Positions 1 to 64,000 of a stretch of 64,000 bases of DNA are shown piece after piece. The stretch is from Malacoraja senta. Lineage: Eukaryota. Position numbers and translations under genes: made by a program. Each line of letters begins with the position of its first letter. Position 1 is the first letter of the stretch. The stretch spans positions 186,001 to 250,000 of the forward strand of contig CM075991.1 of NCBI GenBank assembly GCA_038087875.1, given 5' to 3'. The notes under the pieces were generated by a model. It was not told where the DNA came from and did no database searches. It saw only the letters and a list, made by a program, of their open reading frames with translations.

Positions 1-95
1 AAACCGACAACTCAACTCAAAGCAGCTGATTGGGAGTCAGATCCCTGCTGATTTCCTCCACCAGTTTTGTATTGTATCCAGGGTAAGGGGGGAGA

Positions 96-1031
96 GTGAG
101 GGCCAGGGCAGTTTACTGTTCTGGATGTCAGATGTGGGAGGTCATGGAGTCTGATACCCCTCCAGACGTTCACATCTGTGTCAGGTGGGTAGAGATGGGG
201 TTCCTAAGGGACCGTGTTAGGAACCTGGAGCAGCAGCTCAATGACCTCTGTCTGATCAGGGAGATTGAGGAGGTCATAGAAAAGAGTTATAGGGAGGTGG
301 CCACTCTAAGACCACGGGAGGCAGATAAGTGGGTCACGGTTAGGAAGGGCAAGGGGCAGAGGCAGCGACTAGTGAGTACCCCAGTGGCTGTACACCTTGA
401 AAATAAGTACACCTGTTTCAGTACTGTTGAGGGGGACAGCCTTCCTGCGGGTAGCAACAGCGGCCGAGCCTCCGGCAAAGAGACCAGCCCTATTGCTCAG
501 AAGGGTAGGGAAAAGAAGAGGAGGGCAATAGTAATAGGGGACTCTATGGTTAGGGGGTCGGATAGGCGATTCTGTGGACGCAGTCAGGAGACCCGGATGG
601 TAGTTTGCCTCCCTGGTGCCAGGGTCAGGGATGTGTCTCAACGCGTCCAAGATATCCTGAAATCGGAGGGAGAGGAGCCTGAGGTTGTGGTACATATAGG
701 TACCAATGACATAGGTAGAAAAAGAGAAGAGGTCTTGAAAGGAGAATTGAGGGAGTTGGGAGGAGAGTTAAGGAGAAGGACTACAAAGGTAACAATATCA
801 GGATTACTACCTGTGCCACGCGACGGTGAGAGTAGGAATGGAGTGAGGTGAAGGATAAATGCGTGGCTGAGGAACTGGTGCAGCGGGCAGGGATTCAAAT
901 TTCTGGATCATTGGGACCTCTTGTGGGGAAGGTGTGACCTGTACAGAAAGGACGGGTTGCATTTGAACCCGAGGGGGACCAATATCCTGGCGGGGAGATT
1001 TGCAAAGGCTACTGGGGAGACTTTAAACTAG
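96..1031 (+). pseudogene. CR1 ORF1 (N-terminal CxxC plus SGNH/GDSL esterase) with premature stop
   Basis: CSGC, IVIGDSM, CLPGARV and VHIGTND motifs. In-frame TGA at 849-851; frame continues (DGLHL) to TAG at 1029-1031. Confidence 0.9.
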
Positions 1032-1036
1032 AACGG

Positions 1037-3930
1037 TTGGGGGGAGGGACTCAAATAGAGAAAGCTAGTGGAAAATGTGGGAGGCAGGAGGCAGAGAAGG
1101 TAAGCACTTGGACCCAAAATGTAGGGGAGAAAGAAGAAAAAGATAATAAACAGAGAATAAGTGGTGGTGGGTTTCTTAAATGTGTATATTTTAATGCTAG
1201 GAGCATTGTAAGAAAGGTGGATGAGCTTAGAGCCTGGATTGACAACTGGAAGTATGATTTTGTGGCGATCAGTGAAACATGGTTGCAGGAGGGCTGTGAT
1301 TGGCAAATAAATATTCCAGGATTTTGTTGCTTCAGGGGTGATAGAATTGGAGGGGCAAGAGGTGGGGGTGTTGCATTGCTTGTCAAGGAAGATATTACAG
1401 CAGTGCTTTGGCAGGATAGATTAGAGGGCTCGTCTAGGGAGGCTATTTGGGTGGAACTGAGAAATGGGAAAGGTGTAGCAACACTTATAGGGGTGTATTA
1501 TAGACCGCCAAATGGGGAGCGAGAATTGGAAGAGCAAATATGTAAGGAGATAGCAGATATTAGTAGTAAGCACAATGTAGTGATTGTGGGAGATTTCAAT
1601 TTTCCACACATAGACTGGGAAACACATTCTGTAAAAGGGCTGGATGGTTTGGAGTTTGTAAAATGTGTGCAAGATAGATATGCTGGACCTCCTGTTAGGA
1701 AATGAGACAGGGCAGGTGGCGGAGGTATGCGTCGGGAAGCACTTCGGGTCCAGTGATCACAATACCATTAGTTTCAATATAATTATGGAGAGGGTCAGAA
1801 CTGGTCCTAGGGTTGAGATTTTTGTTTGGAGAAAGGCTAACTTTGAGGAGATGCGAAAGGATTTAAAAGGAGTGAATTGGGACATGTTGTTTTATGGGAA
1901 GGATGTAGAAGAAAAATGGACGACATTTAAGGGTGAAATTTTAAGAGTACAGAATCTTTATGTCCCTGTTCGGTTGAAAGGAAATAGTAAAAAATGGAAA
2001 GAGCCATGGTTTTCAAGGGAAATTGGACACTTGGTTCGGAAAAAGAGAGAGATCTACAATAATTATAGGCAGCATGGCGTAAATGAGGTGCTTGAGGAGT
2101 ATAAAGAATGTAAAAAGAATATTAAGAAAGGAATTAGAAAAGCTAAAAGAAGATATGAGGTTGCTTTGGCAAGTAAGGTGAAAGTAAATCCAAAGGGTTT
2201 CTACAGCTATATTAATAGCAAAAGGATAACAAGGAATAAAATTGGTCCATTAGAGAGTCAGAGTGGACAGCTATCTGCAGAGCCAAAAGAGATGGGGGAG
2301 ATATTGAACAATTTCTTTTCTACGGTATTCACGAAGGAGAAGGATATGGAATTATGTGAGGTAAGGGAAACAAGCAGAGTAGCAATGGAAACGGTGAGAT
2401 TCAAAGAAGAGGAGGTGCGGACACTTTTAAAAAATATGAAAACGGATAAGTCTCCAGGTCCTGGCAGGATATTCCCTAGGACATTGAGGGAAGTTAGTGT
2501 AGAAATAGCAGGGGCTATGACGGAAATATTTCAAATGTCATTAGAAACGGGAATAGTGCCGGAGGATTGGCGTACTGCGCATGTTTGAAAAGGGTTCGAA
2601 GAGTAAACCTGGCAATTATAGACCTGTTCGTTTGACGTCAGTGGTGGGCAAATTAATGGAAAGGATACTTAAAGATAATATATATAAGCATCTGGATAAG
2701 CAGGGTCTGATTAGGAACAGTCAACATGGATTTGTGCCTGGAAGGTCATGCTTGACTAATCTTCTTGAATTTTTCGAAGAGGTTACTAGTGAAATTGATG
2801 AGGGTAAAGCAGTGGATATTGTCTATATGGACTTCAGTAAGGCCTTTGACAAGGTTCCTCATGGAAGGTTGGTTAAGAAGATTCAATTGTTGGGTATTAA
2901 TGGTGGAGTAGCAAGATGGATTCAACAGTGGCTGAATGGGAGATGCCAGAGAGTAATGGTGGATGGCTGTTTGTCAGGTTGGAGGCCGGTGACTAGTGGG
3001 GTGCCTCAGGGGTCTGTGTTGGGTCCACTGTTGTTTGTCATGTACATCAATGATCTGGATGATGGTGTGGAAAATTGGATTAGTAAGTATGCAGATGATA
3101 CTAAGATAGGAGGTGTTGTGGATAATGAAGTATATATTCAAAGTCAACAGAGAGATTTAGGCCATTTGGAAGAGTGGGCTGAAAGATGGCAGATGGAGTT
3201 TAATGCTGACAAATGTGAGGTGCTACATCTCGGCAGGACAAATCAAAATAGGACGTACACGGTAAATGGTAGCGAATTGAGGAATGCAGTTGAACAGAGG
3301 GATCTAGGAATAACTGTGCATAGTTCCCTGAAGGTGGAATCTCATGTAGATAGGGTGGTAAAGAAAGCTTTTGGTGTGCTGGCCTTTATAAATCAGAGCA
3401 TTGAATATAGAAGTTGGGATGTAATGTTAAAATTGTACAAGGCATTGGTGAGGCCAATTCTGGAGTATGGAGTACAATTTTGATCGCCTAATTATAGGAA
3501 GGATGTCAACAAAATAGAGAGAGTACAGAGGAGATTTACTAGAATGTTGCCTGGGTTTCAGCAACTAAGTTACAGAGAAAGGTTGAACAAGTTAGGTCTT
3601 TATTCTTTGGAGCGCAGAAGGTTAAGAGGGGACTTGATAGAGGTCTTTCAAATTATGAGCGGGATAGACAGAGTGGACGTGGATAAGCTTTTCCCATTGA
3701 TAGTAGGGAAGATTCAAACAAGGGGACATGACTTGAGAATTAAGGGACAGAAGTTTAGGGGTAACATTAGGGGGAACTTCTTTACTCAGAGAGTGGTAGC
3801 TGTGTGGAATGAGCTTCCAGTGGAAGTGGTGGAGGCAGGTTCGATGTTATCCTTTAAAAATAGATTGGATGGGTATATGGATGGGAAAGGAATGGAGGGT
3901 TATGGTCTGAGTGGAGGTAGATGGGACTAG
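1037..3930 (+). pseudogene. CR1 ORF2 (APE endonuclease plus reverse transcriptase), disrupted
   Basis: [39 protein letters not shown] and YADD motifs. Frameshifting deletions near 1675 and 2585 and a stop at 3481, relative to sister copies in the window. Confidence 0.95.
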
Positions 3931-4048
3931 GGGGAAGTATTTATTTTTAATTTTTTTTTAAAAATTAAAAAATGTTCGGCACGGACTTGAAGGGCCGAGA
4001 TGGCCTGTTTCCGTGCTGTTATGGTTATATGGTTATATGGTTATTTCA

Positions 4049-4524
4049 TTGGGCAGTGGGCAGGTGCTATTTGGGCAGTGGCCAGGTGCTATAGACCTGC
4101 ACGGGAAGGTAAACGCTCCCGCCCCCATGAGTCTCGGGCAGATGGGACTTGTCAGCCTGGGAAGGCAGTCCATCTAGGAGAGGGGAATCTCTGATTTATA
4201 ACCTCCACTGCCTTGTGGTCATATCCAGTCATGGAAAAGGCTCCTAGAGTAAACCTCAAGAAAATCCGGAGTAGGAGCCCCTAAGGCAGTTCGGCGTTGT
4301 CTACAACCTCGGTCTGGCAGCTCTTGCGACGGCGCTGGTGCCAAACTGTAACGGCCCTGCTGTTCCTTTGGATCGATCAGCGACGTGGAGAGGGGGGACG
4401 TGCTGCATGGGCAACAGTCTGTCCTCCATATGACATTGCCCAGGCTTGCATCCAACCACACATCACCTGCAAACTAGGATGCATCACCCATGGTCAGTCA
4501 TGACCGAGGGGGGCCTACTACTAG
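4049..4524 (+). mobile_element. Non-autonomous element resembling an RTE-clade 5' UTR, with a short (TAC)n tail
   Basis: Motifs recalled from RTE 5' UTRs (GGAAGGCAGTCCATCTAGGAGAGGGGAATCTCTGA; GCTGCATGGGCAACAG...GCCCAGGCTTGC). Ends CCTACTACTAGT. 22-bp tandem duplication at its 5' end. No ORF. Confidence 0.55.
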
Positions 4525-4992
4525 TGATTGGTGGTCAGCATGGACTCGATGGGCCAAAGTGCTTGTTTCCATGCTGTATCTTTAAACAAAACTAAAGCAT
4601 TAGCTTAGGTATGCATGAGAATCACATTTGAAATCAGTTTAAGTTCAGTATTGGTACCCTGGAAAGTATAAATCAGCTCATCAAGAATGAAAACCAACAG
4701 AATTGCTTAAGAAAATAAGCCCTGATCAATCAAAAAAGAATGTGAAAGATTTTTATTGAGCCAGGCTATTAAAGTTTACTGAAGCAACCAAGGGGGAAAT
4801 CGTGGTCCCACTGAATGATGGAACTGGCTTAATTTGACAAAAGGTGAACTCGTGATCCTATAATTTTATTTCAGTTAATCTGAACACGCTAAAAGGTTTG
4901 GACATTAATTCTTGGACAACTTGGTGGGAAGGGAAGAAGCATCTTTGGAAACACATACTAAGCGAACGACAAGAAATTTGTTAGGACCCTCA

Positions 4993-5316
4993 GGGGCGGC
5001 ACAGTGGCACAGCGGCAGAGTTGCTGCCTTACAGCGCCAGAGATCCAGGTTCGATCCTAACTATGGGCGCTTGTCTGTACGGAGTTTGTACATTCTCCCA
5101 GTGAACTGCGTGGGTTTTCTCCGAGATCTTCAGTTTCCTTCCACACTCAAAAGACATACAGGTTTGTAGGTTAATTGGCACTGTATAATTGGTGTACATG
5201 TAAACAATTTCCCTAGTGCGTGTCGGATAGTTTTAATGTGCGGATCCTTGGTCGGTGCAGACTCGGTGGGGCGCAGGGTCTGTTTTCACGCTGTATCTCT
5301 AAAGTTCAAACTCTAA
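4993..5316 (+). mobile_element. tRNA-derived V-SINE (HE1-like) with CR1-type 3' tail
   Basis: A-box-like GTGGCACAGCGG, B-box GGTTCGATCC, V-domain-like CCACACTCAAAAGACATACAGGTTTGTAGGTTAATTGG, and tail CTGTTTTCACGCTGTATCTCTAAA. Confidence 0.85.
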
Positions 5317-5334
5317 AAACCCTTCCTAAAAACC

Positions 5335-6550
5335 CTAGTACAGTGGATAAGAGAGAACCAGTGGATGTGTTATATCTGGACTTTCAGAAGGCTTTCGACA
5401 AGGTCCCACATAAGAGATTAGTATACAAACTTAAAGCACACGGTATTGGAGGTTCAGTATTGATGTGGATAGAGAACTGGCTGGCAGACAGGAAGCAAAG
5501 AGTAGGAGCAGGCAGTGACTAGTGGGGTACCGCAAGGCTGGGACCCCAGCTATTTATAATATATATTAATGATTTGGACGAGGGAATTGAATGCAACATC
5601 TCCAAGTTTGCGGATGACATGAAGCTGGGGGGCAGTGTTAGCTGTGAGGAGGGTGCTAGGAGGCTGCAAGATGACTTGGATAGGTTGGTTGAGTGGGCAA
5701 ATGCATGGCAGATGCAGTATAATGTGGATAAATGTGAGGTTATCCACTTTGGTGGCAAAAACAGGAAAGTAGACTATTACCTGAATGGTGGCCGATTAGG
5801 AAAAGGGGAGATGCAACGAGACCTGGGTGTCATGGTACACCAGTCATTGAAAGTAGGCATGCAGGTGCAGCAGGCAGTAAAGAAATCGAATTGGTATGTT
5901 AGCATTCATAGCAAAAGGATTTGAGTATAGGAGCAGGGAGGTTCTACTGCAGTTGTACAGGGTCTTGGTGAGCCCACACCTGGAGTATTGCGTACAGTTT
6001 TGGTCTCCTAATCTGAGGAAGGACATTCTTGCCATAGAGGGAGTACAGAGAAGGTTCATCAGACTGATTCCTGGGATGGCAGGACTTTCATATGAAGAAA
6101 GACTGGATAGACTCGGCTTGTACTTGCTAGAATTTAGAAGATTGAGGGGGGATCTTATAGAAACTTACAAAATTCTTAAGGGGTTGGACAGGCTAGATGC
6201 AGGAAGATTGTTCCCGATGTTGGGGAAGTCCGGAACAATGGGTCACGGTTTAAGGATATAAGGGAATTCTTTTAGGACTGAGATGAGAAAAACATTTTTT
6301 ACACAGAGAGTGGTGAATCTCTGGAATTCTCTGCCACAGAATGTAGTTGAGGCCAGTTCATTGGCTATAGTTAAGAGGGAGTTAGATGTGGCCCTTGTGG
6401 CTAAAGGGATCAGGGGGTATGGAGGGAAAGCAGGTACAGGATACTGAGTTGGATGATCAGCCATGATCATATTGAATGGCGGTGCAGGCACGAAGGGCCG
6501 AATGGCCTATTCCTGCACCTATTTTCTATGTTTCTATGTTTCTATGTTTC
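5335..6550 (+). mobile_element. CR1 family B, 5'-truncated RT and 3' end
   Basis: [13 protein letters not shown] and HLEYCVQFW across frameshifted ORFs. Ends in (TTCTATGT)n. Confidence 0.93.
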
Positions 6551-6575
6551 TTCAGTCATGACGCAAAATGATAGC

Positions 6576-6713
6576 GCAGTCAGGGGATATGGGGAGAAGG
6601 CAGGAATGGGGTAATGATTGGGGATGATCAGCCATGATCACATTGAATGGTGGTGCTGGCTCGAAGGGCGGAATGGCCTACTCCTGCACCTATTGTCTAT
6701 TGTATATTGTCTG
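6576..6713 (+). mobile_element. Short CR1 3' stub with (ATTGTCT)n tail
   Basis: GATCAGCCATGATCACATTGAATGG...GAAGGGCGGAATGGCCTACTCCTGCACC, same 3' UTR type as family B. Confidence 0.8.
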
Positions 6714-7190
6714 TTTCCATTTCTTGCACAGTGCAAGGCCAACAACTCATTTCATTTCCATTTCTAGCACAGTGCAAGGCCACCAACTCATTTCCAGAAA
6801 GGTGCAGGCTAACAATTCATTTCAAACACAGTGCAGACTCACAGTTCAGTTCACTCACGGCGTAGAATCACAGTTGTGGACTCAACTCTCACTCACGTCC
6901 TTCCAGAGTGACTGACTCACGTCCGGCCTCCGGGGTTTAATTCCACCAGAAGGGGCGTGACCTTCATCATGGTGAAGGACAGGCGAGAAGACCAATCAGC
7001 TGATCTCACGATTCTTTTAAACATTCATAATTTTTCTTTATTTCACCGATCGGAAAAAAACTTGCGGCGTTTGGAGGAGAGGAGGACGCTAAGTACGGTG
7101 GCGAAAAAATCATAGCGATAGACGGTAGCGTTTTCTCTAAAATGTATTTAGAACGTAGGCAGGAAGTGGTCCAGATGAGACTTTTAGTAA

Positions 7191-8596
7191 TCTATATGAC
7201 TAAAAGTCTGATATTGACCACTTCCTGTTGTTCTGTATATTGATTTTAGAAAAAACGCTGCCACTTACGGCCGTGATTTTTGGCCATCTTACTCAGAGTA
7301 CTCCTCCGCTGCGTAGGACAAGAGGATTTTTCCCATCGATGAAAATTAAAAGTTATTAGTGTTTAAAAAATGTTGAGATTCTCTCACCTGAAGACCACGC
7401 CCCTTCCGGAGGGACTATAAAACCCGGAAGTGTTGAGTGCCTCAGTCAGTCTCTGCAAGATGGGTGAGCGAGAGGGTCATGTCTCTGAGTCTGAGCTGTG
7501 AATAACACTGAACACATGTCTACTAAACTGTGAGTGGTTTTGCTGACCTGTGAGTGCCCTTAATGTGTGTGAAAATATCGTTTGGAAATGCTAAAGCTGT
7601 GTTGCCTTTGGTTTGGAAATGCTAAAGCTGTGTTGCCTTTGGTTTGGAAATGCTAAAGCTGTGTTGCCTTTGGTTTGGAAATGCTAAAGCTGTGTTGCCT
7701 TTGGTTTGGACATGCTAAAGCTGTGTTACGTTTGGTTTGGAAGTGCTAAAGCTGTGTTGCCTTTGGTTTGGAAATGCTAAAGCTGTGTTGCCTAATTAAA
7801 GTTGCCTTGCCTAATTAAAGTTGCCTTGCCTAATTAAAGTTGCCTTGCCTAATTAAATTTGCCTTGCCTTCTATATAATTAAAAGTCTAATCTTGACCAC
7901 TTCCTGTTTGCGCATTATCTTGATTTTAGAGGGGAAAAAACCGCTACCACGTACGGCTGTGGGTTTTGGCTCATCAGGTGCCGAGGATTTTTCCCATCGA
8001 TGCAACATAAAATAATTATTGGTGTTTAAAAAATGTTGAGATTCTCTCTCTTGTCAATCACGGCATGAAGGGCACGCCCCTTCTGGTGGGAGGGGGGAAG
8101 GGAATATAAAACCTAGAAGCGTGGGCATGGCTCAGTCTCTGCAAGATGGAGGAGGGAGCGGTCACGACTTGCTCTCTTTAGTGGCCTTGCACGCTGCTTG
8201 AAATTGTATGAAACTGCACTTGAATTTGTTCGCCTTGCACCCTGCTTCAAGTGGTAAGAAACTGCACTTGTGTTTGGTGGCCTTGCACCCTGCTTGAAAT
8301 GGAATTTCAAGGAATAGCCGTGAGTCAACTGCCAGCCCACCAGCCGTGAGTGAGTGAGATGCCAGCACAACAGGCTTGAGTGAGTGAGCCGCCAGCACAA
8401 GAATCCATTCGGCCCACAATGTCCATACTAGCCATCAGGAAACCAGTTCCTTCAGCCCACAACACAAATACTAGCGCTCCAGAAGCCCACCTCCCACTGT
8501 CCACCAATATTGGTATTGGTGGAGAGGTGGAATATTGCATTGGGGGACCAGCCCTCCCGTGTGATGCTGGGACCCAATGGGTCCCACTTAGTCTAG
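7191..8596 (+). mobile_element. Complete non-autonomous Helitron
   Basis: 5' A|TCTATATGACTAAAAG. 3' hairpin GGGACCC-AAT-GGGTCCC (8569-8585), then CTAG|T. AT target, no TSD. Second internal 5' module at 7870. Confidence 0.88.
7581..7869. repeat. Adjacent 31-bp (~7 copies) and 19-bp (~4 copies) minisatellites inside the Helitron
   Basis: Units TTTGGAAATGCTAAAGCTGTGTTGCCTTTGG and AATTAAAGTTGCCTTGCCT. Confidence 0.95.
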
Positions 8597-8609
8597 TAGT
8601 ATAGATAGA

Positions 8610-9538
8610 TATGCTGGCTCTGAGGATGGTCCAGAGGAGGGTTAAGAGAATGATCCCATGAATCAGTGGGTAAACATATGATGAGCCATAGAGGAAGTAC
8701 AGAGAAGGTTCTATTCTTGCCATATAGGGAGTACAGAGAAGGTTCACCAGACTGATTCCTGGGATGTCAGGACTTTCATATGAAGAAAGACTGGATAGTC
8801 TCGGCTTGTACTCGCTAGAATTTAGAAGATTGAGGGGGGATCTTATAGAAACTTACAAAATTCTTAAGGGATTGGACAGGCTAGATGCAGGAAGATTGTT
8901 CCCGATGTTGGGGAAGTCCAGGACAAGGGGTCACAGTTTAAGGATAAAGGGGAAATCCTTTAGGACTGAGATGAGAAAAACATTTTTCACACAGAGAGTG
9001 GTGAATCTCTGGAACTCTCTGCCTCAGAAGGTAGTTGAGGCCAGTTCATTGGCTATATTTAAGAGGGAGTTAGATGTGGCCCTTGTGGCTAAAGGGATCA
9101 GGGGGTTTGGAGAGAAGGCAGGTACACGATACTGAGTTGGTTGATCAGCCATGATCATATTGAATGGCGGTGCAGGCTCGAAGGGCCGAATGGCCTACTC
9201 CTGCACCTATTTTCTATGTTTCTATGTTTCTATGAGCGTTTGATGGAACTGGCCTCTCCTCGCTGGAAGTTAGTTGATGGGATATATTGAAACTTACCGA
9301 ATAGTGAAAGGTCCGATTAAAATGGATGTGCAGATGATGTCCCCACTAGTGTGAGTCAAGTCAATGGATATACAAAGGCAGAGAGATGAATTCTAAATTA
9401 GTATGGGTGTCAGGGGTTATGGGAATAAGACACTGAATGTGGTTAGCGGCGTGAGATAGATCAGCCATGGTGGCGTAGATTTGATGGGCTAAATAGACTA
9501 ATTCTGCTCCTATCACTTATGAACGTGAACTTATGATG
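8610..9538 (+). mobile_element. Old CR1 3' fragment interrupted by a younger CR1-B 3' end (8687-9231)
   Basis: ATGAGC duplicated at 8681-8686 and 9232-9237. The inner copy has ORF 8764-9135 and a (TTCTATGT)n tail. The outer copy ends in ATGAACTT-like repeats. Confidence 0.8.
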
Positions 9539-9635
9539 ACCTCTACAATAGTGATCTCTGAAATACCCCCGGTGCCACGTGCTAGTCGGGGTAGGAACAG
9601 TCAAATCAGACAGGTGAATTGAGAACCAGACGAAA

Positions 9636-9869
9636 TAGGTTTAACGTGTAGGGGAAAAGATTTAATAGGAATATGATGGGTAACTTTTTCACACAAAGTT
9701 GTGGTGGGTATATGGAACAATAATAATAAATAGTTAGAGAGGTACATGGATAGGCCAGGTTTGGAGGGATATGGATCAAACACGAGCCGTTGGGACTAGT
9801 GGAGCTTGCACACGTTGGCGGGTGTGGGCCGAAGTGTCTGTTTGTTCACTGTATCACTCTATGACTATT
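9636..9869 (+). mobile_element. Decayed CR1 3' end
   Basis: GGTAACTTTTTCACACAAAG...TGGAAC and GGGCCGAAG...CTGTATCACTCTATGAC. Confidence 0.7.
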
Positions 9870-9900
9870 ATTCCTGCAGCCTAACTTTCTATAGCATCCT

Positions 9901-10735
9901 CAAGTCAAGTCAAGTCACTTTTATTTCTATTGCACATTTAATAAACAACTCTCGTTGGTCAAAGTTATTTACATTGGTGGAGGTACTAACGTTATACAAC
10001 ATTGGTTCATAGATTAAGTACATACATAAATACATACATATATCCTCCCTCAGAGGACTTCAAGAAAGGCTTTAGAGTAAAGATGAGTTTTAAATCTCGA
10101 CAAGGGAGGGGGCAGTTCTGATGGGAAGAGGGATGCTGTTCCACTGTCTAGGAGCTGCAACCACAAAGACGCAGTCGCCCCTGAGCTTATGACTAGACCG
10201 CGGGATGTTCAGTAAACCCAAGTTGGCCGATCTGAGGGACCTAGAGGTGGTGTGGTGGATAAGCAGACTTTTGATGTAGGTGGGGTCAAGCCCGTTAAGG
10301 GCTTTGTAGACATACAGAAGGATCTTGAAATTTATTCGGAACCGCACAGGGAGCCAGTGCAGAGAGGACAGAATCGAGATGATGAGGTCCCTTTTTCGGG
10401 TGCCCGTCAGGAGTCTCGCTGCGGCATTTTGGACCAGTTACAGGCGGGTCAAGGAAGATTGGCTGATGCCAGTGCAAAGGGAGTTGCAGTGAACGAGGCG
10501 GGAGGAGATAAATGTGTGGATGGTCTTTTCGAGGTCATCAAACTGGAGGAATTGTTTTATTTTAGCTATCGTCCGAAGCTGGAAGAAGCTAGCTTTTACC
10601 ACGGCATTGACTTGTTTGTCAAATTTCAATGCTGAGTGAAATATCACGCCAAGGTTTTTGACGTGAGGTTTGAGTAATGGGGTAAGGCTTCCAAGGCTGC
10701 CTGCTATCATTTTGATTGAGTCCAAGGAGCTGAGA
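9901..10735 (-). mobile_element. L2-clade LINE, 5'-truncated
   Basis: Minus-strand ORFs with VKNLGVIF, FFQLRTI, FISSRL and RINFKILLYVYKALNGL, typical of the L2 ORF2 C-terminus. (CTTGA)n tail. Confidence 0.88.
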
Positions 10736-11556
10736 AGGTTATCCTCCCATGGATAACCTTATCACGGGTTTCTCTGAAGTCCATATAGTCTTCATCTACC
10801 GTATTCTTATCATCCTTCTTGCTAACCACTTCAAATAGTCAATCAAATTCATGAGGCCCGAACTCCCATGCACAAAAAATTCCCAAGTTCCCTCGTCTTC
10901 ATTGCTTTCTCCCCGGTTAAATGTGAACAAAAATATTCACAGAAGAGCTTGCACATTTCTTGTGTCACTGTACAGAAGACCACTTAGGTTTGTGAGAGGG
11001 CATCGTTACCCTGTGTCCTTTAATTCGATTATAACATCTGTTTGGCTTCTCTTTAAATAACTCCCAGGGCTATCTCATGTCCTGCAATTCAACTACTGAT
11101 TTTCTTAATTATGCTTCGCAATCGCAATATTTAATCCCAGTAGCCCACGCCCAACACATGCCTCTTTCTCTTTCCTGACCAGAGACACCGTTTTTCTCAA
11201 CATCCATTCCGGTAATGCGCATACTTTGAACTCGCACTATCACAGTTATGAAAGCATCATATTTTCTGGACGTCCATTTGACGCAAACAACCTATTCCAA
11301 TGAAACATTGCTGGATTTGGTGTAATATTATCAACGTTGTTCTTGCCTCAATTCAGAACTCTATCTTGAAGAGCAGCTCCTTCCTTATCCGTAACAATTT
11401 CAAAGCTAATAGAACCGTAGAAAACCATTGTATCGCGTCCCAATATATAAGATGTAAGAAGTGGTCGTACTCGCCGAACTTGAGTTGTTCCAAGTGAACG
11501 TAAAAGTGTGAATGAGAGAGTATTCTAAACTAGTAGTTCCTACCCAATCCCATCAA

Positions 11557-11738
11557 GATCACTGCTCATCCAAACCCATCATAGACCACACTGATAACGT
11601 GACTGTTTATCCAGACACACCACTGACCACACTGATGTCACTGCCTATCCAGATACAATTCCTGCTCACAATGATATATTGTTGCTGATTCAGACATAAC
11701 GTTGACCACACAAATAACTTCACAGCTTATGCAGATTA
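11557..11738. repeat. Degenerate ~40-bp tandem repeat, 4-5 copies
   Basis: Recurring GACCACACTGAT...ACTG..TATCCAGA. Confidence 0.6.

Positions 11739-11739
<1 letters not shown>

Positions 11740-11795
<56 letters not shown>
11740..11795 (+). repeat. (TCTA)14 tract at the head of the Helitron array
   Basis: 56-bp perfect tract directly followed by TATACTTTTAAAACTCTC. Confidence 0.97.
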
Positions 11796-11796
<1 letters not shown>

Positions 11797-12167
11797 ATAC
11801 TTTTAAAACTCTCTGGCTGTCGTCCGTCTGTACGTCTGTACATCTGTACGTCTGTACGGCTGTACGTCCAACGTTCTGCTTCACCTGTGCCGCCTTTGAT
11901 ACCGACCCGCGCCCGCGCAGCGCGCGGAAACGCCGATATTTTTTACCGTTTCTAAAGAGGTTACGTTTATCTTTACGAATAGACGATCCTGATTAAATTT
12001 GGTCGTGTTTACGTACGCTTTTTTAAATAAAATACCTCTCCCCCCCCCAAACCAAACATTTCAAAATGTTTAAAAAAAACAGTTCAGCCGTAGAATGTTA
12101 GTAAAGATTCCGTTGTGTGATGTCACAATGCACAATGGTCACAGATGTCCAATCGGAATGGATCCGT

Positions 12168-15164
12168 TTAGAAAAGATAGACAGGAAAGAAAGGGAGGAG
12201 GGGTGGCCCTTTTAATAAGGGAGGGAATAACGGCAATAGAGAGGAAGGATATTGCGTTGAAGGATCAGGATAGTGAAACAGCTTGGGTACAGATAGAGAA
12301 TAACAAGGGGAAAAAAACACTAGTGGGTGTAATTTATAGACCTCCAAATAGCTGTGACGCTGTTAGTCAGAACATAAATCTGCAAATAGTTGACGCATGT
12401 AAAAAGGGAACTGCTGTAATCATGGGGGACTTCAATTTTCATATTAATTGGGCAAACCAAACTGGGCAGGGTAGACTAGAGGAAGAGTTTATAGAATGTA
12501 TTAGAGACGGGTTCCTAGAACAGTATGTCACAGAACCGACAAGGGGGGAGGCAATCTTGGATCTGGTCCTGTGTAATGAAGCAGGATTAATTAAAAATGT
12601 CATAGTTAGGGACTCGTTGGGAACAAGTGACCACAATATGGTCGAATTCCATATTCAAATAGAAGGGGAGCAGGTTGAAACTCAGGCTAGGGTACTTAGT
12701 TTAAATAAGGGGGATTATGAAGGTATGAGGACTGAGCTGATCAAAGTTGACTGGGATAGCAGACTCAAGAATAAGACGGTACATGAGCAGTGGTGTACGT
12801 TTAAGGATCTACTGTATAACCTTCAAGAAAAATTTATTCCTATGAAGAAAAAAAGGGGTAAGGGAAAGAACAGTCAGCCATGGCTCAGTAAAACTATAAA
12901 GGATAGTATTCGGCTGAAGGCAAGGGCATATAAGGTAGCCAGAGATAGTGGGAGGGTAGAGGATTGGGAAGCATTTAAAGGTCAGCAAAAAATAACTAAG
13001 AGATTAATTAAGACGGGGAAAATAGACTATGAAAGGAATTTAGCGAACAACATAAAAACTAATAGTAAGAGTTTTTATAGCTATATAAAAAGAAAAAGGG
13101 TGGCTAAGGTGAACGTTGGTCCATTGGAGGGTGAGACTGGAGAGTTGTTGGTGGGGAACATGGAAATGGCAAAGGCATTAAACGAGTATTTTGTATCAGT
13201 CTTCACCATAGAAGACACAAAAAATATTCCAACGCTGGATAAACAGGGGGCGGTAGGAATGGAGGAGCTAAATACTATTAAGATCACCAAGGAGGTGGTA
13301 TTAGGGAAATTAATGAGACTGAAGGAGGATAAATCCCCTGGGCCTGATGGATTACATCCAAGGGTCTTGAGGGAGATAGCGGTGGGGATTGTGGATGCAT
13401 TGGTGATAATTTTCAAAAACTCCCTGGAGGCAGGAACGGTCCCAGTGGATTGGAAAATGGCCAATGTAACACCTATATTTTAAAAAGGAAGTAAACAGAA
13501 GGCGGGTAACTATAGACCGGTTAGTCTAACATCGGTGGTGGGTAAAATGTTAGAGACAATTATTAAAGAAACACTAACGGGGCACTTGGATAAACATGAC
13601 TTCATCGGACAGAACCAGCATGGTTTTGTGAAGGGGAAGTCCTGTTTAACGAATCTGCTCGAATTCTTTGAGGAAGTAACAACCCGGGTGGATAAAGGGG
13701 AACCGGTGGATGTGGTATACTTGGACTTCCAAAAGGCTTTTGACAAGGTGCCACATAAGAGACTATTGCTAAAAATAAAAAATTATGGGATTGGGGGTAA
13801 TATATTAGCATGGGTAGAGGATTGGCTAACAAATAGGAAGCAGAGAGTGGGGATAAATGGTTCATACTCGGGATGGCAACTGGTAACTAGCGGGGTTCCG
13901 CAAGGGTCGGTGCTGGGACCCCAGTTGTTCACAATTTATATAAATGATTTGGAGGAGGGAACCAAGTGTAATATATCAAAATTTGCGGATGAAACAAAAA
14001 TGGGAGGAAAAGTAGGGGATGAGGAGGATAGGAAGAGTCTGCAAAAGGATATAGATAAGCTAGGTGAGTGGGCAACAACTTGGCAGATGAAATTTAATAC
14101 TAATAAATGTGAAGTCATTCACTTTGGGAAAAAAAATGATAGGGCAAGTTATTTTCTAAATGAGGTGGAGCTGCGTTGTAATGCAACGCAAAGGGATCTA
14201 GGGGTAGTAGTACATGAATCACTAAAAGTTAGTATGCAGGTGCAGCAAGCAATCAGGAAGGCCAATGGAGTTTTGGCCTTTATTGCTAGGGGGATTGAGT
14301 ATAAAAACACGGAGGTCTTGCTGCAGCTGTACACAGTATAAGTGAGATCACATTTGGAATACTGTGTACAGTTCTGGGGTCCATACTTAAGAAAGGATGT
14401 ACTGGCCCTGGAGGCAGTGCAGCGAAGGTTTACAAGATTAATTCCTGCAATGAGGGGATTGACATACGAGGAAAGGTTAAGTAGGCTGGAACTCTACTCT
14501 TTGGAGTTTAGAAGAATGAGAGGCGATCTCATTGAAACATATAAGATCGTGAGGGGCCTTGATCGGGTGGATGCACCGAGGATGTTCCCAATGATCGGGG
14601 AAACTAGAACTAGGGGACATAGTTGTAGAATAAGGGGGGGCTCTTTTAAAACTGAGATGAGGAAGAACTTCTTCACCCAGAGGGTGGTTAATTTATGGAA
14701 TTCACTGCCCCAGGGAGCAGTGGAAGCAGAAACATTAAATATATTTAAGTCTAAAATAGATGGTTTTTTAGCTGCCAAGGGGATAAGGGGCTACGGGGAG
14801 AGGGCAGGGATATGGACCTAGGTATGGTTAGTATAGTAAGACCTGAGTGATCTCCTGGACAAGTGTCGATCGCCTGGATTGGGGTCGGAGAGGAATTTCC
14901 CGGATTTTTTTCCCGAATTGGACCTGGGTTTTTATCCGTTTTTTTGCCTCCCCCAGGAGATCACGCGGTTCTTGGGGTGGAGAGGGGTGATAGCGGTATA
15001 AAGGGGAGGGTAGTGTCTTGTGTTCTGTGTCTTGTGTCTACTGTTTGTGGGTAAGGGTGTCTGTTTAGTGTTCAGCCATGAGCGAATGGCGGTGCGGGCT
15101 CGATGGGCCTGGTGGTCTACTCTCGCACCTACTTTCTATGTTTCTATGTTTCTATGTTTCTATG
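12168..15164 (+). mobile_element. CR1 family C, 5'-truncated, inserted in the Helitron array
   Basis: APE-RT ORFs at 12095-13483, 13535-14341 and 14342-14821. GTTTA on both flanks. (TTCTATGT)n tail. Nearly identical to 52514-55496. Confidence 0.95.
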
Positions 15165-18100
15165 TTTACATACGGCCCCGGCCCCTCCCCCCCCAACCCC
15201 CGCAGCGTTGGGCATTGTGACATCACAAAACGGAACCTTCATTTACATTCTATTGCTGAGAGATGTTTGTTTAACATTTTGAAATTTCCCCATTCCCTAT
15301 CACCCCCACACACGTGGCGACGCCCTGCGACACGTGTGACAAATCGGAATGAATCCGTTTACATGTGCCTTTGCAGCAGCCCCAGCCCCAGCCCCTCCCC
15401 CCCACCCCCGCAGCCTGTGTCGAAGGGCGTCGTCACGTGTGTGGCAATAGAGAAAGAGGATTGGGGGTGATAGGGAATGGGAAACAGATGGACTGTCCCT
15501 ACCCCTCCTACTTCAACTCTCCCTCCCCACTCTTCCCCCTCTCTCCTCTCCCCCTCCCTCCCCTCCCACCCCCTCCCTTCCCCCTTCACCACCCCTATTC
15601 ACCCCCATCTCCCACCCACCCCCTTCACCTCTCTCTTGCACCACTGCCTGCTACCCCTCTGCCCCTCACTCCCCACTGTTCCCACCTCTCTCCCTCCCCC
15701 TCCCTCTCTCCCTCTCTTCCCCCTACTCCTCTCCCCTTCCCCTCATCCCTCACCTTTCTCTCTCTCCCTTCTCTCTCTCTCCCTTCTCTCTCTCCCTTAT
15801 CTCTCTCTCCATTCTCCCTCCCTTCTCTCTCTCTCTCTCTCTCCCTTCTCTCTCTCCCACTTCTCTCTCTCCTTTCACTCTCTCCTCTCTCTCCCTTCTC
15901 TCCCTCACAGCCCGCGACTCGACTCATGCACGCCCGCTCCAACCCCCCCCCCTTCACCTCTCTCCCCCATCCTCTCTTTCCTCTCTCCACCCCTCTCCTC
16001 TCTCCCCCATTCCTCTCCACCCTCCCTCCCCCTCTCCTCTTCCCTCCCCACCCCGTCTCCCTCTCCCCTCTTCTCTCCCCACCCCGTCTTCCTTCCCCCC
16101 CCCTCCCCCCATCCCCCCGAGTGTGTTTGGGGGTGGTTAGTGTGAGTTTGGGGGGTGGTTAGTGTGAGTGTGATGCCGCAACCCGCCCCCCCCTTACCGC
16201 AAACGCGCGTTGGGAAAACAGCACGCCAACAGTCTCTCTGTCTTTAAAATATTAATATAATATCAAGGGGTGTGATGAGTGTGTGTGTTTGTGGGTGCCA
16301 GATTCACACCCCGCAACCCTGCTTTGGAGGTACAGACCCAACGGGTGGTTAGTGTGACGTCACAGCCCCCCGCCCCAAACGCACGTTCGGTGTCCAGACC
16401 CAACGGGTCTGCACTTGGTATGCACTCCCCACTGTTCCCCTCTCCCTCCCCACCTCTCTCCCTCCACCCTCCCTCTCTCCCTCTCTTCCCCCTACTCCTC
16501 TCCCCTTCCCCTCATCCCCCCCCTCTCCCCTCTTCCTGCCCTCCCCGCTCTCCTCCCACTCCAAACTCTCCTCACCCTCCCTCTCACCCACCCTGATCTC
16601 CTCTCCCTCCCCAATCTGTCCCCTTTCCTCCTCCCCCTCTCCCCTCCGTCCCCCTCTTCCCTCCCCTCCCTCCCCTCTTCTCTCCCCACCCCGTCTCCTT
16701 CTCCCCCCCTCCCCTCCTCTCCCCAACCCCGTCTCCCTCTCCCCCACTCCCCCCGCCTGTGTGTTTGGGGGGTGGTTAGTGTGAGTGTGATGCCGCAGCC
16801 GCAGCCCCCCCCCCCAAACGCAAGGTAAACAAAAAAATGAAGTATAAACTCAGCGGGTGCAGCAGCATCTTTGGATCGAAGGAAATAGGCAATGTTTCAT
16901 AACAAAACACGTCTGAAGATGGGTTTCGGCCACAAACATTGCCTATTTCCTTCGCTCCATAGATGCTGCTGCACCCGCTGAATTTCACCACCTTTTTTGG
17001 GTGCACCAGTCTCTCTGTGTCTCCCCTCTCTCTCTCTCTCTGCCCTTCTCTCTTCACAGCCCGCAGCTTAACTCAGGAACACCAGCTCAAAACACCCCCC
17101 TTGACCTATCTCCAACATCCTCTCCTTACCCTCTCCACACCCTCCTCTCTATCCCCCTTCCTCGCACCCCTTCCTCTCTCCCCCTTCCTCTCCCCCTTCC
17201 TCTCCACCCTCCTCCTCCCCCTCTTCAATTTTTTTTAATTCTAGCATTAAATTTTCACTCTCTATTCATTCACGAATAGACGATCCTGATTAAATTTGGT
17301 CGTGTTTAGGTACGCTTTTTAAAATAAAATACCTCTCCCCCCCTCCAAACCAAACATTTCAAAATGTTTAAAAAAACAGCTCAGCCGTAGAATGTTAGTA
17401 AAGATTCCGTTGTGTGATGTCACAATGCACAATGGTCACAGATGTCCAATCGGAATGGATCCATTTACATATGCCTTTCCAGCGGCCCCAGCCCCGGCCC
17501 CTCCCCCCCAACCCCTGCAGCATTGGTCATTGTGACATCACAAAACGGAACCTTCATTTACATTCTATTGCTGAGAGCTGTTTGTTTAACATTTTGAAAT
17601 TTCCCCATTCCCTATCACCCCCACACACGAGGCGACGCCCTGCGACACGTGTGACAAATCAAAATGAATCCGTTTACATATGCCTTTGCAGCACCCACAG
17701 CCCAAGCCCCTCCCCCAACCCCACAGCCTGTGTCGAAGGGCGTCGCCACGTGTGTGGGGGGATAGGGAATGGGGAAATTTCAAAATGTTTTAAAAAAACA
17801 GCTCTCAGCAATAGAATGTTAATGAAGGTTCCGTTTTGTGATGTCACAATGCCCAATGCTCAAAGATGTCCAATCGAAATGAACAAATTTACATATGCCT
17901 TTGCAGCAGCAACAGCACCAGCCCCTCCCACCCACCACCGCAGCCTGTGTCGAAGGGCGGCGTCACGTGTGTGGCAATAGAGAAAGAGGATTGGGGGTGA
18001 TAGGGAATGGGTAACAGATGGACTGTCCCTACCCCTCCTACTTCAACTCTCCCTCCCCACTCTTCCCCCTCTCTCCTCTCCCCCTCCCTCCCCTCCCACA

Positions 18101-21100
18101 CCCTCTCTTCCCCCTCCACCACCCCTCTTCACCCCCATCTCCCACCCACCCCCTTCACCTCTCTCTTGCACCACTCCCCGTTACCCCTCTACCCCTCACT
18201 CCCCACTGTTCCCCTCTCCCTCCCCCACCTCTCTCCCTCCCCCTCCCTCTCTCCCTCTCTCCCCCCTACTCCTCTCCCCTTCCCCTCGTCCCCTCCACCC
18301 CTCTCCCCCCTTCCTGCCCTCCCCGCTCTCCTCCCACTCTCCACTCTCCTCCCCCTCCGTCTCACCCACCCTGATCTCCTCTCCCTCCCCAATCTCTCCC
18401 CTTTCCTCTTCCCCCTCTCCCCTCCCTCCCCCTCTCCTCTTCTCTCCCCACCCCGTCTCCCTCTCCCCTCTTCTCTCCCCACCACGTCTTCCTCTCCACC
18501 CCTCCCCCGCCTGTGTTTGGGGGGTGGTTAGTGTGAGTGTGATGCCGCAGCCCCCCCCTCCCGCAAACGCGCGTTGGGAAAACAGCCCGCCAACAGTCTC
18601 TCTGTCTTTAAGACAGAACAGCAGATGCTTGAAAATCAAAGGTACACAAAAAAATGCTTCATAACCTCAGCGGGTGCAGCAGCACCTATATCAAAAGAAA
18701 TAGACAACGTTTCGTGAAAAAAACCGTCTGAGGATGGGTTTCCGCCAAAAGCATTGCCTATTTCCTTCACTCCATAGATGCTGCTGCACCCGCAGTGTTT
18801 CTCGAGTTTTATTGTGTGTACCAGTCTATCTGTATCTCCCCTCTCTCTCTCTCTCTGCCCTTCTCTCTTCACAGCCCGCGGCTCAACTCATGCACGCCTG
18901 CTCCAACCCACCCCCTTCACCTCTCTCCCCCATCCTCTTCTTCCTCTCTCCACCCCTCTCCTCTCTCACCCTCCTCTCTCCCCACCTTCCTCACCCCCCT
19001 TCCTCTCAACCCTCCTCCTCCCCCACCTCACAATTTTTTTTTCTAACATTAAATTTTCTCTCTCTGCACCACCCCCCCTCGAGACGCACCTGAGAGGTGA
19101 TGGCTATTCGTCAGTGGATAGGGTGGAGATGGAATAAAAGAAGAAAATTAAAATATTAATTTAATATCAAGGGGTGTGATGAGTGTGTGTGTTTGTGGGT
19201 GCCAAATTCACACCCCGCAACCCTGCTTTGGAGGTACAGACCCAACGGGTGGTTAGTGTGACGTCACAGCCCCCGCCCCAAACGCACGTTCGATGTCCAG
19301 ACCCAACGGGTCTGCACTTGGTCTGCCTGACTTGTGTCTGCCATCCGCCTGACGTGTCACAAATCCCCTTTGATACCGCTCTAGGCCCACACAGCACGCG
19401 GAAACGCCAATATTTTTTACCGTTTCTAAAGAGATTACGTTTATCTTTACGAATAGACAATCCTGATTAAATTTGGTCGTGTTTATGTACACTTTTTAAA
19501 ATAAAATACCTCTCCCCCCCCAAACCAAACATTTCAAAATGTTAAAAAAAACAGCTCAGCCATAGAATGTTAGTAAAGATTCCGTTGTGTGATGTCACAA
19601 TGCACAATGCTCACAGATGTCCAATCAGAATGAATCCGTTTACATATGCCTTTGCAGCAGCCACAGCCCCAGCCCCTCCCCCCCACCCCCGCAGCCTGTG
19701 TCGAAGGGCGTCGTCACGTTTGTGGCAATAGAGAAAGAGGATTGGGGGTGAGAGGGAATGGGAAACAGATGGACTGTCCCTACCCCTCCTACTTCAACTC
19801 TCCCCCCCCACTCTTCCCCCTCTCTCCTCTCCCCCTCCCTCCCCTCCCACCCCCTCTCTTCCCCCTCCACCACCCCTCTTCACCCCCATCTCCCCCCCAC
19901 CCCCTTCACCTCTCTCTTGCACCACTCCCCGCTACCCCTCTGCCCCTCACTCCCCACTGTTCCCCTCTCCCTCCCCCACCTCTCTCCCTCCCCCTCCCTC
20001 TCTCCCTCTCTACCCCTACTCCTCTCCCCTTCCCCTCATCCCCTTCCCCCCTCTCCCCCCTTCCTGCCCTCCCCGCTCTCCTCCCACTCCAAACTCTCCT
20101 CCCCATCCCTCTCACCCACCCTGATCTCCTCTCCCTCCCCAATCTCTCCCCTTTCCTCTTCCCCCTCTCCCCTCCCTCCGCCTCTCCTCTTCTCTCCCCA
20201 CCCCGTCTCCCTCTCCCCTCTTCTCTCCCCACCCCGTCTTCCTCTCCCCCCCTCCCCCCTCCCCCCGAGTGTGTTTGGGGGTGGTTAGTGTGAGTTTGGG
20301 GGGTGGTTAGTGTGAGTGGGATGCCGCAGCCCCCCCCCCCCTCCCGCAAACGCGCGTTGGGAAAACAGCCCGCCAACAGTCTCTGTCTTTAAGACGGAAC
20401 TGCAGATGCTGGAAAATCGAAGGTACACAAAAAAAAACTGTATATCATCAGCGGGTTCAGCAGCATCTATGGATCAAAGAAAATATGCACCCTTTCGGTA
20501 GAAACCATTCTGAGGATGGGCTTCGACCCAAAGCGTTGCCTATTTCCTTCGCTCCATAGATGCTGCTGCACCCGCTGTGTTTCTCCAGCTTTTTTTTGTG
20601 TACAAGTCTCTCTCTCTCTCTCTCTGCCCTTCTCTCTTCACAGCCCGCGGCTCAACTCATGCACGCCCGCTCCAACCCCCCCCCCCCCTTCACCTCTCTC
20701 CCCCATCCTCTCTTTCCTCTCTCCACCCCTCTCCTCTCTCCCCCTTCCTCTCCACCCTCCTTCCCCCTCTCCTCTTCTCTCCCCACCCCGTCTTCCTCTC
20801 CCCTCTTCTCTCCCCACCCCGTCTTCCTCTCCCCCCCCTCACCCCATCCCCCCGAGTGTGTTTGGGGGTGGTTAGTGTGAGTTTGGGTGTGGTTAGTGTG
20901 AGTGTGATGCTGCAGCCCATCCCCCCTCCCGCAAACGCGCGTTGGGAAAACAGCCCGCCAAAAGTCTCTCTGTCTTTAAGACGGAACTACAGATGCTGGA
21001 AAATCGAAGGTACACAAAAAAACCTGTATATCATCAGCGGGTGCAGCAGCATCTATGGATCGAAGTAAATAGGCAACGTTTCGGTAGAAAACCAGTCTGA

Positions 21101-24100
21101 GGATGGGCTTCGGCCCAAAGCGTTGCCTATTTCCTTCGCTCAATAGATGCTGCTGCACCCGCTGTGTTTCTCAAGCTTTTTTTTGTGTACCAGTCTCTCT
21201 GTCTCTCCCATCTCTCTCTCTCTCTCTCTCTGCCCTTCTCTCTTCACAGCCCGCGACTCGACTCATGCACGCCCGCTCCAACCCCCCCCCCCCTTCACCT
21301 CTCTCCCCATCCTCTCTTTCCTCTCTCCACCCTCTCCTCTCTCCCCCTTCCTCTCGACCCTCCTCCTCCCCCTCTTCAAATTTTTTTTTCTAACATTAAA
21401 TTTTCCCTCTGCCCCAACACCTCTAGACGCATCTGAGAGGTGAGGGCTATTCGTCAGTGGATAGGGTGGAGATGGGATAAAAGAAGCAAATTAAAAAATT
21501 AAAATAATATCAAGGGGTGTGATGAGTTTGTGTGTTTGTGGGTGCCGGATTACGTGCTTTGGAGGAAAGGGGATGATTAGTGTGACGCCACAGCCTTCCC
21601 CCCCCCCCCCCCCACAAACGCACGTTCGGTGTCCAGACCCAACGGGTCTGCACTTGGTCTAGTATACTTTTAAAACTCTCTGGCTGTCGTCCGTCTGTAC
21701 GTCTGTACGTCTGTACGTCCATACGCCGCCTTTGATACCGCCCCTGGCCCACACAGCGCGCGGAAAGGCCCATATTTTTTACCATTTCCAAAGAGATGAC
21801 ATTTATCTTTACGAATAGCCACTCCTGATTAAATTCGGTCCTGTTTATGTACACGTTTTTTAATAATATCCATCCCGCCCCCCACCCCCATGTGATTTTC
21901 TCCGATTGTCTCCGATTTTCTCCGAAAACGACGCCATCTTTTTTTCCCGATTTTCTCCGAAAACGACGCCATCTTTTTTTCGCCGATTTTCTCCGATTTG
22001 TTCCGAAAACGACGCCATCTTTTTTTCAGCAGATTTTCACCCCGGGGTCTGAAGCACGTTCGGGAACAACACCCCGGGGTGTCAAGCACTTGGTCTAGTA
22101 TACTTTTAAAACTCTCTGGCTGTCGTCCGTCTGTACGTCTGTACGTCCAATGTTCTGCTTGACTTGTCCCGCCTTTGATACCGCCCCGCGCCCGCGCGGC
22201 GCGCAGAAACGCCGATATTTTTTACCGTTTCTAAAGAGGTTACGTTTATCTTTACGAATAGACGATCCTGATTAAATTCGGTCGTGTTTAGGTACGCTTT
22301 TTAAAATAAAATACCTCTCCCCCTCCCCAAACCAAACATTTCAAAATGTTTAAAAAAACAGCTCAGCCGTAGAATGTTAGTAAAGTTTCCGTTGTGTGAT
22401 GTCACAATGCACAATGGTCACAGATGTCCAATCGGAATGGATCCATTTACATATGCCTTTGCGGCGGCCCCAGCCCCGGCCCCCCCCCCCCAACCCCCGC
22501 AGCATTGGGCATTGTGACATCACAAAACGGAACCTTCATTTACATTCAATTGCTGAGAGCTGTTTGTTTAACATTTTGAAATGTCCCCATTCCCTATCAC
22601 CCCCACACACGTGGCGACGCCCTGCGACACGTGTGACAAATCGAAATGAATCCGTTTACATATGCCTTTGCAGCACCCACAGCCCAAGCCCCTTCCCCCA
22701 ACCCCGCAGCCTGTGTCGAAGGGCGTCGCCACGTGTGTGGGGGGGATAGGGAATGGGGAAATTTCAAAATGTTTTAAAAAAAACAGCTCTCAGCAATAGA
22801 ATGTTAATGAAGGTTCCGTTTTGTGATGTCACAATGCCCAATGCTCAAAGATGTCCAATCGAAATGAACCAATTTACATATGCCTTTGCAGCAGCAACAG
22901 CTCCAGCCCCTCCCCCCCACCCCCGCAGCCTGTGTCGAAGGGCGTCGTCACGTGTGTGGCAATAGAGAAAGAGGATTGGGGGTGATAGGGAATGGGTAAC
23001 AGATGGACTGTCCCTACCCCTCCTACTTCAACTCTCCCTCCCCACTCTTCCCCCTCTCTCCTCTCCCCCTCCCTACCACACCCTCTCTTCCCCCTCCACC
23101 ACCCCTCTTCACCCCCATCTCCCACCCTCCCCCTTCACCTCTCTCTTGCACCACTCCCCGTTACCCCTCTGCCCCTCACTCCCCACTGTTCCCCTCTCCC
23201 TCCCCCACGTCTCTCCCTCCCCTCCCTCTCTCCCTCTCTCCCCCCTACTCCTCTCCCCTTCCCCTCATCCCCTCCCCCCCTCTCCCCCCTTCCTGCCCTC
23301 CCCGCTCTCCTCCCACTCCCCACTCTCCTCCCCCTCCCTCTCACCCACCCTGATCTCCTCTCCCTCCCCAATCTCCCCCTTTCCTCTTCCCCCTCTCCCC
23401 TCCCTTCCCCTCTCCTCTTCTCTCCCCACCCGTCTCCCTCTCCCCTCTTCTCTCCCCACCACGTCTTCCTCTCCACCCCTCCCCCGCCTGTGTTTGGGGG
23501 GTGGTTAGTGTGAGTGTGATGCCGCATCCCCCCCCTTCCGCAAACACGCGTTGGGAAAACAGCCCGCCAACAGTCTCTCTGTCTTTAAGACAGAACTGCA
23601 GATGCTTGAAAATCAAAGGTACACAAAAAAATGCTTCATAACCTCAGCGGGTGCAGCAGCATCTATATCAAAAGAAATAGACAACGTTTCGTGAAAAAAC
23701 CCGTCTGAGGATGGGTTTCCGCCAAAAGCATTGCCTATTTCCTTCACTCCATAGATGCTGCTGCACCCGCAATGTTTCTCGAGTTTTATTGTGTGTACCA
23801 GTCTATCTGTCTCTCCCCTCTCTCTCTCTCTCTTCACAGCCCGCGGCTCAACTCATGCACGCCAGCTCCAACCCACCCCCTTCACCTCTCTCCCCCATCC
23901 TCTTCTTCCTCTCTCCACCCCTCTCCTCTCTCACCCTCCTCTCTCCCCACCTTCCTCACCCCCCTTCCTCTCAACCCTCCTCCTCCCCACCTCACAATTT
24001 TTTTTTCTAACATTAAATTTTCTCTCTCTGCACCACCCCCCCCTCGAGACGCACCTGAGAGGTGATGGCTATTCGTCAGTGGATAGGGTGGAGATGGAAT

Positions 24101-27100
24101 AAAAGAAGAAAATTAAAATATTAATATAATATCAAGGGGTGTGATGAGTGTGTGTGTTTGTGGGTGCCAGATTCACACCCCGCAACCCTGCTTTGGAGGT
24201 ACAGACCCAACGGTTGGTTAGTTTGACGTCACAGCCCCCCGCCCCAAACGCACGTTCGGTGTCCAGACCCAACGGGTCTGGACTTGGTCTGCCTGACTTG
24301 TGTCTGCCATCCGCCTGACGTGTCACAAATCCCCTTTGATACCGCTCTAGGCCCACACAGCACGCGGAAACGCCAATATTTTTTAACGTTTCTAAAGAGA
24401 TTACGTTTATCTTTACGAATAGACAATCCTGATTAAATTTGGTTGTGTTTATGTACACTTTTTTAAATAAAATACCTCTCCCCCCCCCAAACCAAACATT
24501 TCAAAATGTTAAAAAAACAGCTCAGCCATAGAATGTTAGTAAAGATTCCGTTGTGTGATGTCACAATGCACAATGCTCACAGATGTCCAATCGGAATGAA
24601 TCCGTTTACATATGCCTTTGCAGCAGCCACAGCCCCAGCCCCTCCCCCCCCCCAACCCCGCAGCCTGTGTCGAAGGGCGTCGTCACGTTTGTGGCAATAG
24701 AGAAAGAGGATTGGGTGTGATAGGGAATGGGAAACAGATGGACTGTCCCTACCCCTCCTACTTCAACTCTCCCTCCCCACTCTTCCCCCTCTATCCTCTC
24801 CCCCTCCCTCCCCTCCCACCCCCTCTCTTCCCCCTCCACCACCCCTCTTCATCCCCATCTCCTCCCCACCCCCTTCACCTCTCTCTTGCACCACTGCCCG
24901 CTACCCCTCTGCCCCTCACTCCCCACTGTTCCCCTCTCCCTCCCCCACCTCTCTCCCTCCCCCTCCCTCTCTCCATCTCTTCCCCCTACTCCTCTCCCCT
25001 TCCCCTCATCCCCTCACCCCTCTCCCCCCTTCCTGCCCTCCCCGCTCTCCTCCCACTCCAAACTCTCCTCCCCCTCCCTCTCACCCACCCTGATCTCCTC
25101 TCCCTCCCCAATCTCTCCCCTTTCCTCTTCCCCCTCTCCCCTCCCACCCCTCTCCTCTTCACTCCCCACCCCGTCTCCCTCTCCCCTCTTCTCTCCCCAC
25201 CCTGTCTTCCTCTCCCCCCCCTCCCCCCTCCCCCCGAGTGTGTTCGGGGGTGGTTAGTGTGAGTTTGGGGGTGGTTAGTGTGAGTGGGATGCCGCAGCCC
25301 CCCCCCCCCCTCCCGCAAACGCGCGTTGGGAAAACAGCCCGCCAACAGTCTCTCTGTCTTTAAGACGGAACTGCAGATGCTGGAAAATCGAATGTACACA
25401 AAAAAAACTGTATATCATCAGCGGGTTCAGCAGCATCTATGGATCAAAGAAAATATATTACGTTTCGGTAGAAAACCATTCTGAGGATGGGCTTCGACCC
25501 AAAGCGTTGCCTATTTCCTTCGCTCCATAGATGCTGCTGCACCCGCTGTGTTTCTCCAGCTTTTTTTTGTGTACCAGTCTGTCTCTCTCTCTCTCTGCCC
25601 TTCTCTCTTCACAGCCCGCGGCTCAACTCATGCACGCCCGTTCCAACCCCCCCCCCCTTCACCTCTCTCCACATCCTCTCTTTCCTCTCTCCACCCCTCT
25701 CCTCTCTCCCCCTTCCTCTCCACCTTCCTTCCCCCTCTCCTCTTCTCTCCCCACCCCGTCTTCCTCTCCCCTGTTCTCTCCCCACCCCGTCTTCCTCTCC
25801 ACCCCTCACCCCATCCCCCCGAGTGTGTTTGGGGGTGGTTAGCGTGAGTTTGGGGGGTGGTTAGTGTGAGTGTGATGCCGCAGCCCACCCCCCCTCCCGC
25901 AAACGCGCGTTGGGAAAACAGCCCGCCAACAGTCTCTCTGTCTTTAAGACGGAACTACAGATGCTGGAAAATCGAAGGTACACAAAAAAAACCTGTATAT
26001 CATCAGCGGGTGCAGCAGCATCTATGGATCGAAGTAAATAGGCAACGTTTTGGTAGAAAACCAGTCTGAGAATGGGCTTCGGCCCAAAGCGTTGCCTATT
26101 TCCTTCGCTCAATAGATGCTGCTGCACCCGCTGTGTTTCTCAAGCTTTATTTTGTGTACCAGTCTCTCTGTCTCTCCCATCTCTCTCTCTCTCTCTCTCT
26201 GCCCTTCTCTCTTCACAGCCCGCGACTCGACTCATGCACGCCCGCTCCAACCCCCCCCTTCACCTCTCTCCCCATCCTCTCTTTCCTCTCTCCACCCCTC
26301 TCCTCTCTCCCCCTTCCTCTCGACCATACTCCTCCCCCTCTTCAAATTTTTTTTTTTCTAACATTAAATTTTCCCTCTGCCCCAACACCTCTAGACGCAT
26401 CTGAGAGGTGAGGGCTATTCGTCAGTGGATAGGGTGGAGATGGGATAAAAGAAGCAAATTAAAAAAATAAAATAATATCAAGGGCTGTGTGTTTGTGGGT
26501 GCCGGATTACGTGCTTTGGAGGAAAGGGGGTGATTAGTGTGACGCCACAGCCTTCCCCCCCCCACCCCCCCCCACAAACGCACGTTCGGTGTCCAGACCC
26601 AACGGGTCTGCACTTGGTCTAGTATACTTTTAAAACTCTCTGGCTGTCGTCCGTCTGTACGTCTGTACGTCCGTACGCCTGCCTTTGATACCGCCCCTGG
26701 CCCACACGGCGCGTGGAAAGGCCCATATTTTTTACCATTTCCAAACAGATTACATTTATCTTTACGAATAGCCACTCCTGATTAAATTCGGTCCTGTTTA
26801 TGTATATGTTTTAAAAATAAAATCCACCCCCCCCCCCCCACCCCTATGTGATTTTCTCCGATTGTCTCCGATTTTCTCCGAAAACGACGCCATCTTTTTT
26901 TCTCCGATTTCTCTGAAAACGACGCCATCTTTTTTTCGCCGATTTTGTCTGATTTTTTCCGACCACGACGCCATCTTTTTTTCCGCAGATTTTCACCCCG
27001 GGGTCTGAAGCACGTTCGGAACAACACCCCGGGGTGTCAAGCACTTTCGGGACCAGACCCAACGGGTCTGCACTTGGTCTAGTATACTTATAAAACTCTG

Positions 27101-27107
27101 ATCTTGG

Positions 27108-27108
<1 letters not shown>

Positions 27109-27141
<33 letters not shown>

Positions 27142-27296
27142 CATGTGTGTGTGTGTGTGTGTGTGGGCATGTGTGTGTGTGTGTGTGTGTGTGTGGGCGT
27201 GTGTGTGTGTGTGTGCGTGCGTGTGTGTGTGGGCGTGTGTGTGTGTGTATGCGTGTGTGTGTGTGTGTGGGCGTGTGTGTGTGTGTGTATGTGTGT

Positions 27297-27339
<43 letters not shown>

Positions 27340-27394
27340 CGTGTGTGTGTGTGTGTGTGTATGCGTGTGTGAGTGTGTGTGTGTGTGTGTGTGT
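27109..27394. repeat. Interrupted (GT)n microsatellite inside a Helitron 5' region
   Basis: Direct inspection. Confidence 0.97.
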
Positions 27395-27889
27395 ATACTA
27401 TCATACTGCTCGGAAAAACGACACCCTGACGATAAAATTGTTACAAATTCCTATAGAGATTTATCCGGTGAAGTCAAAAATCGGATTACCTCAGCATTTC
27501 GAGATTTATTTCTTGAGTTATTAATCAAAATGTACAACATTTTCAAATATTTTAGAAAATGAACGGCTTTGGCTGATGACGTGATGACATTTCAATGGCT
27601 GCACGTTGTACTCACGCGCTGCGAGTCACGTCGCCCGGCCGTGCCGCACGCAAAACCTTTGAAAAATACCCCGCAGTCTTCTTGCTCGCTCTGCGAGTGA
27701 CGTCATCAGCCGACCACCCGTTCTCGGGCTCTGACTGCAGCCTGAAGCCTGAAGCCCTTCCCTCTGACGACACCCACCGCCCCGCCCCCCAACCCCTCAA
27801 ACTCTACCCCCGTCCCTCTCCCCCCCCCCACTGCTCCCTCTCTGCCCCCTCACGCTCTCTCTCGCCCCCTATCTCCCATCCCTCCGCCC

Positions 27890-28520
27890 TCTCTGTGCGT
27901 CTGTGTCCCTCTCTGTGCCTCTGTGTCCCTCTCTATGCCTGCGTGTCCCCCTCTAAGACTCTGCGTTCCTCTCTGTGACCCACTCTGTGCCTCTGTCCCT
28001 CTCTTGCCTCTGTGTCCCTGTCTCCCTCTCTGTGCCGTGGTGTCCCTCTCTATACCTCTGTGTCCCTTTCTGTGTATCTGTCCCTCTCTGTGCCTCTGTG
28101 TCCCTCTATGTGCCTCTGTGTACCTCTGTGTCGCCCTGTGTCCCTCTCTGTGCCTTTGTGTCCATCTGTGTGCCTCTGTGTCCCTATGAGTGCCTCTGTG
28201 TCCATTTGTGTGCATATGTGTCCCCCTATGTGCCTCTGTGCCCCTGTGTCCCGCTGTCGCTCTCTGTGCCTTTGCGACCCTCTGTGTCCCTGTGTCCCCG
28301 TCACCCCCGTGTCCCTCTGCGTCCTTCTCTGTCTCCATGTGTGCCTCTGTGTCCCTATGTGTGCCTCTGTGTGTCTATGGTTCCCCCTGTGTGCCCACTG
28401 TGTGCCTCTGTGTCCCTCCCTGTGCCTCTGTGTCCTTCTCTGTGCCTCTGTATCCCTCTCTGTGCGTCTGTGTCCCTCTCTGTGCCTCTGTGTCCTTCTC
28501 TGTGCCGCTGTGTCCCTCTC
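27890..28520. repeat. Degenerate ~10-bp (CTCTGTGTCC/CTCTGTGC) minisatellite
   Basis: Direct inspection. Confidence 0.9.
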
Positions 28521-28837
28521 TCCATATCCCCTCCCTATCTAGCCACGCCTGCGAGTTGGGGGCTTTGAGTGAGTGTATAGGGCGGGGAATGGGATAAAAA
28601 GGAGTGAATGAATAATATTAATATATCAATGGGGGTGGTTAGTGCATGTGTGTGGGGGGGTTAGTGTGTGTGTATGTGAAGGGTTGGTTAGTGTGTGTGT
28701 GACGCCGCAGGCCACCTCATCCCCCCACAACCGCGCGTTTTCATACTTTAATGATCCACCCTATCTCCACACATCCTGTTGATTTACCCGAACATCCCAT
28801 ACGGACCTGGTGGGACTACAGGTCTCTGTACATCTGT

Positions 28838-29290
28838 TCCGGTGGCGCTGCGAGTCAGATGCCTCGCCTGCAGCGGGTTCATTGTTCGACTTTTTTTATT
28901 TTTATTATGTCCGAAAGTATGTTTTAGTCTTTCTCTGTATGTCTTTTGAGGGAGGGAATAGGGGGAATCCGTTTGACTGGCACCTACTTCGACGGAGATG
29001 CGACTTTCTTCCTTGTCGTTTCTTGCCCCCCCCCCCCCCCCCCGCCGCCTGACAGCTGGTTTGGTGCAGCCTATCCCGGAGTCGGGCCCAGAGCTTCAGC
29101 GACGGCGCAGCGGGGACCTTAACGTCGCGGAGTGAGGCATCCGCTTGCCGGGGGTTGCGGAAGAAGGGCTCCGACTGCTGGAATGCGGCCTACAACATCT
29201 TGGAGCCTCGATCTGTGGAGCTTCTGGCGGCAGCCGTGGAGCGGACTTTCCATCGTGGAGCGGGCGATCCCTCGCTGGGGTTCGCCGGAG
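28838..29290 (+). mobile_element. 5' part of a GC-rich non-autonomous retroelement, related to 38554-38888 and 39479-40217
   Basis: Starts CCGGTGGCGC...GCCTCGCCT like 39479. Shares TGCGGCCTACAACATCTTG with 38555. Confidence 0.5.
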
Positions 29291-31250
29291 AAGCATACAA
29301 ATTTGCCAGAAAAAGCAGCCTACCAGAGGACTGGGAGAAATTCAGAGTCAAGCAGAGGAGGACAAAGGGCTTAATTAGGAAAGGGGTAATAGATTATGAA
29401 AGAAAACTGTCAGGGAACATAAGAACTGACTGCAAAAGTTTTTATAGATATGTGAAGAGAAAAAATATTAGTTAAAACAAATGTAGGTCCCTTGCAAGTC
29501 AGAAACAGGTGAATTGATCATGGGGAACAAGGACATGGCAGACCAATTGAATAACTACTTTGGTTCTGTCTTCACTAAGGAAGACATAAATAATCTGCCG
29601 GAAATAGCAGGGGATCGGGGGTCAAAGGAACTGAGTGAAATCCAGGTTAGTCGGGAAGTGGTGTTAGGTAAATTGAATGGATTAAATGCCGATAAATCCC
29701 CAGGGCCAGATAGGCTGCATCCCAGGGTGCTTAAGGAAGTAGCCCCAGAAATAGTGGATGCATTAGTGATAATTTTTCAAAATTCTTTACATTCTGGAGT
29801 AGTTGCTGAGGATTGGAGGGTACCTAATGTAACCCCACTTTTTAAAAAGGGAGGGAGAGAGAAAACGGGGAATTACAGACCAGTTAGTCTAACATCGGTA
29901 GTGAGGAAAATGCTAGTCAGTTATTAAAGATAGGATAGCAGCACATTTGGAAAGTGGCGAAATCATTGGACAAAGTCAGCATGGATTTATGAAAGGTAAA
30001 TCATGTATGACGAATCTTATAGAATTTTTCGAGGATGTAACTAGTAGAGTGGATAAGGGATAACCAGTGGATGTGGTATATCTGGGCTTTCAGAAGGCTT
30101 TCGACAAGGTCCCACATAAGAGATTACTATGCAAACTTAAAACACACGGTATTGGGGGTTCAGTATTGATGTGGATAGAGAACTGGCTGGCAGACAGGAA
30201 GCAAAGAGTAGGAGTAAACGGGTCCATATCAGAATGGCAGGCAGTGACTAGTGGGGTATCACAAGGCTCAGTGCTGGGACCCCAGCTATTTACAATATAT
30301 ATTAATGATTTGGACGAGGGAATTGAATGCAACATCTCCAGGTTTGGGGATGACACGAAGCTGGGGGCAGTGTTAGCTGTGAGGAGGATGCTAGGAGGCT
30401 GCAAGGTGACTTGGGTAGGTTGGGTGAGTGCGCAAATGAATGGCAGATGCAGTATAATGTGGATAAATGTGAGGTTCTCCACTTTGGTGGCAAGAACAGG
30501 AAAGTAGACTATTATCTGAATGGTGTCCGATTAGGAAACGGGGAGATGCAACGAGACCTGGGTGTCATGGTACACCAGTCATTGAAAGTAGGCATGCAGG
30601 TGCAGCAGCAGTGAAGAAAGCGAATGGTATGTTAGCATTCATAGCAAAAGGATTTGAGTATAGGAGCAGGGAGGTTCTACTACAGTTGTACAGGGCCTTG
30701 GTGAGACCACACCTGGAGTATTGTGTACAGTTGTGGTCTCCTAATCTGAGGAAATACATTTTTGCCATAGAGGGAGTTCAGAGAAGGTTCACCAGACTGA
30801 TTCTTGGGATGGCAGTACTTTCATGTGAAGAAAGGCTGGATAGACTCGGCTTGTACTCGCTAGAATTTAGAAGATTGAGGGGGAATCTTATAGAAACTTA
30901 CAAAATTCTTAAGGGGTTGGGCATGCTAGATGCAGGAAGATTGTTCCCGATGTTGGGGAAGTCCAGAACAAAGGGTTACTGTTTAAGGATAAAGGGGAAG
31001 TCTTTTAGGACCGAGATGAGAAAATATTTTTCACACAGAGAGTGGTGAATCTGTGGAATTCTCTGCCACAGAAGGTAGTTGAGGCCAGTTCATTGGCTAT
31101 ATTTAAGAGGGAGTTAGATGTGGCCCTTGTGGCTAAAGGGATCGGGGGGTATGGAGGGAAGGCAGGCACAGGGTACTGAGTTGGATGGTCAGCCATGAGC
31201 ATGCTTGAATTGCCGAATGGCCTGCTCCTGCTTCTATTTTCTATGTTTCT
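29291..31250 (+). mobile_element. CR1 family B, 5'-truncated and frameshifted
   Basis: [26 protein letters not shown] and HLEYCVQ motifs. TTTCTATGTTTC tail. Confidence 0.93.
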
Positions 31251-31623
31251 TTTTTTTTTCTTTTTTCTTTTATTTATTAGAAGTACATTACATTACAACC
31301 AATTACACTAGTACTCATCACATATATCTTATTACAATTAATGTACTCCGTTTATTTTCTACACTAATAAAGGAAAAGGTTAAGATGAGAGAAAGAAGAA
31401 AGTGAAGGAAAAAAGTGAAGGTGTAAAAAACGTGACAAACCCTATAAGAAAGAAATTAAACACAAAAGGAAAGAGTTAAGAAATAGACCCTAAAAAAGAA
31501 GAAAAAAGAGAAAGAGGGAAAAGAGAAAAACAGATATTTTTTTTGTAAGCATCACGCAAATGGGACGTACCAACTCTCCAGCTTTCATGACCTGACCTCA
31601 GTTTTTTTTTGTACTTTTCCACC

Positions 31624-34600
31624 CTATACTTGTAATAATTCTATAAATGCAGACCACGTCAGGTGGAAGTGATCTGGTTTACCTGCCAGGAGGAGTCTTA
31701 TCTCTTCTAGGTGTAATGTTTCGAACATATTTGAAATCCACATGTTTATAGTTGGTATTGGAGCGTTTTTCCAGAATTTTAGGATTAACTTTTTTCCAGT
31801 TATTAACCCATAGTCTATTAATTTCTTTTGGAACACATTTAATTCTGGACTATCTTCCGTTGTTCCGAAGATAATCCATTCTGCTTTGGGTATCAGTTTA
31901 ATTTTAAATAATTTTGTAAAAATTTCAAAAATTTCAATCCAAAATCTTTGAATTTTTGTACAGAAAACAAATGAGTGCGCTATAGTAGCTTCTTGAGATT
32001 GACATTTATCATAAATTGATGATACATTTTGGAATATTTTATTGATTTTATTTTTAGAATAATATAATCTATGTAAAATTTTAAATTGTATTAAAGGTGT
32101 CTTACATTAATCGAACATTTATGCACGTTTAATAAATATTCATTCCACCTTTCCTTTGAAATTTTAATAGCTAATTCTTGTTCCCAGTCTCTTCTAATAC
32201 CTTCCGTAGATGGTATTTCTACATTTAAAATAATATTATACAAATATGATATTAAGTTTGCTGATTCAGCTTTTATCTGCATTGCTTCATCCAATACATC
32301 TGTTGAGGTATTATGATGATCTTTTGTATATTTTTTCAAATAGTCTCATATTTGAAGATATTTAAAATATTGATTATTTCCGAGTTTATATTTTATTTGT
32401 AATTGTTGGAATGATAGTAATTTTCCAGTTTCGTACAAGTCACCGAACGTTTTAATTCCTAGTCTATCCCTTTGTATGAAAGATTTGTCTGTAATAGAGG
32501 GATTGAATGAAGGGTTATTAATTATGGGAGATAAAAGCGATACATTTCTTAATTTTAAATTTGTTTTATTTGTTTCCAAGTTCTAATTGTGCTATGTATA
32601 ATTGGGTTTTTGTTATAATTTATGTTATTCAGTTTCATTGGTGAGAGAAGGATCGCTCCAATGTTTCCAGAGGAGCAGTCCTCTCGCTCCATTACAATCC
32701 AGTCCACTTGCTGGGCAGAGTTGACCATCAGTTGAATCATATTTTTAATATTTACTGACCAATAGTAATACATGAAATTAGGGAGTGCTAAGCCCCTAAT
32801 ACTTTAGCTTTGTTCAAGTGTGTTCTTTGTATTCTATGTGATTTATAGTCACATATAAAATTCGTAATGTCTGAATCCAGTTTTTTTTTAAACTTCTTTG
32901 GTAGGTATATAGGAATCGATTGAAATAGGTATAAAATTTGTGGTAAAAAGATCATTTTTATTGCATTTATTTGGCCTATTAAAGACATCTGGAGCGTTTC
33001 CAAAATTTAATTAGTGTATTTAATTTATTAAGTAAGGGATCAAAATTTGCTTTAAACATGCCTTGATATGTTCTAGTGATTTCAATTCCCAAGTATTTAA
33101 ATTTTTCTGTAGCTATTTTAAAAGGGAATTTTAAAAGATGTGTTGAGTCTTTCGGTTTTATTGACATAATTTCACTTTTATTCCAGTTTATTCTATATCC
33201 AGAAAAGGATCCAAAATCCTCAATTAAGTTTAATATATTTGGTATAGTAATTTGAGGTTTTGTAATGTACAGTAATATATCATCCGCGTATAAAGATATT
33301 TTATTGTTTGAATATTTAGTATTATACCCATGGATATCTGGGTGTGTTCTAATTTTTTCTGCTAACGGTTCAATTATGAGAGCAAACAACTGTGGTGATA
33401 ATGAGCATCCTTGTCTAGCAATGTTACAAAATTTTGAGATTTTAAAAATAAAGTCTGCAATTTATCCCATCACTTTCATATCTTCAGTATTAAAGAAGTT
33501 ATGGCCATTTTCATACTCGGAAATTAGCATCTTGTTCCCTATTACTTTTCCATTGACTTAACACAAAAGCTGTGATCGAGGACAGTTAAAAGCCCATAAC
33601 TTTCTTAAAAATTAAGAGAACTGAAAGAAATTTTCAGTTATTATAGATTGAAGCATTCTGAAACAAATATGAAACAATCTTACTTAGAAGACATGAAAGT
33701 AAAGCATATAATTAGTTAGTTACCTAATTGTAGCTAATTACAAAATTCAATTACTAGATCTGAACATCTATCAATTTCTTAAGAATAGATTAACATTTTT
33801 AAATAGCCTAAGTGTCCAAATAACATTCACACAATAATTCACAATATAACATAATTTTTAAATCTCATTTTCATGAATTTACAGGCCAAATGGAAGGAAT
33901 TGAATGTTTAATACCTGTAAATTAATGGGCATTTAAATCATCTTGTGAGTGAGGATTTCTGGAACGCGATCTTTTGGAACGTTGATTTGCGGTGAATTTA
34001 CCCCGTATTGGCATGAAAGATACTGCCGTTAGTTCGGGAAATAAAATCACCGTGTCGCATGAAAAAATGTGAATTAAAGGCTTCTTAAGAAGCACTTTTA
34101 TACATTTAAAGAAACCACTTTTGTTTACCTGTCCCGTGTGTGAAATCCGTCCCCGTTATCGGCGTTGACGCTTCAGGAGCTGCTTTTTAAAATTACTCCA
34201 GCACTGACATTGACGATTTAATAAAAATAAAAAATACACAAAACGCCACTAGGAACGATTCTTCAGCCAACGCGTGTACTCCAACGAAATATTAACCAGG
34301 ACAAGGAGGAGAAACCTGCGTTTTAACCCCGCCCCCCCCTTAAAGGCGCCAAAATCGCGCACACGGCCAGTGGCAGAATTACAGCGCGACTGAAGGTAAG
34401 TTTTGTAACATACCTACCTTGTCTATTTCCCCTTGATAGTTGAAATTTCGAGGATAATATGTTATTAGTTAATATTCTAGCTGTAGGTTTATTATATAAT
34501 AATTTAATCCATAGAATAAAATTCTCTCCAAGTTGAAATTGTTGTAATACTTTATCCATATAATTCCATTCTACTTGGTCAAATGCTTTTTCAGCGTCCA

Positions 34601-36417
34601 ACGAGATGATTGATAATTCTTGTTCTTCAGATTTATGTGAATGCATTATATTGAGTAGACGTCTCATATTATTAGATGAGTATCTTTTAGGGATAAACCC
34701 AGTCTGATCTGGGTTTATTAGTTTACTAATATATTTACTTAATCTTCTAGCTAATGTTTACGCTAATATTTTTTTAACTGTGTTTAACAATGCTATAGCT
34801 CTATATGAACCCGGTTCTTCTATATCTTTGTCTTTTTTAAGTATTAGTGTGATCGTTGATTCAGCTAGTGTATCAGGTAATATTTGTTTTTTAAAAGCAT
34901 ATTGGTACATTTTTTGTAATCGTGGTATAATTTTGTCGTAGAAGCTTTTATAAAATTCATTAGTAAATCCATCAGGACCTGGTGTTTTTCCATTCTTTAA
35001 TGAGTTTATTGTATCTTCTAATTCCTTAATTGAGATTTGTGCTCCCAGTTCCTCTTGTTCCTTCAACTCCAACTTTGGAAGCTTACAATTATCCAAAAAC
35101 TCTGTAATTTTATTGGAGTCAGTTGTCGTTTTAGATGTATTCAAATTCTCATAAAATTGCGCAAATCTTTTATTAATATCCTTCGGTATGGTTAATAATG
35201 CCCCTCTATCTGATTTAATCTTTGGGATCGTATGTTCTTGTTCTCGTTTTTTTAGCTGGCGAGCCAAAAGTTTATGCGGTTTATCCCCAAATTCAAAGTG
35301 CTCTTGTTTTGTAATTTGAAAAAGTCTTATAAGTTTGGCTGATAATAGTTTATTTAATTTTAATTTCAAAATTATTATTTTATTATGTTTATCTATTGAT
35401 GGATCTTTAGCATTATCTATATCCATTTGTCTAATACGTTCCTCTAACTGTCTTTGTTCATTCTTATTATTTTTATTTTGAAAAGCTTGATATGAAATTA
35501 TAATACCTCTAATGTATGCTTTAAAAGATTCCCATAATACAGTAGACGATATATCTGGAGTGTCATTTATTTTTAAAAAGGCGTCCATTTGTTCTTTTAA
35601 ATATATACTCGCTTGTGGATCTTTTAGGATGTGAGAATTAAATCTCCAAAACGGTTTATTCTTAGACATTCCTTCCAGTTTTAAAAAGAAAGTTAGTGGT
35701 GAATGGTCTGAAATCGAATTTGTATGGTATGTTGGGTTAAAAGTATGAGGGATTAATTTGTGTCCACCAGGAAATAATCTATACGTGAGTATGTTTTGTG
35801 TACCATTGAATAAAATGAGTATTCCCTGCCAGTTGGATTAACAATTCTCCAAACATCTGCTATATTAGTATTGTTTATATGTATTTAAAAATTCACTGGT
35901 TTTAGATTTCGTATTCCCTCTCTGTTTTTTGGCTTGATTTATCTAAATACGGATCTAAAACACAGTTAAAGTCTCCTCCTATTATAACATTTTGATAATT
36001 AAACTCTGCGATTATGTCCAGAATTTTATTGAAAAAATGAGGGTTGTCAAAGTTAGGCGTGTATATATTTACCAAGGTAATTGGAGTATCATGAATTTCT
36101 CCATTAACTATTAAGTATCTCCCTTCAATGTCTGTTATAGTATTCTTTGCTTTGAATGGTATACCTTTTCTTATAATGATTGAGGTACCTCTAGATTTTG
36201 AAGTAAATGAAGAATGGTATGTTTGACCTATCAATTTCGCCCTCAACCTAGCTTGATCCTGAGATTTTAGATGAGTTTCTTGTAAGAAGATAATGTCAGA
36301 ATTGTACAGTTTCAGCTGAGCTAGTATCTTAGCCCTTTTAATAGGTTCGTTCATACCTCTTATATTCCAACTACAGAATGAGACTCCTCCTAGGTTCTTT
36401 TGTTTAGCATCTTGCAT
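31624..36417 (-). pseudogene. L1 ORF2 (APE, RT, Cys-rich C-terminus), multiply frameshifted and interrupted
   Basis: SWNIRG, FLQETH, GGDFN, KTPGPDGF, SLDAEKAFD, RGNRQG|CSLSP, LYADD and FKYLG motifs. Confidence 0.93.
33416..34416. mobile_element. Non-autonomous TIR DNA transposon (1001 bp) inserted in the L1 RT
   Basis: Imperfect TIRs TAGCAATGTTACAAAA and TTTTGTAACATACCTA. CCTTGTC duplicated at 33409-33415 and 34417-34423. Excision restores RGNRQGCSLSP. Confidence 0.9.
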
Positions 36418-37305
36418 TTTGAATAATTATAGTACCTTTAAATCTTGCGGTGCATCCATATCCCAGGTCTTTGGGTATTGGGGGAACCTTTGAATTTCTA
36501 AGTTTTGTTGGCATATCCCGTTTACGCTTATCTCTAAACACAAAACACAAACATGTGAATTTATGTGATAATTTTTTTTTTAAATTAAAAAAGTGAAAAT
36601 ACAGTGTCTAAAATAGTCGACACTGTAACAAGTGGCCCATCTGTAGGTGGGAGAAAACCTTGTTTCGACTTCCATTGTTGGTGTTAAACAAATAACTCCG
36701 CTCTCTTGATTAATCATAACATATTAGAACGGGGCCTCACATTTCGATATATAATACAATTTTACCCTATATATTTCATTATAACATATCATATATACAT
36801 CGCAATTTTAGCTACTAATTAATAAACAAATGATTTTAGCTTCAGTAATAGTCAACTGTTGGTTGAAGGGGTTAACGAGACGCGCCCCTGGACCTAAGCC
36901 ATGTGCTCGTTTCTCATCCCCCTCCTCCCAATTATAGATAAGGTTTAAATTTAGTAAAAATTCATATTAGTTTTGTTAGTTCGTTATTTTTTAGTTTTAT
37001 TAGCGTCCATAGCTATTCTAATCTAACATAGATAACTTGTTAAATTATTAGGTTGTTAATAGGATAAAATCTTACAATTGGATTTAATATTGTAGTCTAT
37101 TAAACAAATAATGCTTCTGGTATATTCCATACAGTTCAGTTCAGCTGTTTACCTCGTTTTGAACAAAGAGTGTCCTTGATTCAAAATTCCATAGATAACA
37201 GTCTAGCCATCCTAAACAAAACACTGCTTGGAATGGTTTTAATCTGCCAAACCTCCATTAACCGTGGAATTCCAGTTTTTTAGAATTAATTCATACTATT
37301 AATTT

Positions 37306-38364
37306 CTATTTTTCAACGATGCTCTGGGCATATTTGTACGCTTCCTCAGGTTTTACAAATGACTTTTCAGAACCATTAAAAGAAATACACATTTTGGCTG
37401 GATAAAAAACACCGTATCTGACACCTTGTTTCCATCTTAAAAGCTCTTTAGCCTTCCCGAATTGATTTCTCTTTTGCACAATTTCATACGGATAGTCCCT
37501 GAATATTTTGATAATGTCATTGTCCATCCGTAGTTGCACTCCGTATTTGATTTTGCTCATGACATCTTCCAGTTCTGAAATGTCCCGAAATTTCACAATA
37601 ATATGTCGTGGGTGGATTTTTCCAGCTTCAGATCTCTGTTTAAATCTTAGAACACGATGAGCCACTTCAATTTTTGGTTCTTTGGAAAGATTAAGCAAAT
37701 GTTTAAGTAAGCCCATGGCAAACTCACGAACGTCCTTTCCCTCGGTTCCCTCTGACACTCCAAGAATTCTCAAATTCTGGCGTCTAGAGCGAGCTTCCAG
37801 GTCCAGGCATTTGTCTGAGACTTTCCCCAATTGAGTCACCATCTGTACTGAAGTTTGCTCATATTCTTGCTTCCTTTGATCATGCTCTTGCCTCATTTTC
37901 ACCATGTCTTCAACGACTCTAGCCATATTTTTCTCCAATTCCGTAATTGTGAGCATACTTGCAGCTACTGTTTCAAGCACAGCCGTGAACCTGTCCGTAG
38001 TAATTTTTTCCATCTTATCCATTCTCCCCGATAGTCCATCATTCACGTCATCAATTTGTTTATTTATAGTGTCCAGTGTTCTGATTACCAGCGTTCGAAT
38101 CCACCATCATCTTTTCAATTTTCTTTCCATCATTTTTCCCATCAGAGTTTTATTTTCATCCAAAATTTCATCTTTCATATCTTTCACTGATTTCTTCAAA
38201 TCATCAAATTCTTTGTCCTTACCCAACTCTGTCTTAGATCTTGTATCCATTTCTGCAGCCACTTCAAAAGCTTCAGAGGTAACTTCTCCTTCAGGCTTCT
38301 TCGGATTTTTCAGCAGCTTTTTCACTGCTCTCTGAGGGCTCTTGGCTGGAGACAGTTTTCTCAT
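37306..38364 (-). pseudogene. L1 ORF1 (coiled coil plus RRM/CTD), broken near 38100
   Basis: DLEARSRRQNLRILGVSEG, AHR, PRHIIVKF and YPAK motifs. Confidence 0.88.
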
Positions 38365-39203
38365 TTAAAAGTCTTTAAGCCACCGTTTAAAACATCGCGC
38401 TTACTGATGACTTCATCAGCCCAGCGACCAGAAGCTCCGGTAAGGTTTTTAATCCAGTCCCGACTTATGGACCCGTTTTTACACGAAAAATCGTGAAAAA
38501 TTTCGAGAGCGGAGCTAGGTGCACGTCTGTTAATCTAACATGGCGCCACCGGACTGCGGCCTACAACATCTTGAAGCCGTGGTAAGGAGGTGGCCGACTT
38601 GGGAGCTCCGGGCCACGGGGTGTGCTCCACCTGTCTCGACGTCGGCGTGTCGACCATCCCGACCAGAGGGCTTGGACATTGGGCCATCCGTAGCGGCGAC
38701 TACGGAGGTTCAGGGCCCCAACTATGGGTGAACAATGGCGGAGAAGGAGGGGGACTGTCTGGACTGTATTGCCTTCCACCACAGTGAAGAATGCTGTGCT
38801 GGATGTCTGTGTTGAATTATGCTGTGCATTATGACGTTTTTGATTGTAACGCTGCATGGTAAATTTATTTCACTGCACCTTATGGTTTACCTTCATTCTT
38901 CATACCACTGGGACCTACACTAACTCGTACATCCATTGATTCCATACTCTAATCCCAATTCAAGAACGTTTTGTACGAAATCCCATCTGTCCTGTTCCAT
39001 CGTAAATACCATGTACTTGTGCTCTACCCCTATTTCCATTTACTGCTCCTCTTTTCATTTAGTGGTGCTATGTGTTTTCGCGTTGTACTTGTGTGTGGAT
39101 TCATTGTGTTCCTGTATTGTATAGTCTGGTTTAATTGGACAGACGCAAAAACATTTATTCTCAATCTCGGTGCATATGACAATAATATAGGAAGCCAAAC
39201 AAA

Positions 39204-39336
39204 AGGAGCGGCACAGTGGAGAAGCTGATAAAACTATTGCCTCGCAGCATCGGAGACCCGGGTTCAATCCTGACCTCGGGTGCTGCTTTGTGGAGTGTGC
39301 ACGTTCTCTGTGTGAACCAGTGGGTGTATTCCAGGT
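39204..39336 (+). mobile_element. HE1-like SINE head fragment
   Basis: GCGGCACAGTGG...GGGTTCAATCCTGACCTCGGGTGCTG, homologous to 4993. Confidence 0.75.
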
Positions 39337-39478
39337 CAGTTTCAGTTTCAGTTTAGTTTCAGTTAAGTTTATCACTACGTGTACCGAGGAATAGTGAAAA
39401 GCTTTTTTGTTGCGTGCCAACCAGTCAGCAGAATGACAATACATGATTATAATCGATCCACTTACCGTGTATAGATAC
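39337..39478 (-). mobile_element. LINE 3' tail (Rex1/Babar-like), minus strand
   Basis: Reverse complement matches 49900-49980 (CTTTTCACT...CTCGGTACACGT...ATAAAC plus AACTGA repeats). Clade assignment from recall. Confidence 0.55.
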
Positions 39479-40217
39479 CGGGTGGCGCCGTCAGCGATGG
39501 CAGCCTCGCCTACAGTCTGTCTGTCGTTTCGTCTTTTTTGGTAATTTTACTGTGTTTCCAAACTATGTGTTATTGTTCTCTGGTTTGTTTTATGTGGTAA
39601 GGAGGGGGGAGGGGGGGTAGGGGAAACTTTATTTTCAATCTCTCCTTGCCGGAGATGTGTTTTCTTTCCGGATGGTATCACCGGTCGCCTAGCAGACTAA
39701 CATCATGGAGCTGGCGGATTTGCTCGAGACTGTCTTTGAGCCCCACCTCGGGGCCGTGGGACTTACGATCGGAGCCTGCGATCCCTTGCCTGGGATCGAC
39801 GATTCAACCGCGGCCTGCGGATTTCAACCGAAGGTAGAGACTGATGTCGGCAAGCTCCAAGTCGCAGGAGGATCGACCAGCCCCGATTCAGGAGTCCGAT
39901 AGCTCGACGGGGAGAGCTATGATCCCCGCAGATGCGGGAGGTTCATCGCCCCGACGCGGAGGGCTCGACTGCCGGCTGCAGGAGTCAAGATCACCCTGTC
40001 AACAGAAGGTTCGAGTGGGAAACAAAGAATGGAAACAGACTTGAACTTTTTTTGCCTTCCATCACAGTGTGGAATATTGGGGAGTCGCTGTGGTAGATGT
40101 TCTTGTCAAAAAAATGTTTGGGTGTCTTGTTGCTCTTTATTGGCATGACTATGGCAAATCAAATTCCTCGTATGTTGCAAAACATACTTGGCTAATAAAT
40201 TACTATTATGATTATTA
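39479..40217 (+). mobile_element. Non-autonomous retroelement with GC-rich body and LINE-type tail
   Basis: Starts GGTGGCGCCGTCAGCGATGG. Ends AATTCCTCGTATGTTGCAAAACATACTTGGCTAATAAA plus (ATT)n. No credible ORF. Confidence 0.55.
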
Positions 40218-40863
40218 GGATAAATGGGAAAGTCGGCTATAGGCTGTGGGCCGAGGTTCGTGACCCAACTTACGGAACTACATGATATTTCCACATATTG
40301 TGTAAAACATATTATATAAATCATCCTTGAAACTCGTCAAGAACAAAACTTGCAATTTTTTATTAAATTAGAGAAAAAACAGAAAATGGTCGGGTATTTT
40401 TAGTCCAATCAAAGCACGTTTAACATCACGCGCTTTGTTTAAGGCTAGCTAGGCAGGGAGCAAACATCATGGCTGAGAGTGCTTCTACTGATGCCTGTTT
40501 TACTGGAGATTCCGATGGAGGTTCTTTGTTTCTCTGTGGAAAACATGTCGTGGAAACTTGCAGCATGGTAATTGAATTTAGTGAGAAAAGCATTAAGAAG
40601 TCTGAAGAATGTGCAGCTTAGTGGATAGAAGGAACAAAGCCTTGAAGGCAAAGTTGCTGCTGAGGGTGCTGCAACACAAAGAGGACAGCCAAGTCGTGAA
40701 CCAGTCAAATTTGCGAACCAACTGGAACTGAAAGGTAAGATCCAAAGTCTGAATTTATGAAAAATTAATCTGTATGGACTTTAATTAATTTAATTGCATC
40801 CTTTTATAATGTGAAAAATGAGATTTGCATGCTGTACATTCACTCATTCATTCATTCATGTGA

Positions 40864-43549
40864 TTGGAAACTAAATATTCCAGGATTTCGTTGCTTCAGG
40901 GTGGTAGTATTGGAGGGGCAAGAGGTGGGGGTGTTGCATTGCTTGTCAAGGAAGATATTACAGCAGTGCTTTGGCAGGATAGATTAGAGGGCTCGTCTAG
41001 GGATGGTATTTGGGTGGAACTGAGAAATGGGAAAGGTGTAGCAACACTTATAGGGGTGTATTACAGACCGCCAAATGGGGAGCGAGAATTGGAAGAGCAA
41101 ATATGTAAGGAGATAGCAGATATTAGTAGGAAGCACAAGGTAGTGATTGTGGGAGATTTCAATTTTCCACACATAGACTGGGAAACACATTCTGTAAAAG
41201 GGCTGGATGGTTTGGAGTTTGTAAAATGTGTGCAGGAGAGTTTTTTGCAGCAATACATAGAGGTACCTACTAGAGAAGGGGCAGGGCTGGACCTCCTGTT
41301 AGGAAATGAGACAGGGCAGGTGGCAGAGGTATGCGTTGGGGAGCACTTCGGGTCGAGTGATCACAATACCATTAGTTTCAATATAATTATGGAGACGGTC
41401 AGAACTGGACCTAGGGTTGAGATTTTTGATTGGAGAAAGGCTAACTTTGAGCAGATGCGAAAGGATTTAAAAGGAGTGAATTGGGACATGTTGTTTTATG
41501 GGAAGGATGTAGAAGAGAAATGGAGGACATTTAAAGGTGAAATTTTAAGAGTACAGAATCTTTATGTCCCTGTTCGGTTGAAAGGAAATAGTAAAAATTG
41601 GAAAGAGCCATGGTTTTCAAGGGAAATTGGACACTTGGTTCAGAAAATGAGAGAGATCTACAATAATTATAGGCAGCATGGAGTAAATGAGGTCCTTGAG
41701 GAGAATAAAGAATGTAAAAAGAATATTAAGGAAGAAATTAGAAAAGTGAAAAGAAGATATGAGGTTGCTTTGGCAAGTAAGGTGAAAGAAATTCCAAAGG
41801 GTTTCTGCAGCTGTATTAATAGCAAAAGGATAACAAGGAATAAAATTGGTCCATTAGAGAGTGAGAGTGGACAGCTATCTGCAGAGCCAAAAGAGATGGG
41901 GGAGATATTGAACAATTTCTTTTCTTCGGTATTCACCAAGGAGAAGGATATGGAATTAGGTGAGGTAAGGGAAACAAGCAGAGTAGCAATGGAAACTATG
42001 AGATTCAAAGAAGAGGGGGTGCGGACACTTTTGAAAAATATGAAAACGGATAAGTCTCCAGGTCCTGACAGGATATTCCCTAGGACATTGAGGGAAGGTA
42101 GTGTAGAAATAGCAGGGGCTATGACAGAAATATTTCAAATGTCATTAGAAACGGGAACAGTGCCGGAGGATTGGCGTACTGCGCATGTTGTTCCGTTGTT
42201 TAAAAAGGGTTCTAAGAGTAAACCTAGCAATTATAGACCTGTTAGTTTGACGTCAGTGGTGGGCAAATTAATGGAAAGGATACTTAGAGATAATATATAT
42301 AAGCATCTGGATAAGCAGGGTCTGATTAGGAACAGTCAACATGGATTTCTGCCTGGAAGGTCATGTTTGACTAATCTTCTTGAATTTTTCGAAGAGGTTA
42401 CTAGGGAAATTGATGAGGGTAAAGCAGTGGATGTTGTCTATATGGATTTCAGTAAGGCCTTTGACAAGGTTCCTCATGGAAGGTTGGTTAAGAAGATTAA
42501 ATCGTTGGGTATTAATGGTGGAGTAGCAAGATGGATTCAACAGTGGCTGAATGGAAGATGCCAGAGAGTAATGGTGGATGGCTGTTTGTCAGGTTGGAGG
42601 CCGGTGACTAGTGGGGTGCCTCAGGGATCTGTGTTGGGTCCACTGTTGTTTGTCATGTACATCAATGATCTGGATGATGGTGTGGAAAATTGGATTAGTA
42701 TGCAGATGATACTAAGATAGGTGGTGTTGTGGATAATGAAGTAGATTTTCAAAGTCTACAGTGAGATTTAGGCCATTTGGAAGAGTGGGCTGAAAGATGG
42801 CAGATGGAGTTTAAAGCTGATAAATGTGAGGTGCTACATCTCGGCAGGACAAATCAAAATAGGACGTACACGGTAAATGGTAGCGAATTGAGGAATGCAG
42901 TTGAACAGAAGGATCTAGGAATAACTGTGCATAGTTCCCTGAAGGTGGAATCTCATGTAGATAGGGTGGTAAAGAAAGCTTTTGGTGTGCTGGCCTTTAT
43001 AAATCAGAGCATTGAACATAGAAGTTGGGATGTAATGTTAAAATTGTACAAGGCATTGGTGAGGCCAATTCTGGAGTATGGAGTACAATTTTGGTGGTCT
43101 AATTATAGGAAGGATGTCAATAAAATAGAGAGAGTACAGAGGAGATTTACTATAATGTTGCCTGGGTTTCAGCAACTAAGTTACAGAGACAGGTTGAACA
43201 AGTTAGGTCTTTATTCTTTGGAGCACAGAAGGTTAAGGGGGGACTTGATAGAGATCTTTAAAATGATGAGCGGGTTAGACGGAGTTGACGTGGATAAGCT
43301 TTTCCCATTGAGAGTAGGGAAGATTCAAACAAAGAGACATACCTTGAGAATTAAGGGACAGAAGTTTAGGGGTAACATTAGGGGGAACTTCTTTACTCAG
43401 AGTGGTAGCTGTGTGGAATGAGCTTCCAGCGGAAGTGGTGGAGGTAGGTTCGATTTTATCCATTAAAAATAGATTGGATGGGTATATGGACGGGAAAGGA
43501 ATGGAGGGCCGAGATGGCCTGTTTCCATGCTGTAATGGTTATATGGTTA
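40864..43549 (+). mobile_element. CR1 family A, 5'-truncated ORF2
   Basis: 618-aa and 214-aa APE/RT ORFs near-identical to 1037-3930. 3' UTR internally deleted at an AGGG microhomology. ATGGTTAT tail. Confidence 0.95.
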
Positions 43550-46445
43550 ATTCCCTCTTCCAAATCATTAATATATATATATGGTAACACATCCACTGGT
43601 TCTCCCTTATCCACTCTATCAGTTACATCCTCGAAAAATTATATAAGATTCGTCAAACATGATTTACCTTTCATAACTCCATGCTGACTTTGTCCAATGA
43701 TTTCACCACTTTCCAAATGTGCTGCTAACCCATCTTTAATAACTGACTCCAGAATTTTCCCCACCACCGATGTTAGACTAACTGGTCTGTAATTCCTCGT
43801 TTTCTCTCTCCCTCCCTTTTTAAAAAGTGGGGTTACATTAGCTACCCTCCAATCCTTAGGAACTACTTCAGAATCTAAAGAGTTTTGAAAAATTATCATT
43901 AATGCATCCACTATTTCTGGGGCTACTTCCTTAAGTATTCTGGGATGCAGCCTATCTTGCCCTGGGGATTTATCGACCTTTAATCCATTCAATTTACCTA
44001 ACACCACTTCCCGAATAACCTGGATTTCACTCAGTTCCTCCATCTCAGTTGACCCCCGGTCCCCTGCTATTTCCGGCAGATTACTTATGTCTTCCGTAGT
44101 GAAGACAGAACCAAAGTAGTTATTCAATTGGTCTGCCATGTCCCTGTTCCCCATGATGAATTCACCTGTTTGATGACTGCAAGGGACCTATATTTATTTT
44201 AACTAATCTTTTTCTCTTCACATATCTATTAACACTTTTGCAGTCAGTTTTTATGTTCCCTGCCAGTTATCTTTCATAATCTTTTTTCCCTTTCCTAACT
44301 AAGCCCTTTGCCCTTTGTCCTGCTCTGCTGGACTGAATTTCTCCCAGTCCACTGGTAGGCTGCTTTTTCTGGCTAATTTGTATGCTTCATCTTTTGTTTT
44401 GATACTATCCCTGATTTCCCTTGTTATCCACAGATGCACTACCTTCCCTACATAACCATATAACCATATGACAATTACAGCACGGAAACAGGCCATCTCG
44501 GCCCTTCTAGACCGTGCCGAACACTTACTCGCACCTAGTCCCATCTACCTGCACTCAGACCATAACCCTCCATTCCTTTCCCGTCTATATACCTATCCAA
44601 TTTATTTTTGAATGATCAAATCGAACCTGCCTCCACCACTTCCACTGGAAGCTCATTCCACACAGCTACCACTCTCTGAATAAAGAAGTTCCCCCTCATG
44701 TTACTCCTAAACATCTTTCCCTTAATTCTGAAATCATGTCCTCTTATTTGAATCTTTCCTACTCTCAACGGAAAAAGCTTATCCACGTCAACTCTGTCTA
44801 TCCCTCTCATAATTTTAAAGACCTCTATCAAGTCCCCCCTTAACTTTCTGAGCTCCAAAGAATAAAGACCTAACTTGTTCAACCTTTCTCTGTAACTTAG
44901 GTGCTGAAACCCAGGCAACATTCAAGTAAATCTCCTCTGTACTCTCTCTCTCTTGTTGACATCTTTCCTATAATTTGGCGATCAAAATTGTACACCATAC
45001 TCCAGAATTGGCCTCACAAATGCCCTGTACAATTTTAACATTACATCCCAACTTCTATACTCAATGCTCTGATTTATAAAGGTCAGCACACCAAAAGCTT
45101 TCTTTACCACCCTATCTACATGAGATTCCACCTTCAGGGAACTATGCACAGTTATTCCTAGATCCCTCTGTTCAACTACATTCCTCAATTCGCTACCATT
45201 TACCGTGTACGTCCTATTTTGATTTGTCCTGCCAAAATGTAGCACCTCAACCCTGGTTTATTATTTTGCCAAACTGGGATGCACAATAGTTGTAATTCAT
45301 CCATGCAGTCTTTAAATGCATTCCATTGCATATCCACCGTCAACCATTTAAGAATCAATTGCCAGTCTATCTTGGCCAATTCACCTCTCATACCCACAAA
45401 GTTACCTTTCTTTAAGTTCAGAACCCTTGTTTCTGAATTAACTATGTCACTCTCCATCCTAATGAAGAACTCAACCATATTATGGTCACTCTTGCCCAAG
45501 GGGCCACGCACAACAAGACTGCTAACTAACCCTTCCTCATTACTCAATACCGAGTCTAGAATAGCCTGCTCTCTCGTTGGTTCCTCTACATATTGGTTTA
45601 GAAAACTATCCCGCACACATTCCAAGAAATCCTCTTCCTCAGCTCCCCTGCCAATTTGATTCACCCAATCTATATGTAAATTGACGTCACCCATTATAAC
45701 TATTTTACCTTTGTTACATGCATTTCTAATTTGCTGTTTGATGCCATCCCCAACTCCACTACTACTGTTAGGTGGCCTGTACACAACTCCCACTAGCGTT
45801 TTCTACCCCTTAGTGTTTCGCACCTCTACCCATATCGATTCCACATCCTCCAAGCTAATGTCCTTCCTTTCTATTGCGTTAATCTCCTCTCTAACCAGCA
45901 ACGCTACCCCACCTCCTTTTCCTTTCTGTCTATCCCTCCTGAATATTGAATATCTCTGGATGTTCAGCTCCCAGTCTTGGTCACCCTGGAGCCATGTCTG
46001 CGTGATCCCAACCATATCATATTCATTAATAACTATCTGCACATTCAACTCATCCACCTTATTACGAATGCTCCTTGCATTGAGACCCAAAGCCTTCAGG
46101 TTTGTTTTTACAACACTCTTACCCCTTATACTATTATGTTGAAAAGTGTCCCTTTTTGATTTTTGCCCTGGATTTGTCTGGCTGCCACTTTTACTTTTCA
46201 CCTTGCTACCTATTGCTTATACCATCATTTAACGCCCCTCTGTCTCTCTGCTCATGCTCCCATCCCCCTGCCACATTAGTTTAAACCCTCCCCGACAGCA
46301 CTAGCAAACACACCCCCAAGGACATTGGTTCCATTCCAGCCCAGGTGCAGACCGTCCTGTTTGTACAGGTCCCACCTCCCCCAGAACTGGTTCCAATGTC
46401 CTAGAATTTGAATCCCTCCCCCTTGCACTATTTTTCAAGCCACGT
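43550..46445 (-). mobile_element. CR1 family B (end of ORF1, APE, part of RT), truncated and interrupted
   Basis: Minus-strand ORFs at 45803-46201, 45200-45793 and 43639-44154. ORF1 DGLHL region near 46340. Confidence 0.9.
44450..45249 (-). mobile_element. CR1 A-like 3' fragment nested in the CR1-B copy
   Basis: ORFs 44982-45245 and 44616-44921. Tail seen as ATAACCAT repeats at 44452-44468. CCCT on both flanks. Confidence 0.88.
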
Positions 46446-46446
46446 A

Positions 46447-46625
46447 CTACGATTTTTAAGCCTTAATAACTTTTGTAATATTCTACCGATCGTAACAATT
46501 TAAACACAAACCGAAGTGCACAAAATGAGAGTTTTAGTTATGTAATTGCCAGCAGGGCCGTATTTACGTATAAGCTAGACAAGCTTAAACTTAGGGCCTC
46601 GAGATCTAGGGCCTTGAGATTGGCC
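46447..46625. mobile_element. Helitron 5' stub (minus strand) followed by a probable hAT/MITE terminus
   Basis: ATGAGAGTTTTAGTTA matches the Helitron 5' ends at 7175 and 58175. CAGGGCCGTATTTAC at 46552 resembles hAT-type termini. Confidence 0.45.
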
Positions 46626-46684
46626 CGCTCCACCAAGGTGTGTAAAACTTCTGACATAGTGGCGTTGTTAGAAAACCTACCATC

Positions 46685-48568
46685 GGTGAAAGTAAATCCA
46701 AAGGGTTTCTACAGCTATATTAATAGCAAAAGGATAACAAGGAATAAAATTGGTCCATTAGAGAGTCACAGTGGACAGCTATCTGCAGAGCCAAAAGAGG
46801 GGGGAGATATTGAACAATTTATTTTCTTCGGTATTCACCAAGGAGAAGGATATGGAATTAGGTGAGGTAAGGGAAACAAGCAGAGTAGCAATGGAAACTA
46901 TGAGATTCAAAGAAGAGGAGGTGCGGACACTTTTGAAAAATATGAAAACGGATAAGTCTCCAGGTCCTGACGGGATATTCCCGAGGACATTGAGGGAAGT
47001 TAGTGTAGAAATAGCAGGGGCTATGACAGAAATATTTCAAATGTCATTAGAAACGGGAATAGTGCCGGAGGATTGGCGTACTGCGCATGTTGTTCCGTTG
47101 TTTAAAAAGGGTTCTAAGAGTAAACCTAGCAATTATAGACCTGTTAGTTTGATGTCAGTGGTGGGCAAATTAATGGAAAGGATACTTAAAGCTAATATAT
47201 ATAAGCATCTGGATAAGCAGGGTTTGATTAGGAACAGTCAACATGGATTTGTGCCTGGAAGGTCATGTTTGAGTAATCTTCTAGAATTTTTCGAAGAGGT
47301 TACTAGGGAAATTGATGAGGGTAAAGCAGTGGATGTTGTCTATATGGACTTCAGTAAGGCCTTTGACAAGGTTCCTCATGGAAGGTTGGTTAAGAAGATT
47401 AAATTGTTGGGTATTAATGGTGGAGTAGCAAGATGGACTCAACAGTGGCTGAATGGGAGATGCCAGAGAGTAATGGTGGATGGCTGTTTGTCAGGTTGGA
47501 GGCCGGAGACTAGTGGGGTGCCTCAGGGGTCCGTGTTGGGTCCACTGTTGTTTGTCATGTACATCAATGATCTGGATGATGGTGTGGACAATTGGATTAG
47601 TAAGTATGCAGATGATACTAAGATAGGTGGTGTGGTGGATAATGAAGTAGATTTTCAAAGTCTACAGAGAGATTTAGGCCATTTGGAAGAGTGGGCTGAA
47701 AGATGGCAGATGGAGTTTAATGCTGATAAATGTGAGGTACTACATCTCGGCAGGACAAATCAAAATAGGACGTACATGGTAAACGGTAGAGAATTGAGGA
47801 ATGCAGTTGAACAGAGGGATCTAGGAATAACTGTGCATAGTTCCCTGAAGGTGGAATCTCATGTAGATAGGGTGGTAAAGAAAGCTTTTGGGGTGCTGGC
47901 CTTTATAAATCAGAGCATTGAATATAGAAGTTGGGATGTAATGTTAAAATTGTACAAGGCATTGGTGAGGCCAATTCTGGAGTATGGAGTACAATTTTGG
48001 TCGCCGAATTATAGGAAGGATGTCAACAAAATAGAGAGAGTACAGAGGAGATTTACTAGAATGTTGCCTGGGTTTCAGCAACTAAGTTACAGAGAAAGGT
48101 TGAACAAGTTAGGTCTTTATTCTTTGGAGCGCAGAAGGTTAAGAGGGGACTTGATAGAGGTCTTTAAAATTATGAGCGGGTTAGACAGAGTTGACGTGGA
48201 TAAGCTTTTTCCATTGAGAGTAGGGAAGATTCAAACAAGGGGACATGACTTGAGAATTAAGGGACAGAAGTTTAGGGGTAACATTCGGGGGAACTTCTTT
48301 ACTCAGAGAGTGGTAGCTGTGTGGAATGAGCTTCCAGTGGAAGTGGTGGAGGCTGGTTCGATTTTATCCTTTAAAAATAGATTGGATGGGTATATGGACG
48401 GGAAAGGAATGGAGGGTATGGTCTGAGTGCAGGTAGATGGGACTAGGGGGAAGTATTGAATTAAAAAAAATATATATATATTTAAATGTTCGGCACGGAC
48501 TTGAAGGGCCGAGATGGCCTGTTTCCGTGCTGTAATGGTTATATGGTTATATGGTTATATGGTTATAT
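46685..48568 (+). mobile_element. CR1 family A, 5'-truncated, with an open RT domain
   Basis: 551-aa ORF at 46771-48426 containing the RT motifs including YADD. (ATGGTTAT)n tail. Confidence 0.96.
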
Positions 48569-48569
48569 A

Positions 48570-49033
48570 GGGATCCGGGATGGGTGCAATATAGTCGGTT
48601 GGATAAGGTATTCGTTCCATTACTCCCTTTCGCCGTAATTGTGCTCTTTAATATTCTGACAGTGAGGCACATTTTATTGGCGAGTTGCGTTCGTAAGGCA
48701 CTGAGGGGTCAAGGACATGTGGGGAATCAAAATTAACCAGAGATGGAGAGCAGGAGGAGGGCTATAATTTTGCTTTTCACTATATCTGGCAGTTTCATAC
48801 TTCTGTGGGTAACAACTGTTGTAGATTATTTATATTATAACGTTGCAGGAAGAAATCCCAATTATTACAACCCCCCTGAATATATATTTGGTCAGTTCGG
48901 GTACACACTACAGAACCTCAGCCCTTGGACCAACACTTTTATTTATGGAGTGACTCAGGCCAAGTTCAGAATGGAGTTTGTGAACATGGTGAAGTTTCCA
49001 GTGGAGGCAATTATTGGAATGATTAAAAAATAA
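48570..49033 (+). pseudogene. GPR139-like: Class A GPCR pseudogene, TM5-TM7 and C-tail, GPR139-like family
   Basis: PLLPFAVIVLFNILTVRHILLAS..RKALRG, (D)PEMESRRRAIILLFTISGSFILLW and NTFIYGVTQAKFR. In-frame TAA at 48734-48736. The 5' half is replaced by a CR1 tail. Confidence 0.85.
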
Positions 49034-49719
49034 ATTAATCGGATAAGCAGAGGCATCTGGTCAGAGAACCATGGTAAGTAACAGCCTGCTGAACTACACG
49101 AGTGAGTTGGCCTCTTTTCTAAAAGGCAGCCAGTGTCGATCGACGACATTGGTTTAGACCGGGCAGTAGTTTCTGTTTAAACTGTCAGAAAGAACTCCTC
49201 GGAAGTGACGGACCCATTATAGTCACATCGCGTCGGACCTCATCCTTTTGCTGTTTGTCCACAGCAACCATCCACATTAGAACAACGCAATATCTGCCTT
49301 CAGTTCATCTTTGCCGGCTACACCTAACCAAGCATCCCAATCCGATACATAGTTTGTGTGTGGTCCCTTCGCAGGTGTTGCCTGACCCTCTGAGTTTCTC
49401 GTGCAGTTTGCTATTCGCTCATGATTCCTGCTTGTGCGGTGTAGAGTATCTCGTTTGCATTCGATTTTTGTACAGTATCCTCAATCGCACTTTTCTAAAA
49501 TTGTATCAATGATATTTTGGTCAGTTCGCCAACCAAGCTCCAGTCGTACTAACCAAAAACAACTTTTTGTCCGATTAAGTTTCAGATGTAATATTTACTA
49601 TTTCTTTTCTGTTCCGGGTTTTCACGTGTGCTTTTTATCTGACGATTCGGAACACGATGTGCTCATTGCATTCCTTCCACTTTACCATCTTAACCAGCAG
49701 TCGCTGCAATTCACAAGCC

Positions 49720-49980
49720 ATCGAATTCACTTCCTCAAACAATCCTTTCCACGGTCTGCTGTTATCAAACAACTGAACCGTCCTATCTTATTCGGGACCT
49801 GCAGCCTATCTTTGATCGGACTTTACTGGATTTTGTCTTGCATTAAACGCTATTGAAGATATTTCCTTTATCATGTACTTGTACACTGTGGATGGTTCGA
49901 TTGTAACCATGTATTGTATTTCCGCCTACTGCTTTTCACTGTATCTCGGTACACGTGACAATAAACTAAACTGAAACTCA
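49720..49980 (+). mobile_element. Decayed LINE 3' end (Rex1/Babar-like)
   Basis: Ends CTTTTCACTGTATCTCGGTACACGTGACAATAAACTAAACTGAAACT. Confidence 0.55.
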
Positions 49981-50449
49981 AGCTCAATTCCCATGTCGTC
50001 ATTTTTGTCCTTAGCCGCCTCCTTTGCCAGAGTGAGATAAACATTAACTAAAATAACAACGTATTCTTCTTGCGCAGCTTATATCCCAACCCAGTAAACG
50101 TCAAATTCTCGGATCTAAAGCCCTGACCTCATCGCTTTCTCCGACCGCCTTCCACGGCCCACAGTTACATTTGACCCACCGCTCCTTACGTCTAGCTCAC
50201 ATCTCTGAATCTCACATTTGCGTTTTATCCCACCCGTCTCCCCACCTACCGTCCTCTCAAGCCTGTCATCCACTCACATCCATCCCTCCGGGCTTTATAT
50301 TTCACTCCTCCTCTACTTTCCTCACCTAACGCGTTTTTGTCACCTTGCCAGCTCTACACTTTCTCACACTCTATACACCTGCGAATCACACGACCTGTCA
50401 CCTGTACCTACCCATCACTTGCCATGATTTGCCCCACCCTATCTCACCT

Positions 50450-50810
50450 TCCCACACACACTCACACCCTCCATCTCACACACACACACACACCATCTCG
50501 CAGACACACACACCCTCCATCTCTCTCTCACACACCACCCTCCATCTCGCACACACACTCCACATCTCCCTCTCAATCACACACACTACCTCACACATAC
50601 ACCCTCCATTTCTCACACACACACACACCCTCCATCTCACCCACACCCTCCATCTCCCTTTCTCACACACATACCCTCCATCTCACACAAACACCCTCCA
50701 TCTCTCTCTCTCACACACACACAAACCCTCCATCTTACACACACACACTCCATCTCTCACACTCACACACACCCTCCATCTCTCTCACACACACCATCCA
50801 TCTCTCTCAC
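50450..50810. repeat. CA/CT-rich satellite, (CACACACCCTCCATCT)n-like
   Basis: Direct inspection. The satellite resumes after the CR1 at 55628. Confidence 0.9.
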
Positions 50811-51219
50811 TCGGACAGCAGTGTGTGCGGACGGACGCTGAGCAAAGTTCATTGAGGCAGGAAGGGACGTCACGACACGGAAGGGACGTCACGACCGCGG
50901 TGCCACAGGTGCGGCCCGGGCTGTCGCCGAGGGAGGAAGGACGGAGCCACGGCTCGAGAGGCTAACAGAGGCTAAGAGGTTTGCCACGCACTGCAAGGGA
51001 ACAGTGGACCAGACAGGAAGAGCGGACGGAATTACTACTAGACAGCCAAACCAGTAGGTAATTTACGGCTGGGGTGAGTACTTTCCCATTTATAGGAGGT
51101 AGGATTATATAAATAAGGGGTGTATCAATAGGAGGTAGGATTATATAAATAAGGGGTGTATCAATATAGTAAACCGGGTAGGGGATTCTTAAATAGGACC
51201 AGTTATTTACTTATATAAG

Positions 51220-52182
51220 ATGGGCGGCCAGGAGATGTGCCAATACTGTGAGATGTGGGAATTTGTCGACACCATTGATGTAGATGGTGTGGATGATCCC
51301 TACAGCTGCAGTAAGTGTTTGAGGCTAGCGGAACTCGAGCTCCGCATTGAGGAGCTGGAGATCCAACTTCATACGCTGCGGTACATCAGGGAGGGGGAGT
51401 ATTACCTGGATGTTTTGTGCCAGGGGATGGTCACACCGACCAGTTTAACTAATTCAGTAGTGAGTGAGCAAGGAAAGGAAGGTGTGGCCATAAGCGAGGC
51501 AGGTAGGGGGAACCAGGAGGAGATGCGGCAGGAGCCACAGCCCTTGTTCCTGACGAGCATGACCGAGGCTCTTACTCAATGTGAGGACGGGATCAGGGGC
51601 TGTGGGAGGGATGAGCAACCTGGCTGCAGCACCGTGGATCAGGGGGACATTCAAGTGGGGGGAGTTAGAAGAAATGCCGTTGTGATAGGGGATAGTATTA
51701 TTCGGGGGGTAGATAAGGTTCTCTGCGGCCAGCAGAACATGTCCCGAAGGCTGTGTTGCCTACCCGGTGCAAGGGTTAAGGATATCTCTGCGATGCTGGA
51801 GAGAAATTTGCAGAGGGAAGGGGAGGATCCAGTGGTCGTGGTCCATGTGGGGACCAATGACATAGGAAGGACGAGGAAGGAGGATCTGCTGAAGGAGTTT
51901 GAGCAGTTAGGGAATAAATTAAAAAGCAGAACCTCGAGGGTACTGATCTCCGGATTGCTACCTGAGCCACGGGCCAAATCGGCGAGAGTACGTAAAATTA
52001 AAAAGCTGAATGCGTGGCTCAAAGACTGGTGTGGGAAAAATGGGTTTGGTTTCTTGGGCCACTGGCACCAGTACTGGGACAGGGGGGATCTGTTCTGTAA
52101 GGACGGACTTCACCTGAACGGTGCTGGGACTGGGGTCCTGGCAAATCATATAACTAGGGCAGTAGAGAGGTCTTTAAACTAA
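51220..52182 (+). CDS. CR1 ORF1p, intact (Cys motifs, coiled coil, SGNH esterase)
   Basis: 320 aa with CQYC...CSKC, VIGDSII, CLPGARV, VHVGTND and DGLHL. Confidence 0.9.
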   Translation: MGGQEMCQYCEMWEFVDTIDVDGVDDPYSCSKCLRLAELELRIEELEIQLHTLRYIREGEYYLDVLCQGMVTPTSLTNSVVSEQGKEGVAISEAGRGNQEEMRQEPQPLFLTSMTEALTQCEDGIRGCGRDEQPGCSTVDQGDIQVGGVRRNAVVIGDSIIRGVDKVLCGQQNMSRRLCCLPGARVKDISAMLERNLQREGEDPVVVVHVGTNDIGRTRKEDLLKEFEQLGNKLKSRTSRVLISGLLPEPRAKSARVRKIKKLNAWLKDWCGKNGFGFLGHWHQYWDRGDLFCKDGLHLNGAGTGVLANHITRAVERSLN

Positions 52183-52205
52183 GTAGCGGGGGGGAGATAT
52201 CAAGG

Positions 52206-55165
52206 GTGGTAATAACGGCAGGGGTAGAGGAAATAGAGCAGGGTATCAGTGGGGAAACGGAAAATCAAAATGTGACAGGAGGATCCAGAATGTGTGAAGA
52301 TAAAGCTCTAGATGTAAAAGAGGCAAAAACAGAAAGGAAGGGTAGTAAAAATCATCTGAAAGTGCTGTATCTAAATGCACGGAGTATTCGAAATAAGATA
52401 AATGAATTAACGGTGCAATTAAGTATATATAGTTATGATATCGTGGCCATTACGGAGACATGGCTGCAAGGGGATCAGGACTGGGAGTTAAATATAGAGG
52501 GGTACTCGACAATTAGAAAAGATAGACAGGAAAGAAAGGGAGGAGGGGTGGCCCTTTTAATAAGGGAGGGAATAACGGCAATAGAGAGGAAGGATATTGC
52601 GTTGAAGGATCAGGATAGTGAAACAGCTTGGGTACAGATAGAGAATAACAAGGGGAAAAAAACACTAGTGGGTGTAATTTATAGACCTCCAAATAGCTGT
52701 GACGCTGTTAGTCAGAACATAAATCTGCAAATAGTTGACGCATGTAAAAAGGGAACTGCTGTAATCATGGGGGACTTCAATTTTCATATTAATTGGGCAA
52801 ACCAAACTGGGCAGGGTAGACTAGAGGAAGAGTTTATAGAATGTATTAGAGACGGGTTCCTAGAACAGTATGTCACAGAACAGACAAGGGGGGAGGCAAT
52901 CTTGGATCTGGTCCTGTGTAATGAAGCAGGATTAATTAAAAATGTCATAGTTAGGGACTCGTTGGGAACAAGTGACCACAATATGGTCGAATTCCATATT
53001 CAAATAGAAGGGGAGCAGGTTGAAACTCAGGCTATGGTACTTAGTCTAAATAAGGGGGATTATGAAGGTATGAGGACTGAGCTGATCAAAGTTGACTGGG
53101 ATAGCAGACTCAAGAATAAGACGGTACATGAGCAGTGGTGTACGTTTAAGGATCTACTGTATAACCTTCAAGAAAAATTTATTCCTATGAAGAAAAAAAG
53201 GGGTAAGGGTAAGAACAGTCAGCCATGGCTTAGTAAAACTATAAAGGATAGTATTCGGCTGAAGGCAAGGGCATATAAGGTAGCCAGAGATAGTGGGAGG
53301 GTAGAGGATTGGGAAGCATTTAAAGGTCAGCAAAAAATAACTAAGAGATTAATTAAGACGGGGAAAATAGACTATGAAAGGAATTTAGCGAACAACATAA
53401 AAACTAATAGTAAGAGTTTTTATAGCTATATAAAAAGAAAAAGGGTGGCTAAGGTGAACGTTGGTCCATTGGAGGGTGAGACTGGAGAGTTGTTGGTGGA
53501 GAACATGGAAATGGCAAAGGCATTAAACGAGTATTTTGTATCAGTCTTCACCATAGAAGACACAAAAAATATTCCAACGCTGGATAAACAGGGGGCGGTA
53601 GGAATGGAAGAGCTAAATAATATTAAGATCACCAAGGAGGTGGTATTAGGGAAATTAATGAGACTAAAGGAGGATAAATCCCCTGGGCCTGATGGATTAC
53701 ATCCAAGGGTCTTGAGGGAGATAGCGGTGGGGATTGTGGATGCATTGGTGATAATTTTCCAAAACTCCCTGGAGGCAGGAACGGTCCCAGTGGATTGGAA
53801 AATGGCCAATGTAACACCTATATTTAAAAAAGGAAGTAAACAGAAGGCGGGTAACTATAGACCGGTTAGTCTAACATCGGTGGGGGGAAAATGTTAGAGA
53901 CAATTATTAAAGAAACACTAACGGGGCACTTGGATGGACATGACTTCATCGGACAGAACCAGCATGGTTTTGTGAAGGGGAAGTCCTGTTTAACGAATCT
54001 GCTCGAATTCTTTGAGGAAGTAACAACCCGGGTGGATAAAGGGGAACCGGTGGATGTGGTATACTTGGACTTCCAAAAGGCTTTTGACAAGGTGCCACAT
54101 AAGAGACTATTGCTAAAAATAAAAAAATATGGGATTGGGGGTAATATATTAGCATGGGTAGAGGATTGGCTAACAAATAGGAAGCAGAGAGTGGGGATAA
54201 ATGGTTCATATTCGGGATGGCAACCGGTAACTAGCGGGGTTCCGCAAGGGTCGGTGCTGGGACCCCAGTTGTTTACAATTTATATAAATGATTTGGAGGA
54301 GGGAACCAAGTGTAATATATCAAAATTTGCGGACGATACAAAAATGGGAAGAAAAGTAGGGGATGAGGAGGATAGGAAGAGTCTGCAAAAGGATATAGAT
54401 AAGCTAGGTGAGTGGGCAACAACTTGGCAGATGAAATTTAATACTAATAAATGTGAAGTCATTCACTTTGGGGAAAAAAATGATAGGGCAAGTTATTTTC
54501 TAAATGAGGAGGAGCTGCGTTGTAATGCAACGCAAAGGGATCTAGGGGTAGTAGTACATGAATCACTAAAAGTTAGTATGCAGGTACAGCAAGCTATCAG
54601 GAAGGCCAATGGAGTTTTGGCCTTTATTGCTAGGGGGATTGAGTATAAAAACACGGAGGTCTTGCTGCAGCTGTACACAGTATTAGTGAGACCACATTTG
54701 GAATACTGTGTACAGTTCTGGGGTCCATACTTAAGAAAGGATGTACTGGCCCTGGAGGCAGTGCAGCGAAGGTTTACAAGATTAATTCCTGCAATGAGGG
54801 GATTGACATATGAGGAAAGGTTAAGTAGGCTGGAACTCTACTCTTTGGAGTTTAGAAGAATGAGAGGCGATCTCATTGAAACATATAAGATCGTGAGGGG
54901 CCTTGATCGGGTGGATGCACCGAGGATGTTCCCAATGATCGGGGAAACTAGAACTAGGGGACATAGTTGCAGAATAAGGGGGGGCTCTTTTAAAACTGAG
55001 ATGAGGAAGAACTTCTTCACCCAGAGGGTGGTTAATTTATGGAATTCACTGCCCCAGGGAGCAGTGGAAGCAGAAACATTAAATATATTTAAGTCTAAAA
55101 TAGATGGTTTTTTAGCTGCCAAGGGGATAAGGGGCTACGGGGAGAGGGCAGGGATATGGACCTAG
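52206..55165 (+). pseudogene. CR1 ORF2 APE-RT with a single -1 frameshift near 53885
   Basis: 563-aa and 424-aa ORFs. GGTGGGGGGAAAATG here versus GGTGGTGGGTAAAATG in the sister copy near 13535. Confidence 0.93.
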
Positions 55166-55504
55166 GTAGGGTTAGTATAGTAAGACCTGAGTGATCTCCT
55201 GGACAAGTGTCGATCGCCTGGATTGGGGTCGGAGAGGAATTTCCCGGATTTTTTTCCCGAATTGGACCTGGGTTTTTATCCGTTTTTTTGCCTCCCCCAG
55301 GAGATCACGCGGTTCTTGGGGTGGAGAGGGGTGATAGCGGTATAAAGGGGAGGGTAGCGTCTTGTGTTCTGTGTCTTGTGTCTACTGTTTGTGGGTAGGG
55401 GTGTCTGTTTGGTGTTCAGCCATGAGCGAATGGCGGTGCGGGCTCGATGGACCTGGTGGTCTACTCTCGCACCTACTTTCTATGTTTCTATGTTTCTCAT
55501 ACAC

Positions 55505-55628
55505 ACATAGATACATAGATACATAGAAATGGATGATCAGCCATGATCATATTGAATGGCGGTGCAGGCTCGAAGGGCCGAATGGCCTACTCCTGCACCT
55601 ACTTTCTATGTATCTATGTATCTATGTA
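55505..55628 (+). mobile_element. Minimal CR1 3' stub flanked by inverted copies of its tail
   Basis: 55505-55529 is the exact reverse complement of 55603-55627. Confidence 0.85.
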
Positions 55629-57762
<2,134 letters not shown>

Positions 57763-57769
57763 ATCCGGG

Positions 57770-58198
57770 ACATACGACAGTGAAACTCTCGATTCTACTC
57801 ACGTCCGACTTTTGAACTCAGGTCCGATTTCTGGACTGAGCGCGACTTCCGGAATGAACGCGACTTCCGGAATGAGCGCGACCTCTGGACTGAGCGCGAC
57901 TTCCGGACTCACACACACACACACCCTCCGGGGTTGTATTCTCCTCGCCCCCAGAAAGGGCATTACCATCATGGTGAGATAGGCGATAAGACCAATCTGG
58001 TGTTCCCTCAATTTTTAAACCTACATTAATTTTCTATTATTTCACCGACCGGAATAAAACTTGGTGCGCTTGGAGCAGAGGAGAACGGTTAGTAACATGG
58101 CGAAAAGAATCATAGCGATGTAGGGTACCGTTTTTGCGCAAGTTTAATTACAACACAGACCGGATGTCTCAAGATGAGAGTTTTAGTGATAGTATAGA
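57770..58198 (-). mobile_element. Helitron 5' fragment (minus strand) with an 18-bp tandem repeat
   Basis: A|TCTATACTATCACTAAAACTCTC terminus, homologous to 6920-7190. GCGCGACTTCCGGACTGA-like units at 57830-57910. Confidence 0.75.
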
Positions 58199-58402
58199 TT
58201 TCAAAACATTAACAGCTTTTCAATGGGAGACTCTTGCAGCACTTTCCATTGATGATGTCACAGTGTCGTCTCACAGACGTCCAATCACAATGGATCTCAT
58301 TTACATATGACATCACAATGGGAGAGGGGTGGGAGATTGCAACCTTCACGTGTTTCCACGAATGCAAACAACCTGACGTGCACAATCAAATAAGATCAAA
58401 TA

Positions 58403-58954
58403 TGTGAGAAAAGAGTTAACAGACATGGTTGATTTAGACTAGGGATAGAAAAATGGCTTGGGGTGTCAGCAGAAGCCAGACTGCTGGTAGAATAGAAAAT
58501 AACGATATATAGAACAGAGAGAAATTCTAGATAAAAAGTAGCAAATTCAGCAGATTTGAAAAGTAAGTAAAAGGGAGAAAGTACATAAGGTCAAACATAT
58601 CTGCGCATGCCTAATGAACTTATATGAATATGTACACACACCCACTATGACAAGATGTCTCATTTAAATGTACATGCGATGTATGATCTGGGAGGTACCC
58701 TGGGTGTTGCGTGGCGTTACGGGGCGTTACGGTTAGATTGTGCACCTCAGTGCTCTGATTGGAAGGAGCCTGAAGGGGAGGAATTAAAGGTGTAAACTAT
58801 TGTAAAATGGTGTGAATAAAAGAGGGTGACTTTCCTGGTCTCGGTGTGTCTCAACAGGGGAGGCACCCGACTCTGCAGACCTGCTAATAAATAAACTTGT
58901 TTCTCTAAATTCTCTAGTATCGTGATTGTGTCAAACAGTTTTTTGCACCTCACA
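58403..58954 (+). repeat. 5' LTR (552 bp)
   Basis: TGTGAG...CTCACA termini. AATAAA motifs near 58817 and 58887. Confidence 0.97.
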
Positions 58955-58957
58955 GAA

Positions 58958-58975
58958 GGGGGCTCGTCTCGGGAT
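58958..58975 (+). promoter_or_regulatory. Degenerate tRNA-Pro primer binding site
   Basis: GGGGGCTCGTCTCGGGAT versus canonical TGGGGGCTCGTCCGGGAT, 3 nt after the LTR. Confidence 0.85.
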
Positions 58976-59306
58976 TGCCACTCCGGCCAGCTGGCGACGG
59001 TATATGGGAGAAGGGACGGTGTACCCCGCTGATTTAGCGGCCCCTAGACCCCTTGCTTGCCGTCAGCGGTTTGGGCGAGTGATATCCAAGACCAGAGATT
59101 AGAGAAACAAGTGGGAGTAGTTGGAAATCGCGAGGAGACAAATCGAGCAATTCTTGTGCACAGGATCCGGGTAAGGAAATGACTATTAAGTATTTCTCGG
59201 GCGATTGGGATAAGACCTTGTGGATACCGCCCTGAAGAATTCAGGGGTCTGTACGGGCAAGGCAGGAAAATAGATCGAGGGGAAATTCCGATCGAATGCT
59301 TGGGCA

Positions 59307-59450
59307 ATGGAAATGGAAAGCCCAAAAGGGAGGGGAAGGGCGTTAAGCCCGACCCTCCGCATTCTGCCTGATAGTCCGTTGGGGCGAATGCTGAGCCTCT
59401 GGGGGCAGAGAAATACCCAGGGAATTGGAGAAGACAAAAATGATTTGATT
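59307..59450 (+). pseudogene. gag: Gag matrix N-terminal remnant
   Basis: Translates to ...ILPDSPLGRMLSLWG, a class I ERV matrix-type motif. Confidence 0.7.
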
Positions 59451-60139
59451 CTGTTATTTTGAGTTTTAATATGTAAAAGATGTTGCATTTATTTGAAGTA
59501 AGAATGGAACGAATGTGATTTGTGTGTAAAAACCGGTTTGGAATGAAAGAGGAAGTTTATATATGTGATAATTATTTTGTTTAGTGTATTTGTAGACCAC
59601 ATTGTAAGAGTAAGTAAGTTTTATTAGAATCAAAAATGTTCACTGTAGGTAGGTGTATGTTCCTTTAAATAAATTAGGTCATGGTGAAAGGCGACGGACA
59701 GCTGTAAGATAACGATTAATTGTTTGTATCCTCGTAACCTAGAAGGGATGTTCTTTTAGATTTCTAGTCAGTAAAGATAATTTGGAAAATTGTTACTAGT
59801 GCTAGGAATTAGACATTTAAAATAGTAGTGAATATGGATTGAAATAATTGGAAATAAGTTAATTGGTAAACATTCAAGTTTAGAAAGAAAGGAGAGAGAG
59901 GCAGTTAGAAGATAACAGAAGTAGAAAAACGACAGGCGTGAAAGTAATAAAGCAGGAGGAGTCAGTGGAAGATTTAAAAAAGAAAGGTGAATGAATTTGC
60001 AAGAAGGCTAGAATATTTGAGAAGCAAGAAATTGAATTTAGAATAAGAAAGAAGGCATACCAGAAAGGATTAAAGTTGGAAGCATTGGGATAAAGAGATG
60101 AGACAGCTTTAAAGAGAAAAGAGAAGGACAGACACGGAT

Positions 60140-60720
60140 TATCCCTTGGGGCACCCATAAACTGAAAGGGCTAAAAAAAATACCTCACCCTATATCCCTG
60201 ATGGGGGAGGAAATGGATTAGGGCTTTGGAGGAGGAGAACGTGGGACGATTATTGATCATGGAAGATTTGAAGGCTCTGTTGGTAAAAGTGATAGGAACC
60301 ACTAAAGTGACAGAACTACTGAAGATGGATGGTATAAACTGATGTGAACAATGTAACAAGCAATGGCATACTGTTTGACACAGTCAGGCAGAGGGTATGG
60401 CAGGCCCTCAGACAATGTAATCCAGCAGCCTATCTGGAAAACCAGCTGAAAAGGTGGAGAGTTGATTGATGAACATTATATTATGAACAGGCAGATGGTA
60501 TGGCAGGCCCTCAGACAATGTAATCCAGCAGCCTATCTGGAAAACCAGCTGAAAAGGTGGAGAGTTGATTGATGAACATTATATTATGAACTACTGTGGT
60601 GGATGTCATTCTTCTTAAAGTCAAGCAGATTCAGTAAACAGTTGGTCTCTGCAGTCGAGAAATATCGCAAAGATAGGAAAAAGACTTGCAAACCAGCAGG
60701 AGGAGCTGTTGTCAATAAAC
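60140..60720 (+). pseudogene. gag: Second Gag-like remnant
   Basis: KWIRALEEENVGRLLIMEDLKALLVKVIG resembles fish ERV Gag (from recall). Heavily frameshifted. Confidence 0.5.
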
Positions 60721-61039
60721 AATGGACCTAAGTGAGTCCTATGATGGAACCAAGCAGGGCCAGAGAATTACATGCCAATAATGAATGTCTTTGGGGAACG
60801 TTTCCTCAAAAAGTCCTATCAGGAGTGAAATTAATCTGGATATAAGCCCTAACAGGACTGGGGTCCCCAACAGAGAAAAAGATTTAAAGGAGGATATGTT
60901 GGTATTGTTCCATAAGTGACAAGCGATGTAAGAGAGAGAGATAGAAAAAAAAAACAATAATACTTCAGAATGTAGGACAGAGGATGATAACCTTGGGAAA
61001 AGACAGGATATAGTTCAGACTAGATTAGGTATAAGCCCT

Positions 61040-61575
61040 GTAGTGTCGTTTATGATGAATAAGGTAATTAAGAGGTTTGGTAGACCTACAGAAATCAGCT
61101 TTGACAAAGGATTGTTTTCATTTAGGGAATAGCCAAGTTGGTGATAGAGACCCTTAGAGTAAAATACACATTTGGGTATGTAACACCTGCAGTCACAGGC
61201 ATGGTGGAAAGAATAAATGGAACATTGAAGGTTAATATAAATAAGATTTGTTTAATTACAAAGTTGAATTGGATCGATGCCCTGCCATTGGCACTGAAGA
61301 GATGTTGCATGCAAACTAACCGAGCAGGTGGCACAATGGAGAGGTCCCTACAAGAGACCGAGTTTGGAACAGTTAAAGATAGAATTTAAAAAGTATATGA
61401 AACAGTTAATTATGATATACAAGTCTATTGATGAACAGGAAAAGTAAAAGCTGTTGGAGGTGGACCAGGAGCAAGGACCCTTTAAACCTGAAGACAAGGT
61501 GTATGTATGAGTTTTCTAAACTACCGACCGATGTTCAGGTAGAAGGTTGATATACCTGGTACCATTTCAATAATG
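61040..61575 (+). pseudogene. pol: Integrase core/C-terminal remnant 1
   Basis: GMVERINGTLK...KIC..TKLNWIDALPLAL, containing the catalytic E region. Confidence 0.85.
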
Positions 61576-61674
61576 ACATGAGGGCTGTCCCGCAGGTACG
61601 AATAGATAATAGCCCTGAGGTAAGTGAACAGGAGGACAAAGATGTGAGAAAAGAGTAGAGTTTTAACAAGAACG

Positions 61675-62634
61675 TTGTTTGACATCAGTGGTGGGCAAAA
61701 TAATGGAAAGGATACTTAAGACAATATATAAGAATTTGGATAAATAGGGTAGGATTAGGAAGAATTAGCATGGATTTGTGATTGTGATGTTTGACTAATC
61801 TTGAATTTTTTGAAAAGGTTATTAGGGAAATTGATGAGGGTAAAGTGGTGGATGTTGTCTAGATGAACTTCAGTAAGGCCTTTGACAAGGTTCAATAAGG
61901 AAATAAGGTTGGTTAAGAAGGGTTAGTAAGGAATAGCAAGATGGATTAAAAAGTGGCTGTATGGGAGATGTCAGAGAGCAATGGTGGGTGGATGTTTGTC
62001 AGGTTGGAGGTCAGTGACTAGAGGGGTACCTCGGGGATGTGTGTTGGGTCCACTGTTGTTTGTCATGTGAATCAATAATCTGGATGTTGGTGTGGTAAAA
62101 TAGATTAATAAGTATGTAGATGGTACTAAGATAGGTGGTGTTGTGAATAATGAAGTAGATTTTAAAAGTGTACAGAGAGATTTAGATCATTTGGAAGAGT
62201 GGGTTGAAACATGACAGATGGGTTTAATGTTGATAAGTGTGAGATGATACATCTTAGCAAGACAAATCAAAATTGAACGTACATGGTAAATGATTGTGAA
62301 TTGAGGAATGAAGTTGAACAGGCGGATCTAGGAATAACTGTGCATAGTTCCCTGAAGGTGGAATCTCATGAAGATAGGGTGGTAAAGAAAGATTTTGGTG
62401 TGTTGGCCTTTATAAATCAGAGCATTGTGTATAGAAGTTGGATTGTAATGTTAAATTGTACAAGGTATTGGTGAGGTCAATTGTGGAGTATGGTGTATAA
62501 TTTTGGTAGGCATAATTATAGGAAAAAGGTCAACAAAATAGAGAGAGTACAGAGGAGATCAATTAGAATGTTGACTGGGTTTCAGCAACTAAGACACAGA
62601 GAAAGGTTGAACAAGTTAAGTCTTTATTATTTAG
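61675..62634 (+). mobile_element. Highly mutated CR1-A RT segment inside the ERV
   Basis: Colinear with 47145-48125, with many substitutions and stops. No CR1 tail and no TSD. Confidence 0.9.
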
Positions 62635-63026
62635 GAAAGATAGAAGGAGTCCCAACAATGCAAGGGAACGATGTGTTCCTGAGGAACTATTTACTGGCAG
62701 TGTCCCAATCTCTTGCAGAACTAAAAATTAAAGGATTGCTGGCCCAGAGCCCGCCACTGGACTTTCAGATTCACTCAGTCAAGGCTGGAGGCTGGGTATT
62801 AATAAAAACATGGAAAGAAGAAAAGCTGCAACCTAAGTGGACTGGACCCTACCTGGTGTTACTGACCACGGAAACAGCAGTGCGGACAAAAGAAAAAGGG
62901 TGGACACACGCAAGTCGAGTTAAGGGTCCTGTGGAGGCCCCACCAGACAATATCAGCCCGTGGACTGTGCGCAAAGGAGAGGAAACATTGACTTTAATAT
63001 TTACCAAGAACCCGCGGGAAAAATGA
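62635..63026 (+). pseudogene. pol: Integrase C-terminal (GPY/F) remnant 2, open frame
   Basis: WVLIKTWKEEKLQPKWTGPYLVLLTTETAVRTKEKGWTHASRVK. Confidence 0.9.
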
Positions 63027-63256
63027 AGATTTTGTGTTGGTGGGTCGTGTGTTGGGTGGTTACCCAACTCGTGAGTAATATAACATGCATAAAAATCACA
63101 ATACCACAGAATAGAAGGTCCACCACCATCCCATTTGATGTATGTAAAGGAAAATGGTGGTGCAGCTATAGAATGTATGTATGCACCCATCCCTGTAAAG
63201 ATTGGCACGCAGTGTATACTTCATCAAAATATGGGTGGCATCGAACCACCTTATAG
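63023..63256 (+). pseudogene. env: Truncated envelope N-terminus (signal peptide and start of SU)
   Basis: The ATG overlaps the pol stop (ATGA). Hydrophobic leader MKILCWWVVCWVV, then FDVC...YVC...C..W..V. Stops after 77 aa. Confidence 0.7.
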
Positions 63257-63356
63257 GTGGAAAGTATATCAAACCCCGAATGAGGGATAGGGAGGCGAAG
63301 AATCTGCTGCTAGAACTAGAAAAGGAGGATATAGTATAAATCAAAGGATGCGTAGC

Positions 63357-63375
63357 AAAAAAGAAAAGGATGGAT
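63357..63375 (+). promoter_or_regulatory. Polypurine tract
   Basis: AAAAAAGAAAAGGATGGAT immediately before the 3' LTR. Confidence 0.8.
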
Positions 63376-63925
63376 TGTGAGAAAAGAGTTAACAGACATG
63401 GTTGATTTAGACTAGGGATAGAAAATGGCTTGGGGTGTCAGCAGAAGCCAGACTGCTGGTAGAATAGAAAATAACGATATATAGAACAGAGAGACATTCT
63501 AGATAAAAAGTAGCAAATTCAGCAGAAGATTTGAAAAGTAAGTAAAAGGGAGAAAGTACATAAGGTCAAACATATCTGCGCATGCCTAATGAACTTACAT
63601 GAATATGTACACACACCCACTATGAGAAGATGTCTCATTTAAATGCACATGCGATGTATGATCTGGGAGGTACCCTGGGTGTTGCGGGGCGTTACGGGGC
63701 GTTCCGGTTAGATTGTGCACCTCAGTGCTCTGATTGGAAGGAGCCCGAAGGGGAGGAATTAAAGGTGTAAACCATTGTAAAATGGTGTGAATAAAAGAGG
63801 GTGACTTTCCTGGTCTCGGTGTGTCTCAACAGGGGAGGCACCTGACTGCAGACTCTAATAAATAAACTTGTTTCTCTAAATTCTCTAGTATCGTGATTGT
63901 GTCAAACAGTTTTTTGCACCTCACA
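63376..63925 (+). repeat. 3' LTR (550 bp)
   Basis: Matches the 5' LTR with about 9 substitutions and 4 small indels (counted by eye). Confidence 0.97.
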
Positions 63926-64000
63926 AAATAGAACAAGTTATCCTCCCCCCCCTCTCTACCCCCTCCCTATCTATCTCCCTCCCTCTCTACTCCTTCCCTA

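What the first reader, a model, noticed from the sequence alone, without database searches (positions are those of the whole stretch)
11740..27100. Helitrons apparently inserting into their own 5' ends: the (TCTA)14 tract may be a stack of orphaned termini
Seen: the element 5' end is TCTATATACTT. All four intact internal junctions (21662, 22098, 26622, 27082) read hairpin-CTAG|TATACTT, missing exactly the first 4 nt TCTA, and the array is headed by (TCTA)14. Known: Helitrons insert between A and T without a TSD, and simple rolling-circle concatemers should read CTAG|TC. Inference: each new copy inserted at TCTA^TATAC of the previous one, leaving TCTA upstream. Self-targeting would then build both the array and the microsatellite. 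The 14 units outnumber the visible junctions, so slippage or deletion must also have acted.
Basis: partly seen in the sequence, partly recalled or inferred. Interest (0 to 1): 0.72.

Follow-up and report, generated by a model that had tools for sequence, protein, structure and literature searches.

The report
Helitrons stacked in their own heads
Gene-less rolling-circle transposons in a vertebrate genome seem to have jumped again and again four bases into the front end of their relatives, which probably seeded, but did not wholly build, the TCTA repeat that heads the pile; self-insertion of this kind is known from fungi, the fixed four-base step is the new detail.

Summary
Confirmed: (TCTA)14 at 11740-11795 heads a pile of non-autonomous canonical Helitrons, and 4 of 4 intact junctions read CTAG|TATAC, lacking exactly TCTA. 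They are not four proven events: two 4.85 kb halves are 96% alike, so 2-4 are independent. Still, they join unlike units; a second Helitron pair in the window is nested at an A^T nine bases into a 5' end; and contigs of public runs carry the same junction, also leading into another family, while no CTAG|TC junction is listed. Best reading: insertion at TCTA^TATAC grows the pile at its head and leaves one TCTA per event. Visible history explains only 5-9 of 14 units; slippage or heads carried in from other loci must supply the rest. The tract-versus-junction correlation could not be tested (no genome). Stacked 5' termini from self-insertion are published for Fusarium Helitrons, and this scan noted 5'-end nesting in other genomes. 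New here: a fixed +4 offset that turns the stack into a microsatellite. New variant of a known kind; interest 0.45.

The parts
11740..11791 (+). 13 TCTA units upstream of the first element's own terminus; candidate orphaned termini plus later expansion
   Evidence: no TCTATC or GATAGA found in 27083-29300
11792..17268 (+). Unit A0: head element with intact 5'-TC terminus; rearranged relative of A1/A2, interrupted by a LINE; no intact 3' end
   Evidence: shared modules differ from A1 at 28 of 719 and from A2 at 23 of 689 clean sites
12168..15167 (+). 5'-truncated LINE (endonuclease and RT frames broken by stops, 8-mer repeat tail) inserted in A0; 34 substitutions in 2985 sites against the copy at 52513-55497
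   Evidence: PF14529, PF00078; the label CR1 is recalled
16385..16419 (+). Damaged internal 3' end (hairpin kept, CTAG lost)
17269..21662 (+). Unit A1: composite non-autonomous Helitron, about 153 nt of the 5' end lost; damaged internal 3' end at 19324; intact hairpin-CTAG at 21662
21663..22098 (+). Unit B1, 436 nt, starts TATAC (no TCTA); 29 nt shorter at the 3' end than B2, lacking the last hairpin
22099..26622 (+). Unit A2, 4524 nt, starts TATAC; damaged internal 3' end at 24290; intact hairpin-CTAG at 26622
26623..27082 (+). Unit B2, 460 nt, starts TATAC; intact hairpin-CTAG at 27082
27083..28741 (+). Unit C, a different family ((TG)n and 10-mer repeats inside), starts TATAC; 3' end lost; presumed first resident
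7191..8596 (+). Separate related Helitron composite (5' tips at 7191 and 7870, hairpin-CTAG at 8596) between A and T without target duplication, nine bases inside the 5' end of a minus-strand Helitron
8597..8609 (-). Displaced 5' tip of the minus-strand target element, with two TCTA units; its body continues at 7190 and below
58165..58198 (-). 5' tip of a lone related Helitron: A, then a single TCTA

Best explanation
A head-growing pile of non-autonomous canonical Helitrons. Shown: termini, junction form, unit order. Inferred: an unseen RepHel transposase joins an incoming element at the A^T between bases 4 and 5 of a resident 5' end (TCTA^TATAC). The resident's TCTA stays upstream, its body follows the newcomer's CTAG, and the newcomer's intact end becomes the next target, so C came first and A0 last; some steps may have moved A+B as one read-through block. 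Likely cause (inferred, untested): the 5' end is a near-perfect 4-nt repeat (TCTA TATA), so an enzyme that binds a 5' end and normally cuts A^TCTA can slip four bases and cut A^TATA, helped by the AT-rich 3' side that Helitrons prefer. Each event adds one TCTA; about 5-6 units arose so, which passes the slippage threshold of about 4, and slippage and/or import of multi-TCTA heads gave the rest.
For: 4 of 4 junctions at the same offset, of three kinds (A|B, B|A, B|C). Related tips start with TC. Independent nesting at +9 with clean A|TC and CTAG|T borders. In 4 of 13 listed runs laid on 21616-21880: contigs run across the junction without a difference in X13 (29+41 letters) and X1 (29+24 letters), both under the tool's 31-letter bar on at least one side; 62 contigs in X11 and 12 in X12 leave the reference just after AAAACTCT into GT repeats, which I read as the same junction leading into another family; a T>A variant at 21669, the C-type tip, is in 67 and 36 contigs; no row for TCTA put in, or two bases left out, at the junction in tables 4 and 5c. 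3' ends followed by mixed flanks also occur (58 and 17 contigs, agreement 0.37 and 0.49, no TCTA consensus). Uniform choice among the AT sites of a growing head would put 2, 3 or 4 events all at the innermost site with p 0.083, 0.017, 0.003. B1/B2 differ at 14 of 300 clean sites against 55 of 3216 for A1/A2 (p 0.002), more than one block duplication predicts. No TCTA remnant downstream of the array.
Against: The B/A difference falls to p 0.06 without CpG changes and B is CpG-rich (7.9 vs 3.1 per 100), so a block duplication is not excluded and only two events may be independent. 14 units exceed the 5-9 accountable. The second nesting is at +9 and in the opposite orientation, which AT-richness alone could give; the +4 site is not the most AT-rich in the units (31 of 198 AT sites of A match or exceed it). 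Contigs gave no usable view of other heads (7 and 3 loose contigs near 21671; 143 loose-end rows and 8031 pieces not shown), short contigs may be clipped instead of gapped, and a junction inside an amplified composite is not a new event. The element with the two-unit head at 8602-8609 shows no follower unit in the window. No transposase was seen and no empty site could be read.
Confidence: 0.55

Rival explanations
1. One or two chance nestings made the junctions; unequal exchange or rolling-circle copying of an A+B block multiplied them, and the TCTA tract is an ordinary microsatellite grown by slippage from the terminus, with little input from orphaned ends.
For: 4.85 kb halves 96% alike; A1/A2 slightly closer to each other (18 of 747) than to A0 (28 of 719, 23 of 689); tract perfect and longer than any count of units; GATA-type tracts mutate fast once past about 4 units (PMC3812793).
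Against: Even then A|B and B|C need two events at the same offset; contigs suggest the junction with another downstream family; a lone TCTA is below the slippage threshold, and this is the only long tract of its kind in 64 kb; purity does not discriminate (chance of no substitution 0.27-0.63).
Confidence: 0.2
2. Nested insertion is real but not self-targeting: the 5' tip is hit because it is a short AT-rich patch in GC-rich elements within a Helitron-dense region, as expected from the general AT preference.
For: Helraiser prefers AT-rich DNA, most on the 3' side of the site (PMC4778049 section 10); the second nesting is at +9 in reverse orientation; earlier scan notes judged similar piles short of proof of targeting (untested).
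Against: 1830 of 9078 oriented AT sites in the window are as AT-rich; offsets 0 and +6 are not listed in four runs; 0 of 4 junctions use them.
Confidence: 0.15
3. This subfamily is nicked four bases in, so its units really begin at TATAC; CTAG|TATAC is its circle junction, and the pile landed at the edge of a pre-existing GATA-type microsatellite.
For: About half of recovered Helraiser circles had aberrant junctions in one assay (PMC5876387); no lone A- or B-type head was seen in the window or clearly in contigs.
Against: One circle cannot give B|C or junctions into a third family; related tips align from TC; flanks behind 3' ends show no TCTA consensus; no TCTA remnant behind the array, though C's 3' end is deleted.
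Confidence: 0.08

Closest known systems
FoHeli elements of Fusarium oxysporum with multiple 5' termini (Chellapan et al. 2016, PMC5148889: passages and section 10 read; PMC13342296: passages)
   Same: Self-insertion near the 5' end is proposed to stack 5' termini (31, 65, 73 or 85 nt units; up to five termini in one copy); three Helitrons in tandem are discussed as double insertion into a 5' end; multi-head composites transpose.
   Different: FoHelis are non-canonical (Helitron2-like) and fungal; their orphan units are tens of bases and variable. Here the elements have TC/CTAG ends, the offset is 4 nt, the stack is a microsatellite, and the complementary shortened bodies are seen in place.
Head-to-tail Helitron dimers and arrays with CTAG|TC junctions: Helraiser circles (PMC4778049, passages and section 10; PMC5876387, passages) and the adjacent maize pair (Du et al. 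2008, PMC2267711, passages)
   Same: Head-to-tail order, no target duplication; the maize pair are unlike elements explained by consecutive insertion at a terminus.
   Different: Their junctions keep the whole 5' end (offset 0); here 4 of 4 lack TCTA and bases are left at the head.
Tandem transposon dimers by double insertion (McGurk and Barbash 2018, PMC5932611, passages)
   Same: Target preference makes dimers that can then expand by unequal exchange.
   Different: There a host target is kept by target-site duplication; here the target is the element's own 5' end and is renewed by the newcomer.
Microsatellite birth from transposons (PMC3812793, passages)
   Same: A mobile element supplies the seed, slippage expands it past about 4 units.
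   Different: The two routes in the passages read are retrotransposon tails and mutation of proto-repeats; stepwise addition of one unit per insertion is not among them.

Membership tests
Canonical Helitron (Helitron1), non-autonomous | 5'-TC terminus | tested here: met
   Head unit and 4 related tips start TCTATA; the 4 internal units lack the first 4 nt.
Canonical Helitron (Helitron1), non-autonomous | CTRR-3' terminus | tested here: met
   CTAG at 21662, 22098, 26622, 27082, 8596.
Canonical Helitron (Helitron1), non-autonomous | Short palindrome just before the 3' end | tested here: met
   7-8 bp stem in 4 of 5 intact ends; absent at 22098.
Canonical Helitron (Helitron1), non-autonomous | Insertion between A and T without target duplication | tested here: met
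   Direct for 7191-8596, where the flanks close to an intact 5' end; inferred for the array junctions; outer site unreadable because C's 3' end is lost.
Canonical Helitron (Helitron1), non-autonomous | An autonomous RepHel partner with matching ends | not testable with these tools
   No genome. Pfam scan of 20 of 97 long frames, 5 of them non-LINE frames of the array, gave no Rep or helicase.
Helentron / Helitron2 (DINE-1-like) | Insertion in TT or TTTT|T | tested here: not met
   Borders are A|TC and CTAG|T; rule taken from PMC5148889.
Helentron / Helitron2 (DINE-1-like) | Subterminal inverted repeats | not tested
   No dedicated search; self-BLAST rows of 80 nt or more show no end-to-end inverted match. 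The 8-mer repeat near the 5' end recalls DINE-1 (from memory).
Rolling-circle concatemer | Precise CTAG|TC junctions between like units | tested here: not met
   0 of 4 junctions; units of three kinds; no such row in four runs.
Self-inserted Helitron with stacked 5' termini (FoHeli type) | Repeated 5' terminal segment upstream of an intact element | tested here: inconclusive
   (TCTA)13 fits in form but a 4-nt unit cannot be told from slippage.
Self-inserted Helitron with stacked 5' termini (FoHeli type) | Bodies lacking just that segment behind the newcomer's 3' end | tested here: met
   4 of 4 junctions; second case at +9.
Self-inserted Helitron with stacked 5' termini (FoHeli type) | Multi-head copies transposed to other sites | not testable with these tools
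   No genome; contigs did not show heads.

The most novel reading that the evidence does not exclude
The transposase of this family targets its own 5' end at a fixed +4 register as a rule, so arrays grow with polarity and every event adds exactly one TCTA; such Helitrons are then a genome-wide source of GATA/TCTA microsatellites in this vertebrate lineage, and short heads are a tally of insertion events.
Probability: 0.3. Interest if true: 0.7.

Novelty: new variant of a known kind. Interest (0 to 1): 0.45.

Why it matters
If general, it gives a route to microsatellite birth that needs no slippage at the start (one unit per transposition until the threshold of about 4 is passed), shows that head-to-tail Helitron arrays can be ordered records of insertion instead of rolling-circle concatemers, and offers a sharp, testable clue to how RepHel picks its target: by binding a 5' end. 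It would also make 5' boundaries of such families ambiguous for annotation. If the offset is not enriched genome-wide, it is one more nested Helitron pile.

Tried and rejected
No assembly is held, so the genome-wide tally and empty sites could not be done. A degenerate 3'-end pattern found 0 matches in viral and 0 in metagenome contigs; the junction pattern 0 in prokaryote genomes; a double-TCTA head pattern found 1 metagenome match, with no likeness to the family beyond the pattern, dropped as chance. Summed contig depth (up to 2.5 million at the hairpin, 1.05 million behind the junction in X11) is no copy number and was not used as a ratio. The lack of loose ends at 21663 was not used against TC heads: such contigs would match only a short stretch. 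The loose-end consensus before 21671 (7 and 3 contigs) is too mixed to read as a TCTA head. Purity of the tract does not date it. Positions where B1 and B2 differ overlap variants that A-type copies also carry, so they do not show separate B masters. A later 4-nt deletion at CTAG|TC junctions was rejected: it would have to recur identically in unlike junctions. Three two-unit 8-mers of the same repeat class in other phases lie away from Helitron tips, so the two-unit head at 8602-8609 is only suggestive (about 0.017 per head by chance). Searches found no paper on a fixed 4-nt offset or on Helitron-seeded TCTA tracts; the library lacks most subscription papers, Repbase entries were not available, and the supplements of PMC5148889 (Table S6, Figs S11-S13) and PMC13342296 (Fig. 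S5) were not read and may hold shorter offsets. One search listed nothing on Helitron arrays in cartilaginous fish; one search did not return the Helitron transposase structure paper (recalled only).
Full report
Setting. The window is vertebrate-type repeat DNA rich in LINE fragments with endonuclease, RT and GDSL-type frames. The repeat tails look like those of cartilaginous fish; that label, and the name CR1, are recalled and come from no call. No assembly is held.

Observation. The head is 14.0 perfect TCTA units at 11740-11795, and the four junctions read CTAG|TATACTT at the stated places. Three ends have a 7-bp hairpin 12 nt before the end; the end at 22098 has lost it and is 29 nt shorter than its sister at 27082. 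The array is A0 (11792-17268, with a 3 kb LINE), A1 (17269-21662, 5' end lost), B1 (21663-22098), A2 (22099-26622), B2 (26623-27082) and C (27083 to about 28741, 3' end lost). A and B share about 230 nt of 5' sequence at about 81%; C shares only the tip. Three damaged 3' ends sit inside the A units. None of the 5 non-LINE array frames scanned has a Pfam match: the units are non-autonomous.

Where the element begins. A profile of the tips finds 11 places in the window; besides the five array tips, four are clear related tips, one is a remnant at 46541 and one is noise. The tips at 7191, 7870 and 58198 start with one TCTA; the split tip at 8597-8609 has two. C aligns with them only if TCTA is put in front. 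No lone A- or B-type copy was available.

How many events. A1+B1 and A2+B2 are 96% alike over 4850 bases. On clean sites A1/A2 differ at 55 of 3216 and B1/B2 at 14 of 300 (p 0.002), but p is 0.06 without CpG changes and B is CpG-rich. A0 is 3.9% and 3.3% from A1 and A2 where these are 2.4% apart. So A+B may have been duplicated or moved as a block, or the units came one by one: two to four independent junctions. Even the minimum, A|B and B|C, joins unlike units at the same offset, which a single circle cannot give; Helraiser circles have precise CTAG|TC joints (PMC4778049, passages), though about half were aberrant in one assay (PMC5876387, passages).

A second case in the window. The Helitron composite 7191-8596 has A|TC and CTAG|T borders; its flanks close to an intact 5' end of a minus-strand relative, cut at the A^T after base 9. 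This shows A^T insertion without duplication and a second hit in a 5' tip, at another offset and orientation. Random choice among AT sites makes such hits unlikely (p about 4e-6 for 3 of 8; 6e-5 among AT-rich sites), with the caveat that the window was selected and the tally is mine.

Outside evidence. Thirteen runs hold part of 21380-22330; four were laid on 21616-21880, all as contigs. In X11 and X12 (one organism label, one study) 5630 and 2369 contigs fit, so the family is abundant. Contigs cross the junction without a difference in X13 (another organism label; 29+41 letters) and X1 (29+24), short of the tool's bridging bar; X1 may be the window's source and X13 may hold the orthologous site. 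62 and 12 contigs leave the reference right after the shared tip into GT repeats; as only 15-17 letters of tip match, I infer that they include the upstream CTAG, that is the same junction into another family. No row shows TCTA put in or two bases left out at the junction, so offsets 0 and +6 are under 1 in 100 or clipped. 58 and 17 contigs show 3' ends followed by mixed flanks with no TCTA consensus, against targeting of microsatellites. Heads of other copies were not visible, and 143 loose-end rows were not shown.

The tract. One TCTA per unit gives 5 (four junctions plus A0's own), 6 with the lost A0|A1 join, at most 9 with the damaged inner ends; 14 are present. Tetranucleotide slippage sets in at about 4 units (PMC3812793, passages), and Fusarium Helitrons transpose with several heads (PMC5148889, section 10), so both can add units without junctions. 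Every TCTA^TCTA is also an AT site, yet 0 of 4 junctions use one (uniform choice: p 0.083 to 0.003 for 2 to 4 events), which points to the innermost site being chosen, or to the tract having grown late. No remnant lies behind the array, but C's end is deleted.

Mechanism. Shown: termini, offsets, order, one clean A^T nesting. Inferred: insertion at TCTA^TATAC with head-ward growth; a four-base register slip of a transposase bound to a 5' end, aided by the known liking for AT-rich DNA on the 3' side (PMC4778049 section 10); seeding then slippage. I give this 0.55, amplification of one or two junctions with an ordinary microsatellite 0.2, untargeted AT preference 0.15, a family starting at TATAC 0.08.

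What is known. Self-insertion that stacks 5' termini is described for FoHeli (units of 31-85 nt, PMC5148889; up to five termini, PMC13342296, passages). Consecutive insertion giving CTAG|TC is described in maize (PMC2267711, passages), and double insertion as a source of tandem elements in Drosophila (PMC5932611, passages). Earlier notes of this scan report 5'-end nesting of Helitrons in other genomes (unchecked). Searches found no report of a fixed 4-nt offset or of a TCTA tract seeded this way; the library is partial and supplements were not read.

Verdict. A real, clean example of Helitron self-nesting with an unusual fixed offset; the link to the microsatellite is plausible as a seed and untested as a rule. 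New variant of a known kind, interest 0.45.

Noticed in passing
window 7191-8596 (+) and 8597-8609 / 6927-7190 (-): Second Helitron nest: a composite with two 5' tips (7191, 7870) inserted nine bases into the 5' end of an oppositely oriented relative, making an apparent palindrome at 7003-7379.
   Followed up: yes
window 12168-15167 and 52513-55497: Two LINE copies 98.8% alike; each sits inside a Helitron-like element (A0, and apparently the tandem-repeat body of the element that starts at 58198).
   Followed up: partly
window 26990-27082 and 22035-22098: The 3' end of B is built of about 30-nt hairpin-bearing repeats, three in B2 and two in B1, that is stacked 3' ends; the three-unit form also shows in loose ends of public contigs.
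   Followed up: partly
window 16822-17012, 18639-18827, 20419-20609, 21006-21196, 23616-23804, 25390-25580, 25974-26165: A roughly 190-nt imperfect palindrome is carried seven times inside the A units, in five of seven cases shortly after a worn 3'-like module; it may be a captured SINE-like piece (label recalled).
   Followed up: no
window 46517-46541 (-): Remnant resembling a related Helitron 5' region without its first bases and not preceded directly by CTAG; unexplained.
   Followed up: partly
window 50453-50812 and 55628-57763: Long 22-mer tandem repeat forming the body of the minus-strand element that starts at 58198; no hairpin-CTAG end for it was found in the window.
   Followed up: partly
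window 58403-58957 and 63376-63928; 60385-60591: A 555-nt direct duplication at 96.6% and a 104-nt tandem duplication at 99%.
   Followed up: no
window 1295-3899, 40859-43508, 46685-48558, 43585-45249, 61677-62632: Several related LINE copies at 85-96% identity, in both orientations.
   Followed up: no

What the first reader, a model, noticed from the sequence alone, without database searches (positions are those of the whole stretch)
58403..63925. Non-autonomous mosaic provirus assembled from two retroviral lineages and a LINE
Seen order: LTR, PBS(Pro), matrix remnant (PDSPLG), decayed second Gag, decayed integrase 1, CR1 RT, open integrase 2 C-terminus, env start, PPT, LTR, with a clean 5-bp TSD. 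There are two different integrase tails and no RT or protease. The middle (59.5-62.6 kb) is ruined and C-poor, while integrase 2/env is in frame and the LTRs are ~98% identical. Inference: a parasitic, VL30-like recombinant RNA mobilised in trans that acquired fresh ends from a helper virus by template switching.
Basis: partly seen in the sequence, partly recalled or inferred. Interest (0 to 1): 0.72.

Follow-up and report, generated by a model that had tools for sequence, protein, structure and literature searches.

The report
Skate retroviral parasite with replaced ends
A recently inserted retrovirus-like element, probably from a skate, that encodes no working enzymes: it has fresh ends from one retrovirus family, a ruined core from a second and a piece of a LINE, and its passenger DNA has lost cytosines from one strand only.

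Summary
The layout is real. It has 550-nt LTRs (9 substitutions in 547 columns), a 5-bp TSD and no retroviral RT. The two integrase pieces fall in different class I clades. IN2 is 95% identical to RT-bearing little-skate Pol proteins, a candidate helper family whose lineage also fits the matrix remnant. IN1 and the capsid remnant match a separate fish/shark lineage. The CR1 piece is internal, with no tail or TSD.

In contigs from four differently labelled organisms, the ruined core and the CR1 piece's own indel scars are deeply covered. The R-U5/PBS/matrix cap is common in only one. So this looks like an old multi-copy non-autonomous family whose 5' end gets replaced. No displayed contig bridges the junctions, so a colinear second copy is inferred, not seen.

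The architecture is of the recKoRV/ETn kind and so not new in principle. The surprise is the mutation spectrum. Against three free CR1 copies, 39 of 100 plus-strand C changed versus 24 of 271 G (C>A 14 vs G>T 0), with no codon bias. That fits neither symmetric genomic decay nor APOBEC G>A editing, and its cause is unexplained.

The parts
58398..58402 (+). 5' target-site duplication (5 bp)
   Evidence: identical to 63926-63930
58403..58954 (+). 5' LTR, 552 nt
   Evidence: 98.4% to 3' LTR; 8 of 9 substitutions involve a plus-strand C, none is G/A
58957..58975 (+). primer-binding site resembling tRNA-Pro, imperfect
   Evidence: read from sequence; tRNA assignment recalled, not tested
58976..59299 (+). 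leader, normal C content; part of the 'fresh' 5' cap
   Evidence: C 11-20 per 80 nt; at >=90% identity thinly covered in X4 and X6 (47-1,710), 3,400-11,800 in X3, 14,400-15,200 in X2
59300..59455 (+). broken matrix start of the integrase-2 lineage
   Evidence: aligns to N-terminus of a bird Gag-Pol found through integrase 2 (P0028): 0 of 500 and 1 of 500 shuffles as good
59435..60116 (+). C-poor eroded block, probably 5' gag of the second lineage; 59460-59930 unassigned
   Evidence: C 7.5%; weak match to P0063/P0104 from about 59930; high depth in 4 of 4 runs at 59514
60117..60683 (+). broken capsid of a second class I lineage, with deletions and a 103-bp tandem duplication (60385-60590)
   Evidence: 55-72% identity in best blocks to stingray and unnamed Gag proteins P0063/P0104/P0108; duplication
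60944..61646 (+). integrase 1: broken core and C-terminal tail, second lineage
   Evidence: tblastn to P0049/P0052/P0059/P0070/P0112; tree
61644..61657 (+). exact copy of the first 14 nt of the LTR after a purine-rich run; possible relic of an older 3' end (uncertain)
   Evidence: expected exact matches 0.00017, but 15 of 500 shuffles score as high in a gapped test
61677..62632 (+). captured internal piece of CR1 LINE ORF2, no 3' tail, no TSD, C-eroded
   Evidence: 87.4-87.7% to three free CR1 copies that are 96.8-97.4% alike; free copy runs 433 nt further
62633..63023 (+). integrase 2 C-terminal tail, open, helper lineage
   Evidence: MLVIN_C E 2e-10; 95% to Leucoraja Pol P0001
63023..63256 (+). 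putative env start, 77 codons then stop; most of env absent
   Evidence: position and hydrophobic N-terminus (inference); no Pfam or Atlas hit
63257..63375 (+). 3' remnant and polypurine tract
   Evidence: sequence
63376..63925 (+). 3' LTR, 550 nt
63926..63930 (+). 3' target-site duplication

Best explanation
This is one recent insertion of a long-lived, multi-copy, non-autonomous endogenous retrovirus family, probably of skates. SHOWN: it integrated as one unit (TSD, near-identical LTRs) while encoding no RT or intact integrase. Its ends belong to a class I lineage that still has long open Pol ORFs in little skate. Its core comes from a different class I lineage. The CR1 piece did not arrive by ordinary LINE insertion and has changed about 11% since losing coding function, with strong plus-strand C loss. 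INFERRED: the RNA is packaged and copied by the helper's proteins. The core, the CR1 piece and the helper ends were joined by template switches between co-packaged RNAs. The 5' cap has been exchanged again in different host lineages, keeping the element compatible with the helper of the day. Unconstrained passenger DNA records a C-to-other error or damage bias of the RNA or single-stranded phase, summed over many replication rounds.
For: TSD and 98.4% LTR identity. Two integrase clades: IN1 tail vs IN2 4 of 57 identical; ML tree support 98-100. Six 882-aa Leucoraja Pol proteins on four contigs in IN2's cluster. CR1 piece lacks 3' end and TSD, and CR1 and helper-type sequence match at 8 of 10 bases around the 3' joint. 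The 101 element-specific CR1 changes fall 34/36/31 on codon positions; 21 are synonymous vs 23.9+-4.1 expected at random; 9 create stops. C>A 14/100 vs G>T 0/271, p 5e-9; free CR1 copies give 2/570 vs 5/1492. In 4 of 4 runs, depth at the CR1 piece's own indels (61896, 61920) matches the IN1 core and is far below free-CR1 depth. The R-U5/PBS bin is 18,659 in X2 but 103, 0 and 0 in X3, X4 and X6, while 59514 is 54,171, 18,005, 5,434 and 61,101. Listed helper-type contigs at the IN2 joint have depth 39-52 only.
Against: None of the 32 displayed contig pieces (of 43,356) bridges either CR1 junction by 31 nt on both sides, and the tool warns that summed contig depth is no copy number. No host genome was held, so no second full copy was read. 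Distant-CR1 outgroups side with the element at 23 of 80 resolved sites, on a poor alignment of 56-60% identity. C>T exceeds G>A about two- to fourfold in free CR1 copies too (p 0.011 in one family), so only the transversions are clean. Loss of C-requiring residues is significant against 7 of 9 IN1 relatives but only 1 of 6 Gag relatives. The PBS is imperfect. Sharing of the LTR with the helper is untested.
Confidence: 0.75

Rival explanations
1. recKoRV-type recurrent recombinant: the eroded core plus CR1 piece is an abundant family with its own older ends, and window-type caps arise repeatedly by recombination with the helper, each giving few copies rather than one expanding clone.
For: The core is covered in 4 of 4 organisms but this 5' cap is common in only 1. 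Several alternative leader and env-deletion joints are listed (tables 5, 5c, 7). Independent origins are argued for recKoRV1 (PMC6112702, passages).
Against: The IN2 tail is covered at about core depth in all four runs, so the 3' piece looks old and shared. In X2 the cap depth (14-19k) is a sizeable part of core depth (12-63k). No LTR pair of the core's own is seen here.
Confidence: 0.15
2. Genomic patchwork at one locus: a helper provirus integrated and its middle was later replaced by nested insertions, deletions or gene conversion with old, already decayed genomic DNA.
For: No displayed contig bridges the junctions. One LTR difference (58729) is polymorphic in the family, so conversion between copies may occur.
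Against: The CR1 piece has no tail or TSD. Decay in double-stranded DNA should give C>A about equal to G>T, but the counts are 14/100 vs 0/271. The CR1 scars are deeply covered in four organisms. The piece carries 11% change against 1.6% between the LTRs.
Confidence: 0.05
3. The C loss is not a replication-phase error spectrum. It is transcription-associated deamination of integrated copies (AID/APOBEC-like on the exposed sense strand, with abasic-site bypass giving C>A and C>G), or selection for C-poor RNA. This rival concerns the erosion only and is compatible with the family model.
For: C>T, C>A and C>G all occur; GpC context is enriched, 17/28 vs 22/72, p 0.007. Six of nine LTR differences have C in the 3' LTR and A or T in the 5' LTR. 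Fourfold-degenerate sites of free CR1 ORF2 are also C-poor, 5-11% in the frames with few stops, pointing to a host-wide pressure.
Against: The AID motif WRC is not significantly enriched: 18/36 vs 21/64, p 0.13. Changes are evenly spread along the piece rather than clustered. Free CR1 copies show no C>A excess after insertion.
Confidence: 0.3

Closest known systems
recKoRV (koala; KoRV x PhER recombinants; PMC6112702, PMC5696478, passages read)
   Same: 5' LTR, leader and truncated gag start plus a 3' piece and LTR from an active retrovirus, around a non-coding middle from an older ERV. TSDs, microhomology at some breakpoints, multi-copy and non-autonomous. recKoRV1 keeps PhER's 3' LTR inside, which the 14-nt relic at 61644 may echo.
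   Different: recKoRV formed within about 50,000 years in one host. Here the core and CR1 scars are covered in four organisms, there is a third donor (a LINE), the helper piece starts in integrase rather than env, and the middle shows strand-specific C erosion (not mentioned in the passages read).
Mouse ETn/MusD (PMC6466679, passages read)
   Same: Non-coding element with traces of retroviral homology, mobilised by a coding-competent partner and more numerous than it.
   Different: Betaretroviral. The ETn middle is not described there as a second retroviral lineage plus a LINE piece.
Mouse VL30 (PMC6466679, passages read)
   Same: Non-autonomous class I element co-packaged with a helper (MLV).
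   Different: VL30 has its own LTRs (recalled), whereas here the ends are helper-lineage sequence.
APOBEC-edited ERVs (PMC4866542, passages read)
   Same: Strand-biased hypermutation fixed in LTR elements.
   Different: That signature is clustered G>A on the sense strand, with C>T used as the negative control. Here sense-strand C is lost to T, A and G, spread evenly.

Membership tests
Integrated LTR retroelement / ERV | Paired LTRs with TG...CA ends and a TSD | tested here: met
Integrated LTR retroelement / ERV | PBS after 5' LTR and PPT before 3' LTR | tested here: inconclusive
   both visible; the PBS is imperfect and its tRNA-Pro assignment is recalled
Class I (gamma/epsilon-like) ERV | Pol closest to MLV; MLV-type integrase C-terminal domain | tested here: met
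   relatives of both lineages hit MLV RT best (E 7e-112 and 2e-80 vs foamy RT 1e-14 and 8e-20); MLVIN_C in IN2 and in IN1 relatives. Tested on relatives, since the element has no retroviral RT.
Lokiretrovirus (considered for the core) | Similarity to published loki Gag/Pol consensus sequences | tested here: not met
   two motifs typical of the core's relatives have 0 hits in the supplement (file cut when stored); relative P0112 has an MLV-like RT
recKoRV-type recombinant | Both ends from one active retrovirus lineage | tested here: met
   matrix and IN2 both match the same lineage; LTR origin itself not testable
recKoRV-type recombinant | Middle from a different, older, non-coding retroelement | tested here: met
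recKoRV-type recombinant | Same junctions at several loci | tested here: inconclusive
   depth at the scars is high in 4 of 4 runs, but no displayed contig bridges a junction
recKoRV-type recombinant | LTR identical to that of the helper provirus | not testable with these tools
   no host genome held; helper known only as proteins
Non-autonomous ERV (ETn/VL30 type) | No coding capacity for RT or intact integrase | tested here: met
Non-autonomous ERV (ETn/VL30 type) | RNA packaged and mobilised in trans | not testable with these tools
   inferred from TSD and LTR identity; no laid run was RNA
Nested CR1 insertion (TPRT) | CR1 3' end with microsatellite tail and flanking TSD | tested here: not met
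   piece stops 433 nt before the free copy's end; no shared 5-mer at the two joints
APOBEC3-type edited ERV | Sense-strand G>A far above C>T | tested here: not met
   G>A 23/271 vs C>T 20/100

The most novel reading that the evidence does not exclude
A retroviral parasite lineage older than several skate species has survived by serially re-capping itself with the ends of whichever helper ERV is active. Its layered passenger DNA records an undescribed germ-line process that removes plus-strand cytosines (to T, A and G) from retroelements during replication. That process would act on the opposite strand to APOBEC3 editing and could also explain the C-poor CR1 LINEs of these genomes.
Probability: 0.3. 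Interest if true: 0.8.

Novelty: new variant of a known kind. Interest (0 to 1): 0.55.

Why it matters
recKoRV shows how such recombinants are born. This element suggests they can persist across host speciation and change ends, which makes it a natural test of how defective retroviral RNAs track their helpers. A neutral LINE piece with close free relatives in the same genome gives a polarised, selection-free readout of the mutation spectrum of retroelement replication in a cartilaginous fish. That spectrum (sense-strand C to T, A and G) does not fit the standard APOBEC signature, and it is directly testable on existing skate assemblies. It also warns that LTR-LTR divergence here (8 of 9 differences involve C) may not be a plain clock.

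Tried and rejected
No host genome was held, so copies could not be counted directly. No RNA holder was listed with certainty; this says nothing on expression. A PDB sequence search with the integrase-1 core gave only chance hits. Word-index protein searches with the IN1 tail and with the matrix remnant found nothing; both were placed instead with proteins from other searches. The metagenome scan with IN2 gave one distant locus, 50% over 35 residues. Exact look-up of four element ORFs: none on record. ESM Atlas gave no usable hit for the env start. Rejected: lokiretrovirus origin of the core; simple integrase duplication; nested CR1 insertion or nested ERV with its own LTRs; CR1-lineage evolution as the source of the differences, since there is no synonymous excess; CpG decay, since the asymmetry holds without CpG sites, 18/95 vs 21/263, p 0.006; AID WRC targeting, not significant. 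A continuation of the matrix beyond 59455 was suspected by eye but not supported by shuffles. The internal LTR-start relic is left as uncertain. Earlier scan findings: four look-ups returned nothing.
Full report
Observation. The element spans 58403-63925. The LTRs (552 and 550 nt) begin TG, end CA, differ at 9 of 547 aligned columns and are flanked by an identical 5-mer. Pfam on all three plus-strand frames, stops read as X, finds an MLV-type integrase C-terminal domain near the 3' end, an RT hit inside the CR1 piece and one sub-threshold DUF hit. Full Pol relatives align only to the two integrase pieces. C content drops sharply at about 59435 and recovers at about 62635. The 'open' 3' part is only a 132-codon integrase tail plus a 77-codon ORF that I take for the env start from position and hydrophobicity; no tool confirmed it.

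Two lineages. IN2 is 95% identical to an 882-aa Leucoraja erinacea Pol with RT, RNase H and integrase. Its cluster has 16 members; the 15 listed include six 882-aa proteins on four contigs. The window is therefore probably from a skate (inference) and a helper-type family exists. Bird Gag-Pol proteins found through IN2 carry the same matrix motif, and P0028 aligns to 59328-59455 better than 500 of 500 and 499 of 500 shuffles. A HMMER search with one frame of the middle gave 50 proteins at E<=0.001. These place a capsid at 60117-60683 (stingray P0063/P0108) and an integrase at 60944-61646 (bamboo shark P0049, teleost P0052, P0070, P0112). With 37 reference integrases and three element pieces as separate rows, the IN1 pieces are 29-73% identical to their own group and 9-38% to the IN2 group. 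IN2 is 48-96% to its own group and 7-21% to the other, and the overlapping tails share 4 of 57 residues. The ML tree separates the clades with support 98-100. Relatives of both lineages have MLV-like RT, and the core is not a lokiretrovirus.

The CR1 piece. 61677-62632 is 87.4-87.7% identical to three free CR1 copies in the window that are 96.8-97.4% alike. It is internal: a free copy runs 433 nt further to its microsatellite tail, and no 5-mer is shared at the two joints. A helper-type loose end in run X3 shows pol continuing upstream of 62631; CR1 and this helper sequence match at 8 of 10 bases around the joint. This fits a template switch but does not prove one. An exact copy of the LTR's first 14 nt sits at 61644, where IN1 homology ends. 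The exact-match expectation is 0.00017, but 15 of 500 shuffles reach the same gapped score, so I leave it as a possible relic of an older 3' end.

Mutation spectrum. At 908 columns where the three free copies agree, the element differs at 101. C changed at 39 of 100 sites and G at 24 of 271. C>T is 20 vs G>A 23, C>A 14 vs G>T 0 (p 5e-9), and C>G 5 vs G>C 1; changes are spread evenly. They fall 34/36/31 on codon positions, with 21 synonymous against 23.9+-4.1 expected at random and 9 new stops, so they arose after coding was lost. Distant outgroups side with the free copies at 57 sites, with the element at 23, and 21 are unresolved, on a poor alignment. Private mutations of free CR1 copies give C>A 2/570 vs G>T 5/1492 in one family and 0/212 vs 8/410 in another. 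C>T is mildly above G>A in them too (p 0.14 and 0.067 in two overlapping sets of one family, 0.011 in the other), so the transversions are the clean signal. The asymmetry survives removal of CpG sites; GpC is enriched (17/28 vs 22/72) and WRC is not. IN1 has lost more C-requiring residues than it gained against 9 of 9 relatives (7 with p<0.05, not independent) while G-requiring residues are balanced; for Gag only 1 of 6 is significant. Eight of nine LTR differences involve a plus-strand C and none is G/A, though one site is polymorphic in the family. The known APOBEC signature is G>A on the sense strand (PMC4866542, passages), the opposite of this.

Other copies. No host genome was held. Twenty runs of seven coded organisms hold part of the internal region; I laid four, one each from organisms A-D, at 90% likeness. 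The tool warns that summed contig depth is no copy number, so I use it only as a pattern. Single contigs in the ruined core reach depths of 904, 2,478, 767 and 698, against 9-52 for the shallowest listed contigs. At the CR1 piece's own indels, where free CR1 drops out, depth is 52,973/33,684/2,666/10,679 (61896) and 40,777/24,494/1,961/16,622 (61920). That is like the IN1 bins (23-58k, 11-41k, 0.8-2.9k, 17-38k) and far below the CR1 bins (134k-1.6M). The IN2 bins are of similar size to the core, while the two listed helper-type contigs at the joint have depth 52 and 39. In contrast the R-U5/PBS bin is 18,659/103/0/0 and the fresh matrix site 59343 is 16,430/325/21/0, but 59514, just inside the eroded zone, is 54,171/18,005/5,434/61,101. 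A junk core that is better shared among species than the cis-acting cap is most simply explained by cap replacement (inference). Against this reading: none of the 32 displayed pieces (of 43,356) bridges a CR1 junction by 31 nt on both sides.

Mechanism. Shown: integration as one unit without its own enzymes; three sequence donors; post-capture, strand-asymmetric erosion. Inferred: packaging and copying by the helper; assembly by template switching; repeated 5' re-capping; accumulation of about 11% change over many replication rounds, against 1.6% between the LTRs. For the erosion I favour an error or damage bias at template C in the RNA or single-stranded phase. Deamination of transcribed integrated copies, or selection for C-poor RNA, remain open (about 0.3). 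Fourfold sites of free CR1 are also C-poor (5-11% in the frames with few stops), which hints at a host-wide pressure.

Comparison. recKoRV has the same plan: helper 5' LTR, leader and gag start, an older non-coding ERV middle, helper 3' end, with TSDs and microhomologies (PMC6112702 and PMC5696478, passages). ETn/MusD and VL30 are the non-autonomous precedents (PMC6466679, passages). For PMC7947760 I read passages, section 5 and searched its one supplement, which was cut when stored. For bioRxiv 10.64898/2026.05.06.723177 I read passages; its supplements, which list skate Env candidates, were not seen and may include the helper. Nine literature searches (listings only, apart from the papers named) showed no description of this skate family or of sense-strand C erosion in an ERV. 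The library lacks most subscription journals, and Repbase and Dfam could not be searched.

Verdict. It is a new variant of a known kind: the layout has precedent, while the apparent cross-species persistence with cap exchange and the polarised C-loss spectrum lift it above routine. Interest 0.55.

Noticed in passing
window 1295-4044, 40859-43508, 44452-45249, 46685-48558: Young CR1 subfamily (90-97% alike) whose sense strand is itself C-poor (11%; 5-9% C at fourfold sites), ending in an 8-bp microsatellite tail; source of the captured piece.
   Followed up: partly
window 12168-15153 and 52513-55497: Two 3-kb copies of another CR1 family, 98.8% identical: very recent insertions or a local duplication.
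   Followed up: no
window 15175-27046: C-rich complex repeat array with a 4.85-kb duplication (17269-22091 vs 22251-27046, 96%).
   Followed up: no
window 55600-57915: CA/CT-rich satellite of 20-24-nt units followed by an 18-bp tandem repeat, just upstream of the insertion site.
   Followed up: no
window 57925-58400: The provirus sits in or beside a high-copy repeat (75% match to 6927-7191; very high depth in all four runs).
   Followed up: no
P0120, P0121, P0124 (cluster of P0001): Helper-family Pol proteins from Logan contigs leave the integrase core at the same residue and end in the same short tail, as if spliced or sharing a deletion.
   Followed up: no
P0069, P0082: Short Logan ORFs that look like differently decayed copies of the same Gag core (65-82% identity in frame; P0082 seen on 6 contigs).
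   Followed up: partly
tables 5 and 5c: Variant joints in other runs: 60085 to 61197 and 61254 to 61415 deletions (X2), and 62904 joined to an LTR-like start (X6), suggesting several deletion subfamilies.
   Followed up: no
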